From: Blasia pusilla
Taxonomy: Eukaryota
Assembly: GCA_050084515.1 (NCBI GenBank)
Contig: CM114271.1
Span: forward strand, 42,718,001-42,782,000
DNA length: 64,000 nucleotides
Direction: 5' to 3'
Each line of letters opens with the position of its first letter. Within the stretch, counting starts at the first letter, position 1. Of the stretch, positions 1 through 64,000 are shown piece after piece. The notes beneath the pieces were generated by a model. That model worked only from the letters and a program-made list of their open reading frames with translations, had not been told where the DNA came from and searched no databases. A program made the translations under genes and the position numbers.

Positions 1-3000
1 TTACATTGAAATTGCTATTGTAAGAGCTCAGAATGTCAGAATTGAGCGATTTTGGTTGCGTTGGAAAACTCTCAACGAGCTCTACAAGATGGGATAGAAC
101 AAGCGTGTGGCATCATTCTAGCTAGTATGGACCCAGATGGCTTAATCGACCGGGAAAGCCTTAAAAATACCTCCAAAGTTTTATCAGCGTCAAAGCTCCA
201 CCTAAAATCTGCTCTGAATTAAATTTCCTTCTCCCAAACTGAAATTGTGCCTTCTCTTGCCTCTCTTCTCTCCTCAACCATCAAGAATTTCAAGTGATGT
301 TCTATCGCTCTGATATCATGTGGAAAATTGCTAAAGAAGCATAACTGGTGGGAAACGGCTCCCACACTCACACACCACCATGGAGAACGAAATTTGCAAC
401 GAGAGAATGAGTGGAGGTTGGTCCGCTTCTCAAGTATATAGGATATGTACAAGCAACCCTAACCCTAACCTTAACCATAGTCTCGAGTTAGACTAATTGT
501 GATTAACTAACCCTAGTTAAGATCATCAGGCTTAATTGACTAATCAAGATTAAGCTTCCCTATTTCGTGTGAGTACCATATGTAGCAGTTCAGGTGTCTC
601 ATGAGCTTGACTATGACTCAATCTTCAATAAATTTTTGTAGTCATTTTTTTTAATCTATTTTAGTTGGTGACTCAAACTACTTGTCTCGTGATCTAATTG
701 TTGAAATCATAGCGTAGGTCAGTTAATGCGGGCCAACTATATTTGTGTGTTTTTAGTTCTTGATTATTGTTTATTTTTTTGCTCTCGTCTTTTGTGGGAA
801 GTGCAATTACTATTGTGCACCAATAGGTCCATACATGCATGTTTGTGTATTTCAATGTAATCTTGTTGCTCATGCATATTTTGAATGTCTTTTGCAACAT
901 GTGAAGCAGGACCACATAATATTGAGGACAATATTATGCTTGTTTCAAGGGCAGATTTTATCTATACATCTATAGTGCTGCAATTTACAAACTCTATCGC
1001 ATGGTCGTTTGTTTAAGGCTTTAAATACATGTGATATCTTTGTTCATAAGCCATTGTCTCATAGGTTTTGCCTCAACATCAATGAACAATTCCAAATGGG
1101 CCAAGTTCTTTTTTTTGGCAGGGTTTGCAACTATTGTGCTCTCCATGGCAACCGTGGTGTAGCACAAGTTGCATTTGCAACCATATAGAAAAATTCTTAT
1201 TCATTAATTAGATTATGTTGATAAGTTCATACTCTTTCCTAAGAATTACACTACTGTGTACAAGATTATTGTCTGAAGTTATCTATTCCATGTTGTTACA
1301 GTAAGGAGATTATATTCATGCAACATAGTTAACGACCTTGTATCTACTTAGTTAGATACGCTACTCTAGCTTCTGTACATACGCTAAACTATTAGCCAAC
1401 TTGGCCTCTAACAATTGGATGTTTTGGTAGAGTTTTTTTCCCTTTAAACAAGTGATAGTTATCCTCTAGCACTATTGTTGTATACAAAGGCATTGCGCAA
1501 GGATTAACCTTGACTCCTTTCCAAATAGTTCCCTTGCATTTCACAAATGGGATTTTCCTTTACTGCTGGAAAGTTTTCCATATTTAGATTTGAGACATTA
1601 GTAGATAATACATAAGTGCCCATTTTCTTGACCTCTACTTTGTCGAATGCCAACTTAGCCTATCACCCAAACTTACTACCGGTAAACGGAGATTCTTGTG
1701 TTAATTTTGGGCACTAGATGCTCTGCTACAAACAACAATCATAATTGTTGATGACATTGAACCCATTTACTTAACCTCTATGCGCCTATGCATATATTGG
1801 AAATCTATGAAAAGATAATACCTAGGCACCCTTAAATAGAGTACATATACCTGCTATTTTGAATTCTATATACAAAGAGGTTAACTCGCAAGTTTAGATA
1901 TTCGAGACCCACATTGCATAGGTCATCTAAATGGGTAAACATCCTAAGAATTATTTCAGACCTTAATCCTTGGGTTTATCTTAGCAATGGGGCGCAAGCC
2001 AAGAGCCGTCACAAGTCCATCTTCCCTACTCTCGAGCCAAGAGTGTTTGAGGTCTTGTAGAAAACATGCAACCTTGAAGACATTCACGTCTAGAAGGTTG
2101 GCCAAGAAACGTATGTGTAGGGGATGGCTTAAAATACATGACTTCTTAAGTGCATGGAACCGCCACGTCCAAAATTTCATAAACATGATGGAATGTTGTG
2201 GGTACTGTGGGGTGGTTTCATTTTACAATGGAAAACCCAAAATGAAAATAAAGACAAAAAAGGAATACTCTCCCTATGCCCTATGCAATGGCTACATGAC
2301 ACCTTTCATTATACTAAGGCATCACGAGTTGCTTGAGTGTGTGAAATGCACAACAAATGGCTCAACCATAGAGCATAATGCTTACAAGACTCTTGTGTAC
2401 ATATGAGATATCACTGCAATCAACCCTCTTTATTTGCAACTCTTGTCCATCTTTAACTCTTGAATGTGAATAGAAGTAAAGTACAATGGATTTCACACTG
2501 GATTTTTGGTTAACTCACTTACATATAACCCACTTGTAGGATGGAACACCGAGGATCCTACATCTTTGGACCGCATTTATATATATAGTCAAGTGTAAAA
2601 TATACTTCTTGTTAACCTTCAAGTCAATAAAATTTGGACATTTTAGTTTTCTATCAATATAACATTTTGATAGATGTTATATTTTGGCCAATATAACATC
2701 TATCATAAAGGCTGTTTAAAGGCTGTTTGAGATGAGCTTGACAACTTTGAGAAGCCAATTGACAAACAAAACACCTTGCTATAGACAATGAGTGCCGACC
2801 ATGGTGTAGACGACACTCATATAGAGTCCTTGACAAGTTCACTGAGTCGCCTTAAGAGAGAATATTACGAGTTTCAATAGTTCTTCATTTGAATAGGTTC
2901 TATTTGACTGTGCTCAATTATTGCTACAACTCACCGATCATCACTTTGCTTAACTTCAGCGTGTGTTGTTAAGATATTGGCACTACCATTCTCTCAAATT

Positions 3001-4589
3001 TGGCCCAAGTACCTTGATATGCTAAATGTTCAATTTAGCATATAATGCTATGTGACTAAGACTGCAATTTTAAGACTTTTTCGATCCATGATGTTTTTGC
3101 CTCCATAAATTGTACGATAAATGAAATTGGACATTTCATTTATCGCCGTGTGCCAATTTTGTTTTACTCACTTCGTGTAACTTTATCGAACTTCTACCCA
3201 TACATAGCTAGCATACTCATGCATTTTTACATCTATTGGAGTTACCATACATTTTTACAACTACTTCTTCTTCTTGCACACAATTGATACGTCCATCTTG
3301 GCAGGTCCTATGGAGATTACTCACAAAAAAAAAACACAACTATACTCACCAATCACCAAGAGTTCTCTTTCATTCCTCCATCCCCTACTTCGGCCACTCA
3401 ATATTTTATTTACAACTACTGAATTATTTTATTTACTACATTTTGTCCCCCTATTTGTTACACCCGTCATACACTCCCCCAATTTGTTCCCTCTCCAGTG
3501 TGTTCCCTAATTACTTTCTCTACCATCACCTCTCAAAGAACTGCACGTACACAATAAGATAGACGCAATTTCATAATAAAATACAGCCTAAAAAATAAGT
3601 ATAGAGGCTTAGGTCATTGTGTTTGAAAGTTTAGGAAGGCGTGCAACCAACACTACCACCAAAAAGCCGTGAATTGAGGGACATATTCACAGCACTTGGG
3701 GCCTCATTCTTGTTTTCTTTCGAATAATGCGTATCCTAAGCACTCGTTGTCAACTTTTTATTCATGAGGAAGCCATGCGCACCTGGTTCTGCCGGTGGCT
3801 GGTAACCGGAATCAAAGCAGTTGGGGAAGAGGGAGCCGGGTGCATGCCAGCATGGCAGCTACAATGACGCCACGTGGGAGGTGGGGAGTTAAAGCTCGAC
3901 ACGCGGTTGGCAGTTCGCTCGCCAAGTGTTGACGCACGGTGGCACGTCCATGGTGAACCCTCCCTCCGACAGGTTCTCCCTATACGTGGCTCCGAGTTCT
4001 GGAGGCGGGCACGTCGGTGGCCGCCGAGATGCCCAGCCAAATCTCTCCCTTTTGAGGGATTCCGTTGCCATGCTATGCTGCCGGTTCCCTTGTCGCTCTC
4101 ATGACGTGGGAGAGTCAATCACAGCCACGCCATCCATGACTTTATCCTCCTTCCTCCTCGCTCTATGCCATCGCAGACATATCCCGTCGTCTCAGGCGAG
4201 CCCATTTCGGCCCAATCACCAGCCGCGAATCCAGTGGTGCCCGCTGGCATGTCTGGTTCTAAAACTCAACCGCATACACTACCACGGAGAGCGAGAAATA
4301 CAGTGACCGTCCGATTGTGGGGGAAATGCTGGAGATCCTGACAGCTCAGATTTGGAAGGTGTTCGTCTAACTCAACTGCGGTCAGTGGGACATAAAGAGA
4401 AGAGAGGACAATAATGATGGTGCATATGGAGAACAAAGAGGATATAATATTCTCCGTGGATAAAAAGGGTCCCCTAAAATAAAAATAGAGAAGGATTTAA
4501 AAAACAAAGGTCAACAAACGGGTGCTGCTAAGGGGGAAGATGCACTTCGATAAAAACGAGTGATGGAAAACCCATCGGAAGTACAAAAG

Positions 4590-7500
4590 AGGGGGACTCA
4601 AAGAGTCAAAACTTGAAGGCCACAACAGGACCATAAAAGGAAGAAGGGGGCATTCCCCCCCCTAACGACGAAACTCACCAACAAAGCAGAGACAATATCA
4701 AGCAACAACAAGAGAGCTATGACTACTACTAAGTGGGCCTCTAGCGCCGGCGTCTCCCTGCCTGAGCCGCGCAAAATCCCATTAGCCTGGGCACGCGCAA
4801 CGCTATGGAGACCAGCGCCTACAATCTGAATCGCAGTAGCTAAGGACAACCCATTTCTCGAGTGGAGATGATGGGCGATTCCGTGAAGGAACAGTCGAAC
4901 CTCTCCCCATAGCCCCATACATCTCTATGGCCAGGGGATGAAGATGTGTCCCTCGTGTAGTCGATTGTAGATATGTGTCTTCTTCGCCGCCGCCGCCGCC
5001 GCCGCCGCCGCTCTTGTAGCATTCGCCCTTGGGCCACCACTTGGCTCGCATGCTTGCCTCCCGCGTGAGGGATGCGTGACTACCACGTCCGCCACAACCA
5101 CCTCGGCCTCACGTGTCATGTAGAGATCGGCACGAATGAGGGAATCCCGCATGGAGTAGTGCCTCTCTCTGCACATGGAAGCCACTCTCCCGAGCAATCA
5201 TCGAACATGATATCCCGCGACTTTGCATCGTGAGTGGCTATCCTCTCACCCCAATCGACGGCGTGCCAAATGCACACCAAGTGGATCCAGGCTCGCGACA
5301 CTCGCGGTGTGTCGAACCAACCACCGATGGTTGGGGAGGCCCAAAGCGGAACCGCATCATTTGTGGTATAGGTAAGTGGTGCGATCACGGAAAGCTGGAG
5401 AAGGGGCGCCCCTACCCATGAGCTGCCCCTTTCCGGAGCAAGAGCGAACACGGGCCCTAACCTCCATGGGGATATTCCCGTCGGACATAGTGCCTCTAAA
5501 ACTGCCTCAAAGTGGGCTTCCATCAAGGAAGATTGGAGCCCAGGACCGGAGGTAACTAAGGAGGAGAAAGTGGGGAGAACGGCTCGGGCCTCAACTCGAA
5601 GGAATCTCTACAATTTGTGAGTGAAGAGTGAAGTGGGAAAGAGCCATCCTCGACTGGGAGGCGTAGTGTAGAAGGAGCGGTCTATCTCTAACCAAAAATC
5701 GGGAGCAAAGGAGGGTGCCACTATGGCCCAACTCCTAAAAAAGCGGAGGGCGCCACTAACTCGGTCGAGAGAAGACCTACTCCACCAAAAGAAATCGGCC
5801 AAGAGGCCTGTCTCTGAGCTAACTCCCCATGGGGCACTCTAAGGAGCCGGGTCCTAGAAGATCCCCAAACACTGCATGAGCTTCCTATCAAAGGATCTAT
5901 ATAGGGAAGAAAGGTGACTAGATGTCGGGCAGTTCTAGTGAGGTAACCAGGTCTACGAGCAAAACAAGAAGAGAGAATGCCGAAGGCGACTTGAGGGTCA
6001 CCAATCCTCGTAAGATCATCAACGTGGAGAAGATCCTCGGTAAGAGCCGCCATTTAAAGTCGATACAAAGTCCGGCTCCCGAGCGGTACTCCCAAGACTC
6101 GAAGCCCTCCGACAGTCGCAAGAAGCCGTCGGGTAAATGTAGATCATCACGTAGGCCTGATGGAGACCAAGCCTTGCACTTCCCACCTTCACCGCCAGGC
6201 CGACACGTGCCAACCTGTCTTTGAAAAGTGCTCGAATGGAGGGACAACCAGATCTCGGGACCAACAATATGAGTATCATCGCGTGAAGGAACATGCAACT
6301 CGGGAAAGCCTCCACCGTGAGAAAGAACCGCTCGGTAATGAGCCACAAACAAACAACGCGCCACCCAGAGGGTCACCCTGACGCGAGTCCCGTAGCAGAC
6401 TCCAAGACCGTGACCTCCTCCTCGAATCAACCATGGTGGAAATAGAGGGCCAAAGGGGCCCCATAGAAAGCTGCACAAAGGGAATGAGGCTCGCCATGGG
6501 GCCACCAGCGTCCCTCAACTCTGTGAATATAGTAGCCCGAGATCTTGAGTTGAAGGCGTTCTCCACGTCCACTTGGAGAACCACCCTCTGGATGTACATC
6601 TAGACAAGCCCTCAAACCTAAGGCAACCGTCTCACATCCGGTGGCGTGGCAACTCCAAAGCGATGTGGACTCGGATGTGATGGAAAGCCTCACGGAATTG
6701 CAAAGGAGAGTACGACTCACCAACCGCAAGAGCACCTCACCTATGGCAATCGGACGGATACCACCACCCTCCTTTGACAACGCCAAAAGTCGCCCGCCCC
6801 TAATACTTGGGCCATCTTTGTTGGCACTCTCCCCTGAGCTAGGTGAGAGCAACCTGAAGCAACTTCGGAGAAGCCGCTAGCGGTGTCCTCGGAAGGAAAG
6901 CAATCACGAAGGTGTTCGTACATCCTACCAGACAAACCTCCGGCCGCAATCCTCGGAGAACCTCCGAGTGCCCGTGCAAAGAGGGACGGGTCAAGGCATA
7001 TAGCCGTGTCGGGGTGGAAGTCACGTGCAAAAGCTGGAATGTCAACTGGGCGAGGATGTAGCCTCCGGAGGGCATCGATGGTAACGGTGAAGAAGGAGCC
7101 ATGTCCATCGGGCGAAGAGCACGCGGCTCGCCGCGAGTACTCAGGCTCGCCCTGATGTCCTACATCGCCGCAACCTGGCTGCTCCAGGATCGTCCTCCGG
7201 GAAACCAGGTGAACTACTACCCTGGCGAATGCCACAAACTCACTCTGCAGAGACTCCCAATCACCTCCTCGAAAGCGTCTCGGGACGTGCTATAACCTCT
7301 CTATGACCGGCCTTCCCTCCCGAGTGTAACGAAGACACCATCGTGGAAGGAGAAGTAGTAGGTACCAAGAGAGCTCATCCATAGGATCAAGGGCGATCCT
7401 AGCGAGGGGAAGGAGGAATGCGTGGCGGAGGTGTCCCGAATAGCATGGGGATCCTATGAAACAACCTCGGGCAGGGAAAACGGGTCTCGAAGAGACCTAT

Positions 7501-7900
7501 AATCTTTACACTGGTGGGACCTCAACCACTCCCATGCCTCAAGAGGGGGCGATGATGCGGGAAGCACCGGAGAGCATCCATGGTCGGCGGGAGGGACCAC
7601 CCATCCAAATCTATCAAAGTCGGGATGTTTAGCCGCTTAGTGGTTCCGAATTCTGACAGTGAAGAATTCGGGACAACATGGGCATTTAATATCCCGACTA
7701 GACGACCCACGGGTCCCCCACACGGGAGCCGATGCGGTCGAGGCATGGATGCAACTCACCAAGAAGAGGACATGGCCCCTCCAATAAAATCGTGCGACAA
7801 TCCCCGTCAACAAATCCTATCATCCCCATTCGAACGAGCGGTCTGGCAAACCACTCTCTTCCGCCCACGGTAATGCTCCCTCTAACATAAACTCTCACCT
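4590..7900 (-). mobile_element. Degenerate CRE-clade non-LTR retrotransposon (RT plus C-terminal restriction-like endonuclease)
   Basis: Frameshifted minus-strand fragments give RT motifs GGRLLALSKEGGGIRPIAIGEVLLRLVSR, VLQVDVENAFNSRSR, RQGDPLGGALF and DDTHIVGP, then RLE motifs RADLYMTREAEVVVADVVVTHP, AAAAAAAAKK and PLAIEMYGAMG. Boundaries approximate. Confidence 0.85.
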
Positions 7901-10079
7901 ACCGACATCACCTAGGACTTCTAGTCCCAACCCCTCCCAAAAATAAACTCATGAATACGTAGAGTTGCTAAGAGTGTGAAAAGATCATGGGCCCCGCAAG
8001 TATCCTGCAGAATAGCTCTTTTAAGCAAAGGACACCACCTGATCAATTGTGTACCTTGTATCTGATTTGATTGATAAAGATCAAGGTACTGATTGGCTCT
8101 TGAAGCATTTGCAGACATTTTATGGAGTGCTTGGCTCATGAGCCGAGCCTGAAGGCCTATCTGCTGCATCCCGATTTCTCCCGCCCCATTGCACCAGTCA
8201 CCATCACATCCTGCACCTCCTTCATTTGCCCTAATTCTTGCAGAAATTTGCTTTGATGTGTTACAGGTATACAGAACATACGATGCAACTATAGCTTGTC
8301 TAAATATTGAAGGCAAATTGGCGAGCTTACCAAACTTTGACGTGCCAAGCTAAAAGGGTACCTCAATTTCTGCACGTGGAGTCGTAGAACCGAATCGATG
8401 CATATTATGTCCTGACTCGACTGCACAACCGATCAGAAATGTGCATGTAGAGGTTCTTTGATGAGATCTACAGACGAATTGATTCCAACATGGACTTAGA
8501 ATAGTTTGTTTATCATACCCACAATTTAGCACATGTTAACTTTCAGGTCTCAGCAGCTTCAATTAAGATAATTTTTATTTTTTGGTAATTGAATCGAAAA
8601 ACGTTTTTTTAATGCTTCTAAAACTTGTTCCTACGGACCAACCCCCCCCAGCTATCCCCGTTTTCTCGTCATTTGTTTGTTCGAGATAAAATAGATGAGA
8701 AGAAAAGTGTATGTACGGGAGGGGTAACAAATACAAACGTGAATCGAACCAAAATGAGAAGCACATACGACAAATACGACAAACAAGAAAGGACTTGTGA
8801 AAGGAGGGGAAGGGTGGGTGAATAGAGGACGTTACCTTGGGAAATTTCTCCAAATGACAATAAGCTAAGTCCTAATATTCACATTTGGAACCCTAATATG
8901 AACCGAATTCTAAAAAGATGAATAAAAATAAAAATACTTCACGCTATGCAGCAAGGTCCGGATCAAAACGAAGCTCTTGTCACGCTCTCCGTTTCGACAT
9001 GTAGCACGTCTCTTTTCGTCCCCTACGCCCTCCGTCCTTCCTCCCGCCGTCCCCGTCCATGCCTCCCGCCGCCCCCGCCCAAAATCGCTGCCTTCACTGC
9101 GGGGGAACGATGACATGGCGTCATGCGGTGCTGCTGCGCAGCGGCGCATAGATTCCCCGGGCTCGATAGGGTCTGATCGGTAATTTCCAAAAACTTGCCG
9201 GTTTTTATTTTTTTACAAAGAAACTGCATTTCCCGGGTGGGGGTTTTCCCGAGCATTTTCTGGTCGGATCGGGAATTCTTAAATTTTAACCGGGTGGCAT
9301 TACAAAGAATGCCGGTTCTAGGCGCCGGTAGCTGCTGCTCTGCACTCGACTCTCACTATGTTTGTTGTTCTAAAGGCAGAGACTCGACTCTCACTATGTT
9401 TGTGAGAGGTGCAAATATAAGGCGTTCCACACACATAAATGTTAACAAAACAAGTCATACATGCATGAAAAGAGAACACGGCACCTTGCAAAATCAAGTA
9501 CCCAGAAAAAATAAATGTCATGGGAGAGTTTCACAGATAGCAAATATAAGACGTTCCACACATAAATGTCCTAACCAAAACAATTTTGTAACTAGCATAT
9601 TAGAGAAACGTATGAAAAGAAAGAAATGTGAACATCTGGTTTCAAAAGTGTGGGAGTACATCCCAAATAACATGAACATGCTGTTCGGGGATCCTTACCA
9701 CGGTGGCAATGATAGAAATTAAAATTCGTAGTCTAACAAGAGTATGGAAATCATTTGAGACACACCGTAAAACTTGTAAGATAAACCCATAAAATCTTTT
9801 TCTATGTCCGCCTCCCATCTATATGCCTATTGAAAACTAAGATTTCAAAATTTGGAAGCAAGTACCGAAGTCAGTTCATGACCCAAGAAATTCATATTCG
9901 ACTAATGTCCTCTCTCTCATGGACGGTGTACGGAATCCGTTCTTGGACCCTAAAACACTAGTAATCAATCCGGTGGCTAAACATAGAATACCACGATTCC
10001 AGCCGAAACCCCTTCGCAACAACCCCATATCGGGCGATGGATCTTGAGAGCCGAGAGAACGATCCGTCCTAAGGACTAG

Positions 10080-10450
10080 TGCCTCTATGGGTACGACGGA
10101 GAGAGAGAGGAGGGTTGCCTCAATCAAGGAACTGTTGAGGGTGAAGTGTCTATCTCTAACCAAAAATCGGGGAGCAAAGGAGGGGTGCCACTATGGCCCA
10201 ACTCCCTAAAAAACTAACTCGGTCGAGAGAAGTCCACCAAAAGAAATCGGGGGTGTGAGCTAACTCCCCATGGGGAAGACTAGAAGATCCCTCATGAGCT
10301 TCTATCAAAGGATCTATATAGGGAAGAAAGGTGACTAGAGTCCGTGAAGATCGTGAGGTAAAGCAAAATAGGTCTCTGAAGAAGCGAGAATCGTAAAACT
10401 TGAGGGTCACCAATCCTCGTAAGATCATCAACGTGGAGAAGATCATCGTA
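10080..10450 (-). mobile_element. Second, deletion-riddled fragment of the same CRE family
   Basis: Near-identical blocks to about 5620-6040 (tctatctctaaccaaaaatcggg, tatcaaaggatctatatagggaagaaaggtgactaga, ttgagggtcaccaatcctcgtaagatcatcaacgtggagaagatc) separated by short deletions. Confidence 0.8.
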
Positions 10451-10707
10451 AAAGCAGTGTGCGGCCTCTGCGACGGACGGGGTGAACTCGAGTAGTTAGT
10501 TCATACGTGCATACGGCACGTGGATAGTCTACCAGAAACGAAAGGAACTCGTAGAGGCCGTAATGAAGGCTCTGACTGCGGATTTTAGACCTGTGACTAC
10601 CGGACTAACGCCTCTTTCTTCAGTGTCCGGAGGACGGCGCAGACAGGGGACGCAATAGAATACAATAGAACACTTGAATTGAATCGAGCTGACTCGATTC
10701 GATTTGA

Positions 10708-13700
10708 ATGAAATCCCATCCCCTGGCGATGGCAGGAACGCTGCACGCCTGCGCCGCGAGCTCCTTCCAACGCTGCGTCCAAGGAGCGCGGAGGGTGAGG
10801 GGCAGGGCCACGGCTGTCGGGGTCGGAAGCTTGCCAGGGCAGCGTCTGTGCGGGAATTTGAGAATTGCCAGTGCGGCCATTGCGGGAAATCGATTCGGAG
10901 GGCGCATTTGCGAAAGGGAGCGGCTGCAGCCGATCAATGGCGCCGCAGCACTCATGGCTTCGAGCGCATCAATCCAAGTAGCAGACGAAGCAGGGAATTT
11001 CGAGACGCCGGCGCTGAAAACCGTACGCGTCCACTACAATAGGTTGGTCATAGCGTTCGACAATCGCTTCATGGAAGTGGATTGAATTAATAAAGAAAGA
11101 AAGAAAGACAGCAATGTAGACAGAAAGAGACATGCATATATGTATAAATAATTGCGCGGAGCAGTCATTTTTGAGAGATTCGACTGGAGAGAGATGTTTC
11201 CAGTCAAATTTGGGGTCCGATAATGATGATGAGGAGTAGCGTCCGACATCTCTGCGCAGAATTCGTCTGTACATTCCGTCGCGTTCTAACTGTGCGCACA
11301 AAATTCTTTGGTATTCGTGGCCATTTCGAACAGGAAAGACGGGGAGTACGAGCCGTGGGGACTGCACGTTTGGGGTGACGCTCATGTCTGTACGCCGTGG
11401 GAGGCTCCTCTTCCTCCCACGGGGTCGGATGATTTTGGAATCTTTTGGGAGGTGAAGAGTGTGCGGAATGGCAATGTACATTTTCTCATACATACAGGCA
11501 GAGCTAAGGTTAGTCAAATCGGCGATTTTGGCTACTGGACCTGACAGATGCTTTGCATGCTCTGGGAAATTCTCTTGGACTCGGGGGCAGCAGGATTCCC
11601 GTTCAGAATCCTGGAGTGCAGTCCTGTTCTGGCATCTCAGTTCCAGAGAATTTCCAAAAGCATGCGTTTTCGGAAATTCTTTTGGATCATGCATGACTAG
11701 CCATGCAGTAGGGTCGTGTGTATTTTGCTGAAATGTGGGCAGCTCAGAGCTCTAAACGGTCTTTGAGGTGGTTCTGTGAAGATAATCTCATGAAGAATTG
11801 CGTTCTGTGATGAACTTTTCCTTTAGCTCTTACGGCATGAAATGCGTCTGCAGGAATTCGAGGGTGTACTGGACAGCGGTTCGAATGAAGCAGTGTGGGT
11901 CGTGTCTGAGCATCCCACGGTTTTCACACACAAGCCGGATCTTGCTTCCATTCCTAAGGTGAGTAGGGAGGTTTTCTTTCTTCTCTCGACTCTAGACCAA
12001 CACTAGACACCACTGGGCATTTGGGTGTTGTACTTGGGGAAGCTCACCGCACTTTCCAGCATTATGTTTCACCATAAAGTTGAGTCGTCAGTCATTGTTT
12101 CTTTCAATGACTCCGCGCCCTTGAAATCAACAGGGTGATCTGGGCTTTGCAAGGGGCTTCTGGGTGACCGAAAACTTTATTGCCTGGACTGCCGACACTA
12201 CAGAAGCTTGCATTTACCTCCACGCCAGCAAGGAAGCGAGCCTCAATCTGACAGCCAAGGGTGTTGAAGGTTCGCTTCAAGCCTTCGCGTGTTTGTGTGA
12301 GAGATGATCTTGCAAGTAAATAAATGGCCTGGCAGAAAGGAGAAAATGGAAATTTGGAGAATGGGATCACGAAGGAGTAGTAAACTATTATGTCGTCATC
12401 TCTGTAAACTTGAGCTCAACCTGCCCCTCTGGATTACAAATATCCTTAAGAGTAATTTGCCACCATAGCTTGCACCGTGAAGGTACAAAATTAATGACGA
12501 ATTCCTCAGTTGGGCTCTAAGAAATTTGGAATAATCGAGTTGTACAGTTTCCTGTAGAACTCAGATAGATATTATAGAAAAGATAAATCCTTTCGAAACT
12601 GATGTTAATAGTGTCAATAGGACGCCATGAACGTCACCGAGCGTTTGGAGATCAGTTTCAATTACACATTTAAAAGAAATCAATTCCACATTCACAGGAA
12701 AGAAGCTAGGAGTTTTATGCAACTCTAATTTTTCTTCGTTTGCTTGGTCTTCTTCTTTCTCTGATCTATCAGGCGCAAGCCTAAGTGTTCAATTGGAGGA
12801 GGAGCCTAAAGGATTTCCCACACAGGTAACAACACTCTTCCGGGCATAGTGTGAAGTTAATTCACTCTCAAAATTCGGAGCTGTGCAAATGTATGTTGGC
12901 AGAAATTGTGGCCTGGGAACTAAGAGTCTTGGCCCTTTCTTCCAGGTATTGGAGAAGTTTCCTTATGTGTCAGGCTACAAAGCTCTCCGCCTGCCGCATG
13001 GGACAGACGCAAAGGATCTTGTCAAGTGCCAACTGGCTCTTTCCTCCTGTGATGGTATGTAGTGTATGCGAATCCCTTGCTGTACAATATCTCCTCTTCC
13101 CTTTGGTGGTCGTCGTCTGTTGAATTTAGTAATTGCCAGGAAAAGATGATCACTTTCCCAGTTCTGATGACTATCTGAGATACAATTTGTACTCTCAGAA
13201 AACTTGTAGGCCTGGCTCTTCTTCCGTACTGAGTGATCTGAGAAACAGACAAGGCGAAGTATGCTGGGATATTTTTCCATAATGGTGCTGTGTTCACGGA
13301 TGTGCAGCTGCAGGTTCTCCACTCGATGCCACAGGAGTACAACTTCCTGGTGTTTTGGATGATGTTTTTGCTTATGATGGTCCACTTGGTGCCACTTTCA
13401 CTAAAGATCATGTATCTCTCAGCGTGTGGGCACCCACAGCTCAGGTATGCTCTTTCTGCGTGTAATACATCTCAGGCTCACGTGTAACAAAATTGCGTTC
13501 GTCAAATTTAGTCGGTAATTTTTCTCTATCTGGTGGTAGATGGGAGAATTGTGTAGCTGAAATATGATAAAATCCTCACGTGAAGGAGTTTTGTGAGCTC
13601 AATAACTGCTGCCGACAGTGGGGGATAGTCCAGCCCCAGCGAAATGACATCTCCTACGCAGAATATGGATGTTCCATACTCTAGGAAATGACAACATGAA

Positions 13701-16700
13701 TGAACTGATCGATTGTCTCCAGGACCCAAGAGGGCCATGGGACATGGTATTGCAGTACTTGTAGCACCAAACCATGCAAGAAAGAAGAATCAAGTAAAAG
13801 CCAGAGAAGACATAAAGGCCCTGAGAAATCAAAAGAGAGAATACTGTTACACTGAGGAAGGGCTAACGCCCCTCGGAAGTTTATCTCTTCAAGAAGAGTG
13901 AGTCAAATTTCTTTTGACTGACTTTTTGGTTCCAGAATGTTCGCTTGTTTCTGTTTTCCACCCCGACAGGAGGAGAGTCTTTTGACGTGGTGCAGATGGT
14001 CGAGAGGGATGGAGTGTGGAGGGTGCAAGGCCCTGGAAAATGGATTGGAAAGTACTATCTGTACGAAGTGACAGCATTTCATCCATCAACCTTGAAGGTT
14101 GAAAAGGGTCTTGCATGTGATCCATATTCTCGAGGGTGAGTGTCTGCCTGTCTATATCAGCCTTCTCTCCTTGTGGCTATGGACATCAGAGTGGGCTCTA
14201 TTGTAGAAAAAGGAGTATTGCTAGCTATGAGGCAAGCGAAAAGTGAACAGTAGAAGGGAAAAAGTTGTTACTGTTTAGACAGCTCTGATTTTAATCCTCA
14301 TCTAATGTGAAAAGAAGTTGAACGCGTATCGTCCAAATCTTTTGTTGCAGAAGCCCAGGTGTCTATCTAAACTGTCATCATTCTCTTGATTTACATAGGC
14401 CCTAATGTGCTACAGAAATGTCCATGCCTACAACTGTAGAATAGGTTGACGTGAATGGGTATGAACTTTGAGGATTTCCTGAAACTAAGCATGAAGCTGG
14501 CTTACTTGTTTCAAAGATGTGTGTTTCTTGGTATGATTTTTCTGGCTTGCTTAACTCGTTTGGTCACTTAACAGGTGCGTTGTGTGTTTGTGCATGGCGT
14601 GAAAGACTCTCATCAAATGGTGAACGGTCCTTGATTGTAGACCTTAATGACAAGAGTCTGATGCCTGAAGGATGGGCGACATTAGCATCTCAGAAACCTA
14701 CGCTGGAAGCCTTCACGGACATTGCAATCTATGAGCTACATATTAGAGACTTCAGGTTTTCTAAGAACTTTGCAAAAGTTTCTATTGATTGGTTCTTGTG
14801 CTTGAGGCTCTTATCGTATCTTGTTCAATTACTAATACGGTTCCTTAACATCTACTATGCTGAATATTTGGATCCTGGAACTTGTACAGGTGACTGGAAA
14901 TTTGTAGTTATGGTTTCAGGAGGTAAAGATAACGACTTTTTCATCATTGCATTGCTAAAATACGTTTCTGAGTTTTGGTATTGCTGTTTCTTCTGCAGTA
15001 TTGGAGATGTGACTGTGGATCCAGCTTTAAGAGGGACATACTTGGCCTTCACTGAAGAGGTCAGGAGCTACCTTGTTTGACATTGGCCATGCCAATTAAA
15101 ATATCCCTCTTGGGCTACCTATGCTTCCTACGTAGGAAGAACAATTCAACATCAGAGGTCTTGGACGTTGGTATTGATCAAATGAGAGTCAAATGAGAGT
15201 CCTGTGTGGACTCTGTCTGTAACTTATAATGGGTTCCCTTTAAGGAGTCGAACGATTTCAATCATCACTCATGAGTTGTGATGACTCAACCGTGGTTAGA
15301 ATCGCTGGTCTCGTTCTCTCCCGCCCCGCCCCGCCCCGCCCCCCCCCTTCCCGGCACCCCCCTCTTTATGAGTGCAGTGAGCATATCGGGAGCATGAAAA
15401 AATCTGGCTTCTCTGCAACCTTTAGGAGAATCTGCAGAGGTGATGCACATATCAAGGAGATCCAGCATTTCCTACAAGTTTCTTTTCTTGGTTGGTACAT
15501 GAGTTTTCATTAGGAAAAGTCTGGTAAGCTCTTCTGTGAAGAGAAGATGTTGAGGTTTGGTGAGGGTCTAAATGAAATACTTCACTTAAATCAGGTCAGA
15601 TCATAAGTTGTACTTCAGCGGACTAATGGTTGGATGCAGAATCCACCAATTTGATGCTCCAAGAAGTTCAAATCATCGTTCTCACAACTTGTCGCTGTTC
15701 CGCAGAATTCTGCGGGAGTAAACCACCTGAGAAACCTTGCCAAGGCGGGGCTCTCACATATCCATTTGCTTCCTTGCTTCGATTTTGCGAGTGTGGATGA
15801 GAGGAAGGAAAACTGGAAAGATGTTGGTAAGCGTCTTTCTTCTACTTGCACACTGTAATAGCTCATCCGTGGTTTTAGAATGCAATTCATTCTATACATG
15901 AAAGAATGAAACTGATTTAATGTCCACAGGCTCAAGAGGACTAAAGGACTTGAAATGAGCATATTTGTAGTAAGTGGGTAGGTATTGTCCTATGTGTGAA
16001 AATGATTGACCAGTAGAAGTATCTCCTTGTACAAAGTCAGAACTAGCATCAGCTAAACCATCCATGATTTCAGTTTGTATACAATCAGCAAATCAGTTTC
16101 TATCTCTATTGCCAAATCAGACCCCTACCATGATGTGACTCTTCTTATTATCTAACAGATACTAAGAAGGATTCTACACAGTCACACCTTGCACTCACAA
16201 CACAGATCCTCACATGTCACCAGCTCAGAGATCAGACATGGCTCACATCATTGAACACAAATAATCTCCATCAACATACTAGACAAAACGACCTGCCTTC
16301 CAATGAGGCTCTAGCAAGCACAGAAGTTAGTCTCAATCTCCTCTTCCTTTTCTCAGATCACTCTGCAGCAGGGCCAGTGCTGCATGACACATTGAGAGCC
16401 TCAGGAGTCCTCACCAAAACCTGTGCATACTGTAGAATTGCATTCTGACTCTAAGCAGAGAGACAGTTTATACTTGAGGGTGAGCATTTCTGGCCCTTAG
16501 ATCTTCTTGATCAGATCCATATCCTAAATATCACATGGTGGCTAGTCCTAACTCGAGAATTGCCCTAATTTGAGATTACCCTGAAAAGATAGAGGAACAC
16601 TAAGTTATCTCTAGCTAACTAAATTAGTATCCAACTAAGTTCGTATTTGACTAACTACTTTTAAGGCATGACTAAACTAGATATTAACAAATTTTGACGC

Positions 16701-19700
16701 TATGAATTCAGAACTTTACCCAATTCTTGACTTCTTTCAGATCTCAAAGGGAAAGTACCTACCTGAGCTGATGCAGTATCTGTCTGCAAACGTGATGTAA
16801 ACTCTAATTGTCAGGGTTGCTAAGTGTGAATCTTGCAAGGTCTGACTTAGGGCTGGTTTCACACATGCAGATTTTGGCAAGCTTAGTGAACTGGATCCGG
16901 ACTCCGAAGAACAACAAGCTGCAATCACAGCAATTCAGAATGAGGATGGTTACAACTGGGGGTGATTTATGACACTTCTTTTGCCATGAATCTTGTGTCT
17001 GCTTGTGATTTTCTTATTCAGCAGTTCCTGCCGTGATTTGTTGGTGTCACCATAAATGGAGGTCGGAACTAGAGTTGGGTGATGGACTGTCAGAAGGTTT
17101 CTTTTCCTCAGAGAACAACGGTGAGAGATTCCGTATGCATGATCAGGTGCTTGTAATCACTTCATAAGATGACTTATGCAGCTATGATCCTGTCAACTGG
17201 GGAGTGCCTGAAGGAAGCTATGCCACTGATGCAGATGGGCCTATCCGAACCATCGAGTTCCGCAAAATGGTTCAAGTGAGTTCTGTAAAATAGAACATAT
17301 ATACATATCCATTTGTGAACTTAATTGAGTCTGTCAGCATCTTGAGTGAATAGTTATTATTGTAAACAATCAGTCAGTCTGACCGCTTCAATCGTTTCCC
17401 TTCCAATCGTTGACTCGCATTTGTGATCTCCGTTGACAAGCCAAAAGAAGCGACTGTTCTGGGGTTTGTTTGTAGCTTTCCGCAATGGCGCATTATCTAA
17501 TCATCTAAGTGCAAGTATTTCACTTCAAGAGGGTTTTGTTCCAACATTGGAAATGTAGACCCGAAACATTCTGGGTGAAGTTCTTCGTCTGCTTGATGTT
17601 CATTCATACAAATTCATTACAGTTCAAAGGGTGCACAGATGTTATCACCTTCATGGTGGAGTAGATTTGGACATGGTCAGAAGTGCATTATGGCACATTG
17701 GGAAGTAAAGTACCCCGGTCAACAAATATTTGATTGGATGAGCTAAAGTAGTGATTTTGAAATGAAAGGGATATTCAGTAGATGGACCACTTTTGATGAA
17801 TGATGCAAGTCTTCTTGTGTTTGGTCCTCAGATAGAATTGGATGATCATTGAGTTTTTTGTTTGTGATGTCAGGCTCTCAATAAACTTGGGTTACGTGTT
17901 GTACTGGATGTGGTATACAATCACTTGCACGGGAGCGGCCCGACAGGCATACACACAGTTCATGATAAGGTCGCTCATCTATGGCATAACACAATCTTAC
18001 TCATAATTGCCTCGAATATGTTACCCGAAACATTCACACGACCACACTGTTCAATCCCATTTTCCCCTGTGTATCTTCAATATGAAGTCTAGATCCAGCA
18101 TTGCAGTAAGTAGTTGTAAATGGGTCGTTGCATGATCTATTTATTTTTTTTCCCCTGGTGGCGGCAGGGTTCGATTTATTTCTTTCAGACTACTGCTAAT
18201 TTTCTTGGATTCACAACCCTTAAATTTCTTGCATCATTAAGTATTGTGTTATGGTGTCACATGATTGACGCCACAATCGGTCCGCTTGATATGGCGTGTC
18301 AGGTTGTTCCTGGTTACTATCTGCGCCGCAACAAAGATGGTATGGTAGAGAACAGCACTTGCATGAACAACACAGCTAGTGAGCACTACATGGTGGACCG
18401 TCTCATCATTGATGATCTCCGTCTTTGGGCAATTGAGTATAAGGTACCATCCCTGCAAGAGTTGTCCTAGTATTTAGTCCTTAGGTCAAGGGCCTAATCA
18501 AATTGTAGCTCGCATTGTATATAGATGTGATCTCACAATAACCCGTTAATGTTGGAAATGATATCCAGTTTTCATCATGTCAGGTTTCTTGAGTAGTGGA
18601 TTGGCTATGGAAAGATTTGAACAGTGATGTTTTTTGTTTGCCAGTTCAAGGGATTTCTGTTGGTCTGATTGCAAAAGTACCTGGCCAATTCTTTACCCAT
18701 CCTCCATATTTGACTGACAATCCTCTGTGAAACATATATTCAGGTGGATGGTTTCCGTTTTGATCTTATGGGACATCTGATGAAGAGTACCATGGTGTGT
18801 CATTGCTCATATGCAAACTTCTTATTTTCTCAACCTTTTAGTATTGCAATTCTTCAAAGGCAATTGCAAAGGGGAAAAGGTTTTTTTTTTCGCTCTTTTT
18901 TCTGCTGAGTTGTATTGACTGGGCAGGCTGCCTATGGTAGCTGAGTGGCTTCCACTGACTACTTTGAATGCCTGCAGCTACGAGCAAAGCAAGTGCTGCA
19001 AAGCTTAAATGTGGAAAAAGATGGCGTTGATGGCTCTAAAATCTACTTGTGAGAACCAAATGTATTTGTATTTAACGGATAAGGAATTTTGAGTGCTGCG
19101 TGCTTTTGGCAAAGAAATTTCCGGCTGTTCTGCTTTACAGATTTAACATAAATTTATTTTCAATAGAATCGTCGTGGGTGTGATGTAATTGATGCAAGAA
19201 CTTGGAAGGCATTAAACACAGCTTGGAGGTCTAGAGGTTTCGCATAAGTTTCAGTCTTAGTTTTACCAGCATGTAGATCAATTCAAATTCTTGGCTTATT
19301 CTTTGTTGACACGTTTTCTTCCTTCTTTCTAAAAGGTATGGTGAAGGATGGGACTTTGGAGAGGTTGCAAACAATGGCAGAGGTATAAATGGATCGCAGC
19401 AAAATCTTTCTGGAACTGGTATTGGAAGGTATATTGGTTCGAGTGTGCCTATCCCATAGAAAATTGTGGAATTCCAGCTAAAATCACTTCGGACGAATGT
19501 TACATCATGAGTTGCTACTCTGGATGTTCTGGAGATGAAACAATGTGATGTGCATGCCTAGTAGGTGTATGTCTAACCTACTGGACATGTACGAGCGGGT
19601 TGTTTTTGTAATGGCCCCCTTACTCATCAACTATGCCATTGATAGTCTGCGAGCATGTCTTTAAGCAAGTCGTAGTCTGATGCTTTTAAAGACCCTTGAT

Positions 19701-22700
19701 ACAATTGTACTTGTGTAGACCTTAAACAATTTAACTACTGTTTGCAGTTTTAATGACCGTATTCGTGACACTGCCATGGGTGGCTCTCCTTTCGGTGATC
19801 CTCTCCAGCAAGGCTTCTTGACAGGCTTGTATCTCCAGGTGTGTTAAGGAGAAGCTACTCATGTGTGCAAGATGGACATTGACATTGTGTACCCAAACAC
19901 TTCTTCATCTCTCTGCACCATTTTTGGACCTTTTGGATGTCCAACCTTCTTGAGTTGGTGTTTGAATATCACCATTCATTATTGGCAAGGAACGGTTGTC
20001 AGACTTTTTTCCTTATTTTTCAGTTAAAGCTGATGTGGTTTCTGGTGTTTTGGCAGCCAAATGAACTGGACCAGGGTGATGAGGAGGCGATGGCAAATCA
20101 TCTAGCAGCAACAACTGATTGGATTCGGGTCTGCGTTTCTACCAACTCTCTTACACTTAGTCTACAGTCCAGAGCAGTTGTTAGAGATTGTTTCTGACTA
20201 CTCAGTCAAATACAAATGGGAATCTTTGTAAGAGTGGGAAACCAGAAAGAGTAGCAAGTGATCGCCAAGGTTAGCTGCAAAGTGAAGTGTTTGATTCACA
20301 ATTTGGTATAATCAGATCGTATTTCTATTTTCATAGGGTGGTCCTTCCTGGATTGTATGCTATTTCATTGCTCAGATCAGTTACATAGACCTTGAAGGCT
20401 ACAAACCAGAACCAGAAAATGCTATTACGAGTAAAGATTACCTAATAGAACTTTCATATAGGATCTCTTGCCGTTTAGACATGTAAGTGAAGAACTCGAG
20501 ATTACCCCTTTTCTGACTTGACCCTATTTTGATCATTGTCATCTGTCGGTACTGCTGGCGAGCATTGATCTTCAGATAATTCCTCTTTGATTTTTTTAAG
20601 AAACTTTTGCAGCATAGATACAGTAGCAATGTGCCGACCAAGTGGTCCATCTCAAGTTGGGTTTTTTAAAGGAAGCTTTACAAGGTTTAGACCTCCATTA
20701 ACTGCATATGGTAATTTACGAAGTGCTTTTGGGTTGCCGGATGTTGCAGCTTGGTTTGGCAAGCAATTTGAAGACTTTTGTTTTCACCAACTATCAGGGC
20801 GAAGAGGTGTGGAACTCAAAAGTCTTAGGAGTGGTGGTTGCAAATTCTGTTCACAATTGATTACAGTTATCTGGCACCATGAGAGCTGAGCACCAAAAGA
20901 GTCAGCACTGAGCTAAAAGGTTGTCCTAGAAGACTTCCCTGGTGCCTGAGTGGCGAATGAGTGGTAGTATATGCAAACATCTGCAATGGGTCCTTCTAGC
21001 TGGTCTACGTGGAAGCATCTGAGTGAAGAAACTGGTTTCAGTTTTGGAAGATCTAGTAAGGAGGATTGGTTATGTCCAGAGACAGAAAGAGTAATGCTGT
21101 CAGAAATGTAATACATGCAGGTGAATGGAACTCAGGTTCTGACTCATGACAAAGTACCGGTTGCTTATGCTTCAGGTCCTGAAGATCTGGTAAGTTTATT
21201 GGTTTTTGGTTACTTGAAGCCTATATGCTTCATCTACAAATTAGTCGAATAGAGCTTAAATGCTGCCTCAGGTGCCGAGTATCTGGCTACTGATGCAAAA
21301 CTGAACAACACAGGTCAACTATGTTTCAGCTCATGACAACGAAACACTTTTTGACGTCATTATACTCAAGGCAAGAAGCTTTCTTTTTCTATTTGCATAA
21401 TGTGGACTGCCTAGGTACTATGGCTTATGTGTGGCTGAAAGTTTCTTACTAGTTTCCTGCTCTGGATAATAGCAATAGCTTGCATGAGACGTTGTATGCC
21501 TTTATTGATTGTCAGATGGATGTTTATGCTTTCTGGGGTTGATACTAGAGGTATTTTCATTTCACAGACATCCACCGAGGTCTCCTTAGAAGAGAAATGC
21601 AGAATCAATCATATGGCTACCAGTATTGTGGCTTTATCCCAGGTATTGTTCACATTAATCAATCAACTTTGATGAGGCCAAGGAGAAAGTCGTGATGATA
21701 GTTGAAGGTTTTGTAGCAATACAAGCGTAGGTGTAATTCTGGTAACGTACCAAGTTGTAGCTCATTATAATTAGTAAAATGTCCTTGGTCAAGGTTCACT
21801 TAGTTTAAGTTGAAAAAGTGCACTTAAATGAGTGGTTGGTATAGGCTCTGGTAGTACCTCAGTTCTACAGTGCTGAGGTTCTTGGGTTTAGGAAATTACC
21901 CTCAGGAAAGTAGTAGATGTCAAGTTGTGTATGTCAATCTGCATGGTTGAGAGAGATTATATCAGGAGTATGGCATAGTTGATTTGTTTGGATTTCAGTT
22001 GTGAAAAAAGAAACAACTTATGCATGAAGTTGGTTTACTTGGGTATTGCAGGGTATTGCTTTCTTTCATGCAGGTGATGATATGCTTCGTTCAAAATCTC
22101 TAGATCGTGACTCATACAACTCTGGTGACTGGTTCAACAGGTGTCTCTCGAGGAAAATCTCCTCCACTCTTGCGCATGTGGGTTTTTGTAGCAGTTAGTG
22201 CAAAATCTTTGTGGTTTCTTTCAGTAGTGTTATATTTTCTCATTCTTGGGTTTACTTTGTTTTCTCCCTTAATAGGTTAGATTTCACCTATGAATCCAAC
22301 AACTTCGGTGTTGGTCTTCCTCCGAAATCCAAAAATAGCAGCAAGTGGCCCATGTAAGTGTCGCGTGGTAATATGCCTTTTTTCTTTTTTTCTTTTTTAG
22401 TGTTAAGTTTTCAAATTTTCCTTGATGTATGGTGTGAACGATAATTTGGTGAAGAAGTATGATTTTAGAGCATGAGTCTACCTCTTTGTTCTTGACCTTC
22501 CCTCTGAATGCGGCAAATTACTACTTCAGTGGAGTTCGCAGTGCTTGCTTCAGGAAATATCTCGAGCTTGTCAAATAATGTTGTCTTACATCACGACTTC
22601 CCTCAGGCCGTTGTGTCTTCAGGGTCTCCTTGCGGACAGTTCGGCACAGTCAAACAGTTGGGATGTTGAGTAGTCTTCGAGATCTGAAGCGCTACGCTTC

Positions 22701-24697
22701 TATCCATTCGGCAGGAATTCTGATTACTCTCAACAATTGGACAGTTTACTAACAAAGTTTGGTGTCTCAACAGCATGAGAAAACTTCTCTCAGATCCTTC
22801 TCTCAAGCCAACAAAGACGCACATATTGGCTGCTGTAGAGAATCTGAAGGAGTTCCTGAGGATCAGGTTCTCTTCACCTCTTTTCCGACTGAACACTGCA
22901 AATGCAATCCAGGTATTTCTTCTCATTTCCACGATTGTTGTCTTAGCAGGTCCACTCTTATCCAACCCCTACATTGCAACAAAATTCACCACTGCAAGGC
23001 AATGTCGAAAATTCAAGCTTTAGATCCTCTCCGTGATGTAAACGCCAATATTCCAAAAAAATTCGACTTTCTTCATGGCCTGCTATGATATTATATTGGT
23101 TTGAGTTCCCCTTTTGCATCTTGATTGGCTATTTCTATCTTGCAAAGATTCCTTAAACCTTGAATAAGGGTGGCACTTTCACAAGTTTTGCACTCAATCT
23201 TTGCACCGGGTATTGATGTCACTCCAGGCAAGGCTTCGATTCCATAACACTGGACCGGCGAGTATTCCAGGTGTGATCATTTACAGTATAGAAGATGGCG
23301 ACAAGAACAAGCCTGGTCTTACTCAGCTTGACTCCAGGTGTGAATCTGAACCTCTGCGTGGCACTCTTAAAATTTTTTTCCTGGATTTTTTCTAATCCAT
23401 CTTCTCTATATTAATGAATTTTTTCTAATTAAGATTACATCGAGACGATCAAAGGAGTCGCAACTACCACACATGCACAATGTTGGGAATACGATTGAAT
23501 AAACAGTTTTTTCAAACGAGAAAATAAGGAACAAAGAGTAAACACGGTACCTTTCCACGTTACCAAAAACTGGGAAGATATGGTAGTGTTTTAGGCATAA
23601 ACCTTGGAGTTGACGATGGTTGGAGCATGTGGTCAAAACAAACCAGACCCTACCACACCTTGTCTGTCTCCCCACAAAAAAATAGATGGAGCCTTCATCT
23701 TTGAGAGCGTAGAGCAACACCTTTGCTGAAATTGGTAAGCTTCAACCGTCAGAGCTATTGTGTTCAATGGGCTTATTTCACTAACCACAGCCGTGGTACT
23801 GGTAAGTGGCATCCTTTGAGGCCCCCAATATGGTAAGTAGACTTTCATATGTCGCTCTCCTCCCTCCACACCTGTCCCACCAACAGTATTTGGCGCTTTA
23901 CAAGCAAGGCACGTGGCCTATGGTTGCAATCCCGCAACACACATCTCTTAATGAGCGGACTCTCTCGGTGCGTGTTTGTGAAGAGTTTTAGGACAACGTA
24001 AGTAATCTGTCTCCTCTACAGATCTGGAGCCTCCATTTATGGAGCCTCGTTTGAACCCCAACTTTCCTAAGCTTGGGCAAGCAAAATTGTTGCGGTGGGT
24101 TTCATCTATGTTCTGTACTTATTTTCGCCTCCAGACCTTCATCCTTCCGTCAAACATGCGTGTGAGGCTTTCATTCACCTTGGGATAGGTCAGATTGGAT
24201 GGAATGCCCGGGTATTCTTGTCCCTGGGAAAGTCAAACTTCCGGAAACTAGTTGTCTTTGCAAAACAGAAATGAAGTTTGTTCATACATCGGATTGGATA
24301 ATTTCCCCTAATCCACTGTTACCCTCATTTTACAGATTCCAAATTGTGGTAGTAGTTTTCAATGCACGTCCGACACAACTCAACATCCACATTCCATATC
24401 TTCAATTTCAGCCACTCTCATTGCATCCTGTACAGGTAAATTCACGCAGATGTGGCGTAGTGGATTTGTTAATGCCTCTGCGTTACAATATTTTCGCCTC
24501 CTCACTCTGACTAATGTGATTTTTCTTTCCAGATGATGTTTGAGATGGAAGTCCACAATTATTGCTAATTTGGTATAACTGATTTACAACAGGCATCCTC
24601 TCATGATAAAGTGGTGCAAGAATCATCATTTGATCCTCACGAAGGGTCCTTCTGCATTCCTGCAAGGACATCTGCGGTGTTTGTCAGCAAACGCTAG
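10708..24697 (+). CDS. PU1: Plastid pullulanase / limit dextrinase (GH13), 30 exons, with transit-peptide-like N-terminus and putative CBM41
   Basis: Exons in consistent phase: 10708(or 10729)-11042, 11334-11508, 11854-11958, 12134-12269, 12773-12825, 12946-13054, 13308-13444, 13936-14135, 14606-14755, 14999-15059, 15706-15826, 16871-16961, 17182-17275, 17874-17969, 18303-18443, 18744-18794, 18978-19048, 19336-19428, 19748-19838, 20057-20128, 20750-20806, 21121-21189, 21314-21370, 21568-21642, 22052-22140, 22276-22353, 22774-22912, 23228-23337, 24336-24435, 24593-24697. Motifs [87 protein letters not shown]. Confidence 0.96.
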
Positions 24698-25325
24698 TCT
24701 GGTACCACACATTGCCAATGCCTCGATGGTGAGAGCTATACAATGGGATGCAGTTTGAACCATACTACTAGTGTCGAAATTGTGGAACAGTCTTTGTCCA
24801 ACTCTTCAGGATTTTTCTTTACTTCTTCACTATTCTCATCTTATCAAGATTATTTTACTTACGTGCGTTAATTTCACACATAATGCAATGTTGCAACAAA
24901 TCAAACCCCCCACAAATTTTACATCATAATTGTGAACTGTTAATTTTCCATTACATCACTAGTTGAAATCTTAAAACCCACCATTTTGCTCTAAATTTAA
25001 GGCAAATAATTTCCCAACCAGATACCTAGTGAAAATTCACCATTTTAAACCTAACAACGTTCGCCCATCCTATTCAATTTGCAAATCTGCCCTGGTTTTA
25101 TAATATCTTAATATACAAACGCATCAAACAATCAAGGGAGGATTGATAAAGGTCAAACAGTTGACACGACTAACCTATGATATGACAACTAGCTGGCATG
25201 TCATTTCAAGTGACAGCAACCCAACCCACAACAAATATCTTACTATACAGTACAAAAGTGAAATAATCTAAGATCTTGCTTCATCAAGGAAACCTTTGAA
25301 CCCTGTTGCCAACTCTTTCTGAAAT

Positions 25326-27935
25326 TTAGAGAAACTTTGACATGCTCGCAACAGTCGTGGAAGTTCTCACATCGTCCATGCAAGCTGGCCGAGTTGAGTG
25401 GTAAAACAGATGTGAAGTGATTTGAAGTAGCTCATCTGCAGTTTTCATACCTGTACACATCACCATCCAAAGTTGAGTAGTCAGATTCATCTTTAGTAAA
25501 TCAACAAGTGGGCATTGCTACAACTACAACCCTACATGTGATGAGTTGATACATGCAAATGTAAGGAAGCCTAACCTAACATAAAAATAGAATGTCAAAA
25601 GGTAAAAGCTCTTATATAAATCCCCACTAAAATATATCACTTGAAAACAGATAAGAAATAGAAATAAGTTATCTGACATTACCTGTTAATCGGTAGACAA
25701 GTTTTCCTGCATTGATGAAGAGCAATGTAGGGCATTCTTTGATTTTCAAAGCTGCCCCTAAATCCTGCTCCATGCCCACATCCAGTTTGACAGCCTGAAA
25801 CAGCAAGTCACTTAAAGTCAGGAAAAAGAGGTTGGAAAGTCACTAGACTATACATACTCCATGAAAAGACATCTATATCTTAAGGCAACATGGGTCTTTC
25901 TGCTCACCTCTTGGGTTGAGGGATTCTACACTGGAATAAAATCTACATGTCTTCTTTCATTTTTGCAACATTTTTTGATATGCTACTATTTTCATTTGTG
26001 CATTGCATGAGTATGCACTAACTAGTACTAATGTAAAACTGACAGGGAGCTAAAACTCTAAAACCGACAGAAGTTGCCCATGTATTCTCCACCTCCAACA
26101 GGAAACACACTCTATGCATACGAAATAACAATTTTCCTATTGGGTTCGCACATTGGTTAGGAGGACCAACAACATACCCTTACTGGATACTTCCGGCTAT
26201 CCAGAATCATTTTGACCATTGCTTCCAATTCTTTCAGCAGTTTCCAGCATTCCTCTCCACTGCACCTCATGCACAGTTACATCACACTTAAAACAATGCA
26301 TCATAGCTGCTATGCTTCCAATAGATATAAGGCAGGAGACTAATATTCCTTTTCCGTCCAGACCATAAGACCGTAAATTGCTCTCTGATTTGGTCTGCTC
26401 TGTTTTCCTCAGGGTCTATGAAGTTTTTTTGAGAAACACCTCATGGGAGAAGAATTGGGAAAGTATCCACGATTCATGTTTTGAATCCAAAATCCGATTT
26501 TCTCTTAAGGGTGCGAGTCCTGCTTTGGCTGACAAACTCAGCATTTGATTCTCAGAGAAATTTGGTTGGATAAGATGCAGTAGTAGTACCTGGAGCCATA
26601 TCTTTCGAACCCTAGGAGGATGAGAGGAGTTGGATCTTGGAGAGCAACAAGTTCCCACTCCAGAGAATTGATCTCCCTCACTATCCATTCATACTCTTCT
26701 TGTTCCCAGTTGAGTGAAAGTTGCTCGTCAGCAGTACCTTCATCATCACTTCCCTCGTCCTCCACATTCTTGATTGTGGGTTTCCCAAAACTCTCGAAAA
26801 ATTGTGAGACTTGAAACCCATAGCCATCATCCTCACCTTCAGGCCAGGTTGGATCGTCCTCCTCCATGAAAAGTGGGTAATCATCCTCTTCATTCTCCTC
26901 GCCATCTTCTTGAGTCATACTGTTCGGGAGCCAACACACACCTGTCAACTTCGTGTTTACATACAGCTCCTCATTTTAGGCACTCGGGAAGCGCCTCTTA
27001 CTCCCAATTGTACAAGATTATTCCGAAAACTGCATGCGTAAGCTTTTGATACCTCCGACGACAATACCCGTAACATTCACACCACCTGCTAGACAAATAA
27101 CCACTTATTCCCCTACAATAAAATCCAATTCTACAGAAACTCTTGGCCTTTAATCGACTCTCAATCCGATGTCACCCGGCACACAGTCAGAATCGGTGAG
27201 AACCTCTTACTCCCAATAGGAAAAGATCCCAAAACTGCAACAGTAAAAGCGTAAGTTTCTGATACCTCCGAGGGAAACACCTCCATTTCACAGAATCTGT
27301 AGAACGAATAACTACTCCTTCCTGAATACTAAAATACACCTCCTCAATCCAATCGATTCCCAATCCAATGTCACCCGGTTCACAGATAGACTCGGGACGT
27401 AGCAAGTCATATAGTCACAAAATCCGGTGGTTTAGTGGATGGCTTACGGTATTGAAGCTTCAGGCGTCGCAACTGATACCACAACTGCAAATGAAAGTGC
27501 ATAATCAATAACTTCACTTGCAGACCAACGCTTCGGATATTGAAATGGAAGGCAAACTCCAGCAGCTGAAGTCCAGTAGATACTACATACGCAATTGTCA
27601 TGAACTTCGTAACCGTGTCCGGAATCAGACGACTCGAGGAAATGTAAGGGAAGCGCTTGTTACTGGTAGGACCCATGCTGGTATGGTGGAGAACACTGGA
27701 ATTCTGAGATGGTGAAGTTGCGTTTGGTACCTGCTCTTCTCCCAATGGCAGCTCGCTTCAGCGGAGACCTTGAATTCCCGGATACCAATCCGCTACACTG
27801 CACAGACCATGAAAACACCAGCCGCCAGCGTCGAGGGGATACGGAAGCGCGGAGTGGAAGTCCTGCGCGGAGACGAGTGCCTTCCGGAGTGACCACCAGA
27901 GCCCTCCCCGAGAACGATGTTGACGCCACCGCCAT
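25326..27935 (-). CDS. MRL7: Thioredoxin-like fold plastid protein of the MRL7/ECB1/RCB - MRL7L/NCP family
   Basis: Transit-peptide-like exon 27731-27935 (MAVASTSFSGR...). Core exon about 26590-26941 (EEDDPTWPEGEDDGYGFQVSQFF...WIVREINSLEWE...PLILLGFERY), then CWKLLKELEAMVKMILDSRKYPVR, AVKLDVGMEQDLGAALKIKECPTLLFI and MKTADELLQITSHLFYHSTRPAC, stop at 25326. Small N-terminal exons between 27050 and 27490 are unresolved. Confidence 0.85.
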
Positions 27936-28837
27936 AGCTCCGAATCGCTCAAGCTCTAACTCGCTGGTCCCTGGTCGCCAACGACACTCCCGACTGAGCT
28001 CGAATCGCTCTCCGCAACTCTCTCCAGTGCCGGATACAGTTCAATTCTTCCCGACGCGAACGAGCTCCAGGAATCGATCGTTCCAGCGCCGAGAGCTCTC
28101 ACTTTCCCCACGGACTTCCCTGTCGCGCCGAGAGAATAGAGACATGGCGCGCGGGTTTAGGGGTTTACACTATTCGTCCCGGATCTTAATCGCACTTGAA
28201 ATGGTAGCGGCTCCGATTTTTGGGACCCCCTTGTTTGGAGGCCGGTCGTAAAATTATACTAGTAAGGACCCTCGCCCTATTCATCAGGTCACCTAACCCG
28301 AGGAAACCGCAGGTTCTATGTGGATAAGAGATTAAGAAATGTATTAATACCATTAGAGCAATCCCACCCGACCATACGAGCCGGCTTGGAGGGTGTCTGG
28401 CGCGGCGGGCCCCACGGGTGCAAAAAGTGAGCCCCCATCGTGCGCCGGGAAAGTCGCGGCCCGGGCGATGAAGGGCCGTTTTTGCAATCGGGTAGCGGCC
28501 CGCGTTGCCCTTGCCATTCCCGATCGAGTGGTCGAGGATCGTGCGGGGCTTATGCACATCGGACGACCATTGGGAGGTGAAAATCCTGAGCAAATATTTC
28601 AATTTCTGCCGCTTGTGACCTCGACGGGAGTCACGGTAATTTCAAAGCCAAATGTCGTGCGACGTGCTCTCTCTCCGTGTTAGGGCTAGTTTTCTCGTGT
28701 GCTTTGGAAATCCGGTGCATAGTTTTCTCGTGTGCTTTGGAAATCTGGTGCATAGTGAGGCGGGATTGGACTCGCTTCTGCCCCATTTCTTACGGGACTA
28801 CACATCTTGCTAGTCAATATAGCGGCAACGACCACAG

Positions 28838-29094
28838 CCAGAGGTACGAATTTTGCCACTGCTCACTTGAAGTAGCTTTCAATTTCTTAGGTGAACATTT
28901 CACAAGATCCTATTATTGGTTCGAGACAAAAGAATCAGTCATTTTGGGACAGGGTTGCTAAACACTATAACCAGAATCAACCAAGAGGCACCCAAGAGCG
29001 AGGAGCTAGATCTTTGGAAAGCAAGTGGGATGACTAGAAGCATGATGTTGCCAAATTTGGTGGCTCAATTGCTTGTGTAGAAGATCAACATCGG
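28838..29094 (+). mobile_element. PIF/Harbinger ORF1 (Myb/SANT-like DNA-binding protein) relic
   Basis: Manual translation *LSIS*VNISQDPIIGSRQKNQSFWDRVAKHYNQNQPRGTQERGARSLESKWDD*KHDVAKFGG, preceded by RGTNF. Cut off exactly at the TGTCA end of the adjacent Ty3 relic. Confidence 0.7.
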
Positions 29095-29095
29095 T

Positions 29096-30868
29096 TGTCA
29101 TTCACACAAGTCTAAGATCCATCTAACTATGAATCCTAAAATCTCTACACATGAATGACTGGACAACCCCAATTCCCCCCCTAACTGGTGGTTAGGTCCC
29201 TCTAACTCTAGATAGCCTAAAAAACAAATCTAAATGCTATGCATCTTTTTGGTGCTAAGATCAGGAGGTTGGGTGTTATGTCTCCCTATCGTTAGTCACC
29301 TTCCTGCAATCAATTACATCAAGAGTTGTCTTGTAATATACCTATCACACCTATATACTTCTAGGACAAAACCAACGTCAATGAGGATTCAAGTCAAGAG
29401 GCGGTGTCAAACACGACATTTTCCATCCTCGAGAACACCCATCACAGACTAGCATTATGGTTACTTCTCTAAGAGACCCACAGAAAATGCATCTCAAGCC
29501 TGCAAGAACAACTTCCAAACTTGGATCAATACTCCCATCTATGTTCGGAAGATGACATGGCGCACAATTACGCACATGATATTTCCAAACGGTATCATCA
29601 TGACCCTCTAAAACAAAGACTCCTAGCCTTTAGGTAAAATCTCTGAAAATCGTAGAACAATGGGTTCTGTTGTCACGTCTAATGTCGTTGGCGCCATTTG
29701 CTACACGTAGACATAATTTCCAAGATGGAATTTTTGAATCCCTTGTCGATAGTCTCCTCCACGCGTAGTCGCATATCTTAGAGTATCACAATGTTGAACG
29801 ATAGCCAAGTTCTCAACTGCCATAGGCATAACTCTTGAAAAGAGGTCAGCCCAATAAGAACACACTCTCACCCATCCATGTGGATAGTTGAGGACAATTA
29901 CCTCAACCACATCTTGCCGAATAGTTGACGATAACTGTGGCTCTCTCCCATAGAGCAAGAAATATGATGAAAATGATGCCAAGGATGCTTACCGATTGAA
30001 GCAGAAACCCATTTCCAACCACAACAACTGTAGGTCCCAATCTCCTAAGTGTCTTCTCCACTCCATACTTGCGCAATCCTCTCTTCATCGTCTGCACAAC
30101 TCTCTCTACCAAACCATCTGCCTCCATATGATCCCGAGAGTCGTACAATGATCGATCAGCGCTTGAGCATACAAAACCTGAAAGTCATCCCTCAACTCAG
30201 TATTGTGGTCTGTCAACACCTTTGCTAGTGCATCGAAATGACTTAGCACTTAATCAAGAAATGCATAAGCCGCTCCCTCACTCGACCTGTCCGGAAATCC
30301 TACCAACTCAATCCACTTGGAGAAGAATCCACTTGGGTGGTATCGGGGCAGTGAACGATGCCCACACCCTATCACATACAATGCATCTGGTTACAAACTG
30401 CTGAACATCAATATGCATACCACGCCACCAATACTAAATTTAAAGCAAGCTATACATACACTTGACTCCAAAATGACCAAACTCCTTGTGAGCATGTCTC
30501 ACGACTTGTGCTCGCAGCGAAGTATGCAACACCATCCGTACTTGTCTATCCTCCCAAACTTGAAGCACATCCGACCCCTCCCACTTGAACCTCTTGACTT
30601 GTTGTAGGACTCGACCCCACTCTTTAGAATCCACTATGCTCGCTAAAATACCAATGCGTAGCTACTCCAAGACCATCTCATCATCGTGGATGTCTCGAGT
30701 CCCTGTCGAGTCCTCACTAGCAGTTGGATCTAAGGACTGACCATCCAACATTCCTCCTAGACTGGATGCCTCCTGTTGACCTAACATAGCCAACACACAC
30801 AAATAGGTAGATGCGTGGCAACTCGACACCATCTCCTCATCACTCTCACCATGCCACCTAGCTCCAAT
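29096..30868 (-). mobile_element. 3' relic of a PHD-integrase Ty3/Gypsy element related to 51734-61411
   Basis: Integrase fragments (VVRHAHKEFGHFGVK, ADGLVERVVQTMKRGLRKYG, DTLRYATTRGGDY), degenerate PHD (CIFCGSLREVTIMLVCDGCSRGWKMSCLTPPLD), PPT at about 29173-29182, then 76 bp ending in ...TGACA at 29096. Confidence 0.88.
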
Positions 30869-31648
30869 TGAAGCTAGGTGGAGGAGGTAGAGTTTATTGT
30901 TTGCAATGTGACTTGTTTCATTTGAGAACACATATCCTTTGATGGTAGAGAAGATGGATTTTATGATGTTGGGCCGATGTTGAGCAATGTTCTTTTCTAT
31001 CATGCTTCTACGTTTTTTAATGCCAATCTTGTATGTCACAGAAGCTTGCATCTCTAACCACGCTCAAACATCTAAGTCATGTATAAAGATCCAAGGTTAG
31101 GGTCCAAAATTGGACTATCAAGACTTGGCTTGGTGTGAAATCCGCCATGCCAATCTCTCAATCCATCTCGTGTCCTTGGTTTAACCCCTATGGTTCCGAA
31201 GATGGGTTTCATGTTCCAAAATTCTTAAGAGACCCTCCCCTTATATATAGTTCTAGAAAAATTCAGTCCCTATCTCATCCAAGGAATTCCTCTTAGGTGC
31301 TACTTGAAGTCCTCAACCAAAACTATTATTTCAAAACTTGTTGGGCCCATTGTAGGATTTTAGCTTGTGCATTTTTATGGATCTTTAATGCGTTGGAACC
31401 GGTTCCTTGCAAGCTTTCCAAATCCACCTTATTCATCCCAAACAAATCCTTATTATGACCTCAAATGTTAAAACTACCAAACTCTCGATGAGATTCCAAC
31501 CTAAGTTATAGCCTTCTCGGAGTCAAACTCTTATGGGACTTGAACTCTTCTCTAGTTCCATATTGTGCTTGGTGATACTCTTTTGGATTATAACCATCAT
31601 CATTTTTATACACTCATTCATGATCGCATCTCGTTTCTTTGACTCATG

Positions 31649-32136
31649 CACTACACATTCAGACGCCATTTGCAAGTCTTAGAAGCCACAATAGACTCCT
31701 AACTTAACTGAGTTGCAAAATGGTAAATTTGACTCATAGTTAGGGACTATAACTTGACTTGTCTTGTTTTCTTACATTCATAATATTTTCATAATTGGCT
31801 TGCAAAAAAATCATATTTAACGACTATAATATACTTGAAACTATTGTTTTCTTATACTCGCCATATTGTTGTAATTGGCTTGTAACAAACTCGCAAATTT
31901 TTGCAGCTTTGCGACAATATTGTCGGCCAATTGTGAGTTTGACTCAAAAATACCTCGTAAAAATACTTGGAAAGAGCTTGCAAGATTTCATTTCCCAATT
32001 CTTGAGTCTTATTTCATGCTTGCAAACATATTTTCATTGAGATATTTGACACTCTAATCACATTAGTTGAATGATGCAACAAAGATGAAATCTTCATATC
32101 TATTTTAAAGATTTATACATAAACCATTTTGTAGTG
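31649..32136. mobile_element. Possible non-autonomous CACTA-like element
   Basis: Starts CACTACA and ends TGTAGTG, with internal recurring GCTTGCAA/TTGCAA motifs. Flanking trinucleotides (atg / aaa) do not match as a TSD. Confidence 0.3.
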
Positions 32137-32621
32137 AAAATCCTAGCCATGCTAGTGGCATGCATCTAATTTATTATGCATTTGGAGCTACACTACACTT
32201 GTTAAAAAGTCAACATCCAAAGACATCCCAATGGGCATCGTTGTCGCACCCACCGGTCCAATACTTAAAGTGGCACTAATAGATATGTTTCTGCCCAATC
32301 TTATGTGGCAATGCCTATTACGAATAGGCCTCATACCTCCATTAGGTGCAAAATTTGATAAGAATATCCTACTTTTCCTTACAGCAATTGGGAACTTTGT
32401 AAGGCAGATCTACGAGAACAAGGAGATCTCATTTTCCTCTTCGTGCTCATCCTCCTCATCCTCATCGTACTTTTCATCCTGTGAATGGTCATCTATTCCT
32501 ACAAGTCAATCTTATGAGGTGTGGGGATCTGATATTGTCAACATGAGCATGTGTACCCGGTGTCATACCTCCTCTACCTTGTGTTTATTGTGGGATGCGG
32601 CATGCCATGTTATACCATACA

Positions 32622-32960
32622 TGTAACATGGATCTAGTGAAAATAACTAAATGGAAGAGACTACATTAGTACTAGAGTTTGAGGAACCTACCATGGACAA
32701 GGTCCTTATAAGCAAAGACCAACCTCTTAGTTTTTTTGGCCCCGTCCTACAACCCATACCATGTAAATTGCACAAAGCATCCACATAATCGATTAAGTCT
32801 TCTCAAAACCCATCTTACTAACCCTCCATTCAAGGAGGGATATTCCAAGAAGAGAGAAATGAGCTCTCCAAACTCTCTCTCCTTGAGAATAAAACCTCTT
32901 CTCCAAACTCTCTCCTCAATAACATGTGCGCACATGTCATCGTCTCAACCGTAAGCTACG
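32622..32960 (-). repeat. Relic LTR segment related to the sister-family (Y) LTR
   Basis: 32851-32900 reverse complement (ttattctcaaggagagagagtttggagagctcatttctctc) aligns with 50180-50220 (ttatacctcaaggagagagagcttgagagctcattctc). Possible ...TTACA end at 32622. Extent uncertain. Confidence 0.45.
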
Positions 32961-33541
32961 ATAGTAGATGAAGGGGTACTTTCGAAAGCACAAAATCAAC
33001 CGAGGAAAAAATTAATATGGAACTTACCTCAAAATACCTCCAAATGACAATATTTAAGTCACCCTCCTCCTTAGTACATCCTCCTCAACTTATGGGGACT
33101 GATGTCCAACTTCCTCATATAAGTTTTGCTCTAATAAGAAAGACGTCACACTTAATACGGTCGGAAGGGATTGGAGTCACTTTAGGAAGGGAGGCGGCTA
33201 TTTTCAAGTGTAATTAAAGTAGCTCTTATAAATTGAGGGGTATGAAAATTTAGAAATGCACTAATTGTATTTTAGAATAATTCCAAATTTGAGAAGATTA
33301 TGAACAAGCCTTCTACTTTGATACATGATTTTACTTTCCTAGATATCACATTCCATAAATAAGAAGGTCCCTTTTTACTATACTATAGCTAATATATTCC
33401 CTAGTGTATCAAAGTGGCTCCATATCTAAGTATAAGGGAGAAGGCTATGAAGCAATTGGAGTAAATTTCAACCATTCATAAGAAATGGAATGATTCAATG
33501 CGAGAATCCTTGAGTAGAACCAAAATCATAATTATACGGAA

Positions 33542-33674
33542 TCTATACTATTATTTGAGGAGCGTTTTTTCAAATGGCGATAGCTAAATGTTCACACGTG
33601 TCATTTTAAGCTTAGGAATGTATAACGTGTGGCATAATTGAGCGTTTAGGGTGGCATGACCGGGTCCTAACTAG
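33542..33674 (+). mobile_element. Possible tiny non-autonomous Helitron
   Basis: A|TCTATACTATTATTT 5' end and cgggtcctaaCTAG|T 3' end, inserted between A and T. The subterminal hairpin is imperfect. Confidence 0.3.
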
Positions 33675-36618
33675 TTCAAAAAATTGGATACTGCTTACAA
33701 CCTAATTTTACCAATTGAACAAAAAAACATTAGAGTGGGTTGGAGTGTGGAAAGAAAGACAAACCATGAATGATGGAAGATAGAAGAGCCCATGAAAACT
33801 AGGGTAATTACTCGAGCAGCTGATGCTAGATGCTCCGATGGGATTCCTGCCAACAATAAATGGCAACTGAACTTAACATCTTGGCACTCATCATGTTTGA
33901 ATCTCTCCCATCTTTATTTTCATTTATCTAATTATGATTTTAGGCAAATCAACTGCGGTTACCTCCTAGCCTTGCAAAGACATCCAAGGTGGTTTCCTCG
34001 AAGTCTTCCCACTTTCTAAATTAAAGTCAATTCTTCACTCCTCAAATTAATTAAATCCACTTTCTCACTTTCCTGCTTCTAATTGTGGTTCCCACTCCAA
34101 TAATAAAACATGAAAATTTTCAACCTACTAGCAAATCAAATTATCATTAAAAAAGGTTGAATCTATGAATATTCTTATTTTGTCTTGTAGCATTCACTCA
34201 TTATATAAATTAGTTGATGCTTATGCTATGCATGAGTTAGAAATGATGACTAATTAAATTGTGCATCATTAACCTAAAATGATTAGCGACATAAATAATC
34301 CTAAGAATAATGAGATTCAAGATGTTCATGCAATGCACGAGGTTGGTAATGTAACATTGGTATACCAATTTACTCTCCGCTACTTAGATGGACTAAGTTG
34401 GTTGGATAGGACACGTGTTGGGACAAGAGACTACTGTAGAGGACAAGTGTTGAGCCGAGAGGTGTTTGTTTATGGGAAAGGGTTGTCATTCATTCAAATA
34501 TAGATATATAATACAATATAATTATTTATTGTATGTTGAACATTTTCAAGTATGAATTTTAGAGTCTCTCTTTTCTAAAATAGAAGTGTCTTTAAATATG
34601 CAATGAGAAAGGAGGGGTTTACTTATGGATGTGTTGCCCAATTTTGTTAAGGGAGTGGAATCATAATATTATTTGCATTAGCTTCTTTTGTAGACGCTCT
34701 CCTTCTGTGCCACATGTGGAGTCTTTCACAATTGGATTTATTTTAGTGGTACCCTATCCTAAGTTATAGACATGGAAAAATAGAGGAAATAAAATATTTT
34801 ACATTGTCATAAATACTTGACTGGAAATTTATTTATTCTATTATTTATGTTTAAACGACTCCACAATTGAAACATGTTACCCAAGGTTCATATGGTAGTT
34901 CTTCAAGTTTTTGGGGATTCCATAAATATCAAACGGGAAAAATTTCCACTTAAATTTTACATCATTATAAATAATGTGCTAAAATATCCAACCAAAAATG
35001 ATTTCATATCACCCTTCCATGAACAAAAATATCCAACCAATTAAAAAAATTGGAAGTTTGGTTGTGAGGGAAATTTACGAGATATTTTGGAAAAAAAGAA
35101 ATAATTCTAGTCGAGAAGAATTCTTTTCCCAAAGGACGAGAGATGGTAAGGTTTTATTTTTCAAATAAAGGGCTTTAAAGTTAGATTTTGCATCATCATA
35201 ATACTCAACCTGATGTTCATTTATACTACAATATCAAACTCCAAATTTGCGTCATGCTACAAAGACTTCATATGGGAGTTCTTCCTTTTCTGGGCTTGCC
35301 ATGACTATCAAACAAAAAAATCACGTCAAATTTTACATGGTTAAGAATATTGTGCCCGAGATATCTAACAAAATTTTTCATATCGCATTTCCATGAGAAA
35401 CTTTTTTTCTCAAAATATCAAACCAATCTTTTCCATTTTCAAAATGTCATTTCATTCTTACCTCATTTTTTTTATTTCCATGTATCTAATACAATAACTC
35501 CAAATTAAAAATATTAATTAAGATAGTACAATCAAATTATTATCCAAAAACCTCAAAAAGGAAATAATAAGTATATCATTTTACTAATGGATGTCCATAC
35601 GATGCAAATTACCCATCATTCCTACAATGATGTAATTAATTTTCCAAATCTATTATAAATTAATTTGGAATGAACTTATCGGTTGAGAGATGGAACCATC
35701 TTATTGGCTACAAGGTCAAAGGACCATATTGAATGGGAAACCCATCTATCCAAGAGGAGAGATGTTTGAAAATGAGAAGGTTTTATACAATAACATAAGG
35801 AAGTAGAAAAAAAATATGACTTCAAAAGGAAAATGACTCCTTTAAAAGCCTATGAATTTAAACTTAAAATGAACCGATACATAAACCTAGGTTCGAGAAG
35901 AGGGTTTAACAAGTAAGAAGATTAACACGGCGGGGAAGAAACGCGGGAGACTAACCAGAAGAAAGGGCAACACGAAGAAGGAGGTGTCAAAAGAAGTATA
36001 GGACGCGGAGAAGAACAAAAATTTAAATAATAATAGCGCGAGACAGTAATTGGTTCAGAAAATTTACCTAATTCTTGACGTCCAATAATTTACGGTCTTT
36101 CGGCATCAATTATTCTCTCCTGTGAGTATTGTAGAATCTTTTGTTTTTCTCCCGTCCTTCCTTCCGATTCTACGGCCTATGCATAAATAAATAAAAGAAT
36201 TGAACCTTCCGAAAATAAATATTTCGGCTAAAATGGAGAACTCCTAAGTGTATAAATACAGGAAGATTTGAGTCATTTGACACCCCCACTTGAATCTTAT
36301 CCCGAGTCCCTTTATACGAGATATTCGACCGAAAGACGTCGGGACGAGTGCCGTTTTGTCCGTAGTTATCCGTCCGTCCGTCCGTCCGTCCTCGCGTCAC
36401 TGGGCTGCCTAAACCCTCCGTGACGGTGAAACCGGCACATCCAGTCCGTCTCTCCGATCGAGAGAGACGAGCGCGAGCACTGTGAGCGAAATATCGTTTT
36501 CTGGTTGAGGATTGGTATATTGATCGAGAGGTCGATCGATCTCGGCAGTAGAGTAGATTGCGGGGCAGAATCCGAGCGCGGAGCACGAGCGAGGCGGAGA
36601 TAGTACTCGTCTAGTAGG

Positions 36619-38779
36619 ATGGAGACGTCGTTGAGATACGGTGGTGAGAACAAGCAGCTCCTCCTCCATGCGAAGGAGAACTTTCTGCTCGACAAGTCCT
36701 TCTTTCTTCAGGTATGGTATGAGGTGGTCGATTTCTGGGACTGCGTCGCGTGGAATTTCTCGGAGGCGCTTGGGGCGGGGCGTGCGTTTTTCCTTCATTG
36801 CGTTGAGAAACTGCGCGCTGTCTATCTGTCTGTCAGAGTTTGGGACAGTGAAGGACTCCGTTGCGTGCTTCCTGGAAGGTTCGCTGTGTGTGCGTGATGG
36901 GGTTTTCTTTCTGGAGCTGTAGCTGGATATTGTTCCAGCCACAGGAATTTGTGCGGGGGCTTTTGTTTTCTACCATTTGTCCTTGTCGTGGGCCACCTAG
37001 TTGGCCGTGATTTGTCCAATCTAATCAAAATTTTCCTTTTCTGAGAGGTTCTGCGGGTTTGGATTGGTGGTCACTCTTCGGAATTCGTCGGTTAGGTTAC
37101 AGGAAAGCAGTGTTTCGTGCTCACTTGCGATCTTTCGGGTGCTTCTCTTTCTCCCGCCGCTTAGATAGTCACATGGGATAGAGGGCCACGGTTTTACTGC
37201 CGCTCAGGAATTGACACGGAACCAGCGTTGAGGCATTGTCACCGTTTACTCCCGTATGATCTGGAGGTTTGGTTTAATTCGTTTTCTCTCTCGGAGAGGT
37301 TTTATTTCTTTATGCTGTGATTTCTTGGACAAGCGAAGTAGCTAGGGGATAATTCACGGTAGTGCTTGAACTGCCTCTCCGTTTTCATCACCTTGCTTCC
37401 ATCTGTGGCAACTTTCCTGCCATCACTTCCCTTCTCGGAAGATGGGGGCGCCCTGGTGTATGGGCCAGGCATGCCTGAAGGTGCGGATTTCTTGTTGGGA
37501 TTCGTGCGACCTGAGATTGCCCAAAGGAAGGGCGGTGAATTAATTCTGTACGCAGTGACCCTACCATGTCTGGTGATTTTCGCAATCAAGTAGAACTTGG
37601 CCCGAACACACAGCATCGTTTCGCGAAATCAAGAGCTCACCTCGTGCTTTATGCAGTTTCACGGGAAGTTGAACACCCACACCGGGAGAGCGAGTGGAAT
37701 CGCTCATGTGAAGAAGAAGTTCTTTCCCGAGGTACACGATTTTACCTCAATTCCAGTTGCAGGTCCATGTAATCAACACGACACAAGAGTTCAAGAACTA
37801 GAAAACTATGTGATTGTGTTCCAGATAGTACTGCAGACGTGATGGTCACAGTCGGAAACAGTTTTAAGTTTACACAATAATGGATGAATTAAGAATCACA
37901 CTGGACCTTCTTGGGGGGTAATTTGAATTTTAGGTTTATGGAACGCAGTCAGGGATTGGAGCGTGGCGTGGAACATGAAATCTCAGCGTTGAGGGGCTTA
38001 TAGTGACCGTTCGGATTGCAGTTGTTGACAAGCTTAGATATTGGAGCCAAGTTTGATTCTGAGCCTTATGAGTTCACATATGACATTCAAGGCAAGAAGA
38101 CTCTACCTCTTACGGACAACGGGTTGCTCAGCATTGATCTGAAAGGAGGCTACAACTTCAACCCTGGGACCAAGTTGGTGAGTTGCTGTATTCCCCAAAG
38201 GGGATACTCTGTGTTCTAAATGAAATCATCAAGAGTGGGGTTTCTGAGCAATTAGCTTTCATTCTGTACAAGTTGCCGTGAAGGTATCACTGTTCCCTTG
38301 AACTGTCCTTAGATGATGTGCAAAAACTTCCTTCTTATTTACCCCCAATACTGTGGGTTGCATGATACGGAGGACCGACTGTTATGTCTGCCAGGGAAAG
38401 GCCAGGGGAGTGGTTGAATTAAGCTACAAGATCTTCAACTTCACAGAGGATCAAGACTTGAAGATTAAACTCGGATACAACCCATTCCAGAAGGTAATTT
38501 ATTGTACCTAGCTTTCATCTCGATTTCAGGGCTTCGAATACTCTTGTCAACTCCAGCTACAACTTCACGACCAATTCTTCATGTTTCTCGGCTCCATTGT
38601 TTTATAGCAGTCACGTCTTTGTAGTTAGGAGATGAGTCATGTCACTTTCCACGGCCGACTCAGTTGACATCATATTTCGGGATGGTGCTCCACAGAAACC
38701 ATACTTTCAAATCAGGGAGAACAATTGGACTTTGAATGCGGACACTTCCGGTGGCTGGAGTGTAATTTATGACTTGTGA
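36619..38779 (+). CDS. OEP21: Chloroplast outer envelope pore protein 21, 5 exons, 168 aa
   Basis: Exons 36619-36711, 37657-37731, 38022-38177, 38395-38493, 38696-38779 with GT-AG introns, all phase 0. Protein [22 protein letters not shown]...[22 protein letters not shown]...[15 protein letters not shown]...WSVIYDL*. Confidence 0.95.
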
Positions 38780-41700
38780 GTTGAGTAGGGTAGAATATTG
38801 TTATACCCTCCTGAGATGAAGGGGCCTACATTGTCTCTCAGACTGCCATTCATTTTGGATGCCTCAAAATGTAGAGGTATTTCAGGCGCAGATGACGTGA
38901 AAATTTAGAACATTCATAGTTCCTGTACGATGATTAGCACAGGTAGTTTCTGACAACTGTCAGGTTTTGAGGTCCGGTCACTCTGACCTCGCAATTCATG
39001 TGATCCTCACTTCTCTCTGCAACGCGATGGTACTTTGTTCACTTCTTTCTCTCTACTCCCATTCCAGTCTCTAGCACCGTCCAACCAGGGCCGCGAGGCT
39101 ACGACAGGCTCTACATAATGTGCAGTCTCTGCAACGCAAAAGCAGGTTTGTGTACATGATAAAAGTTCCGATTCAGATGAGATTTCCAGTATGGATGGCG
39201 TTTGGAGCATCTTCAAGTGCCACTGAATCGTAACCAACTCCTACCATGGAGAACTCTGACATATTTCCACGCCCGGATATGCTCTCCTTTTGTACTTATT
39301 GGCCCAGCAGTTGCAGTCCCCGTAAAGATCAGTTCATCAACGAGGCTGCGTGAACGAAAGAACAGTTGCGGGGTTGAGGTGGAAACTCGATTTTCAAGTG
39401 GGACATTTCCTCCCGGTTTTTGGGGGGACAAGTTTTATCACAGTTCCCTCATTTCCAGACTCGTCAAATCAGATGAGAGATGTTTCCTCATACACTTGCC
39501 TCACTCCGTCCACCCTCAGCTTCTTGGGGATACGATGGGGGGTCCCAGCCTCATAAAGCGCCAGAAAAGTCCTTGGCCAATCACCTGACTGGGCATGTTT
39601 CATAAATCCTAGCACCTGCAGTCGGTAGGCTAATGATTACTTATCCTGATGACCTGTAGGCATAGACCTGCGTCGCTCTGCGATTTGCTGGGCCAGAAGC
39701 TCGTCGCCTAATACCTATTCTACATATCGGACCCGTAATCTCCCTTATGAGCATCAAATTGCCCCCTTCCGCTCGCAGTTTTCCCGCACGAGTCTCCATT
39801 CTCGGCTTTTCTAGTTTGTAATGAACTTATTATAGACGTGTGGCCGGCCGGTCGGTCTCTACGGATTTGTGAACCGTTTGGATTGTCGACCCACTGTCAA
39901 GCACCGTCGCCCGAATTGGAAGGCGGCAGTCGGTGACATGTCTTCCAGGCTTCAACCGTTGACAAAAGTTATGGGACCGGTATTTACTCATCTACAGTGA
40001 ATCCTGAGGGCTCACGAGACCACTTGATTTGCAAGTTTATTCACGATCACTGGACTCCAACTATTGAATCTCGTTTAGGACTGCACCTCATCAGCAAATT
40101 CTCCCACAGACTACTGCTTGAAGGCACGATCCTTCTAGGAGTCCACCTGATCGGCAATCCTCCTCGGACTCTTGGAAGCCACAATCCCTCTAAGACTCCA
40201 CCTGCTCAGAAATCCTCCTAGAACACTATCAGACACCACGGCGCTCGTGGAGCACCACCCGATCTCTACAGGACTCCCGCAGAGCAGCGACTTTCCTCCC
40301 AGCCCGCTCTGAACTACGACCCCTCAAGCTTCCTGAAGACTCTGTCACGAATCATGCACCGCTGGACTGTTCGCTTGCCCCATCATTCACGAAGACAATA
40401 CGGCTGCTGTGTAATCTCGACATATGCCGACGCTCGTACCCGATCAGATCACGTGTTTGAATCGAAATGAGCTTCGAACCACACGGCGCTCGCGAACTAA
40501 CCCCGCTCGGGTAGGTTCATATCCGCAGATGTTTGCGAAATTGGTCAATTTCAGTAAATAAGATATGACGCTCGTTGCATCATCACTCCGTGACTACAAT
40601 CTCGGAAGCGATGATAATCTAGCTTCCTCGTATCCGTACACAATAATTCTTGATGGACAACGAGAAAAGAATGTCAACTCCCCTCTGATCATAAAATAAG
40701 AAAGAGAAAGAGAAAGCCACAAAACCAGGTGACGGTTCCTGACCCTCGTCGGGGCGAGGCATCGCGTCAACGCCTTTCGCTGTCGCTTGTCACTTGTGCA
40801 AATGCAGAGCGTCCCTTCCCTCCATAGACAGCCCCATAAACGTCAAGCTTCAACGGGGGGACTGCCGCCATGAACAGACAGATTCGCGGCCAATTCGCCT
40901 TGACAAGAAATCACTTGATTAATGTTCTCTAAGCGCCTCATTACGACGTGATAGGCCGTACCACCATGGCCACATTTTTACTCCCTCGGAGCGCCGAAGG
41001 AAGGAGACATGTCACATGGTTACCCACTCCCGCTTCCGATTCAGTAACACCCATGAAAAGGTCAAGTTTGCTCCGGTCTCCTGTGAGACCGGACAGTAGC
41101 GGAACTACCTACAGCCCCAAAAGTCGAGATGAAGTGGACGGCGCCTACATTCACTCCACCAATGGCAGCGGTTCCCTGCGCGCACCGTCTGTCTGTCACT
41201 CAGTCAGCCAGCCGTCCATCCATAGAGTTGGAACTTGGAACTCAGAACGAAAGTGAGTCATTGAGCCGTCCATCGAGTCGGAAAGAAACTCGTTTTCTTC
41301 TTTCATCCATCCGTCTACAGCTTTGAGCTCCAAAGGGTAATGATTCCGCTGGTTCGCTCGGATTCAGTAGCTGTCCACCTGTGTGTGCACCTCACTTTCC
41401 AGCAGACCATAGGGAACCAGCAACGTCGTATCCGGCGGTTCTAACGTTGACTGCCACGTGTTACGCATGTGATGAGGTGTACAATCGAGTGGGGTTTGGA
41501 AGGGACCGCCCATCAACATGAGAGTTAGCTATAATGTGGTTGCCTCCATTCTCCTCTAACTAAGTGGGCTTATAAGTAATAGTGTACCCTAGTGTGATGA
41601 GTGAGTTTAAATTACCTTTCACGAATATTTCTTATACTTCTTAAGTGCCATTGTAAAGTAGTGTGCGGCCCAGGACCGCTTATTGAAGAATGGTGGAACA

Positions 41701-42080
41701 AAAAATACTTTTGTGGAATATAGTAAAAGGTGTTGCAGATGTGTAAAAGAGTGCATATGCAGCGCATTTTGGATCTGACACTTAATATAAAAATGAGCAA
41801 TGGTTATGGTTCAGTTTGTGGAAAATAGATAGGCAATGTTCAGTTAAAATGAGGCAGTTTTTGTGGATGGAATTCTGTTTGGATAAAGAAGGGCTGCTTG
41901 TAGTGGCCACCGTGGACGTGCTCAAAGTAAATAGTGTGGTTTTGTCGAAGAGTATTAGAGCTTATGAGGGAGCCTTGGCAGGATGGAAATACATTATGAA
42001 TGGCCACTTAGAGATAATTTGAATCCAAGACTTGCTGATATGGTGCATGACTTAGCAGTTCTATGAAGGGTTACGGTGGG

Positions 42081-44005
42081 TGTCGTGCGCATATATATCG
42101 CTACACAACATACATCGCAGGTCACATCTACACCACACAACACCGATCTTCCCCACACACGGGTAGATCCACACATGTACAGAAATCAACTCATACATAT
42201 ACATGGAGATCACACAACGTAGTAAAAAACGGCACACCCGGCCTAAAACTCCACTCCTCAATCTACATCGGCATATCGAGCCTCGTCCACCCTACGCTAT
42301 CAAGGAATCCGGACGCTAGCACCCTAGTCCTATCTCACACACATACAAGAGAGGTGCTCCAAGGGCCCAACATGAGAAAGATGGCTTAGGAAATCCATCT
42401 TCCTCTCTTATATAGGGTTGAGAAGAACCAAAGGGCTCTTCCCCTCAAAATAGCCATCCCCTTGGTAACCTGCGCGCTCAGGTTACCAGGGGCGGGTGAC
42501 TTGGTCAACAAGTCATCCGGTTGTGAAAGACCTCAACATGAAAGTTGTGAGAAACGACGTTCCTGACACAATAGACCTATCCTCAACCTCATTCGACACC
42601 GTGGGACAAAGTTACACTCAAGATAGTCCGTTGGCTCCTACGCCCTATCCACGATAGATCTCGGGCTATCGGCTACTCAGATGTGACAGTTGTGGTACGC
42701 ATACATATCGCTACATAACATACATCGTTGGTCACATCTACACCACACAACACGGATAGATCCACACATGTACAGAAATCAACTCATACATATACATGGA
42801 GATCACACAATTGTCCCCCTAGCTGGAAGTTCGATTCCCCTAACTCCAGATAGAAAATATCACATCTCTTTGACATGGCCTACTACCCTATACACATCTC
42901 GGACACAGCCATCATCCCGTGGGAACTACATAAAAGGGGGGTTCCAGACATGACATATGCTACCCTCGAGAACAACCATCACATACCAATATGGTGGTTG
43001 CACCCCTCGCAGATCTCCACAACATACACCCCAAGCCTGTAAGTACCACTGCCAAGCTCGGATCCACTGTCCCGTCTACGTTCACAAGATGACATGGCGC
43101 ACAATTGCGCATATGATCCTTCCAAACCATACCATCCCGTCCCTCCAACATGAGGACTCCGGTCGGTAATACCTCACGCACACGAAGGATCGTGCGCCCT
43201 GCAGTGACATCTAGCGTCGTGGGTGCCGCCTGCTGTAAATACACGTAATCTCCAAGATAAAACCTCCTAATCCCTGGACGATAACCTCCTCCACGAATGG
43301 TTGCATACCTCAATGTATCTCTATGCTGAGCAATAGCTAAGTTCTCAAAGGCCAAAGGCATAACTCTACGAAAAATCTCCGCCCTCTGAGAACACGGTTG
43401 TATCCACACATCTGGATTATCAAGATCTAACACCTCCGCCATGTCACTCCGAATAGCTGCAAGTAAATCTGGCCTCTCTCCCAAAGAGCAAAAAGTATGG
43501 TGAAAATGATGCCAAGGATGCATGCCAACTAAAGCGATAACCCATAGCCAACCATGGCAATTGTAGGTCCCACTCCCTCAATTGTCCTCGCTGCAAGCCA
43601 TACTTGCGCAATCCTCTCTTCACCATCTGTACTACTCTCTCCGCCAACCCATCCACCTCAATATGATCTCTGGACGTGGTGCGGTGATCTATCAACGCCT
43701 GATCACACAAGGCCTAAAACTCTCCCCTGAACTCGGTACCCTGGTCAGTCAACACCTCCGCCGATGCACCAAAGTGACTAAGCACACGATCTAGAAACGA
43801 ATAAGCTATTCCCTTGCTCGCCTTGTCCAATAGTGCCACCAACTCTATCCACTTGGAGAAATGCTCCACCATGACCAACACATACCTGTGATGATGCCCC
43901 ATCAATGGCAAAGGTCCCGCAAAGTCTAAACTCCACCGATAACCTAAACCCATAATTGGCAAAGGATGTAATTGCGGAGTGGGAGCATTGAAGGGTTTAG
44001 TGGCA
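42081..44005 (-). mobile_element. 3' part of a second copy of the DNMT/PHD Ty3 family (integrase, PHD, PPT, A-B-A repeats)
   Basis: High nucleotide similarity to 59480-61411. A1 42691-42809, B 42219-42688, A2 42081-42216, terminus CGACA at 42081. Confidence 0.93.
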
Positions 44006-44049
44006 TGCCATACATCACATGCCATACATCTGGCATACATCATGCCATA

Positions 44050-47000
44050 CACTCGCCGCATCTAAGAACACTGCCGGGCCGATCCATGCGTGCAATTGAT
44101 GTGCACTCGTCACCACGCGGGACCTCTCATGTAAATGTTGCAAGATTCGCATCATCTCCCAAAACAACCTGGACCGAGTATCAGCTAACCCGCTATCTCG
44201 TCCCGCACTTGATTGGACCTGACACAGCCAACCAGCAATGACCAAGTCTATGGTCCCTACCCGCTCCAAGTCCTGCGTCCCCAACAATGAAATGTCCCTC
44301 AGTAGGGAACTCTGGTAACCCTGAATGGCGGATGCAGACAACAAGTCGGGAAAACGGAGGCGTAATAGCGACACATGGTGAAGTGAAGCGTGCCTTGCAA
44401 CATCATCAATCTCCACATATAGGTACTGCTACACACACACTCCAATGTGCAAAACAACAACTAATCCAATGCTGATCCCTCCAAAGAGATCCAACATCCG
44501 AATACCCTCCTCTGGGATGCACTACAAAATCGCGAGGGGGGGAGATGTCCAAAGGGGTCATAGCAGCACTCCTGCCTACCGGGGGTTCCTCTGACTCTAG
44601 TGCAAGCGTCTCGCTCCACGCGGTCTGCACATGCTTAGTGGCTAAGCGTCAAAGCTCCTCAGTCGAGCCCCAAAGCGGCACCTCTTTTCCACGGACTGAT
44701 GCGGCTTCCATGACACTCCTCTCCATAAAAATGCCAAGAAGGGGAGTATCCTCTACATGGACATGTCCCTCAATCAAATCACTAGGCCAAGTGATGGCAC
44801 TCCTAAATGCTGCTAAGGTCGCCATCTCTCTTGGCCGTCGCTCAATCACTACACCTGTGAATCGAACGGGTAATGAGCTAAGGCGCCCATCACTTGACTT
44901 CCATCCTGGTCTGTAAGATGCTGACTCCTCCCAGTAATTCAGGGAAAAACCCATCGGGTATAACACTGCTCCACCAACCAAGATGTCGTAGGACTCTACA
45001 TCAGTCACTATCGCCTTGGCTCGCACCACGGACGAATCTGTAGGATGTCCCAGGCGAATCCTCACCACGACCTCTTGTCGGGTGATATACTATGTGGTAC
45101 TCACTCCACCCAAGGATGTCTATATCCGGAATGGACAACGCTCCACATCGGCTCTCGTCAAGCCCAATCCTCTGAATGACGCTTTCCCCAACATCAGGGC
45201 TGCGCTCTTGAATCCAACAAGACGAGCTGCGGACTAAAAGCTCTATCTCCGGGACTGACCAACTGGAAGACCTCTCCTCGGTTATCCAGCAACACAACAC
45301 TAAGAGAAACCATGGCACCCTCTATCGTGGGTCTAGCGGGCATCTCTGCCATCCTAGCAGCCGCAGCCTGCCATGAATCTAACGTGGATGGCCCGAGCAT
45401 ATGCTCCAAGGGCATGTCCATCATCTCCTCTGCAATCACCTCTGAACGTGATGTTGAAAATCCAACTCCACGCTCACATAGCATAGCGGCCAGCCAAAAA
45501 ACCTCGACGGGCGTACCTCCCAACGTCACAACATCGGAAGAAGAAAATAAAGGAGCGTGGTACACAACAGTGGCTGCCCCCAACATCGTGCTTGACACAT
45601 GCCCCTCCTCAACATCAGAAATAGGAGTCGTCACACTCGCTTCTCCCATCGCCCTCCGTGCTTGGACACCAACAACATCACCAACTCTCCAGGAACTCTG
45701 ATCAGGACCCATTGATGACGTCCTCATCGGCTTGGACAACGTGAAAGATTGATGATGCCAAGTCTATTTCTTGGCTTCCCCTCACTATGGATCCAACTCT
45801 TCGGCTGCTCCACGCGTCACAACTATGGCGGCCTCCATCTAGGCAACCCCGCACATCCAACCAGGATCCTCCATATCTCTGGCTCCTCCATATGATGTCG
45901 ATGCCATGGATCCAACATCGGGTAATCTCAATGCCATAGCGGCAATCTGCTCCTGTAGCTGATGTATCTGAGCAGCCATCCTAGCCTCACGCTCAGCGTC
46001 TCCCTCGACGCGTCTAGGTGGTGGGACTCTACCTCCTCCACGGGCAGCTCCACCTCCTGTCGAGCAGCTCCAACTCCTCGTCCCCCAACGGGACCACCTG
46101 GTGCACAATCTCTAGGCCCACCCAGACCGGCTACTCGCTCTGATGCCCTCTCTAGCCCTCGGTCCGGACGTAACTCATGATGTAAACTAAAACACCTGGC
46201 GCATGTATGACCATACCTCTGACAATAGTCATACGGATAACCTCTTGGTGCATCACCATCTCCTCCTCCATGTTGAGGCACACGTTCATGACCCTGACGA
46301 GTGCAATCACGCTAATGATGGGCTCCACCACATGACCAACAAGTAATCGTAGGCGACTGTTGCTGAGCCGCATATGAAGGCGCAGGTCTCTGTGGCATGG
46401 CCTCTTGATATCCTCCCTGAGCTCTGGGTGCCACAATCAACCTATCTCGGAGTCCACGTTGCTGCACAGGTGGTGCAGACAATCGTGACTGCTCTCGCCC
46501 AAAACCCATGGAGGCTACGTTCTCCTCCACCACCTTGCGCTCAATATTCTCGGCGGTCTTAAAAACATCTCTCAATGTAGGGGAGGTGTTCATAAGAAGC
46601 ACCCCCTCCCGCACCCGTGTCCGTAGGGTCCTGTCCAGCATCGCGTACCATGACTGGATAGCTTGACCCTCTATCACCCCCTGAGTGACGTTGATCAACC
46701 GGCGCAAGCGTGTGTAAACCTCATGCAAACTCTCACCCGGGCGCCTCTCGAAGTCGTGGATGCTCCGCAACTTCTCCGTTCGTACCCCTTGGTAGCTCGC
46801 CCTCAACTCAGCGAAGAACTCAACCACGGGGTTGAACCTGAGACGAACCCGACTAGATGGTGCAACTGCTCTAGTGCGAGTGACCCTTCCTAAAATATCA
46901 CTTGTGGAAGAGGAAGTAGACTCTCCTGACTCCTCCTCCTCATCTAGGAATGGCTCCGTCCATGACATATAGTATGGATCATAATAGAGTCGCCATGCCT

Positions 47001-49444
47001 CAATCTCCTAGGCATATCTGTGGGAGAACTCATGGTAATCGTCCATGGGCGCCCCCTCTAAATGCTAGAACATACCATTTCATGTTGTAAACGGGTTAAA
47101 CTCTATAGAGTTCCTAACCCGTTGTGAGTCACACCAACTCCTAAACTCGGCAATGAAGTTGTGTAGCTCTATAGTGGTGCCTATAGCACCCAAAAACCTA
47201 CGCGGTCCTCTACCCCGGTTGTCCATCTTGTACGCCCAATTGGTAGGATCACTCATTGTGGATCACTAACACACTCCTCTACACACTCCTTCTCGTCTAA
47301 AGATGACCACAGAAAGAGATCGAGGTGGTCTCTCACGTGGAGACCCTCGAAACCTCGCACCACTCCGGGTAAACCTTCCAGATCTACTCTTAGGTCCACT
47401 ACCCCGCCTCTCAAAAGCTTGAAAGGACGCCGTGATGGCCCTCGTGCCCCTCTCACACGATCACTCTTAATCTCGCGAGTAATCCCTCAATCACTCAAAC
47501 TAAACATGCGGCACTCAATCTACACTCTCTCACTGAGACGTGTGCTATGCGGCAATAAGCAACGTGGTGCGGAAAATCACTGATCTATTGTCTCATCGAT
47601 AAACCATCCTCAACTTTGGACACCCCACACAGGTCTATGTCCCCTAAACCCATACATCATTGATGCTCCTAGCATCAATATAGGAACCCAATATCCCAAA
47701 TAACTTCCCAATACCCGGAAATCCCTCACACGTGCAAGGTAAGAGACTAGAATGGGTAACCTGACAATAATGTCGATGTCGCTCTTCGGCAACTGCAAAT
47801 CTCGACCCCAACTCGGTCATGAAGACAATCAGCAACACGTACTCCTCTCGTACTGACGCTGCTCAAACCTCATCGATGTGCGGTGTAGGTCCAGCGCTCC
47901 AATGCGGCATTGGCGGCACAGAATGGCTGCAAAGGGCACGACACTCGGGAATGGGGTGCGGCACGCGGCGGCATACCCTCCTCAATCAGAAATTCACATG
48001 CTTTGCTCCTTAGTGAAGGAGCGGCTCCGCGACCGAGACGATGCGGTGCGACCATGAGCGGCACGACGCAGCAATTGGCGATGCGTTGCGGCTACGGACA
48101 TCACGGCACGATCCTCGATCGTCGTCGAGTGGCTACCAATCACAACATAGCAGCATGAAATGAAAACTCAAACACCATAACCTGAGGTCATCTGCCATCA
48201 CTGGTTGATGAAAAAAATGCGATGACGGTGGCGACGCAAGTCAGAGAATCAACGGTCGTCGTAGAAGACCCTCCACTCCGTAATGGCGGCAATGGCAACC
48301 CAAGGATGGACAACGGACGAACGCGGCTCTCACCACCGCTATGCAGCGGCGGTGGCCGACGGTGGACGGTGGACCGTTGAGAATGAAAGTTGACCGTTGA
48401 TGGTGACGGCCGATTGTTGACGACGGACCGCCGATGGCAGACCGTTGACGGTGACTATGACGGCAACGATCACCGCTGTCGTGGCGGTTGGTTTAGGGTT
48501 TGAATAATTTAACCCTAAAAATTGCCTTGCAAGATTGAAAATAAATTTTTGGTCGTAACTCCAAATTGCGCACCTTCTATTGTACAGTGTGCACAGCTTC
48601 ACGATCTACAACGGCGTCAAAAATTATTTTGAATCGAACATTCCAATAAAAATTGATAGGGATTGTCGTAAAGCCCAATTCTCTTTCCCCTTCACAAAAT
48701 TTGGTAGCGCTTCCGCGCTGATTTCTCCCAAAAAAAATGTAAAAGCTGTGAAAATATAAATCAGCAAGCTACATGGTGCTTCCGAGAGCACCGGCACGGG
48801 GCAACCCGCCTCCATACTCAATCCCTATAAAAAATTGGGCAGTGCTTCCGCCCCACTTTTCCACACAAAAAATCACAAGTAAGCAACTTTTGCTCTTGTG
48901 AGCACTTCCATAAACTGCTGAACGGGGATACGATCTCCAACCTGCAAAACTAGCGAGTGACCACAGAGCTCCCCCACGAAGCTCTCTCACTCACTCATTC
49001 TCTCTTTGTAAAATAAGATCCAATATCTCTCACAACACCATAGTTCTCACATGTCTCTCTCAATGTCAAACCAAACCCACTCTCTTAATGAGAGGCTTGG
49101 GTTACACACACAAGGCAAGCAAGACCATAGCTCAGCCGCCTCATGCCAAGAGGTTCAACAAAGAGGGAATGAGCTCTCAAGCTCTCTCTCCTTGAGGTAT
49201 ACCCCTCCCCTCTCCCAAGCTCTCTCCATGGTAACCTATGCTTCCAAGTCACCTCCTTGGCTCTTGACCTGATGTAGGAGGTCAAGGGACACTTACCAAA
49301 AATATAAAGTCAATGATATACTCAAAATAGTATTGACCTAAAATAGTAAGTTCCTCAATATGGCTCCAAATGAGCCGAAATGAAGGGGAAACCTGCTCTG
49401 TCAAGTTTCCCAGGGCCTCAAGAGATCATCCTCCACCTATTGAG
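44050..49444 (-). mobile_element. 5' half of a diverged sister-family (Y) element: partial LTR, leader, gag, protease, N-half of DNA methyltransferase
   Basis: LTR end CA at 49007-49008 and primer site 48996-49006. gag from about 47226 (MDNRGRGPRRFLGAIG..., YQGVRTEKLRSIHDFERRPGESL, CWSCGGAH, CQRYGHTCARC), protease (LVLLDSRAQP, YDILVG), DNMT motif I (IRMLDLFGGISIG) and motif IV (LVIAGWLCQ). Multiple stops and frameshifts. Confidence 0.9.
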
Positions 49445-49871
49445 TTGATGCTAATCCTCAAAGATACCATTCTCCTTACGTAGAAGTCAAATCCCTTGCA
49501 CACTTTATTGATTTTTCTTCTTTATATGAATTGTGGATTTTTTTTTTTGCTCTTGATAGTTGAAGGTCTAAAATCCTTGGGCTTGTTAGGCGTTGGTATC
49601 ATAATCCTACATGCGGGTATGAAGCAAAACTGTTCGCTTTGAAGTAATTTGGCGATTCAGTATGTGTTCAAAAATATTTTTCAATAGTAAATCGGATGAT
49701 AAGTATTTTGTAGGTATGTCAAAAGACACACCCAAGGAGAAGAATGTTTCTAAGAATTAAATGCTTAAGATAGAAAGAGGGTCACAATTAGGTTGCGTCG
49801 TTTCGGGCAAGAAATTAAGTAATAACCTAGAAGGCTCCAAGAAAGATAAGCAATCATATGCGTGTTTGCTC

Positions 49872-51733
49872 TGTCAAGTCTTTTAGGATAGATCGGTGAG
49901 ATCTAGTAGAGCGCCTTTGTGAGTACTAGAGGACAGGCTCAATAGGTCAAGGATGGCCTGTTGAGGCCCCGGGAAACCTGAGAGAGTAGGTTTCCCCTTC
50001 GTTTTGGCTCATTTGGAGCCATATTGAGGAACTTACTAATTTAGGTAAGTACCATTATGAATATATGATCGAGTTTATATTTTTGGTAAGTGGCACTTGA
50101 CCTCCTACATCAGGTCAAGAGCCAAGGAGGTGACTTGGGAGCATAGGTTACCATAGAGAGAGCTAAGGAGAAGGGAAGATTATACCTCAAGGAGAGAGAG
50201 CTTGAGAGCTCATTCTCTTTTTGTTCAACCTCTTGGCATAAGGCTGCGGAGCTATGGTCCCTTGCCTTATGAGTGTTACCCAAGTCTCTCATAGAGAGAG
50301 TGGGTTTGGTTTGACATTGAGAGAGACATGTGAGAGTGCACACATGTGAGAACTATGGTGTTGTGAGCGAGATTGGATCTTATTTTACAAAGAGAGAATG
50401 AATGAGTGAGAGAGCTTCATGGGGGAGCTCGCTCACTCACTCATTGCTTTGTTGGATTTTTATACGAGAGAGTGGCATGTGGAAGCGCTGCCCAATTTTT
50501 GATAGAAATTGAGTATGGGGAAAAATTACTCAATACCGGTGCTCTTGAGCACCATGTAGTTTTCTGATTTGTCTTCTCAAAGGTTTTACATTTTTGTTGG
50601 GAGCAATCAGCGCGGAAGTGCTGCTAAATTTTGTGTAGTAGAAAGACACGTTGGGCTTTACGACAATCCCTGTCAGTTCTTACAAGAATCTTTGATTCAA
50701 AATATTTTTTGACACCATTGTAGATCATGAAGCTTTGCACGCTATGCAGTAAATGATGCGTAATTTGGAGTTGCGAGCAAAAAGTTATGGTCAATCTTGC
50801 AAAACTGCCATTGCTAGGAAATTTTTAGAGTTAAATTGTTCAAACCCTAAACCAGCCGCCGCTGGCACGTCGGCTGTCGCCGTCATAGTCACCGTCAATG
50901 GTCCGATGTCACCATCAACAATCAACCATCACACTCAATGGTCCACCGTCCACCGTTGGCCACCGCCGCTGCCTAGCGATGTTGAGAGCCACGTTCGGCC
51001 GTTGTCCACCCTTTGGTTGCCATTGCCGCCATTACTGAGTGGAGGGTTCTCCACGACCACTGTTGATTCTCTGACTTGCGTCGCCACCACATACTTTGTT
51101 TTGGCCGCCACCGTCATCGCATTTTTGTTATCAACCAGTGATGGCAGGTGACCTCAGATTATGGTGTTTGAGTTTTCAATTCATGATGTTATGTTGTGAT
51201 TGCTAGCCGCTCGATGACGATCGAGTACCGTGCCGTGACGCCCGTAGCCGCAACGCGCCACTGATTACGGCGTTGTGCCGCTCGTGGCTGCACCGCATTG
51301 TCTCGATCGCGGAGTCGCTCCTTCACTAAGGAGGAGAGTGTGTGAATTGCTGATTGAGGAGGGTATGCCGCCGAGTGCGGCACCCCATTTTTGAGTGTCG
51401 TGCCGTTTGTAGCCGTTCCGTGCCGCCATTGTCGCACCGGATCATTGGACCTGCATCGCACATTGAGGAGGTTTGAGTAGCGTCAATACGAGAGGAGTAC
51501 GACTTCTTGATTGGAGGAGTTGTCTTCACGATCGAGTTGGGTCGAGATTTGGAGTTTCCGAGCAGCGATATCGACATTATTGTCAGGTTATCCATTGTAG
51601 TCTCTTACCCTGCACGTGTGAGGGATTCCCGGGTATTTGGAAGTTATTTGGGATATTGGGTTCTTGTGCTAATGCTAGGAGCATCAATGATGTATGGGTT
51701 TAGGGGACATAGACCTGTGTGGGATGTCCAGAG
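49872..51733 (+). mobile_element. LTR segment and leader of a second sister-family (Y) copy, interrupted by the 51734-61411 insertion
   Basis: Inverted homologue of about 47615-49444. Probable start TGTCA at 49872, LTR end TTTTACA at 50389, primer site 50390-50400. Confidence 0.85.
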
Positions 51734-52216
51734 TGTCACATCTGAGTAGCCGATAGGCCGAGATCTATCGTGGATAGGGCGTAGGAGCCAGCGGACTATC
51801 TTGAGTGTAACTTTGTCCCACAGTGTCGGATGAGGTTGAGGATAGGTCCATTGTGTCGGAACGTCGCGTTTTCGGCGACTTTCATGTTGAGGTCTTTTAC
51901 AGCCGGGTGACTTGTTGACCAGGTCACCTGCCCCTGGTAACCTTTGCGCGCAGGTTACCAAGGGAAGGGCTATTTTTAGGGGAAGAGCCTTTTGGCTCTT
52001 CCTAACCTATAAAAGAGAGGAAGATGGTTTTCCTAAGCCATCTTTCTCATGTTGGGCCGTTGGAGCACCTCCCTTGTATGTGTGTGAGCTAGGACTAGGG
52101 TGCTAGCGTCCGGATTCCTTGATAGCACAGGGTGGACGAGGCTCGATATGCCGATGTAGATTGAGGAGTGGAGTTTTAGGCCGGGTGTGCCGTTTTTACT
52201 ACTCTTTATTTTTACA
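51734..52216 (+). repeat. Terminal repeat B1 (promoter-containing LTR part, TGTCAC...TTTACA)
   Basis: Direct repeat of 60811-61289 with roughly ten differences, several of them CpG transitions. Confidence 0.95.
52008..52014 (+). promoter_or_regulatory. LTR TATA box
   Basis: TATAAAA 31 nt upstream of the inferred transcript start at 52039, also present in the other B copies. Confidence 0.75.
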
Positions 52217-52227
52217 TGAGAAAGATG
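52217..52227 (+). promoter_or_regulatory. Self-priming type primer-binding site
   Basis: TGAGAAAGATG directly after the LTR-terminal CA is the exact reverse complement of CATCTTTCTCA (52039-52049). It lacks the TGG start of a tRNA PBS. Confidence 0.85.
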
Positions 52228-55200
52228 TCAGGGGGCTAGTGGAAATTTGTTGTTTGCAGGTAGGCAAGCGAGTTGCCTTGGTCGGGAGCCCCTGGAGACG
52301 CGTGTGTGACGTTTTGTGTCATTTTTCTATTCGGAAGGCCGTGGGCGGAAGCGCTGTCTGTTTTTCTCAGATTTTGCTAGTGCGGATTGATGGGGGACAA
52401 CAGCCGAGTGTAGCGTGTGGTGGGGCGTCGGGTGTACGCAAGTGAGGGTGTCGAGAGAGAGAAGCAAAGGGCAGGTTTGGGTCTTGCAGCCGCCAGGGGG
52501 CTGTCAAGTAAAGGCGGCTAGGTTAGGTCGCGAAGTCTAGGGTTAGGTCACGGGCGAGGGACGGCGGACGGGCTGGGCGTGGACAGCAGACGGGCTGGGC
52601 GCGGACGGCAGACGGGCGCGGACAAGTAAGGGGCGTGGATAGGCGAGGGCCGCGGACGACAGAAGGACGCGGAGGGGCGCGGACACGCGGACGGGAGAGA
52701 ATGGAGGGGCAAGGGGCACCCCCTCACTCCGCGCATTTACAAGGGCCGCATAGGGCCGCGTGTCCTGCCCTCCCCCCAAACCTGGTGGCAGAGTGAGATT
52801 TTGCACGGAGATTATTTTGGAAGACCGAACTGACTGTCAGCAAGGTGGGTGAGTTACACCGACAGTTTGCGGGGGAGAGTTGACGATGGAGTATCTGTTG
52901 ACGGGAGGATCGACGTGTTGGTCGAGGGGAGTGTTATGTGGCGGAGATTGTCATATCATGTAGAGGAGTGCATATTGACGGTGCAGTCGGTTGGAGGGCG
53001 TGATCAGGTTACCCATTCGAGTCCCTTTTCCCGCACTTGTCGTGTGTGATTGAGAGTGCTAGGTATCGGGTAGTAGGTGGTGCTAGATGGGTGCAGTGAT
53101 GGTGACGAGTGTAGATTCTTTTCATGTGTAGCATGTTGGTGGATATACGGCGGTTGCCGAGTAGGGGTCGCGTGTATGACCCGAGAGAGTGTCGCTAGGT
53201 TAGGTGAGTCAGTTGGGAGGCTCATGGTGAGCCCGAGTGTTGAGCGTGCGTGAGGCCTGGTATGTCATCACGGGATTGACGTTAGCATAGGTGAGCTAGT
53301 GAGGCGTGTGGGAGACTCTCGGTGAGTCTGAGTGCTTGAGCGGGTGAGACAGGGTTTGTCATCACGGCGTTCTTCCAGGGTTCGGAAGAACGGGGTAGTG
53401 CGAGCAGTGGTAGTGGTGTGCCACGGAGTGGAGTGAGATATCGAGGGATTACCAGTGAGGAGCTCCCTCGATATCCATCCGTGACTGGATCGTCATCACT
53501 GGACACTGGGTCTGGTGACGAGATCACCGACAGAGACACTAGTACTTGGCAGGAGATGGACGACATGGGCCATGGGGGCATGCGTCGTTTCTCGGGTGCA
53601 GTGGGCACCATCGACTTAGATGATTTCATCCGGGAGTTCGACACATGGTGCGACTTCCAGGAGATAGGGACCCCGACACGATTCAACCCTTTCATGGCAT
53701 GGAAGGGGTTGTTCCAGCACTTGGAGGGTCCTCCGATGGATGACTACATGGAGTTTCAATCACTATACTCAGTAGAGATCGATGCCTGGAGGATGTATTG
53801 GGCTCCAGGGTATGTGTCCACTAGTGGTCGCGAGGCATATGATGGGATTGTGAGAGGAGAGAGACCCACACCATCAGCCCGGAGACTAGATGGAGAGGAG
53901 GGTGGAGACAAAGCGATGTGGCAGAGACATCTGGTGGTAGAGGGCCACCCAGCTTCAGCCCCACAGTGGAGTTCTTCCGACAGTTGGGGAAGAGCTACCA
54001 GGGCGTACGCACCGACAAGCTCAAGAGTCTACAAGATTTTCAGCAACGATCGGGTGAGAGTATGAGAGAGGCATTCACACGCATGAGGAGGCTGATCATT
54101 GCTACGTTTGGAGTGACTGAGGCGCAGTCAGTCTAGTATTGGTACGGGGTTCTGGACCGAGAACTACGGAGGAGAGTCCGAGATGCGGTCTTTGATTCAC
54201 AAAGAAAGCCCACATTGAAGGTGGTCTTTGAGTTGTCTGAGCGTATTGAGCTCAACATGAGTGAGGAGCAGGTAGTGACCGCTGGATTTTCTCGAGAGTC
54301 AACGGGTCCACGAGCAGCGGTGACCCCACAGGTGCCACAGCGAGCACCAATACCACGGGAACGGGCCAGTGTGCCTAGAGAGCAAGGCGGGTACCATGAG
54401 CCTATGAGGCAACGACCCGCACCTACATATGTTGCCCAGTAGGGACTGATGTGGTCTTGTTGGACGTGTGGAGGGGCCCATAGGCAGAGGCGCCCACAAA
54501 GCATGGGGAGAGGACCACCAGCGCCTCCGATTGCTCAAGAGCCATAGAGGATGGCCCCACCACAGCACCAGTGTGACCATTGCCACAGATATGGTCATAC
54601 TAGGGATAGATGTTTTGACCTTCGACGAGGGGCACGTCGAGAGGTAGGCCAAGGGCCTGGGGGCGGTCGTCCTGGAGGAGGTTAGGGAGATCTTCCTGGA
54701 CGTGGTGGTAGAGGACCACCACTAGCCAGAGGAGATGGAGCAGGAGCACCAGAGCCGGCGCTTCTCTCACGCATCGATAAGTTGGAGCGGAGGATTGCCG
54801 CCATGACGATGATGCGGCTTAGGAAGGCCTGAGCTGCGGCGGCTAGTGTGACTCAGTCTCTACCTCTTACCCCGACCGGGTGAGGATCTCTCAAATATGG
54901 GATTCATGTGTAGTGCAGCCTAGGTTGAGGCGGTGCGGTGGTGACTGGGTCTGCGAGAGGCACCGAGCCATCGAGAGGTGGAGTTGAGATTGACCCACCA
55001 GAGGGGACCGATGGGCGGCAGGCCAGGGTTCCACAGTCGTTCACATTGTCGGAGGCACTACACACACCATCGATGGTGCCTCGACGACTAGCGGTGCCTA
55101 CAGTTCAGGCACCTACGTCGACGTCACGAGGAGTTGGAGTGACAACTCCTATGCCGGCTCGAGTGGAGTCAGCGTCGACCATAGTGTTGGAGGTGGCCAC

Positions 55201-56269
55201 TAGAGTGAGTCAGACTCCACTATTTTCCGCCATAGAGTTGGCGACGTTGGGAGATGGACCAGCTGAGGTGTTTCGGTTGGCCGTCATATTGTGTGAGCGT
55301 GGAGAGGTGACTGCTTATTGTTCAGAGGTAGTTGAGGAGGTGGTGGACTTGCCCTCAGAGCCGGTGCTTGGGATGTTCCCCACAGAGTCATGGCATGCGG
55401 CGGCGGTGAAGTTGGTAGATATGCCAGCTCGACCGGCCATAAAGCGAGCTGTGGTGACTCCTTGAGTAGTGTTTCTGGATAACCGAGCTGGAGTATTTCG
55501 CTTGGTTAGTCCGACGGGGACAGTATACCACCCGTAGCACGTCCTACTTGATTGCGGAGCGCAACCCTTGATGTTAGGGAAGGCGGCGTGTTTAGCGTTG
55601 GGGTTACGGAAGGCCGACATTGAGCCTTGTCCCTTCCAGATACAGACCTCGATTGGGGGCGTATCACCCACTCAGTATATGGCTCGACAGGAGATTGTTG
55701 TCAGAGTCCAGCCAGAGCATGCGACGGATAGTGCTATGGTGCGTACACGTGCGATTATGACACCAGCTGAGTCGTACGATGTGTTGGTGGGGAGTACAGT
55801 GTTATATCCCCTAGGATTCATCCTTGACTTCTGGGAGGAGACCATTGCTTATCGGCCAGGATGGCGGTCAGGTGACGGTCGGATGAGTCAGTTACCCATG
55901 CAGTTTGCGGGACGAGGTGGTCGATCACGAGGCGAGTCTGTGACCAGGTTGGCGGCTTTCACAGGTAGTGTTAGCTGGCCAAGAGAGTTGTTGGAGGGGA
56001 ACGCACATGCGGAGGATGTCCCAGTAGCCGATAGTCCCACGGAGAGACAGGCCATGGCGGGTGTCTCTTCCCATGTTAGCGATGCCTCTTCACCATTATG
56101 GGGTACGACTCGAGAGCTACAGAGGAGTGCCGACGATCTCGTGAGGCAGGCGTGGAGTCATGTTTTTATCCCAGAGCAGCGAGAGTCACGTGGCGATCGG
56201 GCTCTTGGAGTGGAGACGATGACCCCACTAGATACCACACCTGTTGTGTGGCAGTGCCCAGAGGAGGGT

Positions 56270-57215
56270 GTTAGGATGTTAGATCTCTTCGGAGGGATTA
56301 GCATCGGATTGGCTGCAGTATTGCAGGCGGGCATACGGGTGCATCAGTACCTTTATGTGGAGAGAGATGAGACCGTGCGGCGAGTATCATTACGTCACGT
56401 GGCGAGATTGGTCCAGAGGTATCCTGAGTTGTTGTCGGTATTTGCAGTACGGGGATACCAGCATATGCTACCCGCCGACATATCTTTGGTGGGGGCGCAG
56501 GATCTGGATAGAGTTGGCACCATTCATTTGGTGATTGCTGGATGGCCATGTCAGGGTCATTCATCAGCTGGCCGAGGATTTGGATTGCAAGATCCGAGGT
56601 CAGGGATGTTTTGGGAGATACTGCGAGTAGTATGACACTTGCAGGAGAGTCAGATATGTTCTCTAGTGTACATTTTGGAGAACGTGCCGTTGTTGGGAGA
56701 TACTCGTGCATGTGTGATGACGAGTGTACATCAGGTGAGGTCCTGGTTGGGACATGCTGTGTTGTTAGATGCAGCGAGAGTTGGGTCATGTGCCCATCGT
56801 CCACGACTGTGGTGGACGAACCTGATACCATCAGAGGTACTGAGTCGAGCCTACAGTGGAGTCCAGAGAGCACCACATCTCACAGTGGATGCTATTTTAG
56901 GCTCAGCGCGTCGATCTCAGGTGGTGACACGGGATGATAGACCATCGTTGGCCATGGCCAATAGGGTGGGGAAGTTGAGGGCAGCCTTACCTACGTTGGT
57001 GAGCTTCCCAGCATCCCATGCCTTTTGTCAGGGAGGGCCAGGCATGATTTAGGATGAGGTGACCGGAGTATTGGAGGAGCCTACAGCAGATGAGCGCGAG
57101 CGCGCCATGGGGTTCACTACCGGTACTACGGCGGTGCTAGGGATGATTTAGGCATCACGGAGACAAGTGTTGGGGCAGGCGATGGACCTCAACTGTCTCA
57201 CATGGATAGTCAGCC
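56270..57215 (+). pseudogene. DNMT3-like C5 cytosine methyltransferase domain inside pol
   Basis: Motif I VRMLDLFGGI, II YLYVERD, III ADI, IV LVIAGWPCQGHS (catalytic PC), VI YILENVP, VIII SCAHRPRLWWTN, IX ERERAMGF, X RRQVLGQAMDLN. Same frame as the protease, no introns, three in-frame stops (about 56633, 57050, 57149). Confidence 0.95.
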
Positions 57216-60200
57216 TAGGTATGGCTGAGCAGAGACGGATGCGAGTGTCATCCATGCCGTCACGTCCACGAGTTGGACCATTGCCTACAGGGTCTGTACA
57301 TGCATTGGCTGGGGGCGAGACGAGGAGAGATAGGCACCCATGGACTTCCTGGGACGTCGTTCGAGCAGAGAGTGCAAAGGCGGCTAGAGTAGCACATGTT
57401 CATTTTTCGGATGTGGAGCATGGTGTAGGAGGTCAGAGTGGAGTGGTTGTTGCGGAGGTGGCTAGGATTGCTACATAGCAACCAAAGCCGGAGGTTGCGT
57501 CCTCTCCGAGTGAGGTCACGATGGAGACTTGGGAGCCTGTGATAGGTCTCAAGTTGATAGGAGGAGAGCGACGGCGAGTTCATAGGTTTTAGAGAGGGTA
57601 TGTCAGTTGTTTTGCCTTCAGTATGAGAGACTTGGGTACGCTGAAGGGTCCCGGGATACGGATTGAGTTGGCTAGTGATATGCCGATCTTTGTCGACCCC
57701 TGGTATTTCGATATGGAGCGAGCCTTGATTTGAGCGAGAGTCGGGACTTGTTGGAGGCGGGACTTGTGGAGTTATCACATGGGGAGTATGCATATGCCGA
57801 GTCATGCCAAAGAAAGAAGGATATGTATGGCAATTGGACGGATAGGCGGATGTGTGGAGATTACCGTCCTATCAACCCGTGACGAGGTCGATCGGTATGC
57901 CATGCCTACTCTGAGGAGATCTTTGATGCGGTAGGGCATGCAAAGATCTTCATGACTTTAGATCTCCGTCTTTGGCTATCATCAACTTCCTATCAGGTTG
58001 GAGGACAGGAGAAGACATCGATTCAGGGGATAGATCGGTTCGGGAGAGATTGCTTGTATCGAGTGGCGGTTCTTACCATTTGGGTTGAAGAACGCGCTCA
58101 TGGAGTTTCGAGAGAGTAATGGATAGGATTTTGGCTGGCTTGGATTTTTACGATGTTACATAGATGATATTCTTATCTTGATTCCACGGTTGAGGAGCAT
58201 GAGCGACACTTGGAGGAGGTGTTTGGCGATTGCGATTACATGGACTGAAGTTACATCCAGCAAGTGCAGATTCTTTCAGAGCAGATTGAGTACTTGGGAC
58301 ACACCATATACCCGAGTGGGTTAGGCGTTCAGCAGACGAAGGTAGAGGCTATTGCGCAGATTCCACGCCCCTGGATGTGAGTCGAGTCCGAGCATTTCTT
58401 GGGTGGCGAACTTCTATCGACGGTATGTCAAGGGTTTTAGTGCGATCGCAAAGTCTTTGACCTTGTTGACGAGACTTGATCGGTGTGGTTGTGGGGAGAT
58501 GCTCAGGAGCGAGCATTTCAGAGCTCAGGGACAGTTGACGTCCTCACCCATTTTGAGAGACCGGTTAGGGGTCGCCCATTCCAGTTACATACGGATTGGA
58601 GCATGTTGGGTCTAGGAGCATTGCTTACTCAGAGGGATGACGAGGAGAGGGAGTTCGTTGTGGCTCACGCGAGCTGATCGAACAACATTGCAAAGGTGAA
58701 GTAGAGCTCCTACGAGGGAAAGTGCTTGCTTGGCTGCAGTCTGGGCCATGGCACATTTTAGGTGCTATTTATTCGGCAACCCTTTCACACTTATCACTGA
58801 TCATCAGCCGTTGAGGTGGTTGATGGAGTCCGACAAGCTTAGGGGAAAGCTTGCCAGGTGGGCTCTATTACTACAGGAGTATGAGTTCGAGGTGGTTCAT
58901 AGGCCAGGTCGGCTGAACCAGGATGCGGATGGGTTGAGTCGTAACCCATGTCCGAGTTAGAGAGACGACACAGGAGCTCGATGGCACGGAGAGAGTGATG
59001 AAGAGATGGTGCCCTGTTGGCATGCATCTGCCTATCTTTGTTGGTTGACTATGGCAGGTCAGCCACAGGTGATGACTCCAGTGGTGGGATTGGATGATAA
59101 GTCTTTGGATCCGGAGGTTAGTGAGGAGGCGACAGGTGGTCGTGATATCCATGACGACGTAGAGGTTGTGGAGTTCTTGCGCACTGGCGTCATTGCGAGT
59201 ACAGTGAGTGCTAGGGAGCGGGATCGGATCCTACAGAGAGCCAAGAGGTTCAGGTGGGAGGGGACTCACATTTTACGGGTATGGGGAGATGGTAGGATAC
59301 GAGTGGTACCTCATCCTTCCCAGCGAGCACGTGTAGTGAGACATGCCCATGAGGAGTTGGGACATTTTGGAGTAAAGCGTACTTACAGCTTACTTCAGGT
59401 TCAGTATTGGTGGCGCGGCATGCCCTCTTGGGGGCATAGTAGATTTGTGGCGGATGTATGGTATATGACAGAGTGCGAGCATCCTTCAATGCTCCCACTC
59501 CGTAGTTACATCCTTTGCCGATTATGGGTTTAGGTTATTGGTGGAGTTTAGACTTTGCGGGACCTTTGCCATTGACATTGACAGGACGTCATCATAGGTA
59601 CGTGTTGGTCATGGTGGAGCATTTCTCCAAGTGGATAGAGTTGGTGGCACTACCAGACAAGGCGAGCGAGGGAACAACTTATGCGTTTCTAGATCGTGTG
59701 CTTAGTCACTTTGGTGCACCGGCGGAGGTGTTGACTAACCAGGGTACCGAGTTCAGGGGAGAGTTTCAGGCCTTGTGTGATCAGGCGCTGATAGATCACC
59801 GCACCACGTCCAGGGATCATCCTGAGGCGGATGGATTGGCGGAGAAAGTGGTACAGACGGTGAAGAGAGGATTGCGCAAGTATGGCTTGCAGCGGGGATA
59901 GTTGAGGGAGTGGGACCTACAGTTGCCATGGTTGGCTATGGGTTATCGCTTTAGTCGGCAGGCATCCTTGGCGTCATTTTCACCGTACTTTTTGCTCTTT
60001 GGGAGAGAGCAGATTTTACTGCAGCGATTCGACGTGACATGGCGGAGGTGTTAGATCTTGATGATCCAGATGTGTGGGTGCAAGCATGTTCTCAGAGGGC
60101 AGAAGTTTTTTGTAGAGTTATGCCTATGGCCTTTGAGAACTTAGTTATTGCCCAACATAGAGATACATTGAGGTACGCGACCATTCGTGGAGGAGGTTAT

Positions 60201-60452
60201 CGTCCAGGGATTACGAGGTTTCATCCTGGAGATTACGTGTATTTATAGCAAGCGGTACCCACGATGCTAGATGTCACTATAGGGCGTACGATCCTACGTG
60301 TGCGCGAGGTATTACCGACCGGAGTCCTCATGTTGGAGGGACGGGATGGTTTGGTTTGGAAGGATCATGTGCGCAATTGTGCGCCATGTCATCTTCTGAA
60401 CGTAGATGGGACGGTCGATCCGAGCTTGGCAGTGGTACCTGCAGGCTTGAGG

Positions 60453-60588
60453 TGTATGTTGTGCGGATCTGCGAGGGGTGCAGCCACCATGTTGGTATGT
60501 GATGGTTGTTCTCGAGGGTGGCATATGTCATGTCTGACCCCCCCCTCTTGATGTGGTTCCCACGGGACGATGGATGTGTCCGAGATGT
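60453..60588 (+). other. PHD finger (C4HC3) at the integrase C-terminus
   Basis: CMLCGSARGAATMLVCDGCSRGWHMSCLTPP/LDVVPTGRWMCPRC, with one +1 frameshift in a C run. Confidence 0.93.
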
Positions 60589-60661
60589 GTATAGGGTAGT
60601 AGGTCATGTCAGAGAGATGTGATATTTTCTATCTGGAGTTAGGGGGATCCAACTGCCAGCT

Positions 60662-60672
60662 AGGGGGGCGGT
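60662..60672 (+). promoter_or_regulatory. Polypurine tract
   Basis: AGGGGGGCGGT immediately before TGTGTG (start of repeat A1). Equivalent tracts at about 42813-42820 and 29173-29182 on the minus strand. Confidence 0.8.
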
Positions 60673-61411
60673 TGTGTGATCTCCATGTATATGTATGAGT
60701 TGATTTTTGTACATGTGTGGATCGACCCGTGTGTGGGGAAGATCGGTGTTGTGTGGTGTAGATGTGACGAGCGATGTATGTTGTGTAGCGATATGTATGC
60801 GCACGACAGCTGTCACATCTGAGTAGCCGATAGGCCGAGATCTATCGTGGATAGGGCGTAGGAGCCAGCGGACTATCTTGAGTGTAACTTTGTCCCACAG
60901 TGTCGGATGAGGTTGAGGATAGGTCCATGGTGTCAAGAACGTCGTTTCTGATGACTTTCATGTTGAGGTCTTTTACAGTCGGGTGACTTGTTGACCAGGT
61001 CACCTGCCCCTGGTAACCTTTGCGTGCAGGTTACCAAGGGAAGGGCTATTTTTAGGGGAAGAGCCTTTTGGCTCTTCCTAACCTATAAAAGAGAGGAAGA
61101 TGGTTTTCCTAAGCCATCTTTCTCATGTTGGGCCGTTGGAGCACCTCCCTTGTATGTGTGTGAGCTAGGACTAGGGTGCTAGCGTCCGGATTCCTTGATA
61201 GCACAGGGTGGACGAGGCTCGATATGCCAATGTAGATTGAGGAGTGGAGTTTTAGGCCGGGTGTGCCGTTTTTACTACTCTTTATTTTTGTTGTGTGATC
61301 TCCATGTATATGTATGAGTTGATTTTTGTACATGTGTGGGGAAGATCGATGTTGTGTGGTGTAGATGTGACGAGGGATGTATGTTGTGTAGCGATATGTA
61401 TGCGCACGACA
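60673..61411 (+). repeat. 3' terminal repeat block A1-gc-B2-gt-A2
   Basis: A1 60673-60808 (136 bp), GC, B2 60811-61289, GT, A2 61292-61411 (120 bp, with a 16-bp deletion between tgtgtgg microrepeats). Confidence 0.95.
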
Positions 61412-61725
61412 AGAGTTAAGGATGGTTTGTCGATGAGATGATAGATAAGTGATTTTCCGCACCACGCTGCTTGTTGCCGCACAACACATGTCTCAGTGAG
61501 AGAGTGTAGATTGAGTGCCGCATGTTTAGTTTGAGTGATTGAGGGATTACTCGTGAGATTGAGAGCGATTGTGTGAGAGGGGCACGAGGGCCATCACGAC
61601 GTCCTTTCAAGATTTTGAGAGGGGAGGTAGTGGACTTGAGAGTAGCTCCAGAGGGTTTACCTAGAGTGGTGCGATGTTTCGAGGGTCTCCACGTGAGAGA
61701 CCACCTCAATCTCCTTCTATGGTCG
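61412..61725 (+). mobile_element. Continuation of the interrupted sister-family (Y) leader / gag N-terminus
   Basis: Reverse complement of about 47305-47615. It resumes exactly where 51733 stopped. Confidence 0.88.
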
Positions 61726-61729
61726 CTCT

Positions 61730-64000
61730 TTGCTTCTTCTCCCAAGTGAACTTCTTCTTCTTTCTCAACATCTCATACAAAGGATTAGATATGTGTCCAA
61801 AAGGAGGAATCCACAAGCTCCTAAAACACACAAGCTCCTAAAAACCTTCTCACTTCGGTGACGTTTTCGTATTCTTGTATCCTCCCGATGATATCAACTT
61901 TTGTTGGATTTGGTTTTTGGCCAAACTCTCCACAAAGATGACCCACTACCACAATCTGAGGAGCCCCAAAGCTACACTTTTCTACATAAAGAGTAAGATT
62001 GACCTCTTCTAGTCTTGTTAGGATCATATCCACATCACGAATATGATCAGACACAAACTTTCTACACCCATCTTTCACAACCCTCTCAATCCTATCTTCT
62101 ATTGCACATTCCTTTATATGAATATCATCTACAAAAGGAATGGTTTTCTCAGGAATGAACTCTCTCAAGATTTTATTCATTGCACTCTGCATGTGAGCAA
62201 GAAATTGTTGCTCCTTGAGGTAATGTGCACATTCCTACAAGCCCAAGTGGAGTGTGCATAGTGATAATATCTCTACTCTCCATAGCTAATTGGAATTGAT
62301 CATATCCCGAGTGCAAATCTCCTATCGAATAAATAGCACGGGCTGCAAAAGCTTATGCGACTTCATCCATTCTAGGCCCCGCTCCCATATTTCGAATGAA
62401 CCGGAGAGCTCCTGATTTCTTTGGCACAGTGAACCATCGACTCAAATAAGGCCCCATAGATGGATCTTAGATACTCATCTGCATCTTCTCCTTCAATAAC
62501 TCAATTAGCTTGGGAATCATAGCTCGTGGTACTGTTATGGGTTTCAAATCCCAAGGCACATGTGGAATTGTGAAAATTACCATCGGTGCCACCACACTCG
62601 TGTCTACACAACCAATTTCTTGTGTAGCTAAAGAGATGGCCTTACCATGTCTGGTTAACATATCCCGAAAGCTTTTCCTTTCAATTTTTGTGAGAAACTC
62701 ACCCCCTCCAATTTGCATACGATGTAGCGTCTCTTATGTGAACTTGTATCCTATCTTCGTGACATCCCGCAGACTTGGCTCCATTGATGCACGTTCTACT
62801 TGTCTCCCACAACCCTCTGGTAGTTAAGTAGCCATTAGTTTCACCTTTCGGGCCACCGTCTTGTATTTTGTGTGCACTTGTGCCTCCATGGGATGTTCGT
62901 CAGACTCAAACTCGTGCCCATCCGCTTGCTTCTCCGTAGATTCATATTCATTTTCTCCTTCCATGAACCTTAATATTTCTTCATGTAACTCACGCGAGTG
63001 AATTGTAATCACACTTGTATCTAGCGAATCGGTGCTCATTTGGGTAAACACCTCTTCAACACTATCTCCAAAGTCTTCTTCTTCATACATCCCACTAATA
63101 ACTCTTCATCTAATAGAACACACTCACATTTTAACAAACCCTTTTTTTTTCTTCATAAAATGCCTTTTTTTCATTTATTTCTTTCATCATTTGGAATCTA
63201 CTAGACCATGAAGAAAAACATTGAGAAAACCCACACCTAAACATATATGATCCTTCCCCCTCTGCTAGCGGAAGACTCTTTCTTTCATTTGCACCCCCAT
63301 ATTCCCGCTCTACATGAGTGCTAACTAGAAATCCGAAAACTCTTTCTCTACCTTCATAGGACCATCTCTCAACTTCTCTCTATTCCTTAATGACCTACTC
63401 GTACAGTAAAGAATTAAACTGATCTCGTTCCATCTTGACTTCTGATACGGACATAATGAGACTCATCATCCATGACTTTGGTCTCCGTTCTAGATGCTGT
63501 GATGTAAGGTTGCCCAAGAATCACAGGATACGCAACTCCATTCTGAACAAAGAAATTTTGCTCAATCAACACATATCCGATATGAATTTTGACAGTTGGA
63601 TAAGCACCGTACAGTTCACCTTTTTGGTTGTTAGCCGCACATAGTACCATTCATGCGCTGTATCAATTGGCCACATCCCTTTATCGTATACACTTCGCGA
63701 CATGATGTTGATCTCCAAACCATGATCAACGAGAGCCTGAACTTACTCTTGAAGAGAGCCGAGTCAAACTCTAGGCTTTGTCGTTGCCCACGCCTAATAT
63801 GACCGAGAATAGTGTCCACCATTGTGCCTTTCTTCACCTTGTTTCGTCAAGGCTTCTTCTACTCTCGCCTCTTCTCCTTGTAAGTCAAGCTTTTGTCCAA
63901 AAACTTGGCAAAGCTCTTCATCTTCTTCTTATGTGATGTCAGTATCCAATGCCCTCACCATCACCATATCTGAAGTCATTTTCCTTTTCCTTTTGATCAC
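61730..64000 (-). mobile_element. Degenerate pol fragment of an unrelated Ty3/Gypsy lineage (protease and RT), running off the window
   Basis: NFFVQNGVAYPVILGQPYIT (protease), PMVIFTIPHVPWDLKPI, MQSAMNKILREFIPEKTIPFVDD, VTEVRRFLGACVF. No DNMT between PR and RT. Confidence 0.88.

Follow-up and report, generated by a model that had tools for sequence, protein, structure and literature searches.

A Split-Repeat Ty3/Gypsy Element of Blasia pusilla with a Predicted 14-nt Self-Primer and a Predicted Attachment Site inside its LTR

Here we report that a 9.7-kb insertion in a 64,000-nt stretch of Blasia pusilla DNA (GenBank assembly GCA_050084515.1, contig CM114271.1, positions 42,718,001 to 42,782,000 of the forward strand; hereafter the window) is a Ty3/Gypsy element of the order Gag-PR-DNMT-RT-RH-integrase-PHD. 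It occupies 51734-61411 with AGAG on both flanks, has a hairpin region at its 5' end and carries split repeats in the order B1-PBS-coding-PPT-A1-GC-B2-A2 (Table 1). Its RNA is probably primed by a 14-nt sequence of its own LTR, and the ends of its cDNA joined into a two-LTR circle that is reopened at an internal palindrome. A wider reading seems to us evenly poised, namely that in a widespread green-plant Gypsy lineage the integrase attachment site has shifted into the LTR, a 14-nt self-primer has evolved independently, and integration takes place by rule via an end-joined two-LTR circle, each copy keeping one circle junction. The initial annotation of this region implied a normal two-LTR element; the ends do not form an LTR pair, and the split-repeat architecture, which is a more unusual feature than the hairpin, had been overlooked.

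Table 1. Features of the split-repeat element and of related elements in the window
Feature	Position	Strand	Remarks
Target-site duplication AGAG, left	51730..51733	.	From sequence
B1, left repeat (promoter U3 part, R, U5)	51734..52213	+	Starts TGTCAC, ends TTTTT without CA
TATA-like box TATAAAA	52008..52014	+	From sequence; putative function
Predicted 14-nt self-primer	52039..52052	+	From pairing, copies and fossils
Predicted primer-binding site (PBS)	52214..52227	+	Starts directly after the B1/B2 repeat
C5 cytosine methyltransferase match (PF00145)	56477..56809	+	In broken polyprotein, between protease motif and RT
RNase H (PF17919/PF17917)	58492..58882	+	Frameshifted; RT just upstream
DDE integrase: H2C2 zinc domain PF17921, core PF00665 (rve)	59315..59823	+	Pfam
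PHD finger (PF00628)	60453..60548	+	After integrase; E 9.2e-05, just under the cut-off here
Polypurine tract (PPT) AGGGGGGCG	60662..60670	+	Putative function, from position
A1, first copy of short repeat	60671..60808	+	Ends CACGACA
Internal palindrome GACA-GC-TGTC at A1|B2 junction	60805..60814	.	Predicted integrase attachment site
B2, second copy of B	60811..61289	+	From repeat comparison; ends TTTTT, runs into A2
A2, terminal copy of A	61290..61411	+	16-bp deletion; B2|A2 is the predicted join of two cDNA ends
Target-site duplication AGAG, right	61412..61415	.	From sequence
Family-2 B1 (starts TGTCAAG)	49872..50400	+	Predicted primer 50211-50224, PBS 50387-50400
Second family-2 B1, 5'-truncated	48996..49444	-	Predicted primer 49158-49171, PBS 48996-49009
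A1-B2-A2 end of chimeric element	42081..42810	-	Family-2 5' part, family-1 integrase end
Family-3 fragment	29130..30865	-	Integrase, PHD, PPT, broken A

B1 and B2 are identical at 470 of 477 aligned bases; this identity ends exactly at the first base of the primer-PBS duplex, and A begins exactly behind the PPT. Two direct TG...CA LTRs are absent from the integrated ends of the copies, which read B...A-B-A or B...A, with A starting GTTGTG. When 30 loci were collected with a query ending at A1, 18 went on into B2-A2, 8 stopped at A1 and 4 were broken, and none of the 30 5' ends had A before B. U3-only queries gave, for the family of this element (family 1), 18 flank-B-PBS, 7 A-B-A, 3 solo B-A and 2 broken loci, and, for a second family in the same genome, 13 flank-B-PBS, 9 A-B-A, 5 scored as flank-B-A and 3 unclassed; the order A-B-PBS was found in 0 of 30 loci in each family. 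A third family of this genome has the same split-repeat build. First-look candidate counts in the genome ranged from 850 to 5405 per query, so the copies number in the thousands. Target duplications of 4 bp flank all copies with both ends visible (8/8 B...A and 7/7 B...A-B-A, two of them with one mismatch) in a census of 20 fetched copies, in which four lack the 5' end and one (L147) has an extra broken B-A in front. Among metagenome relatives, 47 of 80 loci were examined: 7 have both repeat pairs and 9 have A1/A2 only, and 4 distant relatives have an ordinary LTR build, a TGGTATCAGAGC-like PBS of the tRNA type and no duplex with their own sequence.

Three further features were noted among the copies. 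The 16-bp deletion in A2 of the window copy (61290-61411) lies between TGTGTGG repeats and recurs in A1 or A2 elsewhere (L032-L034, L038, L049, L054, L074), by way of either a slippage hotspot or a second template. Two short B...PPT-A copies (L128 and L129, 2350 and 1376 bp) have perfect 4-bp duplications and no PBS behind B, and are possibly non-autonomous products that inserted directly. Rarely, an A, a broken B-A or an inverted A stands ahead of B-PBS (L147, L106, L123, L124, L125).

Coding domains were identified by Pfam searches of the three forward frames of the window copy, with broken frames read with X at stops. The order PR-RT-RH-IN with a DDE integrase was found, and these frames gave no Pfam match to a tyrosine recombinase or a chromodomain. 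The PHD finger (PF00628) passes the cut-off in two other copies in the window. In copy L142, which has a natural open reading frame, the methyltransferase motifs PCQ and ENV are present and RT matches Ty3 RT (E 1.8e-46). Among named RTs, the closest come from two liverworts, Calypogeia (75-78%) and Marchantia (66-73%, PF00145 being present in some), followed by Closterium and Haematococcus. A quick RT tree places every PHD, DNMT and split-repeat row in a single 67-row clade (SH-aLRT 99), and all 7 chromodomain rows fall outside it, in a row set without named Tf1 or Tcn1 entries. A Klebsormidium 'putative retrotransposon protein' (P0103), which is not named KnitGypsy, lies inside the same clade. 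In the metagenome loci (L173-L252), a DNMT-like region was seen upstream of RT in 36 of 80, and the lineage is common in these samples.

The self-primer of the fission yeast element Tf1 is 11 nt long, and the initial annotation proposed the same mechanism here, with 11 nt pairing behind an LTR that ends in CA (52216-52217). The underlying pairings were reproduced. The sequence at 52214-52227 matches the reverse complement of 52039-52052 (CATCTTTCTCATGT) at every base, with TATAAAA at 52008, 31 nt upstream of 52039; in family 2, 50211-50224 pairs with 50387-50400 (one G-U; TATA(CC) at 50181) and 49158-49173 pairs with 48994-49009 (one mismatch in 16). The LTR end needed revision: the repeat stops at 52213 and its second copy matches no further, so the PBS is the whole 14 nt from 52214 instead of the 11 nt after CA, and the predicted primer is likewise 14 rather than 11 nt long.

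The duplex is not a chance product, as the annotation had argued, since none of 300 shuffled repeats gave 14 bp (best, 8), and it holds across copies, with 14/14 pairing in 29 of 30 family-1 loci and 13/14 in the other. For family 2, 16 of 30 loci pair at 14/14 and 27 at 12/14 or better, with 3 not scored; the plus-strand family-2 copy in the window is weak when taken alone, its 7 unbroken Watson-Crick pairs being matched by 48 of 300 shuffles. For family 3, 5 of 11 pair at 14/14 and all 11 at 13/14 or better (G-U counted). Each of the three families thus has its own 14-nt PBS matching its own B (CATCTTTCTCATGT, CATTCTCTCTTTGT and CATCTCCTTAGGAT). In 11/11 B1s (2 from the window and 9 from metagenomes, with the boundary set by analogy for L177, L192 and L218), the best partner of the first 13 nt past the boundary sits 27-33 nt behind a TATA-like motif, with 10-13 Watson-Crick pairs and four unrelated primer sequences. 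Two PBS positions differ between metagenome loci L176 and L177, and both are compensated. The PBSs of families 1 and 2 differ at 7 positions, which, judging from the sequences, could largely reflect a one-base slip in a CT run; those of family 3 and the metagenome relatives are real primer/PBS replacements.

Some loci preserve longer inverted LTR sequence behind the PBS, which we refer to as fossils. By pattern search, 21 loci carry the B end and PBS followed by inverted LTR sequence from upstream of the primer; the mirror pattern, with a somewhat more variable motif, had 2 matches at the level of the pattern. In L382, the 36 bases past the PBS continue the reverse complement of its own LTR across the TATA box, giving an exact match of 50 nt in all, and the inverted stretch then joins the start of A via GTTG. 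Among 20 fetched fossil loci, 9 lengthen the PBS by 7-8 nt and then re-enter the leader, and 11 carry 24 to at least 115 nt. The nine shorter cases (L383, L384, L388, L390, L391, L394-L397) are B1s with 7-8 nt of added primer-side sequence, a 21-22 bp duplex and normal leader thereafter, and represent either one lineage or recurrent events. Under chromosomal template switching, the mirror event should be equally frequent, yet the counts are 21 and 2; sequence has therefore flowed from the primer site into the PBS. On sequence evidence, the fossils are a trace of primer-PBS pairing, in the direction that reverse transcription predicts. With the primer site copied into the PBS, covariation between them is enforced by copying, as opposed to arising through independent compensation.

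The fossils may have formed when the plus-strand PBS end folded back, or when a longer RNA served as primer. Some reach more than 100 nt upstream of 52039, so that the primer 5' end is not fixed by fossils alone. A primer that is derived from the LTR without being the capped 5' end at 52039, having been cut from an RNA with upstream U3 (the 3' B2 copy or read-through), would account for the inverted LTR stretches, 24 to at least 115 nt long and extending across the TATA box, in 11 of the 20 fetched loci and in L382, and for RNA-seq depth being highest over U3. We consider it improbable: pairing ends at 14 nt, 27-33 nt behind the TATA-like motif in all 11 B1s, as if the RNA begins there; a plus-strand PBS end folding back on its own LTR makes identical fossils; and the fossils are 21 among thousands of copies.

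Host tRNAs were screened against the PBSs of the three families, using 37 genes with 11 anticodons (40 fetched of 63 listed), a partial set from which iMet, Trp and others are absent. The best PBS complements are 5, 6 and 7 nt, and no PBS in the tested families begins with TGG. No tRNA genes were found in the 64-kb window, and an Rfam scan of 48500-53000 at E<=1 gave no match. Priming by a host tRNA or tRNA fragment, with the inverted repeat incidental and the fossils chromosomal quasi-palindrome template switches, draws on the partial coverage of the screen and on the mirror fossil at 2 loci, by which chromosomal switching may occur. It is scarcely credible given that no PBS starts with TGG, that tRNA complementarity ends at 5-7 nt, that each of three families in a single genome has a PBS matching its own LTR, and that fossils run 21 to 2 in the direction of reverse transcription. 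Self-priming in the manner of Tf1 is thus well supported by the third family, the metagenome relatives, the coincidence of boundaries, the fossils and the lack of a tRNA match in the partial set. What does not carry over is membership in the Tf1 group, given the PHD finger, the missing chromodomain and the split repeats.

RNA folding and expression were examined for the same region. In the window family-1 copy, the minimum-energy fold contains 10 of the 14 pairs, the first 10 being favoured and the last four at 0.08 or below. The corresponding pair values range over 0.24-0.78 for L010, 0.45-0.91 for a family-2 copy, 0.83-1.0 for family 3 and 0.74-1.0 for L215; in the plus-strand family-2 copy of the window, a local hairpin is preferred over PBS pairing. 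In Tf1, pretzel duplexes flank the PBS, according to the accessible part of one preprint (bioRxiv 2022.12.06.519325). The corresponding 3' flank duplex was exceeded by 1 of 300 shuffles each in families 2 and 3, by 127 and 33 in family 1 and by 28 in L215, and the 5' flank duplex beat shuffles in no family tested. Three RNA-seq runs gave no start-site pile-up at 52039 or 50211, which such libraries rarely show. Sense reads span the A|B junction; depth is greatest over U3 and drops after about 50300, a drop confounded by an indel at 50317 and therefore set aside for locating the 3' end of the RNA. The family-2 B (49872-50400) shows strong sense transcription in all three runs (depth 120-340, reads from many copies), and these reads mostly have A upstream and therefore come from element 3' ends.

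The two integrated ends of the element are the two halves of the palindrome GACA-GC-TGTC. This palindrome is kept in the three families and in relatives at 43-63% protein identity, while the interiors of A and B differ. The A|B spacer of 21 junctions is AC in 8, GC in 7 and GT in 6, and the AC and GT variants would fit CHG deamination of one inherited GC in CAGCTG. Derivation of the spacer from flanking DNA, as in IS circles, was considered and rejected, as only AC, GC and GT were found in the 21.

The B2|A2 junction is of another kind. Among 19 junctions not selected on the junction, 10 are precise and 9 have a PBS or PPT remnant, 1-6 extra bases, or deletions; L074 retains PBS plus leader, and L072 and L086 retain PPT remnants. 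A search with the exact junction pattern, which overlooks mutated copies such as L147, gave 7 matches, of which 4 read A1-B2-PBS remnant-A2. In sequence, B2|A2 resembles an end join of the type found at 2-LTR circle junctions. PBS and PPT are likewise retained at circularised HIV-1 ends and Tf1 cDNA ends, and the integrases of foamy virus and HIV-1 cut palindromic 2-LTR junctions, as described in the accessible parts of these papers (PMC11042837; PMC1180852, PMC4372172). A fixed, inherited B|A junction was also considered; it was apparent only when the query held the junction, and junctions collected without that selection vary. Within one copy, A1 and A2 have 25 minor alleles in common, where 5.4 would be expected (32 elements; reached in none of 10000 shuffles), and A2 is therefore remade from A1 each cycle, against which it counts that in several copies A1 and A2 differ by the same 16-bp deletion.

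A DIRS/PAT-like route, in which the RNA spans B2-A2, an inherited B|A junction splints circle formation and the hairpin is employed otherwise (packaging, promoter), would match the repeat order of split-direct-repeat elements as given in the accessible text of PMC5890265, as well as the copies in which A1 and A2 differ. This route is already disfavoured and very improbable. Private alleles are common to A1 and A2, B|A is variable with PBS and PPT remnants, the repeat boundaries are the PBS and PPT edges, and the element has a DDE integrase and 4-bp duplications.

In standard LTR reverse transcription, the minus strand starts from the PBS and the plus strand from the PPT. In the route that we propose, transcription would start near 52039 and end in B2, and 52039-52052 would pair with the PBS, as seen in the sequence and the fossils, and be extended from 52213, following a cleavage modelled on that of Tf1. 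Given the repeat boundaries, the minus strand would run from the PBS edge and the plus strand from the PPT edge, yielding a linear A-GC-B-PBS-coding-PPT-A-GC-B, with A-GC-B as the LTR and ends (GTTGTG... and ...TTTTT) without TG/CA. The right end would then be joined to the left to form B|A, a junction pattern that is seen and whose timing is presumed. At the A|B junction that precedes the PBS, integrase would cut CA^GC/GC^TG. The products would be two ordinary CA-3' ends bearing 2-nt 5' overhangs, whose insertion with a 4-bp duplication would leave B1...A1-B2-A2. One-LTR circles, double cuts and later recombination are possible sources of the B...A and solo B-A forms. Both integrase cutting and primer release are predicted steps.

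Of the two identical A|B sites in a two-LTR circle, only the PBS-side one appears to be used. The other permutation, B-A-B-PBS...A, was found in 0/30, 0/30, 0/30 and 0/7 copies, the last set coming from the exact pattern that overlooks mutated copies, and the exceptions with A ahead of B-PBS are L147, L106, L123 and L124. Because the permutation is one-sided, the circle model needs an extra assumption, which may be that second strand transfer is immediately followed by conversion of the PBS-side A|B site to double-stranded form, well ahead of its counterpart. Alternatively, and in our estimate rather unlikely, there is no free circle: the linear cDNA is cut at the left A|B site, both new ends are inserted, and the host repairs the B2-to-freed-A break in the chromosome, with self-priming and the internal site unchanged. 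This predicts the same spectrum of B2|A2 junctions, makes circle formation before integration unnecessary, and, with the site that is double-stranded first being engaged early, agrees with a permutation seen on one side only; it also entails a chromosome break at each insertion, yet 10 of 19 junctions are precise and the target duplications are intact. No circle or linear cDNA was seen, and genome sequence cannot separate the two accounts, fitting both a free circle and a cut linear cDNA with the B|A join repaired after insertion. The end-joined circle is the reading that we prefer.

The element lies among several of its relatives. It is inserted in the leader of the family-2 element with B1 at 49872-50400. 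Two family-2 elements (47305-49444, and 49938-51733 plus 61414-61724) lie head to head about 430 bp apart as a long imperfect inverted repeat, the right-hand one being interrupted by the family-1 copy. On the minus strand, a chimeric element (42081-49444) combines a family-2 5' end, gag, protease and DNMT start with a family-1 integrase end and family-1 A-B-A, and lacks RT and RNase H. Other diverged direct repeats are present at 5680-6047/10148-10455, 26994-27395 and 34858-35396, and no Pfam match was obtained for the window ORFs at 5-15 kb.

In the textbook account, LTR elements integrate as linear cDNA, and circles are either dead ends or a reserve. Thousands of genomic copies here appear to record the opposite, namely cDNA ends without an attachment site that are joined, with the join kept in each copy; primer length, PPT cut and end-joining errors would then be readable directly from the genome. 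If true, this is a natural element with a circle as the normal precursor of integration. The proposed mechanism would account for the unexplained DIRS-like repeats of KnitGypsy-Dnmt3, suggests self-priming beyond Tf1/sushi and TAR elements, and shows a way in which the LTR architecture and the split-repeat one can be converted into each other. An LTR finder that treats B1/B2 as the LTR pair will put the 3' end in the wrong place, overlook the target duplication and fail to report a PBS, and for this reason an abundant bryophyte lineage is likely misannotated.

The element most likely belongs with the streptophyte Gypsy-DNMT3 elements, which are also named in the accessible part of bioRxiv 2026.05.21.726589. 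As described in the accessible text of PMC5890265, KnitGypsy-Dnmt3 of Klebsormidium nitens likewise has Gypsy domains, a C5 DNMT within its polyprotein and split repeats arranged in a DIRS-like manner, which that paper writes as A-coding-B-A-B. That account, as far as it is accessible, gives no primer, attachment site, target duplication or mechanism, whereas the present element, compared with it by description only, has thousands of land-plant copies, a self-complementary PBS, an internal palindrome and a circle-type junction. For this lineage, neither self-priming nor an internal attachment site nor a circle-type junction was found described in the literature searched, which did not extend to subscription papers, theses, Repbase reports and the KnitGypsy supplementary figures. 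Phygy, a bryophyte non-chromovirus Gypsy of about 8.6 kb with a 4-bp duplication, is described in the accessible part of PMC6317226 with a tRNA-Trp PBS in 81%, an NCGN target and no extra domain listed; none of the last three holds here, where the PBS lacks TGG and the duplications are varied.

With Tf1/sushi elements, including plant Tcn1, the present element shares a PBS complementary to the LTR just behind the TATA box, without a tRNA (bioRxiv 2022.12.06.519325, PMC6317226), and with Tf1 the PBS/PPT remnants at cDNA ends (PMC11042837), so far as these sources are accessible. Their accessible parts and those of related papers also record self-priming as predicted for Tcn1 and TAR in plants (PMC6317226), a Selaginella Tcn1 without a clear PBS and a Chlamydomonas Gypsy with PHD (PMC2864245, PMC9940879). 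The present element differs from Tf1/sushi in its predicted 14-nt primer, the lack of CA at the U5 end, a PHD in place of the chromodomain, split repeats, and an RT that groups apart from chromodomain-bearing relatives. As in retroviral 2-LTR circles, in which integrase opens a palindromic CA-NN-TG junction to give processed ends, such cutting is predicted here; in retroviruses, the cut site is the end-to-end join itself and the route a side route, according to the accessible parts of PMC1180852 and PMC4372172. Here, by contrast, the LTR itself encodes the palindrome, which is present in the RNA, the predicted end join is at another position, and almost all copies seen fit the route.

The repeat order is also that of PAT/Ngaro and SymbioDIRS-Dnmt3, which are split-direct-repeat tyrosine-recombinase elements. 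A circle intermediate has been proposed for this kind of element. Unlike these, the present element has no tyrosine recombinase match and combines a DDE integrase with a PBS, a PPT and 4-bp duplications. In circle junctions of the IS3/IS911 type, a DDE enzyme acts on two abutted ends with a 2-3 bp spacer; in the Blasia element, in contrast, the spacer is inherited (GC, with AC/GT variants) rather than taken from flanking DNA, and the intermediate is RNA.

What the first reader, a model, noticed from the sequence alone, without database searches (positions are those of the whole stretch)
55540..57480. LTR retrotransposon encoding its own DNMT3-like cytosine methyltransferase between protease and RT
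Seen: a full unpermuted C5-MTase motif series (I DLFGG, IV GWPCQ, VI ENV, VIII HRPRLWW, IX ERERAMGF, X RRQVLG) lies intron-free and in frame with the protease in a TSD-flanked Ty3/Gypsy element. Established: HRPRLWWTN, ERERAMGF and RRQVLG resemble DNMT3 (HRARYFWGN, EMERVFGF, RQRLLG), and the order differs from permuted plant DRM. DNMT-carrying retrotransposons have been reported in dinoflagellates and, as Ty3-DNMT3, in the charophyte Klebsormidium. I do not recall a description in a land plant. Inference: the enzyme would be packaged with Pol and could methylate new cDNA or the target site, for self-camouflage or self-regulation. This copy has three stops but retains the catalytic PC.
Basis: partly seen in the sequence, partly recalled or inferred. 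Interest (0 to 1): 0.95.

Follow-up and report, generated by a model that had tools for sequence, protein, structure and literature searches.

The report
Dead methyltransferase-carrying retrotransposon in a liverwort-like plant
This is a decayed copy of a jumping gene that carries its own DNA-methylating enzyme, a kind first described in a freshwater alga in 2018 and shown here to be common in liverworts and mosses too.

Summary
Window 56240-57250 encodes an unpermuted C5 cytosine methyltransferase, in frame with the protease and broken by three stops. It passes Pfam PF00145, and DNMT3A/B/C are its nearest solved relatives by sequence, profile and fold.

It sits in a 9,678-bp mobile unit (51734-61411) ordered gag-PR-DNMT-RT-RNaseH-integrase-PHD. 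A 4-bp target duplication and an uninterrupted paralogue in the same window fix the boundaries.

The terminal repeats are not two plain LTRs. They are arranged A-coding-B-A-B, the arrangement de Mendoza et al. 2018 report for KnitGypsy-Dnmt3 of Klebsormidium.

This copy is dead: 12 in-frame stops and at least 11 frame changes.

The host is a land plant. A multi-exon pullulanase gene in the window is 69% identical to that of Marchantia.

The family is large. Unannotated relatives occur in Marchantia, Calypogeia, Sphagnum, Scenedesmus and many metagenome contigs. The DNMT is as constrained as the RT (omega about 0.35).

I call it a new member of a known kind. Its presence in land plants appears in no paper I could search. 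What the enzyme does, for example methylate the element's own cDNA, remains inference.

The parts
51730..51733 (+). 5' target-site duplication AGAG
   Evidence: The same 4 bases follow the element at 61412-61415. An uninterrupted paralogue at 47570-47660(-) has one copy, AAAG.
51734..52213 (+). Repeat A1 (5' terminal repeat, starts TGTCA)
   Evidence: 97.5% identical over 481 columns to A2 at 60811-61289. The differences are 9 substitutions, 8 of them transitions, plus 3 indels.
53556..54600 (+). gag with CCHC knuckles; one frameshift and several stops
   Evidence: tblastn of the Marchantia protein P0002: aa 1-92 map to 53556-53825 in one frame and aa 122 onward to 53918 onward in another. The CCHC-like strings are visible in the translation. 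The 3' limit is approximate.
55440..55900 (+). Aspartic protease region (LLDCGAQ)
   Evidence: Aligns to the protease part of P0021 (PF13650 at aa 663-711) and of P0006. No Pfam hit on the window copy itself.
56240..57250 (+). DNMT3-like C5 cytosine methyltransferase domain, three in-frame stops
   Evidence: PF00145 at 39.3 bits. Motifs I-X and the stops are located. DNMT3A/B are the best PDB matches. 63-70% identical to liverwort and unnamed relatives.
57515..58480 (+). Reverse transcriptase, broken by repeated frameshifts
   Evidence: Ungapped tblastn pieces of P0006 and P0021 RT lie in alternating frames. The fragments themselves give no Pfam hit.
58558..58972 (+). RNase H
   Evidence: PF17917 at E 3.3e-18 on 58703-58882; tblastn.
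59315..59823 (+). Integrase: H2C2 zinc domain and DDE core (rve)
   Evidence: PF17921 at E 3e-10 (59315-59422) and PF00665 at E 8e-13 (59536-59823).
60453..60548 (+). PHD finger at the integrase C-terminus (truncated by a stop and a frameshift)
   Evidence: PF00628 at E 6.1e-7, covering 32 of 47 profile positions. A full PHD is present in the intact relative P0021.
60662..60670 (+). Polypurine tract-like run (AGGGGGGCG) directly before B1
   Evidence: The same G-run lies directly before B1 in window copy 2 and in loci L044, L047 and L052.
60671..60808 (+). Repeat B1 (ends CGACA), followed by the 2-nt spacer GC
   Evidence: 87% identical to B2. The junction reads ...CGACA-GC-TGTCA....
60811..61289 (+). 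Repeat A2
   Evidence: Pairs with A1.
61290..61411 (+). Repeat B2, the 3' terminus of the mobile unit (ends CGACA)
   Evidence: Abuts A2 without a spacer and is followed by the AGAG duplication. The flank then continues the paralogue's sequence.
42081..47229 (-). Second, deleted and chimeric family copy: gag, PR, N-terminal half of DNMT, then integrase-PHD and B-A-B
   Evidence: tblastn. B lies at 42691-42810 and 42081-42217, A at 42219-42688. The integrase-PHD part is 91% identical in DNA to copy 1, but gag/PR/DNMT only about 67%.
49872..51733 (+). 5' part of a third related element, into which copy 1 inserted (it continues at 61412-61724)
   Evidence: Both flanks of copy 1 are contiguous in the paralogue at 47998-47305(-). 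It starts with TGTCA at 49872.

Best explanation
The finding is a dead copy of a Gypsy-DNMT3 retrotransposon. This is an integrase-type, Ty3/Gypsy-ordered element (gag-PR-DNMT-RT-RNaseH-INT-PHD) that carries a DNMT3-like cytosine methyltransferase inside its Pol polyprotein. Its ends are split direct repeats, A-coding-B-A-B. It lies nested in another family member in the genome of a liverwort-like land plant.

Shown here: the domain identities and their order; the element's boundaries and 4-bp target duplication; that the layout recurs in independent elements; that the DNMT evolves under purifying selection as strong as that on the RT; and that family members are transcribed in sense at a low level.

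Inferred: in active copies the DNMT is translated as part of Pol. It therefore sits where the cDNA is made and most likely methylates the element's own new DNA, or the DNA at its landing site, de novo. The PHD finger fused to the integrase probably reads the unmodified histone H3 tail and steers integration away from active promoters.

Also inferred, from the polypurine tract before B1 and from the B1-2 nt-A2 junction that joins the two termini: reverse transcription may produce B-A long terminal repeats. The integrase would then use the internal ...CGACA-NN-TGTCA... junction of an end-joined (two-repeat circle) intermediate. This would yield the integrated order A-coding-B-A-B.
For: - DNMT identity: PF00145 at 39.3 bits. 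A profile of 16 family members against PDB gives DNMT3A 3.2e-26, DNMT3B/3C about 1e-24, DRM 1e-16, M.HhaI 7e-11 and DNMT2 3e-8. An AlphaFold model of P0207, a 69%-identical intact relative, has pLDDT 89.8. All listed Foldseek PDB matches (ranks 1-49) are DNMT3A/B/C, with E 7e-19 and target TM about 0.83.
- Element: RNase H, H2C2, rve and PHD Pfam hits. PR, RT and gag are placed by tblastn to relatives.
- Boundaries: the flanks of 51734-61411 are contiguous in a paralogue, and the duplication is AGAG.
- Layout: A-coding-B-A-B with TGTCA...CGACA termini, a G-rich polypurine run before B1 and a 2-nt B1/A2 spacer occurs in window copy 1, window copy 2 (3' end only) and loci L044, L047 and L052. 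All 4 of 4 complete elements have 4-bp duplications: AGAG, AAGG, GGTC, CCAA.
- Published match: PMC5890265 describes 'A-coding region-B-A-B', and states that KnitGypsy-Dnmt3 has DIRS-like repeats with Gypsy domains.
- Family size: 221 representative clusters at E<=1e-30 and 741 at E<=1e-10. 327 of 600 metagenome stretches encode relatives.
- Domain order: PR-DNMT-RT-RH-INT-PHD in 9 of 9 loci checked.
- Selection: in 257 pairs with dS 0.05-1.5 the median omega is 0.356, and 211 of 257 are below 0.5. In 88 pairs with dS 0.1-0.3 the median omega is 0.34 for DNMT and 0.38 for RT. Motif residues are invariant across 33-69%-identical members.
- RNA: 3 of 3 RNA runs give low coverage whose strand flips with the orientation of the two copies. 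The reads include a diverged expressed copy across motif IV.
- PHD: the best solved relatives are KDM5/Lid PHD1 (6.7e-16), PHF12, CHD4, KAT6A, DPF3, BAZ2A/B, PHF21A, AIRE and UHRF1. From my own knowledge, these are mostly readers of the unmodified H3 tail.
Against: - This copy cannot make any protein: 12 stops between 54137 and 57151 and at least 11 frame changes.
- Most relatives are dead too. Only 6 of 80 metagenome loci have a DNMT stretch free of stops.
- The closest pairs (dS below 0.1) have DNMT omega 0.71 against RT 0.41 in 11 pairs, and roughly 0.5 to 1.1. This fits decay after insertion, but it also means selection is seen only on deeper branches.
- Most RNA reads are only 95-99% alike, and 54-62% of them run on into unlike sequence. 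They therefore come from other copies, and depth over the DNMT bins is at most 1.2.
- No assay of activity, substrate or packaging was possible here.
- No primer-binding site was identified after A1, and no circular or linear intermediate was observed, so the replication model is conjecture.
- No Klebsormidium sequence surfaced in any search, so kinship with KnitGypsy-Dnmt3 rests on shared architecture alone.
- CpG observed/expected in the element (0.78) is not lower than in its surroundings, so there is no sequence footprint of unusual self-methylation.
Confidence: 0.85

Rival explanations
1. The DNMT does not methylate the element's own cDNA. It might methylate RNA. It might act on host chromatin around the insertion to dampen harm and so favour persistence. 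Or it might be a structural or targeting module working with the PHD finger.
For: No activity data exist for this clade. PMC5890265 reports that one retrotransposon DNMT class did not methylate DNA in yeast and discusses RNA methylation (discussion passage). The element's CpG content shows no special depletion. A histone-reading PHD is always co-present in full-length relatives.
Against: The catalytic PC, ENV and the DNA-methyltransferase motifs VIII-X are conserved across the family. The fold matches DNA-bound DNMT3 structures best. DNMT2, an RNA enzyme, is a far weaker match at 3e-8.
Confidence: 0.25
2. The methyltransferase is a chance capture or nested insertion of a host DNMT3 pseudogene, confined to this locus.
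For: The copy is dead, and the region is a nest of transposons.
Against: The same domain in the same position occurs in 9 of 9 independent loci checked, in Marchantia, Calypogeia and Sphagnum proteins, and in a second copy in this window. It is under purifying selection.
Confidence: 0.02
3. It is a DIRS-like tyrosine-recombinase element, as the A-coding-B-A-B repeats would suggest.
For: The repeat layout is the one typical of DIRS-type elements (PMC5890265 figure legend).
Against: A DDE integrase core and an H2C2 zinc domain are present, and no tyrosine recombinase was found. Termini are TG...CA, and 4 of 4 complete elements have 4-bp target duplications.
Confidence: 0.02
4. The host is a charophyte alga in which this family is already described, so nothing new is added.
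For: The family was first described in Klebsormidium nitens.
Against: The window's 27-piece pullulanase gene is 69% identical to that of Marchantia polymorpha and 64% to Riccia fluitans; these two are 75% identical to each other. The nearest element relatives are from liverworts. No identical or near-identical Klebsormidium protein appeared.
Confidence: 0.03

Closest known systems
KnitGypsy-Dnmt3 of Klebsormidium nitens (de Mendoza et al. 2018, Nat Commun 9:1341, PMC5890265; passages read)
   Same: An intron-free DNMT3-type domain inside the Pol ORF of an element with Gypsy domain composition. The repeats are arranged as in DIRS elements (A-coding-B-A-B). The DNMT is under purifying selection. 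The host is a streptophyte.
   Different: The host here is a liverwort-like land plant. I could not compare sequences or domain order with the Klebsormidium copies, because the figures and supplements are not held and no K. nitens protein surfaced. The paper reports Ka/Ks below 0.2; I measured a median of about 0.35 among mostly dead copies. The paper infers acquisition in the K. nitens lineage, whereas relatives here span liverworts, Sphagnum and a chlorophyte.
Animal DNMT3A/3B/3C catalytic domains (PDB 6F57, 2QRV, 6U8P, 8TCI and others)
   Same: Best sequence, profile and fold matches. Motif order is unpermuted. The target-recognition region between motifs VIII and IX is short.
   Different: About 20-24% identity. 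There are no PWWP or ADD domains. The domain is embedded between protease and RT in a polyprotein. The partner interfaces (DNMT3L-type) were not examined.
Plant DRM2 / NtDRM (PDB 7L4C, 4ONJ)
   Same: DNMT3-derived plant de novo methyltransferases, and the second-best family in the profile search (E 1e-16 to 9e-15).
   Different: DRM motifs are circularly permuted, so only the N-terminal half of the profile aligns. The element's domain is unpermuted.
Canonical Ty3/Gypsy elements, including chromoviruses
   Same: The order PR-RT-RNaseH-INT, an H2C2 plus DDE integrase, TG...CA termini, a short target duplication, a polypurine tract, and a chromatin-reader domain at the integrase C-terminus.
   Different: There is an extra DNMT domain. 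The terminal repeats are split (A...B-A-B) rather than two identical LTRs. No tRNA-type primer site was recognised.
SymbioDIRS-Dnmt3 and DIRS/Ngaro/PAT-type elements
   Same: A-coding-B-A-B repeats; a DNMT3-type (Symbiodinium) or adenine methyltransferase inside Pol.
   Different: Those use a tyrosine recombinase and make no target duplication. This element has a DDE integrase and 4-bp duplications.
Related polyproteins with the order RT-RNaseH-DNMT-INT-PHD (e.g. 'pol' of Scenedesmus sp. PABB004, P0033)
   Same: A homologous DNMT (36-41% identity), the same integrase and a C-terminal PHD.
   Different: The DNMT lies after RNase H instead of before RT, in 4 of 4 checked. They form a separate clade in the DNMT tree, with support 97/97.

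Membership tests
C5 cytosine DNA methyltransferase (Pfam PF00145) | Score above the Pfam gathering threshold | tested here: met
   39.3 bits against a cut-off of 22, E 7.1e-10.
C5 cytosine DNA methyltransferase (Pfam PF00145) | Motifs I, IV (catalytic PC), VI (ENV), VIII, IX and X present | tested here: met
   Located; conserved across 16 family members.
C5 cytosine DNA methyltransferase (Pfam PF00145) | Open reading frame able to give an enzyme | tested here: not met
   Stops at 56633, 57050 and 57149. This copy is a pseudogene.
DNMT3 subfamily | Closer to DNMT3 catalytic domains than to other C5 methyltransferase families | tested here: met
   Among solved structures only: the profile gives DNMT3A 3.2e-26, DRM 1e-16, M.HhaI 7e-11 and DNMT2 3e-8. 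Foldseek ranks 1-49 are all DNMT3A/B/C.
DNMT3 subfamily | Unpermuted motif order (as opposed to DRM) | tested here: met
   The order along the frame is I, IV, VI, VIII, IX, X.
DNMT3 subfamily | N-terminal PWWP and/or ADD reader domains | tested here: not met
   Pfam finds neither in the window polyprotein pieces nor in the intact relative P0021. The neighbours are protease and RT.
DNMT3 subfamily | Placement inside the DNMT3 clade in a tree with host DNMT3, DRM, CMT, MET1, DNMT1/5 and bacterial enzymes | not testable with these tools
   No reference sequences of those families could be drawn from the tools. The tree holds only element-type sequences.
Ty3/Gypsy LTR retrotransposon | Pol order PR-RT-RNaseH-INT with a DDE integrase | tested here: met
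Ty3/Gypsy LTR retrotransposon | Short target-site duplication and TG...CA termini | tested here: met
   AGAG duplication, TGTCA...CGACA termini, and an empty-site paralogue. 4 of 4 complete elements have 4-bp duplications.
Ty3/Gypsy LTR retrotransposon | Two complete, identical long terminal repeats | tested here: not met
   The 5' end has A only; the 3' end has B-A-B.
Ty3/Gypsy LTR retrotransposon | Polypurine tract before the 3' repeat | tested here: met
   A G-rich purine run lies directly before B1 in 5 of 5 elements looked at.
Ty3/Gypsy LTR retrotransposon | tRNA-complementary primer-binding site after the 5' repeat | not tested
   The sequence after A1 was read and shows no TGG start. 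No tRNA comparison was run.
Ty3/Gypsy LTR retrotransposon | RT groups with Ty3/Gypsy RTs in a tree | not tested
   Only Pfam domain types typical of this group were seen (PF17917, PF17919, PF17921).
Gypsy-DNMT3 (KnitGypsy-Dnmt3 type) | DNMT3-type domain within the Pol ORF, without introns | tested here: met
Gypsy-DNMT3 (KnitGypsy-Dnmt3 type) | DIRS-like repeat arrangement (A-coding-B-A-B) with Gypsy domains | tested here: met
   against the figure legends of PMC5890265.
Gypsy-DNMT3 (KnitGypsy-Dnmt3 type) | [quoted passage not shown] | tested here: met
   Median omega 0.356 over 257 pairs; 0.34 against RT 0.38 over 88 pairs. This is weaker than the published figure of below 0.2.
Gypsy-DNMT3 (KnitGypsy-Dnmt3 type) | Sequence kinship (DNMT and RT) with the Klebsormidium copies | not testable with these tools
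   No K. nitens protein appeared. The paper's figures are not held and its supplements were not opened.
DIRS-like tyrosine-recombinase retrotransposons | Tyrosine recombinase and no target duplication | tested here: not met
   A DDE integrase was found and no recombinase; 4-bp duplications are present.

The most novel reading that the evidence does not exclude
Gypsy-DNMT3 is not a Klebsormidium curiosity. It is an old lineage spanning the green plants, from a chlorophyte to liverworts and peat mosses, that couples three features: a DNMT3-type writer, an integrase-fused PHD reader of the unmodified H3 tail, and split terminal repeats whose internal B-NN-A junction is the integrase's substrate. 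It is still transcribed, and in places still intact, in land plants. If so, de novo methyltransferase activity in bryophyte genomes is partly transposon-encoded. The published inference of an acquisition within the K. nitens lineage would give way to one early capture followed by a domain shuffle (PR-DNMT-RT against RT-RH-DNMT-INT).
Probability: 0.3. Interest if true: 0.7.

Novelty: new member of a known kind. Interest (0 to 1): 0.45.

Why it matters
Transposons are usually the targets of DNA methylation, so one that carries the writer itself is a rare inversion of that relationship. The one experimental study of such elements covers algae only.

This work shows that the same kind of element is abundant in liverworts and mosses. 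These include the genetic model Marchantia polymorpha, where long gag-PR-DNMT reading frames are annotated. That makes the open question testable in a tractable land plant: what does a transposon gain from methylating DNA?

The recurring A-coding-B-A-B layout, combined with a DDE integrase and 4-bp duplications, also poses a concrete and unsolved replication problem.

For genome annotation there is a practical warning. Bryophyte 'DNMT3-like' gene counts will be inflated by these elements.

Tried and rejected
- The window's own genome is not held, so no genome-wide count of intact copies or ages was possible.
- The look-up of sequencing runs listed no holder on record as RNA. I therefore laid three RNA raw-read runs of the same coded species label.
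- The protein Atlas look-up gave only generic C5-methylase clusters, one of them Streptophyta. It added nothing.
- Pfam found nothing on the gag, protease and RT fragments of the window copy. These parts rest on tblastn to relatives.
- P0249 (Marchantia, 533 aa) was considered as a host DNMT3 outgroup. Only about 100 residues match the family profile, and it was left out of the tree.
- Rows matching under 200 profile positions were also dropped from the tree: P0010, P0226, P0029, P0243 and P0249.
- CpG and CWG depletion gave no clear signal.
- The first self-comparison failed because the whole-window self-hit swallowed the repeats. It was redone in 1-kb chunks.
- The three-domain omega control left only 8 loci and 7 pairs. 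It was redone with DNMT and RT only.
- I looked by eye for a tRNA-type primer site after A1 and saw none; this was not pursued.
- Literature: six searches found no bryophyte or land-plant description. Subscription-only papers and supplements are outside what I could see. The supplementary trees of PMC12344493 and PMC5890265 may already include bryophyte copies.

Full report
OBSERVATION

The stretch 55538-57478 is one open frame on the + strand apart from three internal stops: TGA at 56633, TAG at 57050 and TAG at 57149. The stop-masked translation passes Pfam's own threshold for PF00145, at 39.3 bits against 22 and E 7.1e-10. Among PDB sequences its best matches are the catalytic domains of DNMT3A and DNMT3B (E 1.7e-6), ahead of bacterial M.HaeIII and M.HhaI at about 2e-3.

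IS IT DNMT3-LIKE?

I built a profile from the window domain and 15 relatives and searched PDB with it:
- DNMT3A 3.2e-26
- DNMT3B/3C about 1e-24
- the permuted plant DRMs 1e-16 to 9e-15, with only the N-terminal half aligned
- M.HhaI 7e-11
- DNMT2 3e-8

An AlphaFold model of the 69%-identical intact relative P0207 is confident (pLDDT 89.8, pTM 0.88). All Foldseek PDB matches listed, ranks 1 to 49, are DNMT3A/B/C, with best E 7.3e-19 and target TM about 0.83.

The domain has no PWWP or ADD partner; its neighbours are protease and RT. I could not place it in a tree with host DNMT3, DRM, CMT and MET1, because no such reference sequences can be drawn from the tools.

THE ELEMENT

tblastn with related polyproteins, plus Pfam, gives the order gag (53556 onward), protease, DNMT (56240-57250), RT, RNase H (PF17917), integrase H2C2 (PF17921), DDE core (PF00665) and a C-terminal PHD finger (PF00628).

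The terminal repeats are not two plain LTRs:
- Repeat A occurs at 51734-52213 and at 60811-61289, 97.5% identical.
- A second repeat, B, occurs at 60671-60808 and at 61290-61411.
- The layout is therefore A1-coding-B1-A2-B2.
- B1 and A2 are separated by two bases (GC); A2 and B2 abut directly.
- A G-rich purine run lies directly before B1.

The mobile unit is 51734-61411 (9,678 bp), with termini TGTCA...CGACA. This is shown by an empty site. The sequence left of 51734 and the sequence right of 61411 are contiguous in a paralogue at 47998-47305 on the other strand. Four bases (AGAG) are duplicated at the two ends.

STATE OF THIS COPY

It is dead.
- Besides the three stops in the DNMT there are nine in the same frame in 54137-55537 and a frameshift in gag.
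- There are at least ten frame changes between 57709 and 60588, eight of them in RT and RNase H.
- The A repeats differ by only nine substitutions, eight of them transitions, and three indels.
- So either the source copy was already defective and was moved by others, or some of the indels are assembly errors. I cannot tell which.

SURROUNDINGS

- Copy 1 is nested in the 5' part of a third related element (49872-51733 and 61412-61724).
- A second family copy lies on the minus strand at 42081-47229. It has gag, protease and the N-terminal half of the DNMT, then jumps to integrase-PHD and B-A-B.
- In that second copy the integrase-PHD part is 91% identical in DNA to copy 1, but gag, PR and DNMT are only about 67% identical. 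It is a chimera or a deletion product of two subfamilies.
- A further integrase-PHD fragment lies at 29366-30730.

HOST

The window holds a pullulanase (limit dextrinase) gene in at least 27 aligned pieces at 11329-24694.
- It is 69% identical to the Marchantia polymorpha protein and 64% to that of Riccia fluitans.
- Those two are 75% identical to each other.
- The word-based search found only these plant proteins, 3 hits among 9 candidates.

The host is thus a land plant nearest to liverworts, but not the genus Marchantia and not Klebsormidium. This rests on one gene.

THE FAMILY

- Searches with the DNMT stretch found 58 long and 74 mid-length relatives. The best named ones are 'hypothetical' or 'unnamed' proteins of Calypogeia fissa (69%), Marchantia polymorpha (up to 67% over the full stretch), three Sphagnum species, and a 'pol' of Scenedesmus.
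- The exhaustive search counted 3,582 representative clusters at E<=1e-3, 741 at E<=1e-10 and 221 at E<=1e-30.
- In a maximum-likelihood tree of 42 DNMT domains the window copy sits in a supported clade of 18 (100/99) with the ten Marchantia rows, Calypogeia and unnamed sequences.
- All 9 of 9 metagenome loci examined have the order PR-DNMT-RT-RH-INT-PHD.
- Four of four more distant polyproteins, including the Scenedesmus one, have RT-RH-DNMT-INT-PHD. These form their own clade, with support 97/97.
- The A-coding-B-A-B layout recurs in L044, L047 and L052, which span DNMT identities of about 40% to 64% to the window. They share the same TGTCA...CGACA termini, the purine run before B1 and the 2-nt B1/A2 spacer.
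- All four complete elements have 4-bp duplications: AGAG, AAGG, GGTC, CCAA.

SELECTION

- Only 6 of 80 loci have a stop-free DNMT stretch, so most copies are dead, as usual for transposons.
- Pairwise Nei-Gojobori estimates on 38 sequences (37 loci with three or fewer stops, plus the window) gave 257 of 703 pairs with dS between 0.05 and 1.5. Their median omega is 0.356, and 211 of 257 are below 0.5.
- The closest pairs (dS near 0.05) range from about 0.5 to 1.1, as expected for decay after insertion.
- Window against the nearest loci gives dN about 0.25 with saturated dS.
- As a control, in the 24 of 80 loci where both domains were usable, 88 pairs with dS 0.1-0.3 have median omega 0.34 for the DNMT and 0.38 for the RT. 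Eleven pairs with dS below 0.1 have 0.71 and 0.41.
- The DNMT has therefore been kept by selection about as strongly as the RT along the active lineages.

EXPRESSION

Three RNA raw-read runs carrying the same coded species label as the best DNA holder were laid on 42001-62000.
- 385, 484 and 441 reads were laid.
- Over copy 1 the first mate lies mostly on the minus strand; over the minus-strand copy 2 it lies mostly on the plus strand. Under the usual stranded-library convention this means sense RNA for both.
- Depth is low: 0 to 1.2 in the DNMT bins, and up to about 6 over RNase H and integrase.
- Only 27 or 28 reads per run are 99% or more alike, and 54-62% run on into unlike sequence. The reads come from other family members, not demonstrably from this copy.
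- Seventeen to 21 reads in two runs match only 56526-56560 (motif IV) and continue into a different family member.

This shows family-level transcription and nothing more.

HOW IT LIKELY WORKS

Shown: the enzyme is encoded inside Pol, is conserved, and belongs to an element that integrates with a DDE integrase.

Inferred:
- As part of Pol, the DNMT is present where cDNA is made and methylates the new DNA or the landing site. This is the hypothesis already published for these elements (PMC5890265 abstract and discussion).
- The integrase-fused PHD finger of the intact relative P0021 is most like KDM5/Lid PHD1, PHF12, CHD4, KAT6A, DPF3, BAZ2A/B, PHF21A, AIRE and UHRF1. From my own knowledge these are mostly readers of the unmodified H3 tail. 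I therefore expect integration to be steered to chromatin lacking H3K4 methylation.
- The repeat anatomy suggests a replication route. A purine tract before B1 and a primer site after A1 would give B-NN-A long terminal repeats by ordinary reverse transcription.
- Joining of the two ends would create the spacer-free A|B joint.
- Cleavage by integrase at one internal ...CGACA-NN-TGTCA... junction would then give exactly A-coding-B-NN-A-B with TG...CA ends.
- Only that product keeps a promoter-bearing A upstream and a full B-NN-A downstream for the next round.
- I give this model about one chance in four. No intermediate was seen and no primer site was identified.

COMPARISON WITH WHAT IS KNOWN

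De Mendoza et al. 2018 (PMC5890265; abstract and passages read, figures not held, supplements not opened) describe KnitGypsy-Dnmt3 of Klebsormidium nitens. [quoted passage not shown] The window element meets each of these architectural features, so I file it under that kind.

[quoted passage not shown] Neither names bryophytes in the text I could see.

Six full-text searches found no description in a liverwort, moss or other land plant. Passages of PMC6453930, PMC11982613, PMC10952607 and PMC9940879 were read and are silent on it. Subscription-only papers and supplements could still hold it.

VERDICT

The sequence call is right and well supported. The element is a new member of a known kind, not a new kind.

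What is added:
- a land-plant host
- evidence that the family is large, old and split into two domain orders
- a precise anatomy of the split repeats with 4-bp duplications
- a constraint on the DNMT equal to that on the RT

What the enzyme does for the element remains untested.

Noticed in passing
window 11329-24694 (+): A complete-looking plant pullulanase (limit dextrinase) gene in at least 27 aligned exon pieces. It is 69% identical to the Marchantia polymorpha protein and 64% to that of Riccia fluitans.
   Followed up: yes
window 47305-47998 (-) against 51341-51733 and 61412-61724 (+): An uninterrupted paralogue of copy 1's insertion site lies 4 kb away in inverted orientation. The two related 5' regions (47305-49444 and 49938-51733) face each other head to head.
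   Followed up: partly
window 61409 joined to 49874: In all three RNA runs, 15, 52 and 17 reads join the end of repeat B to the TGTCA start at about 49872, with six other bases between. These are probably B-A junction transcripts of another subfamily copy elsewhere in the genome.
   Followed up: no
window 48671-49337: This is the highest RNA depth of the laid 20 kb (5.6 to 20.9, first mate on +), with fixed differences from the window. It is an expressed repeat or gene fragment of unknown nature.
   Followed up: no
window 51729 joined to 61412 in DNA run X1: One DNA contig (depth 11.4) skips the 9,682 bases of copy 1. This is either an allele or strain without the insertion, or a close paralogue of the target.
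   Followed up: no
window 61821-63800 (-): Another Gypsy-type element lies on the minus strand (RT-like ORF 61821-62234, protease-like ORF 63414-63650). It shows only 30% identity to the RT of the DNMT family. No DNMT was seen in the part inside the window.
   Followed up: no
window 5116-7289 (-): ORFs with strings typical of a non-LTR (LINE-type) reverse transcriptase, in a GC-rich block (GC 0.54-0.55).
   Followed up: no
P0033, P0027, P0031, P0050 (proteins): A sister group of polyproteins carries the homologous DNMT after RNase H rather than before RT. The domain has therefore moved within Pol at least once.
   Followed up: partly
P0223: A family member is labelled by its source as a DNA cytosine methyltransferase of a bacterial metagenome-assembled genome (Candidatus Obscuribacterales). 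In the tree it is nearly identical to loci L032 and L033, which carry the full retrotransposon. This is probably a mis-binned eukaryotic contig.
   Followed up: partly
window 26538-26975 (-): A 145-residue acidic open frame that looks like a long exon of an unidentified host gene.
   Followed up: no
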